Shown here: positions 1-64,000 of the stretch, in pieces | Layout of the letters: each line of letters begins with the position of its first letter | Numbering within the stretch: position 1 is the first letter of the stretch | From: Azolla caroliniana | Taxonomy: Eukaryota; Plantae; Polypodiophyta | Length of the DNA: 64,000 bases | Assembly: GCA_043228905.1 (NCBI GenBank) | Contig: JBHGNT010000011.1 | Location: 12,834,001 to 12,898,000 of the forward strand | Direction of reading: 5' to 3' | Translations under genes and position numbers: made by a program | The notes under the pieces: generated by a model | The model's input: the letters and a program-made list of their open reading frames with translations, nothing else | What the model was told of the DNA's origin: nothing | Databases searched by the model: none

Positions 1-408
1 GAGCGAGGTGGAGACTCTACCGGAAGCACACGAGCGTTCCATGGAGCAGAGTCAGCCTCCCGAAAACCTGTGCAAAATGGCTATGGATAGTGGCAGAGGA
101 GAAGGGCTCGGTCCCAACCCGGCAACACTTCGTCCTCTCTAACGCACGATCCCTTTCCATTCATCTCCCTCTCTTTTATAGCCCAAGTAGGGAGGCCGTT
201 ATCATCCATTACATCACATTAATTCTCTATCCTTTCGGACAGAGATACACCTCGATTCTCTCCCTATTGAATGCGTGCTACCTAGGATTTCACCTCAGCC
301 GACTTGTACCTACCTACTTACCATACAACGAAAAGTGTGCTCGCGTGTAAGGGCCAATTTACACACGCTAAACTCGGTTTCCGCCTAGGGACGGTTTTCT
401 TCACGACA
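1..408 (-). mobile_element. Partial LTR of an E1/E2-family Ty3/gypsy element (5' or solo LTR; runs off the window start)
   Basis: Reverse complement starts TGTCGTGAAGAAAACCGT (391-408), identical to the E2 3' LTR start. The reverse complement of 1-140 aligns with the E2 LTR core (AGAGAGGACGAAGTGTTG...CCATAGC...TTCGGGAGGCT). No PPT is adjacent. Confidence 0.85.
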
Positions 409-426
409 ATGCAGAATACCGCGACA
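409..426 (+). mobile_element. Probable 3' terminus of another LTR of the same family
   Basis: GCAGAATACCGCGACA resembles the LTR ends GAGGAATACCTCGACA (E2) and GAAATATCTCGACA (E1). Only 18 nt are visible. Confidence 0.5.
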
Positions 427-430
427 CCGT

Positions 431-1225
431 TGTCGTGGAGAAAACCGTCCATAAGCGGAATCGGCACACCAAGGCGTGGGAACCGGTTCTTCACGCGCGC
501 ACGCTCCAAGTTGTACGTAGAAGCGAATTAGGAGGATAATCGGCAGGAACGGGCCCTAACACAAGTGGAGACAAAGACCGCGCGAACAGTCTTTTCGGTC
601 GCGCGCGCGAGCGAAGGAACTGTACGAGTCGGCGGCGTAACTACGCGGACGCGTGAAGGACGGAGCGGATCCCTGTCCAAAAGGGACAGGGAATAAAGCT
701 GACATGACGGCCTGCTCGTCGGCCTATATAAGGAGCAGGAAAGAGCTGTTGCAGGGATCTCGCGCAGAGAGGACGAAGTGCTGCCGGACCGTTTCTGGAC
801 GCTTCGCCCTCTGTTTCCTTCCTTCTTGAGCTCCATAGCTTTTCTGTGCAGGGTTCCGAGGAGGCTCGCGCTGTTTCGAGGAACGCCCGAGTGCTTCCGG
901 CAGCACCTCCGACCTGCTCCCCCCCTTTGTGCGTCGAAGCGAACAAGTATCGGCATCTGTTCGCCGGCTTGTTCGGTTGTAACCAACCTGAGCCCCATCG
1001 AGGGTTGTAGTCGTGTTAGCCATTTTTGTTAATATACATATTTAGTCGTTCGCATCTGTCTGTGTCGGTGTCTGTTCGCGTTCTCCGTGCTGAAGGGCCG
1101 TGTCCCTGTGTATCCCCGGTCCTGCGTAGCCGGTTCTCTCTCTTTCTCCTCCCTCGCTTGCTCTTTGGTTCGAGGCCCCCGCGGTTCCGCCTCGTTTCCA
1201 CACGCACTTGCGAAATATCTCGACA
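431..1225 (+). repeat. E1 5' LTR
   Basis: Direct repeat of 6872-7666 with about 5 mismatches seen by eye. TATA-like CTATATAAGG near 724-733. Confidence 0.97.
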
Positions 1226-1229
1226 TCTT

Positions 1230-1247
1230 TGGTGAACCCGACGTGAA
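1230..1247 (+). promoter_or_regulatory. E1 primer binding site, tRNA-Trp
   Basis: TGGTGAACCCGACGTGAA, 4 nt after the LTR, is complementary to the 3' end of plant cytosolic tRNA-Trp (...TTCACGTCGGGTTCACCA). Confidence 0.9.
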
Positions 1248-1269
1248 AGAGGCGGCAGAAGAGCAGAAG

Positions 1270-3381
1270 ATGAGGGGGTCGGATCTTGCAGAGGCCATGG
1301 CTTCGGCCGTAGATCGGATTGTAAACGCGCGCGAGGGCACCGGTGCCCTCGACAGAGCTATTGAGGCGGTCGTCGGCACGATCGGCCGGTTCGATGGGAA
1401 GGATGCCACGAAGTATTTGGCGTCCTACGGTGCAGAGATGCTGATGCGGGACATTCCGGAAGAAAGGCGTCTTGCCGGATTTCCCCGAGTGGCGATGCCG
1501 AGCATCCATGCGGAGGTGCTCAAGGTGCGGGCGGAGAGCCGTACCTGGGAGGAGTTCGAAGGTCGGCTCCTAGAGAAATACGGGCTGGATGACGCGCTCC
1601 GGCTTTCGAAGCGAAGGTTCATGGAATGGGTGGAGTCCCCGGGGAAGGGAAGAAACGCGTCGGCACTCCTCCGGGAGTTCGAGGAAAACTTTGCGCGCCT
1701 TTCGGCGCTCGACCGAACCATCCTGGACACGAGCCGGGTCTTGCTGTTTGTCAAGTCGGTCGACGAGCGGGATCGGGAGCAAGTGGGCCTCTTGCTGGAA
1801 ACCGAAGACGGGCTCACTACCGACTGGGCGGCTGTCAAGAAAGTCTGTGGCTGTTTCGACAAACGGCGAGAATGGGCGGATAACGGGGCAGCCGGGTCGG
1901 GCTCGGTCGCAGCAAGGAAGCTCGAACCAGCGCCACAGGTGCGAAAGGAAGAGACCCGAGAGTGGTTGGAAACCGGTTCGGCTTCGACCGGCGTAGTCAG
2001 AGGCTCAACCGGAGGAGTGGCGCTGGAGGAATTGACGAGGGCGATAAAGGACCTCCAAATCGCGCAAGCCCGAAGGGAAGGTGGCGAACCGGCTCGTGAC
2101 GGACGGCCGGCGGCAGGAAACAGGTGCATGTGGTGCGATGAAGTCGGCCACATTCGGAAGGACTGCGGCGACTTCGCGGAGGCGCTGAGGAACAGGGTGG
2201 TGTACCTGTGGGAAGGACGGGTGCATGCCAGCGACACCCGAAGGGCCCTGAGCCGAAACGACGGGCGAGGTGGTATGAAAAGGTTGATGGAAGAGGCGGC
2301 GGCCCGACACGCGGAAACCGTCCACTACTTGGCGTCGGCCGGCATTCGAGTCGGGGGCGGCGAGGCCCGAAGGGAAAGCAAAGCCGGATTCTGGCCGACG
2401 ATGCTGGAAGGCCTTGCCGGTGCAAGGCTTAAAAGGGAGGAATCGGACCGTGCGGAGAAACGGGTACGGGAGATGACCGGGTGGAGCGACCCGGTCGAGG
2501 AAAAGACGGGCTTCGTGGAAGCTGCTTGCCAGAACTACGAGGCTCTGGTAGAAGAGAAGCGGGTGGGGAAACCCGGGACGACCGGGCCCTCACAACGATA
2601 CGAGACCCGGTCCGGCCCACGACGGGACGAAGCCGGCGGGGCCGGTACGCAAGATAAACCCCAGAAGGGCGGGTACCGTCTGGGGACGGAGATAGAAAGG
2701 ACCACAGACTTACGAAAGGTCCTGGAGGAACGGATCCTCGACAGCAAGGTGGAGCTGTCGTTACGAGAGGTGCTGGGAATCGCCAAGAAGGAGTTCCATG
2801 ACTCCATCGTGGACTTGGTGAAACGGAAGAGGCTGTCAACGGAGACAGAACCGGAGAGACCGGTGGAAGTGCGGACGACGCACCTAGACGACATGGCGCT
2901 GGGAGACGAGTGGGCGGAAAGCCACTATTCGAGACCACACTGGGCCCGAGCGACCACGGAAACCCCAGTGAAGATCGGCGATGTCCAGGAACCGGTGATA
3001 GCTTTGGTGGACCACGGATCGGAGATCAATTTGATGTCCATGGACTTCTATAAGAAGGGCAAATGGCCGATCAACACCAAGCACGGGTGGAAAATAAGGG
3101 CAGCAACGCGCGCCACCGAGGAACTGCACGGGGCCTGTCCGAATGTGCGAGTCGAGATTGACCAGCACTTCTTCGTGCAGGAGACGTCTTCACATCCGGT
3201 CATACTGGGAGAGCCGTACATCACGGCGGCGCGAATGGAGACCAAAGTGTTGGACAATGGTTCGGCCTACGCAAGGGTCAAAAGCCAAGACGGGCGCCAT
3301 TCGGTCCAGTTTCTGACGGTACGGCCGAACCACGAACGTAACCGCGATTCCCTCGGTTCCGAAAACCGAGAGGATTTTTAG
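1270..3381 (+). CDS. gag: E1 Gag-protease polyprotein
   Basis: First ATG after the PBS is at 1270, within ORF 1087-3381. Contains the CCHC knuckle CMWCDEVGHIRKDC and aspartic protease motifs ALVDHGSEIN...VILGEPY. Has a 5-aa in-frame deletion relative to E2. Confidence 0.9.
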   Translation: MRGSDLAEAMASAVDRIVNAREGTGALDRAIEAVVGTIGRFDGKDATKYLASYGAEMLMRDIPEERRLAGFPRVAMPSIHAEVLKVRAESRTWEEFEGRLLEKYGLDDALRLSKRRFMEWVESPGKGRNASALLREFEENFARLSALDRTILDTSRVLLFVKSVDERDREQVGLLLETEDGLTTDWAAVKKVCGCFDKRREWADNGAAGSGSVAARKLEPAPQVRKEETREWLETGSASTGVVRGSTGGVALEELTRAIKDLQIAQARREGGEPARDGRPAAGNRCMWCDEVGHIRKDCGDFAEALRNRVVYLWEGRVHASDTRRALSRNDGRGGMKRLMEEAAARHAETVHYLASAGIRVGGGEARRESKAGFWPTMLEGLAGARLKREESDRAEKRVREMTGWSDPVEEKTGFVEAACQNYEALVEEKRVGKPGTTGPSQRYETRSGPRRDEAGGAGTQDKPQKGGYRLGTEIERTTDLRKVLEERILDSKVELSLREVLGIAKKEFHDSIVDLVKRKRLSTETEPERPVEVRTTHLDDMALGDEWAESHYSRPHWARATTETPVKIGDVQEPVIALVDHGSEINLMSMDFYKKGKWPINTKHGWKIRAATRATEELHGACPNVRVEIDQHFFVQETSSHPVILGEPYITAARMETKVLDNGSAYARVKSQDGRHSVQFLTVRPNHERNRDSLGSENREDF

Positions 3382-3437
3382 AGAGGACTGCCAAGGCGTG
3401 GGGCCGCGACAGTCCGGATGCTCCGGGAAAACCCCAC
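3372..3437 (+). promoter_or_regulatory. Putative -1 ribosomal frameshift signal (G GAT TTT plus pseudoknot)
   Basis: Slippery heptamer 3372-3378 directly before the TAG, 6-nt spacer, and stems GGACTG/CAGTCC and GTGGGG/CCCCAC. The -1 frame is open. Conserved in E2. Confidence 0.75.
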
Positions 3438-6400
3438 ATCTGTACGATAAAACCGTGTACAATAGGTAGGGAATTTTGCTTCTCCGACAGCGGAGCATGT
3501 ACGATGGTCGGCATCGCCGGCCGAGAGAAAACAAAGACGGAGGGGAGACTTCGAGCGTGCGGAGTTCTCGGCCCTGACGAAGAAATCAACGGAGCCGTGG
3601 AGGCAGTCTCCTTCGACGACACCTTGGGAATGCTGGGACAGGTAGTCGAAGAAGACCTTAACGAAGACCAGACGATACCAGTATGTTCCGAAGAAATGTA
3701 CGAAGTCATCGCGGACTTTGGTCCGAGTAAGCACCAAGTACAAGACTGTGGACCGGAAGGTAAGGCCAGTTGCGGTACCCTTACTGGAGGGCAGCGAGTC
3801 GCGAATCAAAGGGGTTGCATCGGACCCCAGCTTACGAGATCCGGCCTGCATAGGACACACCTTCACCAACGAGACGCTCCGGGAGCTCAAAATCGGTGGG
3901 GGCGGGTTCCTGCTACCGGCGGAGGAAGACCGGTTTCGGAGAATGCTCGGAAGGCACGGGAAAGCCTTCGCATTCTCGCCGGAGGAAATCGGGTGCGTGG
4001 ACCCGACGATCGTAGAGCCGATGGTGATATTCACGGTACCGCATGTACCGTGGAATCTCAAGCCAATTTCGGTTCCGAGAGCTCACATCCCGAAGTTGAT
4101 GGAGCTGTTGAAGCAGAAAGTTGATATGGGCATTCTCGAGCCGTCGAGCGCCCCGTATTCAAACCGATGGTTTACCGTACCAAAGAAAAACGGATCATTG
4201 CGCTTCATTCAGGACCTGCAGCCGGTCAATAGAGTGACCATTCGGAATGCAGGGATCGGACCGACCATAGACGAGTTCGCGGAGGCCTTCGCCGGAAGGT
4301 CGATTTACTCGGTCAGTGATCTATACTCAGGGTACGACCAGTTCCAGCTAGCCGTGGAGAGCAGAGACATTACGACGATGCGAACTCCCCTCGGCCTAGT
4401 GCGGATGTGTACGCTGCCGCAAGGAGGGACCAACTCGGTGGCCCACATGGTGAATCCGATGAACAAGGTGCTGAGGGACTGCATCCCGGACATCACCATG
4501 CCGTTTCTAGACGACATCCCGATCAAGGGATGCCCGGTAGAAGAGAAGGACGAGACGATCGGGCCGGACGGATGCCGGCGATTCGTGATGACGCACATGG
4601 ACGACTGCGAGAAGGTGCTGCAAAGGCTAGAGGATGCGAGGCTCACCTTCTCGGGGGAGAAATCAGCCTTCGGGCAGTCGGAAATCATGGTGGTCGGACA
4701 CTTATGTGGGCCATATGGCCGGAAACCGTCTCCGGCAAAGGTAGAAGCCATCTCCGCGATGAAGCCCGACTGCAGCTCGGTCACAGAAGTACGAAGATTC
4801 CTGGGGGCATGCGCATTCTACCACATATGGATCCCGCATTACGCCCACGTTGCGGAGCTGCTATACAGATTATTGAAGAAAGGGCGAAGATTCAAATGGC
4901 TAGACAAGCACACGGAGTCGGTCCGGAAGCTGAAGGAGGCTCTTTCGGCAGCACCGGCGCTCCGAAAGGCCGTCTACAGGAAGGGCACCCCAGTGTACAT
5001 AACGGTTGACACGAGTCCGACCGGAATCGGGTGGGTCGTCAACCAAGAAGACGAGGACGGCAATCGGTTTCTGATCCGATTCGGCGCGAAGGTCCTCAGT
5101 GAGCGGCAGCGAGGATACGCCCAGGTTAAACGCGAACTCTGGGGTATCGTTTCGGCGGTGAAGGCCGACAAGGACTATCTGATCGGGACAGAGGTAATCA
5201 TAGAGACGGATTGCATGCCGATTCTCGGCATGGTTTCCGAATGCGCGACGCCGGACCTGGCAATGCTCAGGTGGATAGCGTACATCAAGTCCCTGGACCC
5301 GGGAATACGACACATTTCCGGGAAAGACAACGCCATGGCCGACATGCTTTCAAGGGCGAGATTCGATGACGAGGGCGGCATGGTTTCGGAGGACGAAGAG
5401 GTCGGCGTGGACTTCTTCGAGACTGCGTATGTGACAACCGACGGAACAAGCACTCCGGCACTTAACGACTTCGACGCAAGCAAGTACGACGGGGAGTGGC
5501 TGCAGATCGGTGGGTTTTTGAAGACAATGACGCCCGATGCGTCATGGACGAAGGACGAGGCCAACCGGATCCGGAAGAAAGCGTACCGGTTCTTTCTCCG
5601 GGATGGATACTTGTGGAAGCACCCGAAGAAGAGGAACGGCGTCCCGCTCCGGGTGGTGGCAATGAAGGAAGATCAGGAGGAGCTGCTAGCGGCCTACCAC
5701 GACAGCCCTTGGGCTGGACACCGTGGAACATGGGCTACGTTTGAGAAACTGAAGGGGAAGTATTGGTGGCCGGGGCAGTACTAGGACGTGCATCGGTTCG
5801 TGACAACTTGCGAGAGCTGTCAGATGCACTCCATAGTCCGACATCGAGACGAGCTTCACCCTACGTACCCTCCGGCCATCCATTTCAAATGGATGGTAGA
5901 TCTGGTAACGATGCCAATGGGAGTAGGACAGATGCGGTACCTGGTCCTAGCGCGGGAGGATCTGACGAACCAGGTGGAAGGCCGGGCCCTTCCGAACAAA
6001 ACGACCGCGGCCGTATGTCGGTTCCTAATCGAGGACGTGATATGCCGGTACGGGTGCGTCGGGAAGATCGTGGCTGACCGAGGGGAGTTGGACGCCGAAG
6101 AAGCCGTGGAGCTGTTGGACCGGCTGGGAGTCAAGCTCTCGCTCACCACTGCGTACAATCCGGAGGCGAATGGAAAGGTGGAGCGCGGACACGGGCCGAT
6201 TGTCAAGGCGCTGGTTCGAGCATGCGGAGGCCGAGTCGGTAACTGGCCGCGGCTGCTACCTTATGCTTTGTGGGCGGACCGGACTACGCACAGTTCGGTA
6301 ACCGGGTACATGCCGACGGAGCTCATGTTCGGCCAGAAGCCGATCATGCTGATTGGAGGGACGAGATGAGCCGGGAGGAGTTGTTGGCCGCGCGTATACG

Positions 6401-6800
6401 ACAACTCGAGCGGAGACCGGAGGACGTGGAACTGGCTGCGGAGAAGCTCCGGGTGGCGAGGACAAAGAACAAAGCCAGGTTCGACCGAACGCACCGGCTC
6501 CGACCGAAGAAAATCGAAGAAGGTGACTGGGTGCTCGTCTACGACAGCAGCCTCGACAACCAGCACCGAGCCACACGGAAGTTCGCACGAAGGTGGTTCG
6601 GGCCTTACGTGGTACGGAGCGCCAATGACAACGGGACATATCACCTGGCGGAACTCGACGGCACGAGAGTGGCGATACCGGTTGCAGGGAAGCGGATCAA
6701 AGCGTTCAAGAAGCGACACGACGACGAGCCAGACCCGGCTCTCCTAGTCAGCAGTGACGAACGATCCGAAAACGAGGAAGAACCGACGGGCGAGGAATGA
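3378..6800 (+). pseudogene. pol: E1 pol (RT, RNase H, integrase), disrupted
   Basis: RT FLDD motif, RNase H (VDTSPTG...ETDC), integrase HHCC and DDE core. Frameshifting deletions near 3720 and 6350, and a TAG at 5782-5784. Confidence 0.93.
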
Positions 6801-6858
6801 AGACGGGCCGGTTTTCTCCGTCCCAACTCTCTTGGCGCATACCGGAGAATGCGCGGTT

Positions 6859-6871
6859 AGGTGGGGGCGGA
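6859..6871 (+). promoter_or_regulatory. E1 polypurine tract
   Basis: AGGTGGGGGCGGA directly before the 3' LTR. A near-identical motif precedes the E2 and E4 3' LTRs. Confidence 0.85.
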
Positions 6872-7666
6872 TGTCGTGGAGAAAACCGTCCATAAGCGGA
6901 ATCGGCACACCAAGGCGTGGGAACCGGTTCTTCACGCGCGCACGCTCCAAGTTGTACGTAGAAGCGAATTAGGAGGATAATCGGCAGGAACGGGCCCTAA
7001 CACAAGTGGAGACAAAGACCGCGCGAACAGTCTTTTCGGTCGCGTGCGCGAGCGAAGGAACTGTACGAGTCGGCGGCGTAACTACGCGGACGCGTGAAGG
7101 ACGGAGCGGATCCCTGTCCAAAAGGGACAGGGAATAAAGCTGACATGACGGCCTGCTCGTCGGCCTATATAAGGAGCAGGAAAGAGCTGTTGCAGGGATC
7201 TCGCGCAGAGAGGACGAAGTGCTGCCGGACCATTTCTGGACGCTTCGCCCTCTATTTCCTTCCTTCTTGAGCTCCATAGCTTTTCTGTGCAGGGTTCCGA
7301 GGAGGCTCGCGCTGTTTCGAGGAACGCCCGAGTGCTTCCGGCAGCACCTCCGACCTGCTCCCCCCCTTTGTGCGTCGAAGCGAACAAGTATCGGCATCTG
7401 TTCGCCGGCTTGTTCGGTTGTAACCAACCTGAGCCCCATCGAGGGTTGTAGTCGTGTTAGCCATTTTTGTTAATATACATATTTAGTCGTTCGCATCTTT
7501 CTGTGTCGGTGTCTGTTCGCGTTCTCCGTGCTGAAGGGCCGTGTCCCTGTGTATCCCCGGTCCTGCGTAGCCGGTTCTCTCTCTTTCTCCTCCCTCGCTT
7601 GCTCTTTGGTTCGAGGCCCCCGCGGTCCCGCCTCGTTTCCACACGCACTTGCGAAATATCTCGACA
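6872..7666 (+). repeat. E1 3' LTR
   Basis: Direct repeat of 431-1225. Confidence 0.97.
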
Positions 7667-7670
7667 CCGT

Positions 7671-8480
7671 GTAGCCTTCATCATCCATCCTACCAACCGA
7701 TATTAGATTCAACTTGACTTCCGGAACGTGTCGAACATCTCTCAATACCAGTTTGCACCCGGTGGATGTTTCCAAGCACACATCTCGTATGTCGATGATT
7801 CAGCATGCTGCTTCATTTCCCATCATTACAAGACCGTGGTCTCCGGCCTTGTATGATGAGAAGCACTTCCGGTTGGGGGTTAGGTGAAAAGATGCACCCG
7901 AATCAACCACCCAATGTTGATTCTTCGCCAGCGAGGTTCAAATCATTTTGTTCACTAATGAACAACAACTCCTCTTCACTCCCGGTGATTGCTGAGGTGT
8001 TCTTTCTGTCCGGGATTATCTTCGGCTCTACACCATGAACTGCCCCTTTCTCTTTTCCGAAGTGTCGGTAGTTCTTCTAGAAGTGCCCCAACTTCCCAGA
8101 AAAGAAGCACGTACGTCTTCCCCTCGACTTCGACACTGTCTCCAACTTGTCTCGATTCTGGGGACTTCGATTCTGGCCTCTTCCTCGATTTGTGTCACTT
8201 TCGGTGACTAAGGCCTTTGGGTCGGCAATGAACTCTCTATCCTTCCGGTTTACGACATTATCACTATCTTTCTGAAGACTGAGAATCTGTTTACGACATT
8301 CTTGTTCTCGAACATGAACCTGATCTTCTTTCATGGGACTTCGACATCTGTCTCCTCGTTGAAGTTGTTGTACAGACTCATGTCTATAAAACACCTCACG
8401 TATGCCATCGGCTTCAAATGCATGACTTCCCATGTGGATGCATCGATCTTGTCTGGCTTCTTCTTTCTGTACTGCACCGG
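7671..8480 (-). pseudogene. Degenerate Ty1/copia gag-protease fragment (Tnt1/Tork-like)
   Basis: Minus-strand peptides KKKPDKIDASTWEVMHLK...FENKN (gag N-terminus), a decayed knuckle TCFFSGKLGHF, and LVLRDVRHVPEVKLNLISVGRMDDEGY (typical copia post-protease motif). Internal deletions and stops. Confidence 0.85.
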
Positions 8481-8703
8481 CTACAGAGTTACACACACTC
8501 ACACACACACACTCTCCTGCTTAGTTACAAAGGCAACTACCTTCTCCAACTATACAACAATAATGATCAACTAATGATTCCCGCACACCATAATGATTGC
8601 CCTAGGTATATATATACTAATACAACATTTAGGGTTATTTACAAATATGGCCCACTAAGGGTACATTTAGACTATTTACAAATATAGTCTCACGAATCCG
8701 CTT
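8481..8703 (-). repeat. Probable copia LTR remnant, split by E3 and continuing at 26862-26970
   Basis: LTR-like non-coding sequence with a (TA)n TATA-like run. It joins across the CGACT TSD to a segment ending ...TTTTCCCAACA at 26970. The left boundary is uncertain. Confidence 0.55.
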
Positions 8704-8708
8704 CGACT

Positions 8709-8858
8709 TGATACTCCTAAGGGCCGGACAATAGCCTAACACAGGGTCGCTACAGAAGACACTTCACCAAAGGATGTTAGGGCGAGGTAACTTAGACTAA
8801 CGATTGATCAGACCTTTATTGGCTACTTAAGCAACATATCACGAATCTTAATACACGC
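8709..8858 (-). repeat. E3 3' LTR, part 1 (split by E2)
   Basis: Aligns with 26401-26548. Confidence 0.92.
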
Positions 8859-9486
8859 AGTCGTGAAGAAAACCGTCTGCAAGCGGAATCGGTGCGCCGG
8901 AGCGTAGGAACCGGCTCTTCTTGCGCGTTGTACATAAGAGAGAATGTTGTACATAGAAGATTCGAGGTAGGTAGATTCGGTAGGTGGGGAGTTAATAGGA
9001 AACGGCTCCCTTTTTGCCTATAAGAGGAGGGAGACGAGGAGGAGGAAGGCATCGCGGAATCAGAGAGGACGAAGTGTTGTCGGGCTGTCGGTCGAAGGCT
9101 TCTCTCTCTTCCATACTCCATAGCTTCTTTCTGTGCAGGTTTCGGGAGGCTCGCGCTGCTCTGAGGAATGCCCGAGTGCTTCTGGCAGCACCTCCAACCT
9201 ACTTCTTTCTTTCTGTGCGTTTACGAACAAGCATCGGCATCTGTTTGCCGGCCTGTTCGGTTGTAACCGACTTCGTGTCTTGTTGTTTGTCTTTGTTAAT
9301 AGATACATAGATTCATGTCTCTCTGTGTCGCTGTCCCACTTGCGTCTTCGTGTCGAAGGGCTGTGTCCCTGTGAACCTACGTTTGCACCTTGTGGGTCTC
9401 TTCCCCTCTCCTTTCTCTCTTGCTCTTCGGTATAGGACCCCCGAGGTCCCGCCTCATTCCACGCATCCGCGAGGAATACCTCGACA
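8859..9486 (+). repeat. E2 5' LTR
   Basis: Direct repeat of 15221-15848; the first base is A instead of T. Confidence 0.95.
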
Positions 9487-9489
9487 TCT

Positions 9490-9507
9490 TGGTGAACCCG
9501 ACGTGAA
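9490..9507 (+). promoter_or_regulatory. E2 primer binding site, tRNA-Trp
   Basis: TGGTGAACCCGACGTGAA, identical to the E1 PBS. Confidence 0.9.
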
Positions 9508-9529
9508 GGAGGCAGCAGAAGAGCAGAAG

Positions 9530-11653
9530 ATGAAAGGGTCGAATCTTGCGGAGGCCATGGCTTCGGCCGTGGATCGGATATTGAGTGCACGCGAGGGCTC
9601 CGGCGCCCTCGACAGAGCCATTGAGGCGGTCGTCGGTACGATCGGTTGGTTCAGCGGAAAGGATGCCACGAAGTATTTGGCGTCCTACGGGGCAGAAATG
9701 CTGATGCGGGACATTTCGGAAGAGAGGCGTCTTGCCGGGTTCCCTCGAGTGGCGATGCCGAGCATCCATGCGGAGGTGCTCGAGGTGCGGGCGGAGAGCC
9801 GTACCTGGGAGGAGTTCGAAGGACGACTCCTAGAAAAATACGGGTTGGACGACGTGCTCCGGCTTTCGAAACGGGACTTCATCGAATGGGTGGAGTCCCC
9901 CGGCAAGGGAAGAAACGCGTCGGCACTCCTCCGGGAGTTCGAAGAACGCTTTGCGCGCCTTTCGGTGCTTGACCGAACCGTTCTGGCTACGAGCCGGGTC
10001 CTACTGTTCGTCAAGTCGGTGGACGAGCGGGACCGGGATCAAGTCGGCTCCTTGCTGGAAACCGAAGATGGGTTGACGACCGACTGGGCTGCGGTTAAGA
10101 GAGTCTGTGGCCGTTTCGACAAACGGCGAGAATGGGCTGACAACGGGGCGGCTGGTGCGGGCTCTGTCACAGCAAGGAGGCTTGAACCGGCACCGCAAGG
10201 GCGAAGGGAAGAAACTCGGGAATGGCTCGAAACCGGTCCGGCTTCAACCGGCATGGTCAGTGGCTCGTCCGGAGGAGCAGCGCTGGACGAGTTGACGCGG
10301 GTGATAAAGGATCTCTAGATCGCCCAGACTCGAAGGGAAGCCGGCGAACCGGCTCGTGACCGACGGCCGGCAGCGGGGAACAGGTGCATGTGGTGCGACG
10401 AGGTCGGCCACATTTGGAAGGACTGTGGCGATTTCGCAGAGGCGTTGAGGAACCGGGTGTACCTGTGGGAAGGGCGGGTGCACGCCGGCGACACCAGAAG
10501 GGCCCTAAACCGAAACGACGGGCGAGGAGGTATGAAGAGACTGATAGAAGAGGCAGCGGCCCGACACGTGGAGGCCATCCACTACTCGGCGTCGGCTAGC
10601 ATTCGGGTCGGGGGCAGCGAGGCCCGAAAGGAGAGCAAAGACGGATTCTGGTCGGCAATGCTGGAAGGCCTCGCCGGTGCACGGCTGAGGAAAGATGAAA
10701 CAGACTGCGCTGAGAGACGGGTCTGGGAAATAACCGGGTGGAGCGACCCGGTCGAGGAGAAGACGGGCTTTGTAGAAGTCGCCTGCCGGAACTACGAGGC
10801 TCTGGTGGAAGACAAACGATTGGGGAAAGCCGGAGCAGCCGGGCCCTCACAACGATACGAGACCCGATTCGGGCAACGACGGAACGATGCCGGTGGGTCC
10901 AGCGCGCAAGATAACCCCAGGAAGGGCGGATACCGACTGGGGACGGAAATAGAAAGGACCACGGACCTACGGAAGGTCCTAGAAGAACGGATCCTCGACA
11001 TAAAAGTGGAGCTGTCATTGCGGGAGGTGCTAGGGATCGCTAAGAAGGAGTTCCACGACTCCATTGTGGACTTGGTAAAGCGGAAGAGGCTGTCGACGGA
11101 GACGGAACCGGAGAGACTGGTGGAGGTGCGGACGACGCAAATCGACGACTCGGCGCTGGCAGATGAGTGGGCGGAGAGCCACTATTTGAGGCCACATTGG
11201 GCCCGAGCGACCACGGAGACCCCGGTAAAGATCGGAGATGTTCAGGAACCAGTGGTAGCATTAGTGGACCACGGTTCGGAAATAAACCTGATGTCCATGG
11301 ACTTCTATAAGAAGGGGAAGTGGCCGATCAACACCAAGCACGGGTGGAAGATACGAGCGGCGACGCGCGCCACCGAGGAACTGCACGGGGCCTGCCTGAA
11401 CGTGCGAGTCAAGATTGGCAACGTCGAGATTGACCAGCACTTCTTCGTACAGGAGACGTCCTCGCACCCGGTCATATTAGGGGAACCATACATCACGGCG
11501 GCGCGAATGGAGACCAAGGTGCTGGACAACGGTTCGGCCTACGCGAGGGTCAAAAGCTAGGATGGGCGCCATTCAGTCCAATTTCTGACGGTGCGGCCGA
11601 ACCACGAGTGAAACCGCGAATCCCTCGGTGGCGAGAACCAGGAGGATTTTTAG
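9530..11653 (+). pseudogene. gag: E2 gag-protease with premature stops
   Basis: Colinear with E1 gag-PR. In-frame stops at 10316-10318 and 11558-11560. Ends ...GAG GAT TTT TAG. Confidence 0.92.
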
Positions 11654-14600
11654 AGAGGGCTGCCAAGGCGTGGGGCCGAGACAGCCCGGACACTCGGGAA
11701 AGACCCCACGACTGTACGATAGAACCGAAACCGAAGAAACCTTGTAAGATAGGTAGGAAATTTTGCTTCTCCAACGACGGAGGGTGTATGATAGTCAGCA
11801 TCGTTGGCCGAGAAAAGACAAGGGCGGAAGTGCGACTTCGAGCGTGCGGAGTTCTCGGCCCGGACGAGGAAATCAGCGGAGCCGTGGAGGCGGTCTCCTT
11901 CGACGACACCTTGGGAATGCTGAGGAAGGTAGCCGGAGAAGACCTTAACGAAGACCGGACGATACCGGTATGTTCCGAAGAGATGTACGAAGTCATCGCG
12001 AACTTCAATCGGGGGCTCGGGTCGGATCGGACGGCCTGAGTTAGCACAAAGTACAAGACTGTGGACCGGAAGGTAAGGCCAGTCGCGGCACCCTTACCGG
12101 AGGGCAACGAGTCCCGAATCAGAGGGGTTGTGTCGGACCCCAGTTTACGAGATCCGGTCTGCATAGGACACACCTTCACCGACGGGACGCTCCAGGAGCT
12201 CAAAATCGGTGGGGGCGGGTTCCTACTGCCGGCGGAGGAAGACCGGTTTCGGAGAATGCTCGGAAGGCACGGGAAAGCCTTCGCATTCTCACCAGAAGAG
12301 ATCGGGTGCATAGACCCGACAATCGTGGAGCCGATGGTGATATTCACGGTACCGCATGTGCCGTGGAATCTCAAGCCTATTCCAGTACCGAGAGCTCACA
12401 TCCTGAAGTTGATGGAGCTATTGAGGCAGAAAGTCGATATGGGCATTCTCGAACCGTCGAGTGCCCCATACTCGAACCGATGGTTTACCATACCAAAGAA
12501 AAACGGAACATTGCGCTTCATTCAAGACCTGCAGCCGGTCAACAGAGTGACCATTCGGAACGCAGGAATCAGACCGACCATAGACGAGTTCGCAGAGGCC
12601 TTCGCCGGAAGGTCGATTTACTCGGTCGGTGATCTGTACTCGGGGTACGACCAGTTCCAGCTAGCCGTGGCGAGCAGAGACATCACGACGATGCAAATTC
12701 CCCTCAGCCTAGTGCGGATGTGTACCCTGCCACAAGGAGGGACCAACTCGGTGGCCCACATGGTGAATGCAATGAACAAGGTACTGAGGGATTGCATCCC
12801 GGACATCACCATGCCGTTTCTAGACGACATCCCGATCAAGGGGTGCCCGGTGGAGGAGAAGGACGAGACAGTCGGGCCGGACGGATGTCGGCGATTCGTG
12901 GCGACACACATCGACGACTGCGAGAAGGTGCTACAAAGGCTAGAGGATGCGAGGCTCACCTTCTCCGGGGAGAAATCGGCCTTCGGGCAATCGGAAATCC
13001 TGGTGGTCGGACACCTATGTGGACCATATGGCCGGAAGCCGTCTCCAGCAAAGGTAGAAGCCATCTCCGCGATGAAGACCGACTGTAGCTCGGTTACGGA
13101 AGTTCGGAGGTTCCTGGGGGCATGCGCGTTCTACCACATATGGATCCCGCATTAAGCCCACGTTGCGGAGCCGCTATACGGGTTGCTAAAGAAAGGGCGA
13201 AAATTCGAGTGGCGAGACGAGCACACGGAGTCGGTCCGGAAGCTGAAGGAAGCTCTTGCGGCAGCACCGGCGCTCTGAAAGGCTGTCTACGAGAAGGGTA
13301 CCCCGGTATACATAACGGTGGATATGAGTCCGACCGGGATCAGATGGGTCGTCAACCAAGAAGACGGGGACGGCATTCGGTTCCCGATCCGATTCAGCGC
13401 GAAGGTCCTCAGTGAGCGACAACGAGGGTACGCCCAGGTTAAACGCGAACTCTGGGGTATCGTTTCGGCAGTAAAGGCCGACAAAGACTACCTGATCGGG
13501 ACGGAAGTGATTATCGAGACAGATTGCCTGCCAATTCTCGGCATGGTTTCCGGATGCGCGACACCGGACCTGGCGATGCTCAGGTGGATAGCGTACATCA
13601 AGTCCCTGGACCTGGAAATACGGCACATTTTCGGAAATGACAACACCATGGCCAACATGCTTTCGAGGGCGAGGTTTGATGACGAGGGCGGCATGGTTTC
13701 GGAGGACGAAGAAGTCGGCGTGAACTTCTTCGAAGCGGCGTACGTGACGACCGATGGGACGAGCACTCCGGCACTTAACGACTTCGATGAGAGCAAGTAT
13801 GACGGCGAGTGGCTCCAGATCGGTGGATTTTTGAGGACAATGATGCCGGATGCGTCATGGACGAAGGACGAGGCCAACCGGATCCGGAAGAAAGCTTACC
13901 GATTCTTTCTCCGGGACGGATACTTATGGAAGCACCCGAAGAAGAGGAACGGCGTCCCGCTCCGGGTGGTGGCGATGAAGGAAGAACAGGAGGAGCTGTT
14001 GACGGCCTACCACGACAGCCCTTGGGCTGGACACCGTGGAACGTGGGCCATGTTCGAGAAGATAAAGGGGAAGTACTGGTGGCCGGGACTATACCGGGAC
14101 GTGCATTGGTTCGTGACAACTTGCGAGAGCTGCCAGATGCACTCCGTAGTCCGACATCGGGACGAGCTTCACCCTACGTACCCTCCGACCATCCACTTCA
14201 AATGGATGGTGGATCTGGTGACGATGCCGATGGGCGTAGGACAGATGCGGTATCTAGTCCTGGCTCGGGAAGATCTGACGAACCAGGTGGAAGGTCGAGC
14301 CCTTCAGAACAAAACGACCGCGGCCGTATGTCGGTTCCTGATTGAGGACGTGATATGCCGGTACGGGTGCGTCGGGAAGATCGTGGCTGATCGCGGGGAG
14401 TTGGACGCCGAAGAGGCCGAGGAGATGTTCGACCGGCTAGGAGTCAAGCTCTCACTTACCACTGCGTACAATCCGGAGGCGAATGGGAAGGTGGAGCACG
14501 GAGACGGACCGATCATCAAGGCGTTAGTTCGGGCATGCGGAGGGCAAGTCGGGAACTGGCCACGGCTGCTACCTTACGCGTTGTGGGCTGACCGAACTAC

Positions 14601-15147
14601 GCACAGTTCGGTAACCGGATTCATGCCGGCAGAGCTCATGTTTGGGCAGAAGCCGATCATGCCGATGGAACGAACGATCTCCTCATGAGCAACCGTGGAC
14701 TGGAGAGACGAGATGAGCCGGGAGGAATTGTTGACGGCGCGCATACGACAGCTCGAGCGAAGACCGGAGGACGTGGAGCAGGCTGCGGAAAAGCTTCGAG
14801 TGGCAAGGACGAGGAACAAAGCCCGGTTCGACCGAACGCACCGGCTCCGACCGAAGAAAATCGAGGAAGGCGGTTGGGTGTTAGTCTACGACAGCAGCCT
14901 CGACAACCAGCACCGAGCGACACGGAAGTTCGCAAGAAGGTGGTTCGGGCCTTACGTGGTACAAAGCGCCAACGACAATGGGACGTACCATCTGGCGGAA
15001 CTCGATGGTACTAGAATGGCGATACCGGTAGCTGGGAAGCGGATCAAAGCGTTCAAGAAGCGTCACGATGATGAGCCGGATCCGGTTGACCTGGACCGCG
15101 ACGATGAACGATCCGAAACTGAGGAAGAACCGACGGGCGGGGATTGA
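11650..15147 (+). pseudogene. pol: E2 pol (RT, RNase H, integrase) with premature stops
   Basis: ORF pieces 11608-12039, 12061-13155, 13318-14688 and 14695-15147 lie in one frame, separated by point stops. Confidence 0.92.
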
Positions 15148-15220
15148 AAGCTGGACCGGTTTTCTCCGTCCCAACTCAATTTGGCGCATGCCGGTGGATG
15201 CGCGGTTAAGTGGGGGCGGA

Positions 15221-15848
15221 TGTCGTGAAGAAAACCGTCCGCAAGCGGAATCGGTGTGCCGGAGCGTAGGAACCGGCTCTTCTTGCGCGTTGTACATAAG
15301 AGAGAATGTTGTACATAGAAGATCCGAGGTAGGTAGATTCGGTAGGTGGGGAGTTAATAGGAAACGACTCCCTTTTTGCCTATAAGAGCAGGGAGACGAG
15401 GAGGAGGAAGGCATCGCGGAATCAGAGAGGACGAAGTGTTGTCGGGCTGTCGGTAGAAGGCTTCTCTCTCTTCCATACTCCATAGCTTCTTTCTATGCAG
15501 GTTTCGGGAGGCTCGCGCTGCTCTGAGGAATGCCCGAGTGCTTCCGGCAGCACCTCCAACCTACTTCTTTCTTTCTGTCCGTTTACGAACAAGCATCGGC
15601 ATCTGTTCGCCGGCCTGTTCGGTTGTAACCGACTTTGTGTCTTGTTGTTTGTCTTTGTTAATAGATACATAGATTCGTGTCTCTCTGTGTCGCTGTCCCA
15701 CTTGCGTCTTCGTGTCGAAGGGCCGTGTCCCTGTGAACCTACGTTCGCACCTTGTGGGTCTCTTCCCCTCTCCTTTCTCTCTTGCTCTTCGGTATAGGAC
15801 CCCCGAGGTCCCGCCTCATTCCATGCATCCGCGAGGACTACCTCGACA
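15221..15848 (+). repeat. E2 3' LTR (PPT AAGTGGGGGCGGA at 15208-15220)
   Basis: TGTCG...CGACA termini; repeat of 8859-9486. Confidence 0.95.
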
Positions 15849-15852
15849 ACGC

Positions 15853-16143
15853 GTAAGATAGAAAGTACTAGCACAGAACGGTAATCAATTCACAGAGATA
15901 AGACAATAGGGCTTTATTAATTATCCGTCCCGATTTACAATGTAATCGGGCCTTATTATAGATCACTGGCTTTGCATACAAAACGGTGCCAACCGGTCCC
16001 AATCCGAATCGGCATACCGATTCCGATCCGTTTGTTCACTTCTCAAAATATACTTAATTACTAATTATTCTAATAACAGCTTCCGATAATTCCTGCCCTT
16101 TCACATTTTGGACTGTCCTCCGCTCCTTACCGGCTGGCTAACA
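15853..16143 (-). repeat. E3 3' LTR, part 2
   Basis: Aligns with 26549-26856 (one 18-nt indel) and ends GGCTAACA. Confidence 0.92.
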
Positions 16144-16145
16144 CA

Positions 16146-16162
16146 TGGCACGCCCGTGGGAC
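16146..16162 (+). promoter_or_regulatory. tRNA-Arg(UCU) PBS-like site at the E3 PPT position
   Basis: TGGCACGCCCGTGGGAC, 2 nt from the LTR, matches the complement of plant tRNA-Arg(UCU) 3' end (TGGCACGCCCGGTGGGAC) with a 1-nt gap. No purine tract is present on the coding strand. Confidence 0.7.
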
Positions 16163-16272
16163 AGTACCTTGTACATCGAATCCCACTATCCGGCCTTCAA
16201 TCCTCGTCCAAAATGTCCAGAATGCTCTAATCGAGGGGCTCTAAGGGTTCTTCGGAAAGCTGATCAAACCGT

Positions 16273-19200
16273 TGTCGCGTTGTTACGTGCGTGCGTGGAG
16301 AAAGGCGGGACCACGGGGGTCTTGGACTAGGGAGTGATGGAGCGTAGCAAGTCGTGCTTCACTGTTTCTGGGGTATCCCCGGGACACCCTGGAAGCAACC
16401 GTAGGGAAAGATAGAGAGAGAGAGAGAGAGAGAGTGCTTAACACCGACTCACACACACACGCACACACACACGCACACACAGCCCGACCCGACTCACGCC
16501 CTTATGTACAGGAAACGCAGGAAAGAGGAAGCACCCAACACCAACCAAGACGCGGATATACACAGACAGACGCAAAGGTATATATATATATAAAGAAGAG
16601 TACATTCCCGGCTTCGAGCCGGTCCAAGGTAGGTTACAGTAGTCGTCAGCTGCCAAGCCGCCGTCGGAGAGCTCTCAGCTCGTCGCGCCGAGCAGGGTCT
16701 TGCACAGGAGGCTGAACCAAAGCCAACCCTAAGCAAACACGAAGGAGAAGAAGAAGAAGAAGCTAACTCTAAACCTAACGGTATACCCTGTAATGCAAAA
16801 TGGGCAACCCTACACAAAGGGGTGCTCCCTTCCTTTTATAGAACAAGGAAAGGGATGTGTTACAATGTGGGACAAATCCCGACTTTCATGGGATCGTCTG
16901 TCCCGACTTGACTACTCTTCGGCGCCATAAAGGCGCCCTCGATATTCACACTAAATGTACAAGGGTGCTTACACATGCTGCACCCCACCGATGTAGCCAA
17001 TGTTTCCCGGTTTCCGCCTCTGGCCGAAATTCTTCACGACATCCGCCCCCACCTAACTGCACGTCCACCGGTACGTGCCAAATCTGGTTGAAGGGTGAGA
17101 GATTTCGGCCAGCGGGAAACCGGTCTTTCGTGATCCGCATCCCGGCTCGCTGCCGGTTGATCCGTCGGCTTCGATTCTTCCTTCGCGCTTGCCTCCCCGT
17201 AGGCTCGTTCGACTCGTCGATGGGTCCTCTGCCGCGATGTCCATAGTACGCGTACTTCCGTTGGCCCTTGTTCGGCCGTATGAACGCCCTGCTTCCCGCC
17301 GTACGCCCCGATGTCCTCCGCTTGAGGCATGCCTGTAGTGGCCCGCTTGGCCTCCGTTGACCCTTCGTGATGTCCTGGTTGTCGTCCCATGTTGCTTCGT
17401 GTGGCCACCGCCCTCTCGCCGCCACCTTCCTTCTCCATGGTCTTACATTGCCGCGTCGGCTCGAACCGCCATGGTCTCCGGAACGGTGTGGAGGATCCCT
17501 TTCCGGCCTTCTCCGCACTCGCCTTTCCGCTCCGACACCTCCGTGTGCCAACATACCCTCGTCCGTTGTTTGGCATTGCCCGTGTTGCACTCCTTGTCGG
17601 CCCCCTTTCTGGCCAGATCGTGCATCGCTGCTCACCCGCATACCGGTGTCCTTTGCATCCGAGGAACACCCCGTAGTAGCCCGCTTGGCCCTTCCCATCT
17701 TCGTGTTGCTGCAACAGGTCTTGAGTCTTCCCCTTGTCGTCGTCCCCTCACCCCCACCAGCTTGTCACCCCGGCTTGCCGTGTCAGTCTTCGTTACTTCG
17801 ACGGAGCTACCGAGATCTACGAAGCGAGTGTGGAGGATCCTCCTCCGGCCTCTCTTGCCATCCTGATTCCGACCCTGTGCAGTCCACTAGGCACTTGCCA
17901 CTTCGTTCTCGGCACCTCCCTTGTGCCGTCTTCCGCTTCCTTCGTTCGGCCCCGCCCGCGCTGAACACCGTCCCGTAGTCACGCTTTGATCCGGCCCGCG
18001 ATGGCCATTTGCGAGACTCTTTTTCTGTTCTAGGTGTGCCTTTCCGGCCCGACACACCTCCCCATATCTGCCCCTACCGGCTCCTTCCGAACCTCGTGTC
18101 GTCGGGTCCCGTTCCCTGCCGCCACCATCCTTCTCCCTCGGTCTCACGTTGCCACGTTGGCCGAACTGTCGGAGTCTCCGGATCAGTGTGAGGGTCCCAT
18201 AGGACTGGACTCCGTTTCTATGCTTGCCGAAATTCGGGTGCCTTTTGTTTGAGTCCCTCCCGGACTCTCCTCGTGTCTTCCGTGTTGTCGGGTCCCATTT
18301 CCCGCCGCCACCTTCCTTCTCCCTCGGTCTTACGTTGCCACGTTGGCCAAACAGCCGGAGTCTCCGGTTAAGTGTGGGGATCCCGTAGGACCGGACTTCC
18401 TTACGCCCATTGCCTTTGTCACCTCGCCGCCACCGTCAGTATCTTGGTCTTACGTCGACCGCGTTGCCGACTGCCGAAGTCTCTAGAACCGGTGTGAAGG
18501 ATCCTCCGTAGGCCGCCCATCTGTAGCCCTTGCCTTCGTCACCTCGCCGCCACTGTCAGTATCTTGGTCTTACGTCGACCGCGTTGCCGACTGCCGAAGT
18601 CTCTAGAACCGGTGTGAAGGATCCTCCTCGGGCATTCATCGCCTTCTTGACCCTGTCCCGGGTCGTCCTTTTCCGCATGCCGAGAGGGCGGTTTACTCCG
18701 CACCCTCTCCTGTGGTACCAACGTACCGTGTCCTCGTCCTCTTCGTAGGCCTGCTCTCTTCCTCCCTCCTGGAATGGTCATCCGGGAGTCCGCTCCGCCC
18801 GGTTCTCGTCCGGGTCCGTTCGTCCTTCTCCGGATTGTCGAGTCTCGTTCTCCTGTCGCCACCGATCTCTCTTATAGGACTTACGCCGGCACTCGGGCCT
18901 GCAGCCAGATCGGTGTAAGGAATCCCATAGGATCGGCTTTCATTCTCTTTCCAAATCTCGACCTTCGCCCGGTCGGTCTTTCTCCCCATGTAAAAGAGGG
19001 CGGCTCGTCTCGCACCCTCTTCCGCATCGGCACTTCATGCCGATCGAACAATCCACGACTGGATCACGCTCCACCCATATCGGAATGCCGATCTCCTCGT
19101 GTGGTGTCCGTCCTCGGCCTTCTCGCATGCCGTCTCCCATCCGTCTTCGTTGGCAGAGGTTGTCGGTAGTCTTCCGTTGTTCCTCCTTCGCCGCCATTTT
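16273..19200 (-). mobile_element. E4: non-autonomous E1-family relative; 3' LTR plus repeat-rich internal region, 5' LTR lost
   Basis: LTR 16273-17041 reads TGTCGTGAAG...CGCGACA on the minus strand. PPT AGGTGGGGGCGGA at 17042-17054. No gag or pol motifs in 17055-19200. The right boundary is approximate. Confidence 0.8.
17410..18930. repeat. Diverged array of about 7 copies of a ~90-100 bp unit inside E4
   Basis: Recurrent GCCGCCACC...GGTCTTAC...TTGCC...GGTGTG(G/A)AGGATCC near 17418, 17750, 18118, 18303, 18425, 18545 and 18858. 18410-18508 and 18530-18628 are nearly identical (period 120). Confidence 0.75.
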
Positions 19201-20084
19201 CATTCTCTTTCCCTGGCCCGTAATGCTTCTTGTGCAGCCAGGTCTTCTTTGAGAACGGCAAGCTCTTGTGCTTGCGCTTTAATTGTATCCGGGATTGTTT
19301 CCGTCACCGGGGTCGTATTATTATGTACAGTTGTCGGTGTTTCATTATTCTGTACATTTACCGGAGCCATCGGTTCTTGTTCTTGGGGTCCTGTTATGAC
19401 CATCTTAGCCAATTCTTCCGTGGCTATTTCGAATTCTTGTTCCAAGCTCCGGATCCTTGACAAGGCCTTCTCTAGTTCTCCGGTTGTGGCTACCAACCAG
19501 TCCAATTGTGCTTTCTCTTTTGCCTCCATATAATGGACCAGTCCGGCTATTTGCTCATCGATCCACCACAGCCATTGGCTGTCGGTGCTTTGTTGCTGTG
19601 TCCACGCGGAGGGTTGGCCAATTTTTGCGCTTGCCAGTGGCTGATCTTGTCTGGTTACGTCGATTGGCAACTCTAGCTCTAGTTGGTTACCAGTTGGCAG
19701 TACCGGCTCTGGTTGTGCCTCAGTTGGCCATTCCAACTCTGCTTGGTCCTGGTGTGCCGGTGGTGTAGACAAATGAATCATCGGCTCTTGAATCACAGGT
19801 CTTGTTATGTCCTGACCCGCCGGCGTAGCCTGTTGCGCAAGGAATTCTGTGACCGGTTCTGTTCGAACCGGTTCCGATTCCACCCTTGGCTCTGGGCCCT
19901 CAGTGCCGGGTATCGGCATCCTATCCTTCTCTGGGCCCGATTGCTCCTCGGCATGGTCTACAGTGCGCTTCTTCTGGCGCCGTTGGAGGTGCTCGTTGGG
20001 CTCCTTTGCCGTTTCCTCCTCCTGAGTCCCAAGATTGATTTTCATTACCAAGGGCTCTAGCTCCTGTTGACCTGGTCGGCGCAA
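19200..20084 (-). CDS. E3 extra ORF-B, unknown function; P/E/Q-rich region plus coiled coil; probably truncated at the E4 junction
   Basis: 294-aa open frame downstream of pol, in sense orientation, with heptad-like ELEKALSRIRSLEQEFEIATEELAK. Confidence 0.55.
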   Translation of the reverse strand: MRRPGQQELEPLVMKINLGTQEEETAKEPNEHLQRRQKKRTVDHAEEQSGPEKDRMPIPGTEGPEPRVESEPVRTEPVTEFLAQQATPAGQDITRPVIQEPMIHLSTPPAHQDQAELEWPTEAQPEPVLPTGNQLELELPIDVTRQDQPLASAKIGQPSAWTQQQSTDSQWLWWIDEQIAGLVHYMEAKEKAQLDWLVATTGELEKALSRIRSLEQEFEIATEELAKMVITGPQEQEPMAPVNVQNNETPTTVHNNTTPVTETIPDTIKAQAQELAVLKEDLAAQEALRARERE

Positions 20085-20129
20085 TGTAATCTTTATTGGC
20101 CGTGCCGGTGTTTCCTCTTGCGTCTCCGC

Positions 20130-20948
20130 CTAGTTAGGCCGCTCTTTCGCCGTTTTTGCAGTGTCGGCCTCCTTCCCTTTGGTTGCCTTAGCAGCCAATA
20201 GCTGCTGCCGTTTTGAAGCCGTTTTAGGGGTTCCTTCAGTTGTTTTCCCCCGCTTCTTCGCCATGATGGGCTCCACTGGTCGTGCTAACAGTGTGAGCCC
20301 TTGCGCCATCGTCGTCCATATTTTCCTGCCATCCTTCCCTCTTACCGAGTCGATGGCCGCGCGCAGTCCGTCGGCGATCAGCACTGACCAGTCCACCTGT
20401 ATACCCTCATATGTGGCTATAATTAAACCGGCTCTATTCCTAGGCATTGCCCGGGGTTGAGGGTACACATGGCCAAACTCGTGGAGTACACGAGCAATCT
20501 CTCGGAATAAGCCATCCTCACCGCCTTGTGTGCAATATGCCTTGCTGGCCAGAGAGTACTCATCGAGGTATTTCGTGAGCTGCTCCAGGGTAGGGTTGTC
20601 GATGGTGAAGATGCCGCCTTTGGGTAGGCTCGCCAGGGCACGGATTGCCTCCTCTGTGATTACTTTTGTGTCGATGTCTTTGACAACCTTTTCTACCTCT
20701 CTGTGTGGTGGTGCCTCCATGATCCTCAAGAATCCTTCAAATCCATGTTGCTTCAAGCACTTCTTGGCTGCCTCAGAGAGCGCCATGCAGTCCATTTCTC
20801 CTTCTGAGTTGGTGGGTGCTAGTGAGGTAGGTGCGTTAGTGGGCTCTGGGTGCTCGTGTCTGATTATTCTTAATCGCCTGTGTGCGTTTGCAATTCTCTG
20901 TTCACGAAATGAGATGGCCTTCATGCGGTGGAGGTTTTCGTTCTGCAT
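20130..20948 (-). CDS. E3 extra ORF-A, unknown function
   Basis: 272-aa ATG-started ORF about 0.5 kb after integrase. Globular-looking core with a basic C-terminus. Its frame is the same as ORF-B, so the two may be one gene broken by a stop. Confidence 0.55.
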   Translation of the reverse strand: MQNENLHRMKAISFREQRIANAHRRLRIIRHEHPEPTNAPTSLAPTNSEGEMDCMALSEAAKKCLKQHGFEGFLRIMEAPPHREVEKVVKDIDTKVITEEAIRALASLPKGGIFTIDNPTLEQLTKYLDEYSLASKAYCTQGGEDGLFREIARVLHEFGHVYPQPRAMPRNRAGLIIATYEGIQVDWSVLIADGLRAAIDSVRGKDGRKIWTTMAQGLTLLARPVEPIMAKKRGKTTEGTPKTASKRQQLLAAKATKGKEADTAKTAKERPN

Positions 20949-21369
20949 GTTGGCGCCCTTCTCGATTCCTGCGCATGCGCACGTTGTGCACTATAATAGC
21001 AATGAAGTGCCATGTGGCGGCATTTTAATGCGCTATAAATAGCCCACTACGTGGCTTTTCAAAGTGCCCGTTCACTCCTTGTCATTGCATGTGGCCGTTC
21101 GCTCCTCGCCATTGCATGATTTGGGTTTCATTTGATCTGATTCAATTTCCTTTCTTTTTCTTTTCTTTCTTTATTTATTTTAAATTCAATCTTGTTAATC
21201 CGTATCTGGCCCAAACGGACCCTTCTCCGGATTGTGGTCCCATTCACCGGTTTCGTGCTTGCCGATTTCTTGACCGGTTAACGTCTCGTTGTGTCGTCCT
21301 TACCAGTGTCTGGTTCGGTGTCAGCCTTTGTCTGTTCAAACGGGTTTCTTGGCATGGGTCCATAGTATG

Positions 21370-24300
21370 GTTTGAATCGAAACCCATTGACCCATTGACC
21401 CATAACTTCTCCGGCGAGTGTCCCTAGTTGGTAGGAACCGTTGAACTCTCATGTAATCCAATATGGTCTAGTTCACCGAAACCGTAGCTTCCCTGGCATC
21501 TTACCCACCGAATACAAGTACTGGCTTGCCAATCTCGAACATTTTTTCATTACCTTTCCGGTGTCGATCGACGAACGCTTTCCTTCTCCGTTGCTCCAGT
21601 TCCATGTGTATCAGGCTGGCTATCCGGTGTTCCTCTAGTTTGCATAGTGCTGCTAGTTGGATTGTTTCCGACTCCTTCTCGTTTAGGCGTTCCCGAACTT
21701 GTAACAGCAAACTGGGAACTTGGAATTTGATCGGCATTACCGCTTCCAATCCGAATGCTAATCGGAAAGGCGTTGTCCGGATACTTGTCTTATACGCTGT
21801 CCGGTAGGCCGAGAGTGCACTGTGCAGCTTTGTATCCCAATCCGTCCAGTTCTCATTAACTATTTTCCGCAAGATGTTTTGTAGTGTCTTATTTGTGGAT
21901 TCGGCTAATTCATTGGCTTGCGGATAATACTGAGTGCTTCACTTGTGCACCACCGCATAGAATGTCATCAAACTCTCCACCACTTGTCCTAGGAAATGCC
22001 CACCTTGGTCGCTAATAAGCTCGATCGGACATTCGGCACCAGATATATTCATATAAAAACTTTGTCGTGGATGCCGCGGTGTTGTCACGTAGTGCTTTGG
22101 ACTCCACCCACTTGGTGTAGTAGTCCGTAGCGACAATCACGTATCGGTTGCCGGTTCTCATTGTTGGTTGGTGGTTTAAATGGGCCGACGAAGTCCAGCC
22201 CCCATTTCTAAAATGGTTCCAATGGCAACACCGGCTAGTGAGGTATTCTTGCATGTTCCGTTGGTTGGCCCATCCGCTAACATAAATCGCATTCTTTAGC
22301 ATACCGAATGGCATCTTTTAATGTTGTCGGCCACCATAGGCCACTCTGCCATATTTTCCTTGCCGTAGCGTCCCTAGTATAATGCCCTCCGGCAACGCCG
22401 CAGTGTGCTTCCTGCAGTATTTGGTCTTTTTCATCGCTGTGCACCGCGCGCCGCCATATGCCATCCGTGCCTTTATGGTACAGTGTGTCTTGCAGTAGGC
22501 AGAAGTGCCGACTTTGTACTGCTAATCGTTTCCGCTCGCCTCTGTTCATCTCCTCTGGAGGTAATCCAATGCTCAGGAATTGGTGCATGTTAGTGAGCCA
22601 CTTGTCCTCTTCGGCGATCGTACCATCTGTTGTCGTTTCTGTTGTGACCCTAAACAACTCTGCATCCGGAAACTCGTCTGGGGCTCCGTCACCAGTTTCA
22701 CTGGAGTCTAATCGGCTGAAATAATCCGCAACCGCATGTTGTATGCCTGGCCGGTGAAATATCTCGAACTCAAATTCCTATAATAATAACGTCCATCGGA
22801 CCAGCTTACCCGTGAGTGATGCTTTTGAGACCAAGTAAAGTAGCGCCGAATGCTCTACATGAAAGGAAAATTTCCTCCCCAATAGGTAGTGTCGGAACTT
22901 GGTGACGTTGTAGATCATGCCCAAGGCTTCTCTTTCCATCGTTGAGTAATTAGTTCCACCTGGGACAGCTTCCGGCTGGCATAATACACGGGCCGGTACC
23001 ACTTCAGTTCGGTAAGATGCATTAATGCACTCCCAATTGCTATGTCGAACACGTCTACGAATACGTGGAATTCTTTAGACCAATCCGGAGGTTACACCAC
23101 CGATGCTTGTGATAGTAGTACTTTTAATGCCCGGTAAACCTTCTCTTCTGTGTCCGTCCATTGAAACGGTGTGTGGTGCACCGCAACATGCAATGGTGTG
23201 GCCAGATCTGCTAGATACCAAAGCATCCGGCTATGCCACCGGATTTGTCCTAGGAACCGACTCAAAGCTGTCGCCGTGGTCGGTGCCGGTGCCTCCAAAA
23301 TTGCTTTGACCTTGTCTAGGTCTACTGCAATACCGTCCTTGCTAACGATGTGGCCTAGTAATGCACCTCTTGACACTCCGAACACGCATTTCGCCGGGTT
23401 AAGGCTTAACCGGTAAACCCTACATTTCTCAAGACATAGTCGGAGGTATTGGAGGTGTTCCCCTTCTCGGCTGTACACGGCGAAATCGTCTAGGAACACC
23501 TGCGTGAATGCTGGAATAAATTCTCCGAAAATCTCCATGATTATCCGTTGAAAGGTTGTCGGGGCCGTTTTAAGTCTGAACATCATGACTACGACGACAA
23601 ATACTCCCCATTCGGTAACAAAAGCGGTTTTCTCCTGGTCGTCGGGGTGCATCCGGATCTGATTGTAGCCGTTGAATCTGTCCAGGAAACTATAAACTTC
23701 GTGGCCGGCTACTGCATCCAGGACTCCATCCGTAAAAGGGAGTGGGAAGGCGTTGCTGCATTCAACTTCCGGTAGTCAAAACATACCTTGATTTTTCTGT
23801 TCTTTTTCGGTACGACGACTATCAGACTCAGCCATGTCGCCTTCTTGACCGGTCGGATGAACCCTACCCGTAACAATTTGTCGATTTCGTCCTTTACTTT
23901 TGCTGCATAGTTAGGGTTCATTTGGTAGCGTCGTTGAGCCACCGGCTTGGCATCCTTACTCAGATGTATCTGGTGTTGATACAACTGAGGATCTAGCCCC
24001 CGCATGTCCTCATAAGACCACGCGAATACGTCCCGGAACTCCTTTAATAAGGTGATGATTTTCGTCTTCCTTTCTGGAGTGATTTCTTTGGCGATGTGAA
24101 CCGGTCTTGCGTCTTCTGCGGTGCCTAGGTTTACCTCTTCCAGCTGAGAAGCTTTTACGCGTTGCGATACTGCCAATTCCTTCTCCAAAGCTTCTTGCGC
24201 TTGTCGTAACTCTCTGATGGCTTCTTTATCTGGTTCTTCATCGGCATTCTCCGGTTGCATTATATATGGTGCCTCTATTACGGCGACATCAATTTCAAAT

Positions 24301-25000
24301 AAAGGTACAATTTTCAGATTCTCCTGTAAGTACTGATCAAACTCTTCATCAGCCAATCCTTCAAGCATGTTGACACATTCCGCATACAACGGTGTCAGCT
24401 CCTTGCCGGTACTCGAATGTGTTTGTGTAGGTACTTGTACTTTCGTTTTGCCGCGCCGGAAAGTAATTATGTTTTTCCGCCAGTTCTGCTTGATGTGCGC
24501 TGTTTTTAGCCATGGGTGGCCCAACAACAGTGGGTATGCCCCTTGTGCATTGAGCTGGAGGACTACTGCCGAAATGCGGAAGGTGTGACCTCAGATAGTC
24601 ACTTCCAAATCTCGTATCAATCCGGTAGGTCTTACTAAACTTGTGTCGGCCATCCGGAGCCAAATGGGGCACGGCTCCCAGTCCTAGATTCCCAAGGTAT
24701 TACAAGTTCAGAGGCTAATCACATTCACATCGGATCCTCCGTCTATAATCATTCCAAGTAGCTCTCGTCCCTTGACGATGGTTGTGATAGCCGGATTGCT
24801 CGTGTCCACTACTGTCAGTCCTTCCTCCGGATTAGAAAAGAACGCCGGAGCCGGTGGCGTGTCGACCGCAGTCATTCCCGTCTTCAATCCTTTCGTAAAC
24901 CGAGGTACTAACTGCAATAGCCAACCTAATGGCAGTGTGATTTGGCATTCTTGCAATGCCTGCCATGTTGGGTTTTCCGGCTGGCTATTGTCGGTGGGCT
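21370..25000 (-). pseudogene. pol: E3 pol (PR, RT, RNase H, integrase), heavily frameshifted
   Basis: IIDGGSDVNVIS (PR), EKTAFVTEWG...FLDDF (RT), NYSTMEREALG (RH), HCGVAGGH...[12 protein letters not shown] and WDTKLHSAL (INT). Confidence 0.9.
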
Positions 25001-26345
25001 CCTCTGGATTCTCTTTTTGTTGTTGTTATACAGTGGCCTACTTCCGGATGGCTTCCTAGGTTTCCCACTCCGTTGCTTTTCCTTTTGACCTCGTGGTCAC
25101 TTGTTGTATGTCCGTGACTTCCGCTTCCACCATGTTTACCGTTGGTCGCTTATCGTAGCTTTTCGCCGAACATTGGTTACTGTAGTGTCCCTCTTGTCGG
25201 CAATAGTAGCAATAAGCCTTCTGGGTGTTGCTGGATTCTACTATCGCTCCGGCACCCGGTTGAGGTCCTGTTGTAAGTGCTTGGCCTTGGTCCAGTTGGG
25301 TGCTTGTTGTACCCTTGTCCGGCTCCTGTTGGTGATCCCCGTTTTTATTGAAATGTCGTTTTTTGTTGAAATGCTTTTTGTTCCGGTAATCCTGTCGGGG
25401 CCGGTTGTCATACTTGCCATAGTCCTCTCTTCGTGAGTTGTAACCGGGGGAGTGATCCCGGTTGTATCGCTCATTCTGTTCCCCATTATAATCCTAATAT
25501 CTATCATACTGGTCGCGGTCATAAGTGTCTTTTCGATCACTGTACCGGACATCTTGTGCTGGTACCAGATCTTGCGTCAGGCGCCATCTGGCGGCGGGCC
25601 CTTCCAGGGTCATGCTGAACTCCGCCATCTTTGAGCGTTCTGCTTCGGTTGCGGTTAAGCGTTGTGACACATGATTCACTTCCCAAGTCTGCTGAAATGC
25701 ATAGATGTGGGCCTCTGCGTCCGGATCATCCCGGTACTTGGGATATTGAAATGGCATGTCGTCGTCTAGTGTCGGAACGTGGGTTGGTGCTGTCGGAGGT
25801 CTTTCCTCCTCCTCTGTCGTAGGTCATTCTTCCTTTGTGGGAGTTCTTGCTTCCTCTGTGGGAGGTCTTTCTTCTTCGGTGGGAGGTCTTTCCTCCACTG
25901 CTTCGGGTGTCGGGGGTTGCTCAGAACTGGGCCGGTCTGTGGCTTCCAGCTCTTTCACTTCTGGTTCTGGTGTCGGTAGGGTATCCGATTACTCGTCCGT
26001 TGGTCCGTCTGGGGTGTCGTGACTGCTGTGGTAATTGGAATGAGCGCTATATTCGCTGTCCAAGTCCGATTCAAAGGCTGAAAACGGTTCTAAATTGCCT
26101 TCTCCTGCAGCTAATGCCTGCAGAAGGGATTCCGCTTCCCGAAGACTACTTAAGTTGCTTCCTTCGTCGGGGTGGAAATCTTGTTGCAAATGGAGTGACT
26201 CCTCGGCCACTCGTCCGATCACTTTGGAAAATGATTGATCCGCACGAATCTCTTCCGCCGCCTGCTGGAAGGCCTCTCGCTTCCGCAACCGCTCAGTAAG
26301 TCTCCTTGCTCGATCTGTAACCGGTCCATTCGTTGGTCTAGTCAT
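25001..26345 (-). pseudogene. gag: E3 gag, disrupted
   Basis: ORF pieces 25989-26345 and 25494-25757 (PFQYPKYRDDPDAEAHI), and knuckle CYYCRQEGHYSNQC near 25170-25215. Confidence 0.8.
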
Positions 26346-26382
26346 CCATTCCCGCCGATGTTCGCTGCAGTTATGCAGTAAT

Positions 26383-26393
26383 TGTGGTCGCCA
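26383..26393 (-). promoter_or_regulatory. E3 primer binding site, tRNA-Arg(UCG)-like
   Basis: Minus strand TGGCGACCACA, 7 nt (TAGTTTT) after the 5' LTR, is complementary to ...TGTGGTCGCCA, the 3' end of plant tRNA-Arg(UCG). Confidence 0.7.
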
Positions 26394-26400
26394 AAAACTA

Positions 26401-26856
26401 TGTTACTCCTAAGGGCTGGACAATAGCCTAACACAAGGTGTCTACGGAAGACACTTCACCAAAGGGTGTTAAGGCGAGGTAAAGACTAACGATTGATCAG
26501 ACCTTTATTGACTACTTAAGCAACATATCATGAATCTTAATACACGCATAAGATAGAAAGTACTAACACAAAACGGTAATCAATACACAGAGATAAGACA
26601 ATAGGGCTTTATTAATTATCTGTCTTGATTTACAATGTAACTGGGCCTTTTTATAGATCATCGGCTCTGCATACAAAACAGTGCCAACCGGCACACTAAT
26701 ATGAACCGGTCCGTATCCAGATCGGCATACCAATTCCGGTCCGTCCATTTACTTCTCAAAATATACTTAATTACTAATTATTCTAATAACAGCTTTCGAT
26801 AATTCCTGCCCTTTCACATTCTGGACTGTCCTCTGCTCCTTGCCGGCTGGCTAACA
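26401..26856 (-). repeat. E3 5' LTR
   Basis: TGTTA...TAACA termini. Minus-strand TATA (CTATAAAAAG) near 26647-26656 with downstream AATAAA motifs. Confidence 0.93.
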
Positions 26857-26861
26857 CGACT

Positions 26862-26970
26862 GATTTGGCTACTAACCAAGTCGATTATTCATTTTCGGCC
26901 TCCGCCACGTTTACCTATCGACTCTATTACATTCAGTTCCTCCCATCCGGAGGGACCTGTTTTCCCAACA
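26862..26970 (-). repeat. Probable outer part of the copia LTR
   Basis: Continues 8481-8703 after TSD removal; the minus strand starts TGTTGGGAAAA. Confidence 0.5.
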
Positions 26971-27600
26971 AGACCTTCTTTGCCTCTAGATTTCCAAATG
27001 ATCCAAAGCATGTAGCGGCTATGGTGGGCTAGATGTCACTCAACCTATTCAAACACCAAATTTGCAATTCCCTGACTGGTTGTACAATGCATTTATTTCT
27101 TTTTACCGAAAACACCTTCAGCCTACCTAAGTCTCTTGATATCCCAACTTTCTTCTCCAATCTTTACCATAGTGCAAATCCCAAAGATATGGAGCCTTCC
27201 AACCCGCTCTTCATTAGTATTCTCATCACTTTTGACTAAACTTCCTATGCATGAGAGCATTCCCATAAGAAATGCTCTAGAGATTCGAGTCCTGAAGAGC
27301 ACAACTGCAGTTCCCATCAATTCCTCTTTTTTGCATCCAAACGCCTATCGGAAGAGTTCTGTGGCTACATAGCAATAAGAAAGCGTTTATTTTTTCAGCA
27401 ATCTTAGAGACCCATAATTGTTTCCAATATTGTTTTAGGAAATCATAATGCAAGTCTTCCTTGATCCACTTGCTAGGAAGGCCCTCTTGCTCCAAGTTCT
27501 TGAGTTGTAGAATACTGTGGCCAAGCAATTTAACCAATTCTTGATACCTTCAAATGTTAGGATACTGTCCCTCCCAATGGGAGAAGTTGGCTATTGATTG
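26971..27600 (-). mobile_element. L1-type LINE remnant (zf-RVT region)
   Basis: WKQLWVSKIAEKINAFLLLCSHRTLPIG...NCSC resembles the plant L1 zf-RVT domain; degenerate. Confidence 0.65.
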
Positions 27601-27620
27601 GGACAATCAACAGTCAAATT

Positions 27621-28230
27621 GGAATTAGAATTAGAATTAGAATTAGAATTTTTATCGTCCATAAAGAGACCAGAGTATACATGTGTTCTTGATATATGTC
27701 TCCTTCCTAAGAAGGGGTATTCATATGTTGAAGCACAAAGTCTCTATGTGTTAATAAAGCATACACATATGAGCTCAACCTTCTAGGTGGTGTCTTAAGT
27801 ATGGATCTTAAGTTATCACTCCCTCTTAGTATGTCAACATATCTTGAACGAATTGCACTATGTGTCGAGCATGTGAAGAGCAAGTGACATTCATCCTCTA
27901 CCATGCCTTCATTGCATACTTTACATGTCTTCAAATTCGTTACATTTTGATACCATGATGCAACTTCAATATCTAACTTGTGAGATCGAGTGCGAAGTAG
28001 TGTAAGGGCTCTACGAGCATTGCTACTCATATTGGTAATGAGATAAGGTTGGCTACGATCAATAGACATTCTTGCTTTATATTGAGACCAACATTCAGGG
28101 TTGACATTTGCAATGTAGTATTCTAGCTTTGTCCTCTTAGCATCCTCCCACTTCATCTTTAATGATTCCACCAACCTTTCCTCAATCATTACATATTGCA
28201 TAACATTGCCTGAAAGCTCTAAAAGATCAT
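27621..28230 (-). mobile_element. 5'-truncated non-L1 LINE (RTE-X/L2-like C-terminus) with microsatellite tail
   Basis: ORF end LTLLRTRSHKLDIE...CKVC...EDECHLLFTC...IRSRY, a short 3' UTR, and a (TAATTC)n tail at 27621-27650. Confidence 0.7.
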
Positions 28231-28239
28231 CCACACCCC

Positions 28240-29045
28240 ATCATGGTGTGGGGTTGTGATCAAACGTGCTCCTACAAGTGAACAGTTGGATAGTAATGGT
28301 GTTAAGTTACAAAATGCACATGATGTTGTGGACTGGCTAACATGGAAGATGTCAAATGATGGTAAGAACAGATTGTTTGTTGAGGTTCGCGCTGATGAGG
28401 TCGATAGAACTAAATCATATGGTTGTAAAACCGTGAAAGGCACGTGCAGCACCCATTGTGTATTAGGGTTTAGCCGCAAGGACACAACACAATTGTTACT
28501 CTGTACTTTATCATGCTTTTGTTCCATGTGTATAGATGAAGCTTGGGATGAATGCATCAACCTATCAATCGTGGAGCCCTAGAAGCTACAGAAGCTTGAG
28601 CCTGAACGACAAGATGATATTGAAGAGGATGCACATTCAAACAATATTGTATACTACAACTAACGTGAAGACTTGGCAATTTTATTGGAAGTTGGAGATC
28701 ATTTTGTAGTGCTCAAATCTCCTCAGAATGAAGATTTAGAAGACTACTACATTGTGGTGTGCAAGCAAGGGAAGACATTATTGAAAGAAGTGGTGAGGGA
28801 TGGTTGGGGCAACATGTTCAACGTTGGTGAGTCTGTCGTGTATGGAAATTATTATGCAAAGTTGCCGCAATGCAAGAACACATGCATTACTAAAAGATGC
28901 ACCCACTGCAATAATCTACATTGTTGCCATTATTGCGATCAAGTTCAATATGACTTAAGCAAAGCACAACGTTAAGAGATACAACACTGTCTACAAGGTC
29001 CCCCAAGAGTTCATGAGCACATCTTGGGGGAGGTCTCTTTGTTTA
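28240..29045 (+). pseudogene. Degenerate DNA-transposon transposase C-terminal region (Sola2-like, tentative)
   Basis: GVGVVIKRA..EQL...LQNAHDVV...TVKGT...HCV...LSCFCSMC...C resembles the region after the HGKG..DG motif of Sola2-like transposases. Has stops. Confidence 0.4.
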
Positions 29046-29539
29046 ATGCTTGAAAGTTGCCCTATTAATACATTGTAGTTGGCAACTGAAAAACATCCTC
29101 TTGTAGTTCACTATTTGTACATTGTATCTAGATCGGTTATTAATTTTGATGATTGACAAGTGAATCGATATATTTCGTCTTTCTTCTAAAGTGTTTCTAG
29201 TAATTATTGAGCTTGTTTTGTAAGTGTTCATCGTAATTATAGAGTTGCTTGTTTCTAATCTCTATTACGTGAAGTCTTTATTCAAGTATCAATACTTAGT
29301 AGCATCAACATGGCCCAAACTTATTCAAGTATCGATACCAATAGTATAAAACAAGTATCAATCTGAATAGTAAGTATTTCTTGTAATTATAGTAGTAAAT
29401 GTTTTTAGTAATTATAGAGTTTTTTATTTCTAATCCCTATTGTGTTAAGTCTCTATTCAACTCTACATATGTGCACTCAAGGAGACCATACTTCGCAAGT
29501 ATCAATACAACCCAAACTTATTACAATATACATATTAGT

Positions 29540-29802
29540 TTAGTCTCCCAACGTATCTCAGTTAGACGGATATATATATATATATATATCCTAGTTTAGT
29601 ACTAATATGAATGTCAAATTTTCACTAATACATAGTAGTCTCCCAACGTTTCTCAGTTAGATGGATATAACATATGTCAGTTCAATATTGATATGAATGT
29701 CAAATGTTCACTAATACATAGTAGTCTCCCAAAGTATATCAGTTAGACGGATACATACATCTTAGTTTAGTACTAATATGAATGTCAAATGTTCCCTAAT
29801 AC
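29540..29802. repeat. Tandem repeat, 3 copies of ~85-95 bp
   Basis: TAGTCTCCCAA...CAGTTAGA(C/T)GGATA...ATATGAATGTCAAAT...CTAATACA occurs three times. Confidence 0.85.
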
Positions 29803-30239
29803 ACAAACGGAGATAGTATCTAATTTGAAATCAACACAATCATGGCTGCTTGACAATTGTCAATTGTCAACATTCTCATTCTCTACAATTAGCAATATAG
29901 CATTTCACATTACGCCAACACTAGATGAGTGAACTGTTAGACAGTATTTTGGTATTACATACAAATAGTTCAAGTACAAACATCACTAACAGTTCAGCTA
30001 TAGTTCAAGTACAAACTTCTCAATAGAAAGACAATCAATCACCATTTCACAATTTCGCCGATCTGTAATGCGCTTGTTATTGGTGCCAATCTTCTATGAT
30101 TTTACATTCTTCTTCATCTTAAAGCCTTTAGGTATCAACTTACTAAGTGGCACTTCATCATCAAAGGCATCAAAGAAGGTGTTACCGATTAGGAACACCG
30201 CGATTGCCACCTCCGATTTCTTTGCTTCATCCCGTAATT

Positions 30240-30475
30240 GGGTGTCGACGAACACGTGGAATGGCTTCGCCCAAACTAGTGGTTGTACGCCGGGGGCTTG
30301 TGTGAGCATTATCTTAAGTGCCTCATAGGCCTTATCCTCCATTCTGGTCCATTGGAAGGGAGTCTGATGCACGGCAGCATGTAACGGTGTGGCGAAGTCC
30401 GCCAAATATCGTATCATCCGACTATGCCATCGTATTTGTCCTAAAAATTGGCCAAGTGATTTCGCGGTCTGCGGT
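30240..30475 (-). pseudogene. RT/RNase H linker fragment of an E3-like gypsy element
   Basis: FLGQIRWHSRMIRYLADFATPLHAAVH...KPFHVFVD, similar to E3 at 23060-23270. Confidence 0.85.
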
Positions 30476-30499
30476 CAGTCCTCCAACCTAGACCTCCAA

Positions 30500-30905
30500 G
30501 TGATTGTGAAACAACGAATGGTGGCGTTTATGCGTAATGCATAGGGGAATGTTCCCCGTAACCTATCAACGTACAAGGGAGATGGCTACAACCGACTCCT
30601 TATCAATGGTTACACTCACGTTCTTACACGCTCAGGTATTCCAAATACATAGTAGATTAGCCGTAGTTATACACAGACTTTCAGAGAAGATAGAATTCTA
30701 TTACGATACACTTCTTTACATTCCAAAATACACGCTCCCTCTATCAGAGGTTTTCTGCCCTTTATATACGCAGGTTCTATTTAGCCGTTCACACTTCCTA
30801 CGTGAACCGTTACATGCGTTATGATCTTATATTATTTCTTATTCCTACGCTCTTGTCCGTCGGTTACTATTCCGGCGGACAATAGACGGGTGGATGTACG
30901 GGCAC
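30500..30905 (-). repeat. LTR-like fragment
   Basis: Non-coding segment next to the RT fragment, with a minus-strand TATATAAAGGG near 30757-30768. No partner copy in the window. Confidence 0.35.
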
Positions 30906-31029
30906 CTTGGACCAGTGGCAAGCTTGAGAGAGCAAATGTTTTTTCTACAACTGCAATGCTTGTACACACATCTACAAAGGTACTATTGATAGTCAAATTA
31001 TCACTCATCTTGTTCTCCAGATGTTGTTG

Positions 31030-31418
31030 CTCTTGTATGTGGGTTGTAGTAGTACTCATGGTTAACTCCTGGTTGGTGATAGTCATCTCATTCTTAAGAC
31101 CACCGTGCTCCCCTTCCTGGGTGGTCTTTGTTGCCCTGTCCTCATGGGTGATGCTAGTATGCTCGTTCTCAGTACAATTAGGATCCTGTATGTGGGTTGT
31201 AACAGTACTCATGTGAACTCCTCCTGGTTGGTGATAGCCACCTCATTCTTAAGACCATCATGATCCCCTTCCTGGGTGGTCTTTATTGCACTATCCTCAT
31301 GGGTGATGCTAGTATGCTCGTTCTTAGTACAATCAGGCTCCTATATGTTGGTTGTGGCAGTACTCATGGTCAACTCCTCCTCGCTGGTGATAGTCACCTC
31401 ACTCTTAAGACCACTATG
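31030..31418 (-). repeat. ~126-bp (42-aa) coding-type tandem repeat, left part
   Basis: Unit like TTHIQEPDCTKNEHTSITHEDKAIKTTQEGEHNGLKNEVTITNQEELTM, about 3 copies; continues at 44471 after E5. Confidence 0.85.
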
Positions 31419-31892
31419 TGTTAAGAGTCTATTACTAATCAATAGACCAAATCAAGTAAAAAGGAAGAAAATAGATTGGATAGAAGAACCCGTTCCACCC
31501 GACCACCCCCGAGCTATGATCTAGACATAGCCAACCTACCACCGACGTCCCATACCGCCGGATATTAGGATGACTAATACCTTGGAAGAGTTAAACACGA
31601 TCGTTGAGACGAAAGCCTAGCCCGCACCACCGGTGTCTACGACAGCAGCCTTCCGACGTGATGATCCCTATGAGGGTAGCTAAGCCTCATATTTATACCT
31701 TTTCCTAGGCCCCTTGAATAGATGTGCCTTTCTAAAAGGCTCTCTATTCATTGGTTGTCTAAATCATGATAGTGCATGCACATATCATTCATTCTATCCA
31801 ATCATTAGTCCCCTTTTTAATAATAGTGAACATACCCTTCACTAATGTAAATATTAGTGACCTACCCTCACCAACGTTATGTGTACATAACA
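31419..31892 (-). repeat. E5 3' LTR
   Basis: TGTTA...TAACA; repeat of 43997-44470. Confidence 0.97.
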
Positions 31893-31899
31893 TACTCCC

Positions 31900-32154
31900 C
31901 TACTTCAAAAGATTGCACTCTTGCAATATAAAGTGAGGAAATTGTGCCTTAAGCGAATGCTCGCGTTCCCATGTGGCATCATCAATAGGTTTATCCATCC
32001 ATTTGATCTTGAATAGCCGAATCTCTTTAGAACGTAAACGTTTAGTACGAGAATCAAGAATTCGTTCAGGAACATGAGGTTTGTAAGAAAAATCCTCTAA
32101 TGTTACAAGATCTTGGATTGTGATGGTGTTATCACCAGAGCCTAAAAATGGTTT
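31900..32154 (-). pseudogene. pol: E5 pol C-terminus (chromodomain), separated from the rest by E6
   Basis: KPFLGSGDNT...PERILDSRTKRLRSKEIRLFKIKWMDKPIDDATWERE...LLK*, the in-frame continuation of HPVFHVSRL after removing E6. Confidence 0.9.
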
Positions 32155-32703
32155 TGTCGTGACTCTTGAGTAGGAAGCAGAGAGAGAGAGCGATGGCGAT
32201 AGAGATAACGATAACGATAGAGATGGCGAGAGCGGTAGAGATAGCGATAGTGATAGAAAGAGAGTGAAAGAGGGAGAGAGTGCGAGAGAGAGAAAAGTAT
32301 AAGTGAGAGATAAGAAATGGGAATGCGATTATATTATGAGAAAGAAGATTACAAGGAGTAGGCTAAGGGCTAAAGACTGGTGTTGAACCGAATGAGTTGT
32401 GATGAGTGTATGGACTCTTATTTATAGGCCCTTATGGAGTATTCTAGAATGTTCTAGAATATTTTAGATATTTATGAATAATAATAATAATAAATATAAT
32501 CATGAAATATTCAAGAACATTCTAGAATAATCTAGAATGTTCTAAATATCTCATAATAACTAAACATATAATTATTATGATTACATCTCACATATGTTAT
32601 TACAATGGTTAAAGTACAATATGTAAACCAAGAGGTTATGGGTTCGATTCCTGGTTCGCCAAGATGAATGTCATGATAAGCCAAGATGTATGTCTTCATG
32701 ACA
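32155..32703 (-). repeat. E6 3' LTR
   Basis: TGTC...GACA; repeat of 37541-38089. Confidence 0.97.
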
Positions 32704-35700
32704 TTATCCCCCCTTTTCGATGACGAGTTGCACGAGTCGGAAGAAAAGAGTTCAGACTTGGTTTATGAGGATATTGGTTGTGAAATGCAACAACCATGTC
32801 GGAGGCATTGGCAAGATGTTCGGCAGGCTCCCATGTTCGATCATTAGGTGTATAGCCTAACCAATCAACCAAGTAGTATAGTTTGTTGTGAATGATCTTG
32901 GAGTCGAGGATAGCGGCAACCTCATATTCAGAGCCATTGGAAACGTCAATTGGAGGTGGGGGAGGTGTAACACGACCCGGAATAGAGCTCGTTGTGTAAG
33001 GCTCCAAAAGTGAAACATGGAAGACCGGGTGAAGACGCATATGAGGAGGAAGATCAAGACGAAATGTCACATCATTGATCTTACCACTTATGACATATGG
33101 GCCAAAACGTTGATAATCCAATTTGTAGCAAGGTCGGGTCGTTTTAATGCTACCTTGTAAGAGCCATACACGATCGCCTACTTGAAATGTAGTCGATGAA
33201 TCACGCCGATGACGGTCAGCAATCTTCTTTTGAGTGTTTTGGGCTTCACATAAATGATGCAAAAGCATATCCTGAACTTCTTGGAGTCGAGTGAGCCGAT
33301 CTTCAGCAGTTGGGTTTTTTGGGAGTTCAGGATGTTCAAGCATCGTCCAACGAGGATGGTACCCAATGTTTGCAAAAAATGGGGAATATCCAGTAGAAGA
33401 ATGCTCGGAGTTGTTATAAGCAAATTCTGCCAAAGGTAGTAAATCCACCCAATCATCTTGTTGATAGTTGACAAAACAACGTAGATATTGCTCGACTGTT
33501 TGGTTGGTGCGCTCACTCTGCCCATTAGTCTCTGGATGGTAGCCGGAAGAGAGTTTACAAGAAGTATGTAAGAGTCTGAACATGTGCCGCCAAAATTTCG
33601 AGATGAATTGGGGACCCCGATCACTGATAATATCATCCGGAAGACCATGATGGCGAAACACCTCCCGCATGAGTAAATCAGCTGTCTCTTGACTAGTAAT
33701 GGTCTTTGTGCATGGAAGGAAATGTGCCATCTTCGTAAAACGATCGACAACAGTGAGAATCGAATCAAATCCCTTGGAAGGTGGAAGATCCGTAATAAAG
33801 TCCAAGGAAATAGATTTCCATGGGCTCTCCGGAATAGGCATTGGCTGTAATAAGCCATATGGATGATGTCGAGGCTTTTTTGATCGGCAACATGTATCAC
33901 AGCTACGAACATAATCCGTAACAAAATGGCGAAGCCGTGGCCACCAATATCGGCGAGAAATCAACTCAAAAGTCTTGTGGATGCCGAAGTGTCCCGCCAT
34001 TGGTGTGTCATGACATTGTTGCATGACTTTGAGTCGAGAAGGACCGTCAGGCACATACAAGAGAGTTTGTCGAAAAAGTAACCCATCATGCCAACTAAAC
34101 TGGGTGTAGTCTAGACGAGGATTTTGAGTTTGGGAGCTAGATGCACGATTTGGGATAATATGGCTCAAAACCTCTTGGGCGAACGCATCAGTCGCAATCT
34201 GCTCACGAATGGAATCAAGAAACCTTGAATCTCCCAGTGTGTTGATGGTATGCATTGCCATTATTCGTAGACAATCAGGACCTAAGAGGATTTGCTTTTG
34301 GCTTTCAAATGCGGCCTCTCCAGGTTGAAGTTCCATATACGAACGTCTAGATAAAGCATCTGCTTTTCCTTGTTGCATCCCAGGGCGATATAGAATTACA
34401 AAATCGAAACGAGTTAAGAACTGCGCCCAACGAGCTTGTCGTCGATTCAAGACTCGAGCACTTTGAAAGTATGTTAGATTTTTATTATCATTGTAGACAA
34501 TAATCTGCTGAGAAGAACCCTCCAGAAAATGACGCCATTGTTGAAAAGAATCCACAATGGCAAGAAGCTCTTTGTCGTGAATCTCATAGTTGATTTCTGC
34601 GGCTTCAAATTTTCGTGAGTGAAAAGCCACCGGGTGCAGTTCACCATCATCACCAATTTGGGATAGTACACTTCCGAGTGCGAAATCCGATGCATCAACT
34701 TCAAGTATAAAGCGCCTCATTGGATCGACATGGATTAAGATTGGTGCGGATGTAAATGCTTGCTTTAAACCCTCAAATGCAGAGTTCGCATCTATACTCC
34801 ATACAAATGATCGATTCTTGTGCGTCAGTTGAGTGAGGGGCAACACAATTTTTGAATAGTCTTTGATGAACTTGCGATAAAAGTTTGCGAACCCCAAAAA
34901 ACATTGCACATCTCGCACGGACTGTGGTGTTTGCCAATCCAAAATTGTTTGAACCTTTGATGGATCCATAGAGATGCCATTTGAAGAGACTATGTACCCC
35001 AAAAACTCCACTTGACGTTGGTCGAAACTACACTTCTCCAATTTTGCATAGAGACCATACTCTCGTAGCCGTTGCAAAACTTGGCGAACATGTATATCAT
35101 GTTCTTCTTGAGTTTTTGAGTAGATCAAGATATCATCCAGGTAAACAATGATGAAGATATCGAGGAAGTCTCGAAAAATATCATTCGCCATATGTTGGAA
35201 GACTGCTGGTGCATTCGTGAGGCCAAAAGGCATCACTGTGTACTCAAAATGACCATAGCGAGTGCGGAACGCCGTCTTCCATTCATCCCCAGGACGAATT
35301 CGAACAAGGTTGTAGGCACCTCGAAGATCTAACTTCGTGAAATACTTTGCTTCACTGAGGCGTTCTAGAAGGCTTGAGATCAATGGGAGAGCATATCGGT
35401 TTCTAACGGTCACTTTATTCAAGCCTCGATAATCCACGACCATACGAAGCGTACCATCTTTCTTCTTAACGAAAAAGATGGGTGCACCAGCAGGAGATTT
35501 TGAATGTTGGATAAAACCATTTGCCAAGTTCTCATTGATATATTCTCGAAGAACCTCTAACTCCGTGGGCGAAAGATTATAAATTGGTCCCCATGGAGGC
35601 TCTTTTCCTGGCTGCAAATCAATTGGGCAATCATATGGTCGATGCTCTGGTAGTCTATTAGCCTTCACCTTATCGAACACATCGGAGAATTCTATGTACT

Positions 35701-36340
35701 TCTTTGGTAGTTGGACCCCCAATTCTTGTGAGCTAGATGAGGGAGTTGCTAAAACCGCAAATACCATCATGTCTTCCTTTCTTCCATCCTCTCGTAATTG
35801 ATGTATAGAGATTGTTGAAATTGTGGGGGATCCTAGATCCTTAGTTGGAGCTTCAAGAGACTTGGATTGTACGGTGACCTCTTCAATAGTTCTTTTTCTC
35901 CAATCAATGGTTGGGTTATGTAACTCAAACCAAGGAAGAACAAGAACTAGAGAGTGCTCCGGACTACTAATGATGTTAAATGAGATGACACTAGCCAAAT
36001 TACCTAGGACTACACGAATTGGTTCAAACTCTTCGACTATATCTCCTGATGCTATAGGGCGACCATCGATGACTCCTACAGCTACTGGGTTTGGGAGTTT
36101 TTTCAAGATGATGTTTTGAGTCAATGCAAACTCGCGATCCATGAAACAAGAATTGGCTCCGGAATCTAGGAGGGCAGAGGCTAGGGCGCGATGACCTGTA
36201 GATGTGCTAAGCTCGACTTGTGCAGAAAAAACTCTACTAACTTGATTTGATGAAATGGAACCACAACTAGGTACTGACTCTACATAACTAGGATGGTCCA
36301 ACCAAATGGCTCCTATTTTGGCCGGACTTATTCGTTTAAC
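32696..36340 (-). CDS. pol: E6 Pol (PR, RT, RNase H, integrase, chromodomain), probably entered by -1 frameshift
   Basis: LLDSGA, YLDDIL, EVDASDFALG, HDTP.AGH...CDTC, ISDRGPQF, and EYEVAAILD...YYLVDWLGY...TWEP. The ORF has no ATG start (TTG at 36301) and is open back to the slippery site. Confidence 0.95.
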   Translation of the reverse strand, partial: VKRISPAKIGAIWLDHPSYVESVPSCGSISSNQVSRVFSAQVELSTSTGHRALASALLDSGANSCFMDREFALTQNIILKKLPNPVAVGVIDGRPIASGDIVEEFEPIRVVLGNLASVISFNIISSPEHSLVLVLPWFELHNPTIDWRKRTIEEVTVQSKSLEAPTKDLGSPTISTISIHQLREDGRKEDMMVFAVLATPSSSSQELGVQLPKKYIEFSDVFDKVKANRLPEHRPYDCPIDLQPGKEPPWGPIYNLSPTELEVLREYINENLANGFIQHSKSPAGAPIFFVKKKDGTLRMVVDYRGLNKVTVRNRYALPLISSLLERLSEAKYFTKLDLRGAYNLVRIRPGDEWKTAFRTRYGHFEYTVMPFGLTNAPAVFQHMANDIFRDFLDIFIIVYLDDILIYSKTQEEHDIHVRQVLQRLREYGLYAKLEKCSFDQRQVEFLGYIVSSNGISMDPSKVQTILDWQTPQSVRDVQCFLGFANFYRKFIKDYSKIVLPLTQLTHKNRSFVWSIDANSAFEGLKQAFTSAPILIHVDPMRRFILEVDASDFALGSVLSQIGDDGELHPVAFHSRKFEAAEINYEIHDKELLAIVDSFQQWRHFLEGSSQQIIVYNDNKNLTYFQSARVLNRRQARWAQFLTRFDFVILYRPGMQQGKADALSRRSYMELQPGEAAFESQKQILLGPDCLRIMAMHTINTLGDSRFLDSIREQIATDAFAQEVLSHIIPNRASSSQTQNPRLDYTQFSWHDGLLFRQTLLYVPDGPSRLKVMQQCHDTPMAGHFGIHKTFELISRRYWWPRLRHFVTDYVRSCDTCCRSKKPRHHPYGLLQPMPIPESPWKSISLDFITDLPPSKGFDSILTVVDRFTKMAHFLPCTKTITSQETADLLMREVFRHHGLPDDIISDRGPQFISKFWRHMFRLLHTSCKLSSGYHPETNGQSERTNQTVEQYLRCFVNYQQDDWVDLLPLAEFAYNNSEHSSTGYSPFFANIGYHPRWTMLEHPELPKNPTAEDRLTRLQEVQDMLLHHLCEAQNTQKKIADRHRRDSSTTFQVGDRVWLLQGSIKTTRPCYKLDYQRFGPYVISGKINDVTFRLDLPPHMRLHPVFHVSLLEPYTTSSIPGRVTPPPPPIDVSNGSEYEVAAILDSKIIHNKLYYLVDWLGYTPNDRTWEPAEHLANASDMVVAFHNQYPHKPSLNSFLPTRATRHRKGGIMS
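36289..36340 (-). promoter_or_regulatory. Putative -1 frameshift signal (G TTA AAC plus pseudoknot)
   Basis: Heptamer at 36334-36340, 6-nt spacer, 11-bp stem GTCCGGCCAAA/TTTGGTTGGAC, and loop TAGGA pairing with downstream TCCTA. Confidence 0.72.
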
Positions 36341-37455
36341 ACATCCTCTAATTGGCTCAAGACATCAAATCTATTCTCATGGCATGGGCTAGTAGGCTTA
36401 GTACTTAAGTTATTAGAAGTGATAGTAGAACTTGATGTAGGGTTGTCATGTGCACTTACTTGGTAAACTTGACGCCTGGGTTTATGTGGACAATTCACAG
36501 CTATATGTCCTGGACCACCACAGTAGAGGCATAGGCGATGCGCCCGACGTCGTTGTTTCTCAGCATCTGATAAGGGCCCTCGACGTTGTGTCGACTCTAT
36601 TTCCATCGGAGTGGGACCATCCCTCGTAACGGGTCTAGAACCTTGTGGCGGTGTGGCGACTATAGAAGCGTATGTCTGTTCCGGTTGGCGGCGTAACATT
36701 TGTTGACGTTCAGAACGTCGCTCAAATAGGCGATTATCACATCGCACAGCTCGGCTAATAGCTTCAGTAAGAGACTTTGGATCTTCATGGAAAGTAAGAA
36801 GAAGATCTTTGACATCGTTACGCAAACCCTGACGGAATTGATCCATTAAGGCTGCCTCATCCCAAGGGATGTCGCATGCCAAGAGACGGAAATCTGCGGC
36901 ATAAGCTGAAGCGGGACGATCTCCTTGTCGGAGTCTTCGAATCTTGTTTATTGCAGTCCTAGTGCTATCCGTATCTCCAAAACTAGCTTGAAACTCCTTA
37001 ACGAATGCCTCGAAATCCTCCAGTAATGGTGATTTCTTCTCAAGAAGTGGTGCAAACCATGCTAACGCTGTACCGCTTAGCAAGGTTCCTATTAATCCCA
37101 CACGGGCAGCATCAGTTGGATACCGATTGGGATGTAACTGAATCACCAAACGAACTTGATTCAGGAAACCTCGAAAGAGAGATCTGGTACCATCAAACTT
37201 GGCAGGGAGGCTAATCTTTGGTTCCCTTGGGGAGTTTTGAACCCCCGCCGCTTGTTCTCGTAATGTTAATATAGTAGCCTCAAGTTGATGAACCCGTTGT
37301 GATAACTCCTCATATTGATGAGCTTTCTCAGTACTGACTTGTTGAAGATCCCCGAGTAGCCTTTGATTTTCGTGCTCTAATGCCACAAACTTAGTGGTGA
37401 GCATATCGAGCTCCGAAAGGACACGCATATACTCTTGCTTGCTGACCGACTCCAT
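36328..37455 (-). CDS. gag: E6 Gag (PEG10/sushi-like capsid with CCHC knuckle)
   Basis: 375 aa: N-terminal coiled coil, PKISLPAKFDG..FRGFLNQ, LRQG, GPTPMEI, and CLYCGGPGHIAVNC. Confidence 0.95.
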   Translation of the reverse strand: MESVSKQEYMRVLSELDMLTTKFVALEHENQRLLGDLQQVSTEKAHQYEELSQRVHQLEATILTLREQAAGVQNSPREPKISLPAKFDGTRSLFRGFLNQVRLVIQLHPNRYPTDAARVGLIGTLLSGTALAWFAPLLEKKSPLLEDFEAFVKEFQASFGDTDSTRTAINKIRRLRQGDRPASAYAADFRLLACDIPWDEAALMDQFRQGLRNDVKDLLLTFHEDPKSLTEAISRAVRCDNRLFERRSERQQMLRRQPEQTYASIVATPPQGSRPVTRDGPTPMEIESTQRRGPLSDAEKQRRRAHRLCLYCGGPGHIAVNCPHKPRRQVYQVSAHDNPTSSSTITSNNLSTKPTSPCHENRFDVLSQLEDVLNE

Positions 37456-37527
37456 AACCGCAGGGGAAAAAGAAAGAAGGATAAAGAAGAAAGCTTGCTA
37501 GAGTTATTGAAGAAAGGGAAAAGAAAT

Positions 37528-37538
37528 ATTCGGTTCAA
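37528..37538 (-). promoter_or_regulatory. E6 self-priming PBS
   Basis: TTGAACCGAAT, 2 nt after the 5' LTR, is the exact complement of ATTCGGTTCAA (37769-37779, minus), which begins 33 nt downstream of the LTR TATAAA. Confidence 0.85.
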
Positions 37539-37826
37539 ACTGTCGTGACTCTTGAGTAGGAAGCAGAGAGAGAGAGCGATGGCGATAGAGATAACGATAA
37601 CGATAGAGATGGCGAGAGCGGTAGAGATAGCGATAGTGATAGAAAGAGAGTGAAAGAGGGAGAGAGTGCGAGAGAGAGAAAAGTATAAGTGAGAGATAAG
37701 AAATGGGAATGCGATTATATTATGAGAAAGAAGATTACAAGGAGTAGGCTAAGGGCTAAAGACTGGTGTTGAACCGAATGAGTTGTGATGAGTGTATGGA
37801 CTCTTATTTATAGGCCCTTATGGAGT

Positions 37827-37929
37827 ATTCTAGAATGTTCTAGAATATTTTAGATATTTATGAATAATAATAATAATAAATATAATCATGAAATATTCAA
37901 GAACATTCTAGAATAATCTAGAATGTTCT
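37827..37929. promoter_or_regulatory. Two heat-shock-element arrays in E6 U3 (copy at 32441-32543)
   Basis: aTTCt aGAAt gTTCt aGAAt (37827-37846) and aTTCa aGAAc aTTCt aGAAt aaTCt aGAAt gTTCt (37895-37929) are alternating nGAAn pentamers just upstream of the TATA box. Confidence 0.7.
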
Positions 37930-37980
37930 AAATATCTCGTAATAACTAAACATATAATTATTATGATTACATCTCACATA

Positions 37981-38047
37981 TGTTATTACAATGGTTAAAG
38001 TACAATATGTAAACCAAGAGGTTATGGGTTCGATTCCTGGTTCGCCA
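37981..38047 (+). promoter_or_regulatory. tRNA-like Pol III promoter module in E6 U3 (copy at 32595-32661)
   Basis: Degenerate A box (TTACAATGGTTAAAG), perfect B box GGTTCGATTCC (38027-38037) at tRNA-like spacing, ending ...TTCGCCA. No proper cloverleaf. Confidence 0.55.
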
Positions 38048-38089
38048 AGATGAATGTCATGATAAGCCAAGATGTATGTCTTCATGACA

Positions 38090-41000
38090 GGTTTTAGACG
38101 ACTGACGTGAAAAACAGGATGAATACCAACGTTACGAGGTAAGGCAAGGTGATAAGCAGATGACCCAACTCGCTTAAGGATTTCAAATGGGCCACAATAT
38201 CGTGGGGCTAACTTAGCGCACTTGCCCGTAGATAATGACGTAGAATCAGTCGGGACACGCAAAAAAACTTTTTGACCAATAGTAAATGCACGAGGACGTC
38301 TATCCTGATCAGCATAAAATCGAGCACGATCTTGAGCTGTCTTGACATTTTCTTTGGCAATATGCAACATTTGGTTCATGTCTTGCAAAAAATTGCGTGT
38401 ACTGTCTAATGTATCACGATGAATCGTGACATCAACTGGGGCACGTGGCTGAAAACCATACATCAACATAAAAGGACTATATCCAGTGGATGTATGTTTA
38501 GAGCTATTATAGGCAAATTCTAAGATAGGAAGGTATTGCTCCCACTTAGAAGGGGTTTTTGCTACATAAGCTCGAAGCATGTCCTCAATAATTTGATTAA
38601 CTTGTTCAGTTTGTCCATCAGACTGAGGATGATCTGCGGAACTCATGCTCAACGTAGTTTCTAGTTTCTTAAAGACCTGAGTCCAAAAGTCACTAGTAAA
38701 CTTGGAATCTCGATCACTAACAATATCCATCGGTAATCCATAAAAACGAAATAACTCATCAACAAATTGATAAGCCAACTGTTGAGCGGTTACCGTGGTT
38801 TTTGTAGGAATAAATCTAGCTAATTTTGTTAGCCTGTCAACGACAACCCATATGGCATCATGACCCCTCTGTGTACGAGGTAAACTAACAATAAAATCCA
38901 TCGAGATACTTTCCCATTTATTGTTGGGAATATCTAAGGGATGTAAAAGACCAGCAGCTTTAAGTCGTTCCGACTTATTAATCTGACATTGTAAGCATTG
39001 AGTTACGTATTTATGCACGTCAGAGCGCATCTTAGGCCAGAAAAAAGTACACGAGATGAGAACGAGTGTGCGTTGTATTCCAGGATGACCAGCAGATGGT
39101 GCATCATGACATTCATGAAAAAATTTCTGTTTAACATTTGGTAAATCTGGAACACAGACCTTTCCACTACGGTAGAGCAAACCGTTTGTAATGTGAAAGG
39201 TCGCCTTCGAGGGTAGGGTGCTAGTATCGGCATCTAAACCAGATTCGGCTTTCGTCCAGTATTTTGAGAAATAACTATCATCAAGGTATTTCCCTCGAAG
39301 GTGATCTAAAAGATCAGATTTTATTTCCGTGAAGCTAAGCATGTTAACTTCTTTAATGCGACTAAGAGCATCAGCAACGGTGTTCATAGAACCCTTGCGA
39401 TATCGTATGGAAAAATCAAAATCTTGCATAAGGTCAGCCCAACGGCCTTTACGACCAACAAGATCGGGCTGGTCACAAAAATACTTTAATGATTGATGGT
39501 CTGTTGTAACCACAAATTTATTTCCATAGAGATAGTGCCTCCATGTTTTAAGTGCGTGTATCACCGCAAACAACTCTTTCTCTTGAACCGAATACCGAGA
39601 TTGAGCAGCATCAAGCTTCTTACTTTCAAAAGCAATAGGGTGACCACCTTGATAAAGAACGGCACCAATAGCATAATCACTAGCATCGGTTTCAATTGAG
39701 AAAGGCTTAGAAGGGTCTGGTAATAGAAGAGTGGGAGCCTGACACACATGCTCCTTGAGTGTCTCAAATGATTTGTCAAGTTGTTCATTCCATGAAATTG
39801 GTTTGACAGACTTACGTGGATGACCTTTTAAAAGGTCAGTTAATGGCGTAGTCAATTTGGAATAGTTACGAATTGATTTTCGTAAAAATCCAACAAACCC
39901 TAAGAATGATCTAAGTTCACGAATATTACGAGGAATGGGCCAAAGTTTAACCTTTTCAATACGAGAAGGTTCAATTTCAATGCCATTTTCTGTAATTAAA
40001 TGACCTAGGTACACAATAGATTTTTGGAAGAAGTCACATTTTGAATGTTTTGCATAGAAAGAGTTGTCACGCAACTTTCGCAAAACAAATCGAACATGTT
40101 GAACATGATCTTGCAAGGTACGGCTATATATCAAAATATCATCCAAGAAGACGACAACAAAATCACCGAGTTGATCTCGGAAAACATCATTCATCGCTTG
40201 TTGGAATGTGGCTGGAGCATTAGTCAACCCAAACGGCATGACTAAAAACTCATAATGGCCATAGCGCGTACGAAAAGCGGTTTTAGGAATATCATCCTCG
40301 GCGATGCGAATCTGATGATAACCAGTTCGTAAGTCAATTTTCGTAAAATATCGAGCCCCGTGCAAACGATCAATCAAATCATCGGCATGAGGTAATGGAT
40401 ATGCATTCTTAATTGTCATTTTATTCAAACGGCGATAATTGATACACATTCGCCACGAACCTTCCTTCTTCTTGACTAATAGAACTGGCGCACCCCAAGG
40501 TGATTTACTATACCTAATGTGGCCCATACTCAAGTATTCCTTAAGTTGTTTAGCGATCTCATCCTCTTCTAATCGACTAAGTCGGTAAGGTGGAATGCTC
40601 ACAGGAGCAGCCCCAGGGATGAGTTCAATTTGATGGTCCACATTACGTTTAGGTGGTAAAGTAAGCGGTAATTCAGTAGGAAACACATCTTGAAAATCCT
40701 CTAAAATAGAGTCGAGTAATTGTTGCTCAAAATGTGGTAATTGTGTGGCGTCAATATTAAAATAATAAAATTGAACCGCAGGATCAATTACACACGAATA
40801 AATTAATGAACTAGAATACTCACTTAAAGATTTAGAAGACACAAGTGAATGAGAAGGAAGTTTGGAACATTGTATAAAATGTTTACAATTATTAAGTTCA
40901 AATGTGATTGAGTGATTAACCCAATCAATGGACAAAGAAGGGTTTTTATTAAAAAACCAAGGATATCCTAAAATGACATCTGCGGATTGTAATTTCATAA

Positions 41001-42243
41001 CATGAAAGTCAAGCTTCTCCAAATAAGTATCTATTTGAATTGGCAGTTGACAAACAATGCCACTGATGTATTGAATGTTTCCATTTGCCATGTGAACTTG
41101 ATAGATATGATCACTTGCGTTTATGTGGAGCTCCATTTGCTGCACAAAGTGATCATTAAGAAAATTGTGAGAACTACCAGAATCAAACAAGAAATGTGCT
41201 TGTGTTCCATTGATATATCCGACTGCTCGGAGTAAATCATTAGGTCCAAGTAAATGTGAAGGAAAAGTGCATTCACATAAACTTAAGTGATTGGTATGAA
41301 CTTCAACAATATCAAAAGACTCACCTGTGTGACTCGTAGATTTGTCTTGAGGAGGGGTGTTCATTGACTTCCTCTCAAGACGACGACAGGTATCCTTTGT
41401 GTGGCCCCGCTTCTTGCAATATGCACAGAAGAGGTTCGGTTTCTTTGAGTCGCGGTCAAGAGTGTCACTGGATTGCTTACGTTTCCCAATGAACTTGACA
41501 TTCGGAGTTTTGGCGAACTCAGGTTTATTGTGGTCTTTCTTGGAAGTCCTATGGTATCGCAGCACAATGTTGACGGCTTCCTCGAAAGTTGTGGGGTCCT
41601 TGTCATGGACAATCCAATGATAATCCCCATTGGGAATACCATTCAAAAAACAAGCGACAAACCATTTCTCACCCATAAGTCCCGATTTTTGGATCTGGGT
41701 CCGAGCGTGATGCACATAATCCTCGAGAGAGGTAAATGACTTACTAGACAATGTGAGCAAGTGTTGCGCTTGTTCGGTTTGAGAAGGTGGCTGCAAGAAT
41801 TGTTTCTTAAAAACATCAACGAAACCTTCCCAAGTTGTGGGTAAGTTTTTTGCGGTCCTTAGGCCACGCCACCAAGCAGCAGCTCGGCCACCTAACTCAC
41901 GACCGACATAACCAATTTTTACTGCATCGGGCTTGGGATGAAGCTCAAAGTGAGACTCCCAACGACCAAGCCAAGTGCTAATGGCCTCCTCGGTTCTTTC
42001 TTTCTTATCTCCCTTGAAAGGCGTGACTACGAAGGAAGGTTCACCTTCTTTCTTGGACTCAATAGTTAATTCTTGGAATTTCTTTTCCAATGCCATATTG
42101 GCCTGTCTCATTTCGGCCAATTGATTCAAGGTAGTAGTGAGCAATTGCTCAATAGTGATCTCAGCTTGTGTGCGAGATGCGGATTGGGGTTGAGAGGTCT
42201 CATTTGGAGAGATCGTTCCAACTGCGTTCAAAACTTGTTCCAT
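38090..42243 (-). CDS. pol: E5 Gag-Pol polyprotein (GAG, PR, RT, RH, INT), cut off from its chromodomain by E6
   Basis: Single long ORF with [46 protein letters not shown]...CLQC and VSDRDSKF. The called ORF end (37918) is read-through into the E6 LTR. Confidence 0.93.
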
Positions 42244-43249
42244 GATGCACGTTGTGGGTATGCAATAAAATAAGGAGGTTCAGAAAATACACAAGCAAAA
42301 TGAATGCTTGAAATTTTGATTGAAAGAACTTTATCCAAGAAAGTATCTCATGTCTTTGCCCCTCTAGACATATGAGATGTGATTCGAGATCCGATAACTA
42401 TGGTAACACTATGGTGTTTTAAAAACCATGGGGGAAAACATAGCTAAGATGTATTTCTCAGATCTCTATCTTGAGTAATCATGGCGGCTCCCCGAGGCTC
42501 AACCATGGTTCTTACATCAATGAAATTTCCTAGATAGCCTTATATTAATGCCAAGCCATCATGTATTATATGGTCGAGAAAGTGTATTACGTGAAAAAAC
42601 AAGTGCACTCACAAGTAATATTCTAGTCTTGCGAGCAATAAGCAAACGTGATGATAAAATGATAAAATAAGGCACTACTCATAAGAGTTAAGTAGTGACG
42701 AAAACAAGGGTAAAAAAAAGAACCCATGTGTTACCTACGAAAAAAACAATGTCACAAATAAATGGGAAGTGCAAGGTATGCACATATACATCCCAATATG
42801 ATTGTTATAACTTGCACAATTGTGACATAAGCCACAAATTGATACAAGTGATGACGGTGTTGTGCGCAAAGATGTAATACTCAAATCCATGAGTAAAACA
42901 TCAATAAGGGAACTCATATGGTTTTACTTGTTTTCTAAGGCTTGATGATAAGAGTTAAACCTAGATGACCCGTTGAAAAAAAATCGTTCAACAAGCCACT
43001 CCATACGAAAAAAATAGTCTACACGTAAAGGTTACATTAAAAATAAACGATGTAAATACTTTATACATGAAAAGGAAGTGGAAAAAGGATAGTTAATTGT
43101 GGGCGGGTAAATAATAATTACTAGAAAATCATATAAGTGAAACAATACTTATGAAATTAAAATTTAATTAGAATAATCAACAATTAGGTGTATGGAATCA
43201 AACATGCCCTAAGATACGAAACCCTAGGGTAGTTGACATGCACCTCCTC

Positions 43250-43560
43250 AAGACCACCACATATCCCTAGAATCGGCCAAGTAATGGCTAATTAAAGAGG
43301 AAAGTGGCATAGGTAAGTGACATATACCTCGTCAAGGCCACATCATCCCTTAGAATCGGCCAATTGATGGCTAATTAAAAAGGAAAGTGGCATATGTAAG
43401 CTACATATACCTTGTCAAGGCCACAACATCCCATAGAATCGGCCAATTGATGGCTTAATAGAGAGTAGAGTGGCATAGGTAGGCAACATACACCTCGTCA
43501 AGGCCACATCATCCCTTAGAATCGGCCAAGTGATGGCTCAATAGAGGGGAAGAGTGGTAT
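43250..43560. repeat. Tandem repeat, about 4 copies of ~83 bp, in the E5 5' leader
   Basis: TAGAATCGGCCAA.T.ATGGCT...GTGGCATA.GTA...GTCAAGGCCACA recurs near 43268, 43351, 43433 and 43517. Confidence 0.85.
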
Positions 43561-43569
43561 ACTCAACAT

Positions 43570-43770
43570 CATATGCAAAACGGCCATGAGATAAGCGTGT
43601 GCGATTAGAGCAAACACGCTCGACCCAATGCACAAGAATAATTATTATCGTAAGAGTTCAAGAGAGGAGAGAGTGGGATATATATCGCAATATGCAAAAG
43701 GCCATGAGTTGAGCGTGTGCGATTAGTGCAAACACGCTCGGCCCGATGCATAATAATAAGTAAAATCGTA
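43570..43770. repeat. Duplicated hairpin-containing unit (period ~119 bp) in the E5 leader
   Basis: ATATGCAAAA.GGCCATGAG...AGCGTGTGCGATTAG.GCAAACACGCTCG occurs twice. Confidence 0.75.
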
Positions 43771-43983
43771 GCGTAGTAGGAGGTAGAAAGAAAGAGAATA
43801 AAACGTAATACCAATTTGCTTCGACCATAAAGAACGCATAATAGAAAAAGAGAAGAGATCAAAAAAGAAGAATACCGGGTTTAGAGTGTTGTTTTGATCC
43901 TGATAAGAGCATGACGAGCCTTGTTAGATCCCCCTCGCTCACACGCAAAAAACATCAAAACAACAAAAAAATTGTTAGTAAAA

Positions 43984-43995
43984 GCTCTGATACCA
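43984..43995 (-). promoter_or_regulatory. E5 primer binding site, initiator tRNA-Met
   Basis: TGGTATCAGAGC, 1 nt after the 5' LTR. Confidence 0.95.
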
Positions 43996-43996
43996 C

Positions 43997-44470
43997 TGTT
44001 AAGAGTCTATTACTAATCAATAGACCAAATCAAGTAAAAAGGAAGAAAATAGATTGGATAGAAGAACCCGTTCCACCCGACCACCCCCGAGCTATGATCT
44101 AGACATAGCCAACCTACCACCGACGTCCCATACCGCCGGATATTAGGATGACTAATACCTTGGAAGAGATAAACACGATCGTCGAGACGAAAGCCTAGCC
44201 CGCACCACCGGTGTCTACGACAGCAGCCTTCCGACGTGATGATCCCTATGAGGGTAGCTAAGCCTCATATTTATACCTTTTCCTAGGCCCCTTGAATAGA
44301 TGTGCCTTTCTAAAAGGCTCTCTATTCATTGGTTGTCTAAATCATGATAGTGCATGCACATATCATTCATTCTATCCAATCATTAGTCCCCTTTTTAATA
44401 ATAGTGAACATACCCTTCACTAATGTAAATATTAGTGACCTACCCTCACCAACGTTATGTGTACATAACA
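43997..44470 (-). repeat. E5 5' LTR
   Basis: Repeat of 31419-31892. Confidence 0.97.
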
Positions 44471-44945
44471 CTATGCTCCCTTGAAACAAAAATTTTCTCA
44501 AGGTTTGTTGATTTGAAGGTTAAGCTTCTTGGTCTTGTGGACGATCCGGAAATCCACTTATTATCGGTGGTCTTTATTGCCCTATCCTCATGGGTGATGG
44601 TAGTATGTTCGTTCTTAGTACAATCAGGCTCCTGTATGTGGGTTGTGGCAGTATTCATGGTCAACTCCTCCTGGATGGTGGTTGTCACCTCATTGTTAAG
44701 ACCATTGTGCTCCCCTTCTTGTGTGGTATTTATTGCCTTGTCCTCATGGGTGATGCTAGTATGTTTGTTCTTAGTACAATCAGGCTCCTGTATGTGGGTT
44801 GTGGCAGTATTCATGGTCAACTCCTCCTGGATGGTGGTTGTCACCTCATTCTTAAGACCATTGTGCTCCCCTTCTTGTGTGGTATTTATTGCCTTGTCCT
44901 CATGGGTGATGCTAGTATGCTCGTTCTTAGTACAATATGGCTCCT
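44471..44945 (-). repeat. 126-bp (42-aa) tandem repeat, right part
   Basis: Three further copies at 44566-44945; an unrelated ~80-bp insert lies at about 44484-44565. Confidence 0.85.
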
Positions 44946-46097
44946 CTTCAGTACTAGCGATATTCCTCCTCTCAAATATGAATGCTTCCTTCTTTTCACA
45001 ATCCTCATGTGTGGAAGATGTGCTTCCAGAGTCTACCTCTGTGCAAAGGATAGTCCCAGAATCTAACTCTTCACTTGTGCTCCATATAGTTCCCGATTCA
45101 TTTGATTGTAGTTGGGAATCTAACTGCTCTTGTAAACCTAAATAATGGGATCCCAGAGAATAATAGTATCAACTCACATACTCAAAAGTTTGCAAACATA
45201 CCAGTAACTATAAACATAGGAGGTTAATAAACACATTTTTACCTATTGTTACATCGTCATACTGTACAACTGTAGACAACCCATTGCGAGTGGTAGGGTC
45301 AGTCATCTTCTCCACAGCATCCAAGTGTTCATCAGATTTAGGGATGGTAACAATCGTAGGTTGGGGCTCATTGTCAATAGAAGCTTTCATCATAGTATCT
45401 ATAAAATGCACCAAAAGCACCACTATAATAGGGTTGTTATGATATAAATCATTGTTTTCTTAGAGGGCTTTTGATGTGTACCTAGGAGTGTGATAAATGT
45501 GTCTTCATGATCAGGCTTTGGACTCGTATCTCCCTCTCCTAAGATCATTTCGTCATCAGCTAGTAACACAAGTACATGGTATTAGTCAATGCATTAGGTT
45601 GACAACTCTCTAGACAGGTGAGAACATATATGACTCACCATTGCATTCAACTCTACCTTTCTTGCCCTTTCCATACAACTTCCTTGTAGCATTCTTCTTC
45701 TTAGTGGGCTCTTTTTTAAAGACATCAGGAATTCAGCATACACACAAATGAGAAATAAGATGTGAAAACACAATTTGTGTTACCTGGATTGTTGTGATGT
45801 TTCCAATGGCCCTTCTCATACATTCATCTTCATCATAAACTCATAGGTTACTGGTAATGAAGGTCCCTGAACCTTGGAATGTGTCGCAAATACCGAGGGT
45901 TTAGGCATAGGAGCTAGTTGTTCCATTACCTTCCCTAGCGTGGAGTTTCTTGACACTACACCATTCATTACAAGAAACAAAAAAACCTTCAATGTAGTAC
46001 CTTGATATAAAACATACAATGTAGGTCACATCTTCAGTCTATTTGAGCCTAATTGATGTAGCCACCACCAAGAGCTACAGTACTAAATCATCAGGCT

Positions 46098-46470
46098 ACA
46101 CCTAATTCCCATGTTACACAACTAGTACTAATCGTGAACAATGTACTACAATTATAGTGTGTACTACACTAGTAGTGGGCAAGTTGTAATATAGATTGGA
46201 CTAACATCTAATCCAACAAATACATCTAAAAAGCTTCCTATTTTAGTACTAAAGTGGTATTTTGCACACAAGTAATACTAATCGTGATATGCGTTCTACA
46301 CACCTAATTCCCAAATTACACAAACAGTACTAATCTTCAGCAATTTACTACACACCTTGTTCCCAAATTACATAACTAGTACTAATCGTGAACAATGTAC
46401 TACACAGCTAATTCCCAAATTCCACAAATAGTACTAATAGTGAACATTGTACTACAAGTATAGTGTGTAC
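46098..46470. repeat. Short diverged repeats (~50-55 bp, about 4 copies)
   Basis: CAC.TAATTCCCAAATTACACAA.TAGTACTAATCGTGAACAATGTACTAC recurs. Confidence 0.7.
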
Positions 46471-46539
46471 TACTCCAGTTCCAAACCAAATGTAAATTGA
46501 CATTATATACTACAAACAATAGAATAGTAGAGCCACATA

Positions 46540-46739
46540 CCGTACGGGTGTACTTTTAAACCCCAAGCATTGTACCATTCAGCAGCAATTGTACTTTTAC
46601 AGTCCATACACGTATTTTCTTTCTCAAAATGGTACTTAGCACAGAGCACATGATATGTGTGCACGCACGGTGTAATCATAACATCCATAGCCTCAAGCTT
46701 GAATCCGAGGCCACAAAATATACACCTAGTAGTTTGCAA
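46540..46739 (-). pseudogene. RING-H2-like zinc finger exon of a decayed multi-exon gene
   Basis: CIFC-x15-C.HTYHVLC-x10-CMDC spacing; flanked by other minus-strand exon-like pieces (44950-47840). Confidence 0.55.
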
Positions 46740-48261
46740 ACACCAGTAATAATATATTAGTTAATATGATATTTATACCACAGAAGTAAAAATAAATAAC
46801 TTATAAAGCCAATACCGTGATATAGCTATACTTGTAATGGTACTTTCCATACCACTTGGGTGCTTAATTATAGATGGACACAAAGTTTCAAAACCTTTCT
46901 ATTTTAAATCCTGCATCAAGCACGCAAGGTTCTCAGAATGCAGCTTTAAAGCTGACAACTTATTATCTAGTTTGCAATGTGCATTTCTGCAAGTATCAAG
47001 GTCTCTCCTCTGTGATCCTAATTGAGTGGCCATATTGTTTAGCTCTTTCTTCCACACCTCACTTTATGAATTTTGGATTGTCGATACAGTCCATTCATAT
47101 GTAGTCTTTATTGAAGAAAATTGCTTTTCTACCTGTATCTCAGCTGATTTGACTGCTTCCAAATTAGCAAGCAGTGCTAGTATTCGTGAGCTCATGGAAG
47201 CTATGCAACTGGCCATCATGTGTTCATGTTTTTCAATCATTGTGGTTCTTACTTTTGCAGATTGAACTTGGTGGACAGGTGTCTTAGCCGGAATATCCAC
47301 ATCAGAGGTTCCCGATGACTTTAAGCAGTGTTGGTAGTGGAGGATCCTCTATAATGTTCTTATTTGTGACAATTAAAATCTTCCCAATCTACGTTGATGT
47401 CACCCTAAACTTCACATGCAAATGCATGTGCAAAAACAGTACCCACCTCATTGTTGCAGATTTGATTAGTATCATAAACATGTTCATATCTTGTCTTCAA
47501 TAAGTTCACATATTTCTTCTTCAACCCAGTTATGTGGAATCATCGCCTTGTATCGGGATGTGGTGACCCCCAAGTTTTTATCAACCAGTCTCTCAACTCT
47601 TCATAAACTTCAGGTCCTACTCGAAGGAAATAACGTCATCCGAGAGGTGTGCCTCGAATGATGGAGTGGCACATCTTCTTCCCTTGAGTTGATGAGTTCA
47701 TCACCCTTTCTCTCGTGGGTGTTTTCTTGCTTTCTTTGATAAGCGTCCTTTTTCTTTCCTTCACTGGTATCTTCACTTTCTCTTTCATCAATATCTTCTT
47801 TATGGGTGTCCTTCTTGTCATTGTCTTAGTCTTCACTATTCTTATTGAAATAATATGCGTGCAAAAGAAGAAAACTCACCAAAATACATCAACAACCAGC
47901 AAATCATCATAGCCAATTCAATCTAAGTTGCATGTACAAGCCTCTTCTTGGACAAAGGACAAAAACTCATCCATGTCAAACACACAAAATCAAAACAGTC
48001 GGACATGAAACATAGAGAATACAAAAACATAGCAGTTGGACATGCAGCACAGAGAATATGAAAAATCAAATCCTAAACTGTAAATGCAACACGGAGAATA
48101 CCTGGAGGTCGTACAAGTTGCAGATGGAACGATGCAAGCCAAGGTCGAGGCAAAGGTATCACACCGTGTTAATGTATTCACCTTGGGAGCACACCAAGCC
48201 AAGGAAATCACCTATATGCAAGAGGTCGTTGACGAGGTCGCGCAGAGGAGACAAACGAGCA

Positions 48262-48545
48262 CACACAGAGTTCAGAGAACGTAGGGAAATAGCAAGAACA
48301 ACGAGCATAGAGCGGAAACAACAATCTCTGCATATATAGAGTTCAGAGAACGTAGGGAAACATCAAGAACAACGAGCATAGAGTGGAAACAACAATCTCT
48401 GCATATACAGAGTTCAAAGAACGTAGGGAAACAGCAAGAACAACGAGCACAGAAGGGGAAACAACAATCTCTGTGTATACAGAGTTCAGAGATCGTAGGA
48501 AACAGCAAGAACAACGAGCACAGAGGGAACACAGTAAGAACAACG
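48262..48545. repeat. Tandem repeat, about 4 copies of ~70 bp
   Basis: GAGTTCAGAGAACGTAGGGAAACAGCAAGAACAACGAGCA.AGAG.GGAAACAACAATCTCTG repeated. Confidence 0.88.
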
Positions 48546-48982
48546 CGGGGAAACAGAGAATCAAAGGTGGAGTGAGAGAGAGAAAGAGAGAAAGAGAGAG
48601 ATAGGTAATATGTGCAATTGATAGAAACTTTCTGTCACTGTCCGACTGACAACTTTGAGACAGAAGAGAGAGAGAGAGAGAGAGACCAACCAACTAACAC
48701 GTTCGAGATCTTCTCCAGGTTTGCTTTCATACAACTCTACCTAGGAGAATGAAGTTATAGTTAATGTATTAAATACCGCCTTGGGGCACTTCGATTGTGA
48801 CCTATAATATCCTTGTACATTCGTATTTAATTTGTTATTTGAATTCGAACCTCATTCAATGGATGATGATCCATTATTTTTTGCAATAATTGTTTTATTT
48901 TCAATTTTTTATGTTTATTTTCTTCCTCGATTTAGTACTAAATTTTTGGCCAAAAGTTGGTACACTGTCGCATGGTTCCTTG

Positions 48983-49865
48983 GACATTGTCACTAATGCA
49001 CTAAGTCACATCCATGAAGTTAACATGCTTAGCTTCACTGAAATAACATCAGATCTTTATGATCACCTTCGAGGAAAGTATCTTGATGACAATTATTTTG
49101 CGAAATATTGGGCAAGAGCTGAGTCTGGAACAGACACCACCACATCCTCGAAGGAATCCTTCCACATTGCTAACGGTCTGCTCTACTGTAATGGGAAAGT
49201 TTGTGTTCCCTATTTGCCTGAGGTCAAAAAGAGAATTCTTTTTGAATGCCATGATGCACCCTCAGCAGGGCACCCTAGAATACATCGTACACTCGTTCTT
49301 ATCTCCACCCAATTCTATTCGCCTAAGATGCAACCTGACATACATAGCTATGTGACTAAATGTCACCAGTGCCAGGTTAACAAAGCCAAGCAACTTAAAG
49401 TCGTTGGACTTTTACATCCCTTGGACATTCCCAATGATAAGTGGGAAACTATATCCATGGATTTTATCGTTAGCCTTCCTCGCACCCAAAAATGCCATGA
49501 TGCCATCTAGGTTGTGGTTGATCGACTAACTAAAATGGCTAGATTTATTGTTACTAAAACCACGGTAACATCTCCTGAATTGGCTTACCAATTCGTTGAC
49601 AAGTTATTTCGTTTTTATGGGTTACCGATGGATGTCGTGAGTGATCGAGATCCAAAGTTTACTAGCGACTTTTGGATGCAAGTCTTTAAAAAGTTAGAAA
49701 CTATATTGAGCATGAGCTCCACAGATCATTCTCAATGCGATGGACAGATAGAACAAGTCAATCAAATTATTGAGGACATGCTCCGTGCATATGTTGGTAC
49801 AAAACCAACTAAATGGGAACGTTATCTCCCAATTTTGGACTTTGCTTATAACAGTGCCAAACATA
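48983..49865 (+). pseudogene. Integrase fragment of an E5-related chromovirus
   Basis: [10 protein letters not shown]...[10 protein letters not shown]...[13 protein letters not shown]...VSDRDPKF...FAYNSAKH is closely similar to E5, with a stop at 49508-49510. No LTRs seen. Confidence 0.9.
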
Positions 49866-49959
49866 ACTCTTACAAAATCGCTACTCACTTTCACACGTAT
49901 CATGTGAAATGTAATAATTCTTGGTCTCATAGGTCATTTTGACCTCCAAAGATGATCAC

Positions 49960-49996
<37 letters not shown>

Positions 49997-50581
49997 GAGA
50001 AAAAGACATGGACTAGCAATAAGCGATTACTTCTTTTGCATCATTTAAACAAATTATGTCTAATTGCACGTCAAGTTTGGGGCTACATTTCTCAAATTTG
50101 GCAAATTTTATGACAGAGTTATTTGATGCCAAGACAATGAGTGTTGCACAATTTGCATAGCTCGACCCAAACTTAGAGATGGAGATTGTTTTCCTCCTTT
50201 ATGAGATATTGGCATATGCACAATCCATGTATATTTGATTGTACGCATAGAGTTAGAGCATATCTCCAAAAGTTGGAGTTTTGATCTGGTAGTTTCGTTT
50301 TATTTGAGCAAGCCGGAATTCTTTTCTTAGTGGAGTGTTCATCTTGCTTATAGTCTATTCAACATGTCCCACTACCCATGTAGTGGTGACAATTGTTTAG
50401 AGACTATGAGGCCATGACCCGATACATTCACAAAAAAAATGATGGTGCATAGTGTACTTGAAAAAAGGATGTGTGAAAATCGATGTTTTAACCCAAGACC
50501 TTATGGTGATAAGGAGTCCTAATAGTTTATCACTAAGCTATGTCAAGAAAAAGATATGGAACAAAGAAAGAGATATGCAGT

Positions 50582-50706
50582 GGAAGAATAGGCGAACATA
50601 TAAACATTTAAACGAAATTCCCTTTTATGCTACTACATTTGAAATGGAAGAATAGGCGAACATATAATCATTTAAACGAAATTCCCTTTTATGCTACTAC
50701 ATTTGA
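50582..50706. repeat. Direct tandem duplication of ~63 bp
   Basis: GGAAGAATAGGCGAACATATAA.CATTTAAACGAAATTCCC.TTTTATGCTACTACATTTGA occurs twice. Confidence 0.9.
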
Positions 50707-50756
50707 GGAAGCCACCAAGAGGGGGTCACCAGCAAGGACTGAATATGATCAAATCA

Positions 50757-50787
<31 letters not shown>

Positions 50788-50897
50788 GGATTGATATATA
50801 TTGATACACATGTAGATAATGATACACGTGTGGTGTTATTGGGAGGTGGGTGTGGACATAGTTAGATGGTGTTAGTTATAGTTAGTTAGGATCTTGT

Positions 50898-53732
50898 CTA
50901 GTCCATACGAGTGTGAACACGATTGAGGAGGAGGCTATCGTAGGCACCGGAGCCCGGCGACGAGGAGAATAGCGATAAAGATCCGGTGGTATCCGTGCCT
51001 CCTCCTCCATGGCAGCTAAACAAAGATTGGCTTGTGGGGGTGGTCATGGTTGTGACCTCATCCGGATTGATGATTTCTTGTTCGAACGCGACCCGGAGCT
51101 CGTCGGTCTCCAATTCGCTAGGCAACAATGGCTCTCCGAGCATCCCGGGCAGGGGCGGGACTCCCGTCTCTAATGTCCCCTCCAACATCTGGATCACTCG
51201 GCTCATCGAAGGCCTCGCGACCGGTTGCAGTTGCATGCACCAATAAGCGACTTTCATGGCACGGTCGAATTCCTCGGGATCCACGGCTTCGCCTTTGGCC
51301 GCAAGCCTAGGGTCGAGGATGCCGTCCATGGGATGCGGGCGGCCGGGGGTCCCGAAGTAGTGGTGGTACGCCCACTCCCAGAAGCTACTCCGCCGGCGTC
51401 CCGAGGACGAGCACGAGGATGTCACGCTTTCGGGGCCGGCGGATTCGAAGCCTTTCTTGCCGCTTATCGTCTCGAGCACGACCATGCCGAAGCTGAAGAC
51501 GTCGGACTTGACGGTGATGGGGAGGTTGGAGCGCCACTCGGGGGCGAGGTAGCCGCGCGTGCCGCGCACGACCGTGGTCACTCCGCCGCCGGCCGCTGCG
51601 CGGTTCTTCTGGTGGGAGAGGAGCTTGGCAAGACCGAAATCGGAGACCTTGGCGGTGAAGCACTCGTCGAGGAGGATATTCTCCGGCTTGATGTCGCAGT
51701 GAATTATACAGTCCCTGCACTCCTGGTGAAGGTATGTGATGCCACGGGCAGCTCCCACCAGGATCTGGAAACGTGTGCTCCAATCCAGATGACCTGCTCC
51801 TTCCTCCTCCTGCTCTATGGAGCTGCCGAACAGATACCTATCCAGCGATCTGTTCTTCATATACTCGTAGATGATGAGCCTGTGCTTTCCCTCCGCACAG
51901 AAGCCACATAGCCTCACCAGATTCAAGTGATGTGTGCTCCCAATTATGGCTACCTCCATCCGGAACTGCCGCTCGCCTTGCTCGTAGCCCTCGAGCTGCT
52001 TCACGGCCACCTCGGTCGTTCCCCCGCCCACCGTAGCCAGCCGGCCCTTGTACACGACCCCGAAACCCCCCTCCCCGATCTTCTCCGTGAACTGCTTCGT
52101 GGCTCTCCGAAGCTCCCTGTAGGTGAGCTGCACCGGCGCGCCCGATGCGTACTCGAGGAGCGCGTATTGGGACTTGAATGCGCTGCCGCCGTGCCAGAAT
52201 CTCGGGTTCCTCCTCTGGCATATCCACACGATCGCGGCTTCGAGGATCAACACCCCGGCGAGAGTGGCTATCACCGCCACGATGACCCCGACCATCACGG
52301 ATTTTTGTGTGGAAGAAGAAGGGCCGCGAGACGGAGCGGCCCCGCTGCCTCCTCCTGCCACCACTTCTCCGCAGAATTTGAGATATGTGGTGGCTGTGAT
52401 GGAGAGCTCCTGGTAGCCACTGAAATTGCGCTGGTTGTCGTTGAGAGACAGGCACATGCCGGAGCCGTCATTGAGTGCGGTCGCGGCAGTGCACAGCGCA
52501 TTGTTGAGGCAATTGTACCGGCATGTTTTCTTGTCGTAGCGCAGCCTTCGGGCGGTTGGTAAGAAGAGCTGTGTGTGGTTGAGCTGAACCATGTTGACCG
52601 TGCCACTGCTACAGTTGCCGCCATTGTTGTCGGAAGGCACAGAGCAACCCAGCCGCGGCTCCGACGGATCGATAAAGCTGAAGCCCGCGGCCGCAGCGCA
52701 CCCGCAAACTATACCGGTAGTGTTATACGAGCAAATCCCATTGGGGCCACAAAACCCAGGCACAAGGCACTGATCCGGGACAGCTTCCCATCCCACGGTC
52801 CAGCTCGTAGCCTCCCCCGCCGAGTCCCCGATCAGCCAGCTGTAGATGCGGAGGTTCCCGTCCTCGCCCAATGTAACCCTCCTTATGATCTGTTGGTTAT
52901 TCGTGTCCAATCCCGTGTAATCATTCGGGTACCACACCCCCGGCAAATTGGCCCCATCCTCGGTGTACACCGCTAGCGCAATGTTACCTCCGTCTAACCT
53001 CAGCGACAAGTAGGAGCCATTCCCACTCGCCGTGCCGCTCGACCAGAAAGTCTCGTTGTCGGTGGCATAGGTCAAGGTCAGGTTCCCGGACTCTTCCATG
53101 GTGGCAAGGTATTCCGATCCCCCGCCGCCCCCCGCACCCACGGAGAGTGACATACCAGCCCTCAGAGTCTGGTTCTGTAGAAGCGTGTCGGTCGGCCGGT
53201 CGAAGGTCTGCCATACCACCTTTCCATCCGTGTCTTGGAGCACGAAGTTCCCGTCATCCCGCATCGCGGCGCTCGCGACCCGGAGCCCGGCTGTGCCGCT
53301 GCTCCAAATCAAGGTGTCAGAAGCCGATGATCCATTGGTGAGGATGAGGTTCCCGTCCGAGGAGAGGCTGAACGAGGCCGAAGGTCCTACGGATTTGGGT
53401 GGCAATATGGCAGACCATGCGGCCGTGGTGGGCATGCCAGACGTGTGGAAGAGCACACCGACCGAGTATCGGTCGGCAGCGGTACCTACCGTGGTGGTGT
53501 CCCCCCCGCCAGGATTGGTATAGAAGCCGAACCGGAAGCTGCCACCAGGCGAGATCCAAGCCATGGAGCTATTGCTCGCAGGGGAGAGGATCGAACCAAG
53601 CGGGATCGTACCACTACCCAAGCTTAGCGCGAGGCGAGACAACGCGAGGAGACCGGAGCAGAATAAGGTTAGAAGAAGGGTTGCCGGGGAGGCGTAGGAG
53701 CCGAACCATGGGGATAGTGTGGCGGTCAGCAT
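50898..53732 (-). CDS. G-type (bulb) lectin S-domain receptor-like Ser/Thr kinase, SD2 group, At1g34300-like; intronless
   Basis: 944 aa: signal peptide, B-lectin (DGNLIL...DDGNFVL...VVWQTFDRPTDTLL), S-glycoprotein (DGNLRIYSW), EGF-like and PAN cysteines, TM helix, LLEYASGAPVQLTY motif, GEGGFG, VAVK, HCDIKPEN (non-RD), DFG and GTRGYLAPEW. Confidence 0.96.
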   Translation of the reverse strand: MLTATLSPWFGSYASPATLLLTLFCSGLLALSRLALSLGSGTIPLGSILSPASNSSMAWISPGGSFRFGFYTNPGGGDTTTVGTAADRYSVGVLFHTSGMPTTAAWSAILPPKSVGPSASFSLSSDGNLILTNGSSASDTLIWSSGTAGLRVASAAMRDDGNFVLQDTDGKVVWQTFDRPTDTLLQNQTLRAGMSLSVGAGGGGGSEYLATMEESGNLTLTYATDNETFWSSGTASGNGSYLSLRLDGGNIALAVYTEDGANLPGVWYPNDYTGLDTNNQQIIRRVTLGEDGNLRIYSWLIGDSAGEATSWTVGWEAVPDQCLVPGFCGPNGICSYNTTGIVCGCAAAAGFSFIDPSEPRLGCSVPSDNNGGNCSSGTVNMVQLNHTQLFLPTARRLRYDKKTCRYNCLNNALCTAATALNDGSGMCLSLNDNQRNFSGYQELSITATTYLKFCGEVVAGGGSGAAPSRGPSSSTQKSVMVGVIVAVIATLAGVLILEAAIVWICQRRNPRFWHGGSAFKSQYALLEYASGAPVQLTYRELRRATKQFTEKIGEGGFGVVYKGRLATVGGGTTEVAVKQLEGYEQGERQFRMEVAIIGSTHHLNLVRLCGFCAEGKHRLIIYEYMKNRSLDRYLFGSSIEQEEEGAGHLDWSTRFQILVGAARGITYLHQECRDCIIHCDIKPENILLDECFTAKVSDFGLAKLLSHQKNRAAAGGGVTTVVRGTRGYLAPEWRSNLPITVKSDVFSFGMVVLETISGKKGFESAGPESVTSSCSSSGRRRSSFWEWAYHHYFGTPGRPHPMDGILDPRLAAKGEAVDPEEFDRAMKVAYWCMQLQPVARPSMSRVIQMLEGTLETGVPPLPGMLGEPLLPSELETDELRVAFEQEIINPDEVTTMTTPTSQSLFSCHGGGGTDTTGSLSLFSSSPGSGAYDSLLLNRVHTRMD

Positions 53733-56700
53733 GGGTGGGGAGGAGGAGGCAGGTGGGGCGAAAACTAAGCCCTAGTAGTTAGATCAAGCAAGAGGCAATG
53801 GTGATGGTTGCATCAGATCAAGGAGAGGTGAAGAATCCACAAGGGAGGAGAACTGTAATGGAATTTGAAGCCACATGATAGGATTGGAGATTTTTGGGGT
53901 GTTGGTGATGGTGTTGGTTATGCTAAACTAAGGGGACAAAGGGGGCAAAAGAAAAAAGCAAAGAAGAGAGGGCATTGGTGTTAGACTTTAGTAAAGGCTT
54001 GCTATCTACCCTTTGTTGTACTCTCCTTGACTGTGTCTATCCACAAGAATGGTCACCATTCCTACATATATATGTATGTATATATTGCACATGAGTTTGT
54101 GTGTTGCCACTCATTGATGCTGATTTGTTAGCCACTTTTAGCCCACTTGCAAGCAACCATCCAAAGACCTTGGTCGATCGGTCCTCCCCCGTGTGGATCC
54201 GTCTCATCCTTGTCTCATGCCGTCGCTTTTTTGTGTTTTATCAACCCCCACCCCCCCCTAGCCGTCCAGTCGACACAAATCGATTCTTCAATGGTTTTGG
54301 GTCTTCATACCCAACTTGCTTGCTTCTATTACAACCCAAATATCTTGGATATGTGTGGCTCGTGTTCGATTTCATTGCCCTCATATCATCAACCCAAGTT
54401 AGCGTTGTGTCGTTTTGGTTCCACATGGCATTCCTTGGCCAAACAAAAAACCAATACTTTATTAACTCGATGCTTGCCTTGTTAGTTCTTAATGAGAGAA
54501 ACAATATGAGATTTACCATCAAAAACTTTGTTGCTTTTTTTAGTAGGTTGTATTGACATATTGATGGCAAGTAGGAATTGTTTCCCTACCCCCTCCCCTG
54601 ATAGGCGGTAATCAACATTACTTTGAGTGCTAAAGCACAATGTGAAAGCATTGACTTTATACACTATAAAAGATATTTTAGACCTCCCATGAATTATTAT
54701 TGTATATACATTTCTTATCTTTATCTTATTGAAATTCTCCCTTGTAGCAATAAAGCATGTGATTTGTAGGTTCATCTCACGGTTTCAAGTCTTAAGCAAT
54801 GTATTTCCCTTTGAGAGGCAATGCTAATAAACTTATTGTCCAACGGATTTCCCTTTCAAGTTTGAGGGTGTGCCATATCATATGGCCTATAGAACTCTAT
54901 TGGCAAAAGAATTTCCTTTCAAGTTTGAGGGCGTGCCTTATCATCTAGTCTATATAGCCTCTTTCGCCATTTTTCTTTCCTTGACTACTCTAGTTGGAAA
55001 AACTAAAAAATGAATCATAATTGGATACTAGCTTGTGATTTTATTAATGGCAAGTTCCTCGCATAATATCTAACTTTGACATTACATGGCACAAATTTAG
55101 TTCCCCATGAGAAAGAAGCGTAGGAATGACGTCCAAATATTGCCTTTTCTTACTAACGTACTTTTGTGGTCATGATCATTGGCACTTTGATTATAACGCG
55201 CTATTCGGTAAAGTTGTGGAGACATTAATGCATCGCAATAGAGTAAAGCAACAAAGTACTACGATGCACAACGTGCATTTTAATAATGTAGCAAAACAAA
55301 AATAAAAGTAAAAATTTAAACCTGTTCATGGTAAATACTTGATCAAAATGACAAATGAAATTAAACAATGGCATGTTAAAAAAGGTTGTCATCTCAACGT
55401 GAGTATCCTCCATAAAGTTTTTTATTTGTACGACAACAGCAACCTACACATGTGGTCATCATGGCTTATGACCTTAGATAATAGCAAGTTAAGCTGTGAT
55501 GTGCATATAGGATGCATGGTATCATTGGGAACAATCCCGTAGCCAGCATAAACGGCAATTTCACTTTATTCATGCAAAATTAGTTTTCTCTATGGCTATG
55601 GGAGTGGAACCTAGTGGAATATGTAATAATGAGAGAAAATGGTAGGTTATTCACGAAAATGAGGGTTAACAATTGAAGCATATTATACCCCAACCAAACT
55701 TTGTGTTGACATATTGACGAATTGTTTAAAAACATTGGATTGCTTGGCATGATGCCATTTCATTTGTTTGAGACATTAGATAAGATGATGGTTTTCCATG
55801 TTTCCATTCCTACAACAAAATGGATTTTTCGAATCATGCAAGGAACACAAGTTGTCCCCCTTCGCCCCCCCAAAAAAAATAAAATTTGAGTGAGATAGTT
55901 GAGAGCTACAATGAAATTTCATTTATGTTGGTCACACTCATTGTGGCACTACATTCTTCAGTAATAATCCAATGGTCTAAGAGATAATTTGCTGGTAAGA
56001 GAATAATCCATTGCCATAACATAAAGGGATTTCAACCGACGTTTGAACTATGCAAGAAACGTGAGTCATTTCTCCCATATGAGTGAGATAATAGGAGGCT
56101 AAGAGATCGTTTCAATTATGTTGGTTGACATTTGCCATGACGTTCTGTTCTTCAATATCAATTCTATCTTATGTTTGACACATATTGATTGAAGGGGAAA
56201 AGCATCCCATTTTAAAAAAATTCAACAAAATGAGTGGGAATATGAGTTTGCCGATTATGGGTTCACAAGAGTAATGAGACTTATTATTACATTAATGTTG
56301 TGTAAATGTATGATTTAAGTGGCAAATGACAAATGGCCAACCATGTCAACGATTGATGGGAGTGTAACGCGGTAGTGGGGGGGGAGGGGTAGGGGGAGAG
56401 ATCTAAGTTCAAATTTAATGCAAAATATTAAAGTTTGCATCAAAAAAGAAAAAATGTTGACAACCTTTGCATTGGAGATGTTAATTTGGTCATAACACAT
56501 GGAACTTATCGTATAACTTATGTCCAGTCATATCAATGCTTTGCTTTTGTTGATTGAAAATTTTATTATATCGAAGAACAATGTTCGACAAAACCTTTCA
56601 TCACACATCAAACTAATTGTGTTGCTCATGTTTGGTCTTTCAAATGCTTTGTTCTTATCGATTCACAAATTTTGCTATATAGAACAATGCTCGAAAAATT

Positions 56701-56825
56701 CTTAGACCAAGCACAACATAGACCATAACATACTAACCACCCCACAACACATTGTGATAGTGTATTATTATGTTGCAGATTATTTGGTTATTTATCACAA
56801 TAAAGCTTTCATCGGTCCATCTTTA

Positions 56826-57500
56826 CTTTTTTTTTTTCCAAAGTAAAGCTACTTTCCCATTAGTTAAGAAGGATTATTACATAGAGTCTATAAGGAGACT
56901 TATACACACATCGGGGAGACTTCCTCCGATCAAGCCAAAGAAGATGAGCCACTTACATTGCCTTGCGGCCTAACTTAATGTAAGAAGCTACCTGTATCCA
57001 AGGCAATGCCCTTCAATGTTGCCTAGTACGAGTCGGCTCTTGGGGCCTACACCGAAGAGAGGGTGGCAGGTGAGTAGGAAACAACCAACGTGGGGGCTGG
57101 TAGTTCCACCTCGGGCCACTCCCGCCTTGCATCACCATAGGTGTGTTCCGCCATTTCTGCCAAAAGCGCAAACGGGCAGTGGTCACGTCGTTGGAGTGGC
57201 TGCAAACCTCTTCTAGTTGCCCTCGTAGGCAGCTGATAAGCGCGAACCATATGTCCATGATCATTTCCTCCGGGGGCCGTACCGTACCTTGGAACGCGCT
57301 TTCCATATATACCACAAGGTGAAACCTGGGATCAACATCCAAATTTCCGGAAACCTAGGGGATGCGGGTTGCAAGCCTCTTTCAAAACGGATCTTGACGA
57401 TTTTGCCTCTCGTGCATACATAGCACCAACTATCCGCGTTGACGGCGTCCGTCCACCCTTTGACCGAGTGATCAATCCATGCCGCAGCACTCCACGAGGC
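56826..57500 (-). mobile_element. 3' end of a LINE (ORF2 tail, 3' UTR, poly(A))
   Basis: Minus ORF 57013-57342 is W/P-rich like plant L1 C-termini, followed by a UTR and a T12 run at about 56827-56838. Boundaries are approximate. Confidence 0.45.
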
Positions 57501-57520
57501 TGGTCCATCTTTACTTATTG

Positions 57521-58395
57521 GCTCCTCCTAATCACATATGGTTCTTGCAGCTTCAATCTTCACATTTCAATAGTAATCATTAGCAAAGAAGCATCTTCTA
57601 TTCACAATTATGTCCATGGAAGTTCGTAACCACATAAAAAAGGCATGACCATAGTCTATAACCATAAGATGACGAAATAAAAGCTTTCCAAAGTAATATA
57701 ATTCAGACATTTTTACGAAAATAAACTCGAAAAGAGTTTGTCTCCCAACAATGGGGGTAGGTCCTTAAACATAGACTTACATTTAGAATATTTAATGATC
57801 CAAAAGGCAAAGGTAGCAAGGGTCCCAAAACATAACTTCTTGATATGCACATATTTACATATGTGGACAAACTAAATCATGAAACTGGAAATGGAAACCT
57901 TACCTAGTATCTCCTGAATTCAATGGTTGGGTCTTCCACGAGTTTTGGTTTTATGGTGGCTCCACCTAATCACATATACTTCTTGCATCTTCAATCTTCA
58001 CATTTCAATAGTAATCATTAGCAAAGAAGCATCTTTTATTCACAATTATGTCCATGGAAGTTACTAACCACATAGAAAAAATTCACCATAGTCTGTAACC
58101 TTAACATGACGAAATAAGAGTTTGCCAAAGTAATATAATTCAGACATTGTCACAAAATTATACTCACAAAGAGTTTGTCTCCCAACTATGGGGGTAGGTC
58201 CTTCAACGTAGACTTACATTTAGAATATTTAGTGATCCCAAAGGCAAAGGTAGCAAGGGTTTCAAAACATAACTCGTTCATATGCACATATTTACATATG
58301 TGGACAAACTAAAACATGAAACTGGAAATGAAAACCTTACCTAGTTTCTCCTGAATTCAATGGTTGGGTCTTCCATGAGTTTTGATTTTGTGGTC
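57521..58395. repeat. Head-to-tail duplication of ~438 bp
   Basis: 57521-57959 aligns along its length with 57960-58395, with scattered substitutions. Confidence 0.92.
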
Positions 58396-60699
58396 AAGCA
58401 TTAAAGAGCATTCCTAGTGTCATCAATGGTGGCTACTATTTTTGTTAAGGGCTCTAGAAAACTTGAACAACCTTGTAGGAAATCTTAAAATTGTTCACAC
58501 ATTGACAAAACCAAACACTACATTATCATATACAGCCTAGTCCACTAATTTCACCATTGTGCGGCGAAGATAAACACTCTCCACAAACAAATACATATGT
58601 ATATCAATCATGAAATATAAAAGCCGACCTAAAAGTTTTAAATTCATAAAGTAAGAAGTTACATTCAATAATTTTCAAGTCATGAAATTTACAAAATAGA
58701 AAGCGAAGAACTTGTTTTGGAACTAAATTCTTTTCATCCATTGTGGGCCATTGCACTTGGTTGCTTGTCCCCAGTGTGTTGCATTTCTTTCACATTTATA
58801 TTTGTGGTTGCTATTCTAAATAAAGAAGTCACAAAGGTAGAGAAAAATGCCAATGAGAATAGGAAGATTGGACATGTAACAGTATCTACTTTACATACGC
58901 ACCAATTCACATACCAAAATGAACCATGCGGTAGAATTTTAATTGTTGCAAAAATGAATGATTTTTTGCTCACTTGTACATTACACTCATTCCATCTCAC
59001 ATCAATATAAATATGATACCTATATATGGAGAATGCAGAACGAGGGAGAGAAGAGTGCGCATGAGCATGGAGAACCTAAGTTGAATGGTTGTCCAAGAAT
59101 AAACTTTTCCACTCCAAGGAAAAAACAACAAGATTAGAGTATGGGTTTGAAATAGTGACATGCACACAAAGCATACACATACTTACACAAAAGGCTTACC
59201 TAGAATGAATCAATGCTCTCTCTCTCTCTCAATTGCTCAACAACTATCTCCCTTGGGCCTCAATACACATGATCTCAAGAATCAAGCTCTCTTTCAATTA
59301 ATTAGTAGTTTTTGAATCCCTAAAATGAGTTGACACTCCTCTCTCTCTCTCCTAATTTCTCAACAACTATATCTCTCAATACACATGATCTTAGAGACAC
59401 GAGCTCTCTTTCAATTAATTAGTGGTTCTTGTGGACATACCCAAGACACTTTGTGTGAAAGCAAAGGTAGTCCAAATTGATATCTGTACATGGTGCAAAG
59501 GTTGATGAGACAATATATAGACATGTTGAAACCTAGGGTCATGGGGAAGCTTACAATAGATGTTTGATGATTGGGAAGAGAGTGCACTCATGTTGTCTAC
59601 GGTTTGTTTTGTCATAGTTTGAGAATGTTTTTTTATTATACATACTTATATTTCTTTGTGTTTTCAGGAAAGAAAAAGTTTTAAAAGTTCTTATTATTAG
59701 AAAATAATATATTTCTCGTCATGTTATCAATATCCTTATCATTTGGTATTTGTCACCGGTGTATATAAATTTTCAATGATTGATTAATTTGTGGCCTAAT
59801 GAATTTTTTATAAATATAGGTTGCACCTTTTTTTATTTTAGATGCATTTTTCCAAACACTTTTAAAAAATTTTATTTACTTTATATTACCATTGTTTGCC
59901 TCGCTTTAGTTGCCAATGGTACTCTTGTGAAAATCAATCCACTCTTTTGATGCATTCTTGGCTCAAGTCATCATCTTATGTTAGTGATTGCCACCTGTTC
60001 ATGAAATTATCTCGATTGTATTTCAATGGTGTACATATGGTCTAAAGATGAATGCGGCATTTCTCCGCAAGTCGTACGATTTTAAAATGTTGCCCCATAC
60101 ACTAGATGAATTTGGGTGTGAAAGCTCACCACAAGTCTTGGGATGCTTTTGAAGAGTTGTTTCAAAAAGAATTCATCATATGGGACGTAGAATCACTATG
60201 GTCATGACTCATGTCAATTGACTTCTTTTCTTTTCTTACTAGGCTACTCATGAGTCACAATTATCACACTTTAATTTCAAAGGCCGAAACATATTGATTT
60301 CTCCTTTTCCCTTAAGTTTAAACACGAGAACAATTTAGGACATCCAAATAATTAATTACCATCGTAACTCCATGTGAAGCCTATTCAAAACTTGTTACCT
60401 TGAACAAACCATACATAACTGGCTACAATTGCCTCCAAATCATTGAATTGTTAACTCTTTCAATATTGTGAAGAAGTGCATAAGTTTAAAAGCCTTGGTC
60501 ACATTTAGAAAGTATGCGGTTTCATAAGTGGTTCAAATAAGGACATATTTAGGTCAAAACCTAGTATCCAAATGCTTTGGAACATGGGAGTAAATGTGCT
60601 AAACTTTTATATGATGCCATATCATGTGAAAGTGATCACCTTGATGTAAATGAATACATTTGTCTTAGGTGATGGTAGGGCACATTTTTGCACGTTGGC

Positions 60700-63100
60700 C
60701 ATCCAAGGGCAACATTCTAGGACCGCATCCGCCTACAAGTAGCGGATGCGGAAGAGTGGTGCATTGGAGGGGATTTTAATATGATCAAATCCATTCACGA
60801 TAGCTCCAACAACACCCCCATAGTTCTACAAGGAAGGGAACGTAAACAATGGGAGAAGCTATGTGTCCACCTTAACCTGCGAGACATCTGGCATTCTGAC
60901 AACTTCCAACGAAAAAGGGATTCTCTCCTATTCTCCCGATCAGACGGGCGGAATAATGGACCCACCCTATCTCACATTGACCGCATTTATGTGGGGGAGG
61001 CTCTAGAAGCGAAGGGAGGGTGGTGTCACATAATGCCAGGCACGACTTTCTCTGACCATTACCCGGTAGCTGGTCATTTTCAATTGCACCGAAAATGGGG
61101 CCCATTCCAGACTCGCATCCCACACACTATTTACACACTTATAGATGTGAAGGACCAACTATCCAACCAATGGTCATTACCCGTCAATGACTCATCAACA
61201 TCTACAAACTTCTAGCTAAACTCACAAGAGCTTCTTCTCTCCTACATGAGATTGTCAAGACTAGAAGCAAGGATGCTCAAGAGAAGGGACAAAGGACAAA
61301 ACGGGGACTAATAGCCTTACAACGACTCCAACAGAGATACACGTCCTGTATTTGGATCACAGGACAAGTCACCACGGCCAAACATGAACTTAGCATGTCG
61401 GAAAAGGAAATATATGACATGGAGTTTCATGGAAGCATGGCGTGATGGATTTGAGTAGGGGACAAAACCACGAAGGAATTCTTCCGCTCCAAAGGCCCGA
61501 GGCACGCTAGAACTGTGATGTGCAGCCTCAACCGAGAGGATGGAACGACCACTGAGGATGATGAAGAAATGAGGAATATTGCCACAAGTTATTATCGATG
61601 CCTACTTACCGAAGACATTATAGCTACAGGGGAAGACATAAGAGGAGATATTATCCTCCAAAGCATACCCGAGAAAGTCACGCCGGAAATAAATACATGG
61701 CTTGTGTGTCCCCTATCAATCATCGAGATACGGGAGGCCCTCACTGATTTAAATGCCGATAGTTGCCCCGGAATCGACGGCCTCACCCCGCACTTTTTCA
61801 CATGCCTTTGGGACACTATTAAACAAGACCTCCTTTAGGCATATGAGGAGATCATCACCTTTGGAAGCATGTCGGAGGAATTTGGACAGGGGATGATACA
61901 TCTCATTCCTAAAAGTGGTGGGAATGCCAATGACATTAGCAAGTGGCGGCCCATAACTCTTCTCAATATTGTCTATAAGTTGCTCGCAAAAATCGTGGCA
62001 CGCCGTTTAACACCACTTCTCCCTCAACTCATTCATCTGTCCCAAACACGATTAGTTAGAAATTGAAGCATCCTAGACAACCTCTTCTCATTCTAGGAAG
62101 CAGTAGCCCTTGCCAAGCGAACCAACAACAAGGTAGCGGTGGTGTTACTAGAGTTTGAGAAAGCATATGACAGGGTATGTTGGAACTTTCTAGAAAGTGT
62201 GATGGGGAAACTCGGCTTTCAAGAGACATGGATCAAAGGCATTGCAGGACTTTATAGGAATGGCAACAATTGCGTTTCATTGGCAGGTGAAAGGGGCCCC
62301 TTTTTCGAATATCCCGATCTGTACGGAAGGGATGCCCACTAACTCCATCCTTATTTCTATTATACGTCGAAGCACTCTTTCGCTTTCTCAACTCGCGGCA
62401 TCTCAACCTACGTGGTCTTCCCGTACCTCATTCTCACCAAAGCATCCTGGATATAGAATTTGCAGATGACACATCAATCTACCTGCAAGGGGACTTGGAA
62501 AACCTCCAAAAGCTAGAAAGTGGGCTAGCTGTATTTTGCAAGAGATCCAACGCCATGATCAATTGGCACAAATCCTGTGCAATATGGCTCTCTCAGGAAA
62601 CACATCCGGCGTGGCACCCACATCCCGCTTTCAAATGGATCAATCAAGGAGCGAGCACCAAATATTTGGGTTTCCAAATTGGTTTCAACATACCTCCAGA
62701 GACTATGATTGCACCCGTTATCCATTCCATTCGACAAAAGTTGATATATTGGAGCTCAAAAAAATTGTCGCTAGTGGGTCGCATCATAGTGGCAAATCAG
62801 ATACTACTCACAACAACATGATACAGTCTATCATGCTGGACAATCTCCAAGGAAAGTATACATCAGATTCAACGACTGGTCTGCAACTACATTTGGTCTA
62901 GTAACGAAGACCATGTAGCTCGCACCAAAGTGGTGTGGCCTATACTCACAACGCCTGAGTCGAGAGGGGGATTGGGTCTTATCGATCCCCTTTCACAATC
63001 GAAAGCCTTACTTGCCAAAATTATGGTGCGAGGACTCCAACCAGGCCTCAAGGGCGGCTCCGAGGGGTTGAAAGACAACGAATAGCCTTCATCCAACAAT
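60700..63100 (+). mobile_element. Degenerate L1 LINE ORF2 (endonuclease plus RT), truncated
   Basis: WCIGGDFNMI, HIDRIY, FSDHYPV (EN); SCPGIDG, WRPITLLN..YKLLAK, LEFEKAYDRV, FADD near 62459, KYLG, LSLVGRI, GGLGL (RT and downstream). Many stops and frameshifts. Confidence 0.92.
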
Positions 63101-64000
63101 GGTCGTCCTCTCCCTTTCTTGAGTCAGTGGGCATCCACATAAGATGGAACTATTGCGTCCCTTTAGGGATTTGTACATAATTGTCTCATTTGTAAAATTT
63201 TATAACTAATGGAAGGAGTTTTGTTTTAGAAAAAAAAGAAAAACCATCATTCCACATTGAGCTCAAATTTGTCGAATAGAAGTCAAAGACAACTCTATTT
63301 GAACATTTCACTTTAGAAATACATGTCAAGATTGTTAAGGAGGGGTTATATTTCAATTTTTTAGGTGTTCATCTGTGCAAAAAGTGAACTCTCAAGTATC
63401 AGCTCACCATTAGGTACAACTTTTGCTATTGACTACTCAAATGTTTCTAGAGTCTAAGCAAAGAGGTTCATGCTTGTCAAGTTACCTCAATTTGTAGCTC
63501 GCGACATTAGGAGCTTATGATTTGTTTATGATTTGTTTTGTATACATTATGTTGACAAGAGAACAAGTGTGGAAGTATTGGGCAATAGAACAAAGCATAC
63601 CTTTCTCAACTAATAGTGCCCATGAACACATAAGTATTGAGTACATGTGGAGTAAGTAAGAGTATAATATTCTCTTTCCAATGGTACAACATTACAAACA
63701 TTAATTTCCATCTTATGCATATGAACCATGTGGATGTGATGCTTTGTTGCTTTGGTTGTATGAGTCATGGCCTTTGTTGCTGACTTCTTAAGCTATCAAA
63801 ACAATATACTCATGCTTATGCATAGTAGCACACATGTGGTGTTAATGGGAGTCCATTGCTTAAAATCATATATATGGGTAAGCAAGACAAGAACGGAAAT
63901 AGAAAATGGACATCAAAAGCATACTGAATTAGGAAGCAACCTTCGTAGATTAGTCTTCATAGATTAGTGGAAAGTTTTAACGATGAATAAGTTAGTTTAA

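Follow-up and report, generated by a model that had tools for sequence, protein, structure and literature searches.

Structure and affiliation of E3

The window, which is the whole stretch of 64,000 nt of Azolla caroliniana DNA analysed here, contains an LTR retrotransposon, E3, with the following features.

8704–8708: left target-site duplication (TSD) CGACT, flanking E3
8709–16143, minus strand: 3′ LTR of E3, in two parts (8709–8858 and 15849–16143)
about 8859–15848: nested Phygy-like element E2, splitting the E3 3′ LTR, with a 4-bp TSD, ACGC
16144–16145, minus strand: spacer of 2 nt separating site 2 from the 3′ LTR, like that of a polypurine tract (PPT) and found in all 11 family loci
16146–16162, plus strand: site 2, an inverted primer-binding site (PBS) by sequence, matching the last 18 nt of tRNA-Arg(UCU), CCA included, at 17 positions and lacking one nt
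16163–16175, plus strand: 13-nt insert with a 4-bp hairpin, located where the 18-nt tRNA match ends
16176–16186, plus strand: second part of site 2, complement of the tRNA T-loop (TCGAA) and 5′ T-stem strand (CCCAC)
16187–16265, minus strand: what is left of the terminal part of extra ORF2; compared with locus L017, E3 has lost about 1.2 kb of this ORF
16273–about 19100, minus strand: foreign, high-copy Phygy-like fragment X, with an LTR at 17041–16273 and a PPT at 17054–17042
19221–20948, minus strand: extra ORF1, with one stop
21311–26345, minus strand: decayed gag-PR-RT-RH-INT region, without aRH and without a chromodomain
26383–26393, minus strand: PBS1, a site of tRNA-Arg type separated from the 5′ LTR by 7 nt
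26401–26856, minus strand: 5′ LTR of E3, with a TATA box at 26656–26646
26857–26861: right TSD CGACT, flanking E3

A single 5-bp TSD brackets all of E3, and the limits given in the preliminary description, namely matching LTRs and a 5-bp TSD, were reproduced, with LTRs at 8709–16143 and 26401–26856 and the duplication CGACT. With the left LTR compared in its two halves, the LTRs are 91.4% identical over 151 nt and 85.4% identical over 314 nt. The gag-PR-RT-RH-INT region and the extra ORF all lie on the minus strand in E3 and contain many stops and frameshifts; intact relatives of 1760–1940 aa exist. A TATA box was found on the coding strand 192–205 nt into the LTR in six of the eight whole LTRs examined, and matches on the opposite strand occurred in two of the eight, at differing places. 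The earlier statement that ORFs, TATA box, and poly(A) signals are all on the minus strand stands for the ORFs and the TATA box; the poly(A) part of it is weak, AATAAA being present on the coding strand in only three of the eight LTRs. A Pfam search with extra ORF1 gave no match, and the Atlas provided leads, with scores below 0.9, to Transposase_32 and ATHILA ORF1. Fragment X, 130 nt from site 2, took the place of about 1.2 kb of E3. Its 5′ LTR was not found, and depth drops about tenfold at its edge, 19100.

Judged from its sequence, E3 is a dead, Athila-like Ty3/gypsy non-chromovirus. As in Ty3/gypsy elements, the domains follow in the order gag-PR-RT-RH-INT between direct LTRs with a TSD, and a tRNA PBS (with rice tRNAs as the proxy) lies just inside the 5′ LTR. 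A PPT adjoining the 3′ LTR was found in none of 12 sequences (E3 and 11 family loci), whereas all five of the other elements in the window have one; purine-rich windows occur only 38–55 nt away, as seen in ten sequences. Canonical LTR retrotransposons such as Ty3, and retroviruses (PMC5371799 and PMC6894440), share with E3 the TG...CA LTR ends, the 5-bp TSD, a tRNA PBS that follows the 5′ LTR, a primer site immediately upstream of the 3′ LTR, and the gag-PR-RT-RH-INT organization; their plus-strand site is an RNase H-resistant purine tract, whereas the corresponding site of E3 matches a tRNA 3′ end.

Both chromodomain and aRH are absent in all four intact relatives, as in Athila of the OTA group, and the absence of aRH separates the family from OTA/Tat (Ogre, Retand, and TatI–III), RVT_3 having been detected in the control P0182. 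According to the excerpted text of Neumann et al. 2019 (PMC6317226), Athila and OTA non-chromoviruses have in common with the family the lack of chromodomain and aRH, the 5-bp TSD, the single gag-pol ORF, and extra ORFs 3′ of pol. The dominant PBS of Athila, however, corresponds to tRNA-Asp, tRNA-Asn, or tRNA-Ala, whereas the E3 family has tRNA-Arg, a type shared with TatIII/Ogre/Retand, which, unlike the E3 family, carry aRH. No inverted PBS for Athila or OTA was found in the same excerpts. The lineage name Tatius was not found in PMC11358816. E3 does not show the Phygy combination of a tRNA-Trp PBS, a 4-bp NCGN TSD, and no extra ORF; its neighbours E1 and E2 have 4-bp NCGN TSDs. In a tree based on INT only and built without named REXdb references, the family groups with three angiosperm proteins (support 84/86); by INT, it is closer to OTA-type proteins of angiosperms than to those of Phygy-like elements or chromoviruses.

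The tRNA-like sites inside the two LTRs

PBS1 reads TGGCGACCACA (26393–26383, minus strand) and lies 7 nt inside the right LTR. It is a tRNA-Arg primer site, as previously proposed, but the proposed UCG identity was not upheld: the intact PBS1 of L017 gives a 13-nt match to rice tRNA-Arg(CCG), rice tRNAs being a proxy for those of the host, and the UCG-like form in the E3 copy stems from a substitution at 26383. The PBS1 type varies between subfamilies (CCG in L017 and UCU in L024) while site 2 is constant, and site 2 is therefore not a mirror held by pairing with PBS1.

At the other end, the coding strand reads GTCCCACGGGCGTGCCA (16162–16146), followed by TG and then by the left LTR ending at 16143; it is on the minus-strand cDNA that site 2 has the sense of a PBS. 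The anatomy described earlier, with no PPT and a 17/18 match to tRNA-Arg(UCU) 2 nt from the LTR, holds in E3. The 3′ end of rice tRNA-Arg(UCU) is the very sequence that had been predicted (rice isodecoders again standing in for host tRNAs), and the match to it includes CCA and stops at base 18; besides the rice genes, a tRNA-Arg(UCU) of prokaryote type in which CCA is encoded (L037) served as a proxy. Over the 15 nt that precede the spacer, the proportion of purines is 0.47 in E3 and in each of the 11 related loci, compared with 0.73–0.80 in the five other elements. No tRNA genes or Rfam families were found in the region, and the Arabidopsis tRF supplement gave no match.

The tRNA match resumes collinearly past the hairpin, which is 13–14 nt long, with TCGAA present in seven of the ten aligned sequences. 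Contig loose ends past 16180 start with CCCAC in 17–32 contigs in each of four runs. In the hairpin, 92.5% of the cells are paired, and two of the four pairs show double changes. RNAalifold favours an alternative fold, in which site 2 pairs with the 3′ arm of the hairpin and which is without double changes. In a duplex test of the extended pairing, which is a weak test, the real pairing was equalled by 15–27 of 500 shuffles for the four E3-like sequences and by 49–89 for four others; the counts for L014 and L018 were 218 and 307, respectively. A whole tRNA-like RNA fold was rejected, as the acceptor 5′ partner occurred within 300 nt in only three of ten sequences, at scattered places.

The minus-strand PBSs of Ty1 and Ty3 pair with tRNA in two parts (PMC5371799, as excerpted). 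The likeness lies in the acceptor end and T arm being matched by two segments around a loop-out; theirs, however, is on RNA and primes the minus strand, whereas the split site of E3, which occupies the PPT position, reads on the cDNA strand, and the tRNA it matches need not be the one used as first primer.

Conservation across the family

The search pattern held the first 10 nt of site 2, and copies with other 3′ ends could not surface among the 27 metagenome matches, of which 16, for which BLAST gave no match to the window, were set aside as unrelated and 11 are family loci. These 11 are kin and include two pairs of near-duplicates; L017 and L035 are probably collapsed contigs. Site 2 was accompanied by the same 2-nt spacer and 1-nt deletion in all 11. 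The nine letters beyond the search pattern (chance about 1.5e-5) were present in every family locus and in none of the 16 unrelated matches, indicating that the recurrence of site 2 is not due to chance. Nine matches of the pattern in bacterial genomes were taken as chance, judged by their titles, and no relative was found in viral contigs.

Site 2 is present across subfamilies whose LTRs align at their ends only, and L014 retains it though its extra ORF1 is only about 32% identical. In L014, L017, and L020, its place is the 3′ terminus of the coding strand. The mini-element L024, with LTRs 82.6% identical, carries PBS1 and site 2 together; the two sites are physically linked in this element and in E3, which has one TSD. 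Diverged contigs span the PBS1 junction in 10 of the 32 matches listed for PBS1, in organisms A–D, and the site 2 junction in 2 of the 32 listed for site 2. The family has high depth in four organisms, and its intact relatives are 96–98% alike at the integrase. A normal PPT in other copies, one of the refuting conditions named earlier, was not found at that position in the related loci. On comparison of these loci, site 2 in place of the PPT is confirmed as a trait of the lineage.

Priming of the plus strand

We consider it probable that the split tRNA-Arg(UCU) site binds a second host tRNA, or a 3′ fragment of it, that primes the plus strand. Replication would begin with tRNA-Arg at PBS1, and the minus-strand strong stop, first jump, and elongation would proceed in the usual way. 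RNase H would clear the RNA over site 2, and the exposed cDNA would bind the last 18 nt of tRNA-Arg(UCU), leaving a one-base bulge; the 13–14-nt hairpin would loop out, and the T-loop and 5′ T-stem would pair past it. Extension of the CCA end by RT through the 2-nt spacer and the LTR would give the plus-strand strong stop. The tRNA would then be taken off by RNase H, and trimming of 2 nt by integrase would yield the TG...CA ends and the 5-bp TSD. The location and polarity of site 2 are those of a PPT primer, with 2 nt between its 3′ end and the LTR in 12 of 12 sequences, which supports tRNA priming of the plus strand, and such priming would fit every feature seen. Isodecoder variation is a weak test of this model, since site 2 would not be copied from the tRNA. 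A literature search covering titles and abstract openings, with few subscription journals, found neither a dual-PBS element nor such a route. Primer sites of the Drosophila element micropia are reportedly the subject of a 1988 paper.

A more doubtful explanation is that a tRNA-like RNA of the element itself resists RNase H and primes the plus strand, site 2 being a tRNA-derived, non-purine PPT whose cut is marked by the hairpin. The position and spacer are as for a PPT, and the invariant 1-nt deletion, from which the motif could be acting on its own, and the self-folding alternative suggest constraints of the motif itself. Why CCA, the boundary at 18 nt, and the collinear match to the T-loop remain tRNA-like across distant subfamilies is nevertheless left unexplained, and a GC-rich mixed 17-mer differs from the PPTs described in the excerpted sources. 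It is improbable that a displaced PPT 38–55 nt upstream primes the plus strand, with the tRNA-like block serving in end processing, strand transfer, or tRNA-fragment binding. Twelve-nucleotide windows with 10–11 purines do end before the LTR in all ten sequences (at 38 nt in five, 50 nt in four, and 55 nt in one), but neither their position nor their sequence is constant, they fall in the tail of extra ORF2, which is rich in purines (equally rich windows make up 6–67 of 289 in nine loci), and the purine run is partly the tRNA T-stem match. An overhang of 40–50 nt would also have to be removed to give the TG...CA ends.

Site 2 is more canonical (17 nt, 2-nt gap) than PBS1 (11–13 nt, with a 7-nt gap in E3), as might be expected of an ordinary PBS on an antisense full-length RNA, with either strand, or two opposite RNAs together, serving as the template for the family. 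We regard this option, of which the either-strand form had been raised in the preliminary description, as quite unlikely, because the TATA box, conserved only on the coding strand (six of eight LTRs), and every ORF point in one direction; moreover, the antisense RNA would also be without a PPT, and its other end would need tRNA priming. The fixed 1-nt deletion is only a weak argument against it, because copying from tRNA is not required of a PBS; even the PBS of Ty1/Ty3 is not inherited from tRNA, according to the excerpted literature. At a distance of 130 nt from site 2 there is a foreign LTR that has a PPT of its own, and part of E3 is deleted there, which could have meant that site 2 came from an unrelated plus-strand element fused to E3 by a neighbouring insertion. 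This is hardly credible and was refuted by insertion-free copies, which keep the same junction, and by L014, L017, and L020, in which site 2 continues into extra ORFs of antisense direction; one TSD surrounds E3. Within 16144–16272, where such an element had been considered, 16144–16265 belongs to the 3′ end of E3 itself and is collinear with the extra ORF of L017. Minus-strand self-priming through pairing of site 2 with PBS1 was also rejected, as PBS1 of E3 and L017 is not complementary to site 2 (that of L024 would work).

Extending priming by a second tRNA to the family, we think it rather likely that a whole plant Ty3/gypsy lineage does without a PPT and that host tRNAs, possibly different ones, prime both strands, the second by annealing to single-stranded cDNA through a bipartite site. 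One tRNA and one PPT are taken as general for LTR retroelements, and structure-based LTR finders build in this pair. If the proposal is true, RT would be able to use a tRNA on a DNA template, and plus-strand priming would be open to rewiring, in a successful lineage; the tRNA 3′ half is a suggested source from which a primer site may be captured.

Boundaries and affinities of E3

Self-BLAST and edge inspection confirmed the matching LTRs and 5-bp target-site duplication (TSD) proposed in the preliminary description for E3, the decayed Athila-like Ty3/gypsy retrotransposon: it is a single insertion whose LTRs span 8709-16143 and 26401-26856, flanked on each side by CGACT. The left LTR is interrupted by the element E2, and the LTR halves are only 91.4% and 85.4% identical, indicating that the copy is old. 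The intact relative P0159 aligned with 26345-21311 (minus strand) in seven segments containing 17 stops; extra ORF1 mapped to 20948-19221. A minus-strand TATA box occurred 192-205 nt into the LTR in six of eight whole LTRs, and AATAAA on the same strand in just three; of the minus-strand signals reported previously, the genes and TATA box thus stood but the case for the poly(A) signal was weak. Gene direction and TATA box identify the right LTR as the 5' LTR. At 26425-26470, near the LTR U5 end, contig depth was 5-10 times that of the junction at the primer binding site PBS1 in all four sequencing runs compared with the window, which suggests that this motif is common to a far larger set of subfamilies.

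Four intact relatives (1761-1939 aa) possessed gag, RT, RH, and INT; aRH and a chromodomain were absent from all four. In an INT tree of 17 rows, the family grouped tentatively with three angiosperm proteins, one of which has aRH, and stood separate from the Phygy-like and chromovirus sequences (support 84/86, with a long-branch warning). For extra ORF1, Atlas leads to Transposase_32 and ATHILA ORF1 were obtained (scores <0.9). The family behaves as an OTA element on the Athila side would, but a tRNA-Arg PBS is not the type listed for Athila, and it was therefore not filed there.

Other features of the window
431-7666, 8859-15848, and 16273-19100: Phygy-like elements, 4-bp NCGN TSD, DUF4100 gag
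31419-44470: young element enclosing a chromodomain element, LTRs 99.6% identical
32155-38089: the nested young chromodomain element, LTRs 99.8% identical
50898-53771 (minus strand): G-type lectin S-domain receptor-like kinase

The S-domain kinase identifies the host as a land plant, and the presence of Phygy-like and Tcn1-like neighbours hints at a non-seed plant. The PBS of the Phygy-like elements is presumably of the tRNA-Trp type. None of the tRNA-type PBS motifs of our scan matched at the PBS position of the Tcn1-like element at 32155-38089. The foreign Phygy-like fragment X is high-copy, with short repeats in its interior and no Pfam match in the one interior ORF scanned, and is possibly a non-autonomous derivative.

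tRNA matches of PBS1 and site 2

PBS1, TGGCGACCACA, starts 7 nt after the 5' LTR, and the coding strand at the 3' end reads GTCCCACGGGCGTGCCA (site 2, an inverted PBS at the polypurine tract (PPT) position), then TG, then the LTR. Rice tRNA-Arg(UCU) genes end in CCCACT-GGGCGTG or CCCACC-GGGCGTG in the excerpt consulted of the tRNA alignment supplementing PMC5492330. With CCA added, their 3' 18 nt equal site 2 except for one base that site 2 lacks, so that the assignment to tRNA-Arg(UCU) held for 17 of 18 nt, with rice as proxy for the host tRNAs. In the same excerpt, PBS1 of the related metagenome locus L017 matches tRNA-Arg(CCG) for 13 nt; locus L024 has an Arg(UCU)-type PBS1.

In an alignment of 10 sequences (the window and nine of 11 related loci, near-duplicates L020 and L024 omitted), the cDNA strand continued past the match with a 13-14-nt insert and, in seven, TCGAA, the T-loop complement. 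The insert's 4-bp stem was paired in 92.5% of cells, with double changes at two pairs representing few independent events. In each of the four runs, 17-32 contigs departed from the window at 16180 and continued CCCAC, which extends the tRNA match. By eye, a short inverted repeat followed by CGAAC was seen after PBS1 in the window (26355-26380, minus) and L017; PBS1 perhaps has a split design similar to that of site 2. L017 also carries a second extra ORF (oriented 732-1742, ~337 aa, E/Q/K-rich) between extra ORF1 and site 2, ending near the tRNA-like block.

Origin and conservation of site 2

Because a foreign LTR that carries a PPT of its own begins 130 nt from site 2, a nesting artefact had to be excluded. 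Contig depth (four runs on 15849-19300) was high over 16200-19100 and dropped about tenfold beyond, assigning the region to 19100 to X. L017 aligns with 15849-16265 and with 19156-21293, the two matches being separated by 1.2 kb; this collinearity on both sides indicates that E3 lost ~1.2 kb at the place of X and that site 2 is its own 3' end. The suspicion that 16144-16272 came from an unrelated element was thus dispelled, and we regard a nesting artefact as extremely improbable. L014 and L020 have different LTRs and an extra ORF1 directed toward site 2 (~32% identity in L014).

Among the contigs listed, the LTR-site 2 junction was bridged by 2 of 32 (37 and 25 differences), both diverging from the window at 16262, and the PBS1-LTR junction (26200-26620) by 10 of 32, from organisms A-D (13-36 differences). 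Loose ends ahead of the LTR start agreed at just 0.37-0.41, the level of random flanks, with no shared purine tract seen among these contigs. Both sites stand on one uncollapsed stretch only in E3 and in L024, and in the latter they lie between LTRs 82.6% alike. In L017 and L035 the order is PBS1-LTR-site 2, and these two are probably collapsed contigs. On its low-coverage contig, L024 (oriented 490-1246) forms a mini-element without pol: LTR, site 2, ~480 bp of extra ORF2, PBS1, and LTR, the two sites facing inward.

A metagenome scan used a pattern that joined the LTR end to the initial 10 nt of site 2 and was unable to return copies with another 3' end. It found 27 loci, of which 11 were related to E3 and 16 were not. 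The spacer was 2 nt in all 11 related loci, and the next nine letters, outside the pattern, were identical in all 11 (chance ~1.5e-5) and present in none of the 16. The purine fraction beside the LTR was 0.47 in all 12 sequences, E3 included, compared with 0.73-0.80 in E1, E2, X, E4, and E5, in agreement with the earlier view that the 3' LTR of E3 lacks a PPT.

Plus-strand priming

To start plus-strand strong stop, a primer would need to anneal to the minus-strand cDNA with its end directly ahead of U3. Bound to site 2, tRNA-Arg(UCU) would be placed in this way, leaving a 2-nt gap for integrase to trim, and T-arm pairing would extend across the loop-out, as described for the minus-strand primers of Ty1 and Ty3 in the part of PMC5371799 consulted. 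We infer every priming step, and consider it rather probable that this second tRNA primes the plus strand. A single account then covers why the site ends in CCA, why its match stops at 18 nt, why the T-loop match is collinear, and why site 2 is independent of PBS1. Against this reading, the energy gain from the second tRNA segment did not clearly exceed that of shuffled sequences (15-307 of 500 were as good, using RNA parameters and the prokaryote-type tRNA L037 as proxy), and RNAalifold picked a fold other than the insert hairpin.

The element's own RNA might instead serve as a non-purine primer, which we think unlikely. Windows of 12 nt with 10-11 purines end 38-55 nt ahead of the LTR in all 10 sequences and would suit a displaced PPT, but the tail of the ORF upstream has many windows of this kind, and we hold such a primer, like antisense replication, to be quite improbable. 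Priming by tRNA-Arg(UCU) remains our preferred reading.

An element with an inverted PBS replacing the PPT was not found in listings of the openly accessible literature, nor in the portions consulted of PMC6317226, PMC11358816, PMC5371799, and PMC6894440. The inverted-PBS cis-architecture is real and lineage-wide and apparently undescribed so far, and the plus-strand priming route is likely new.
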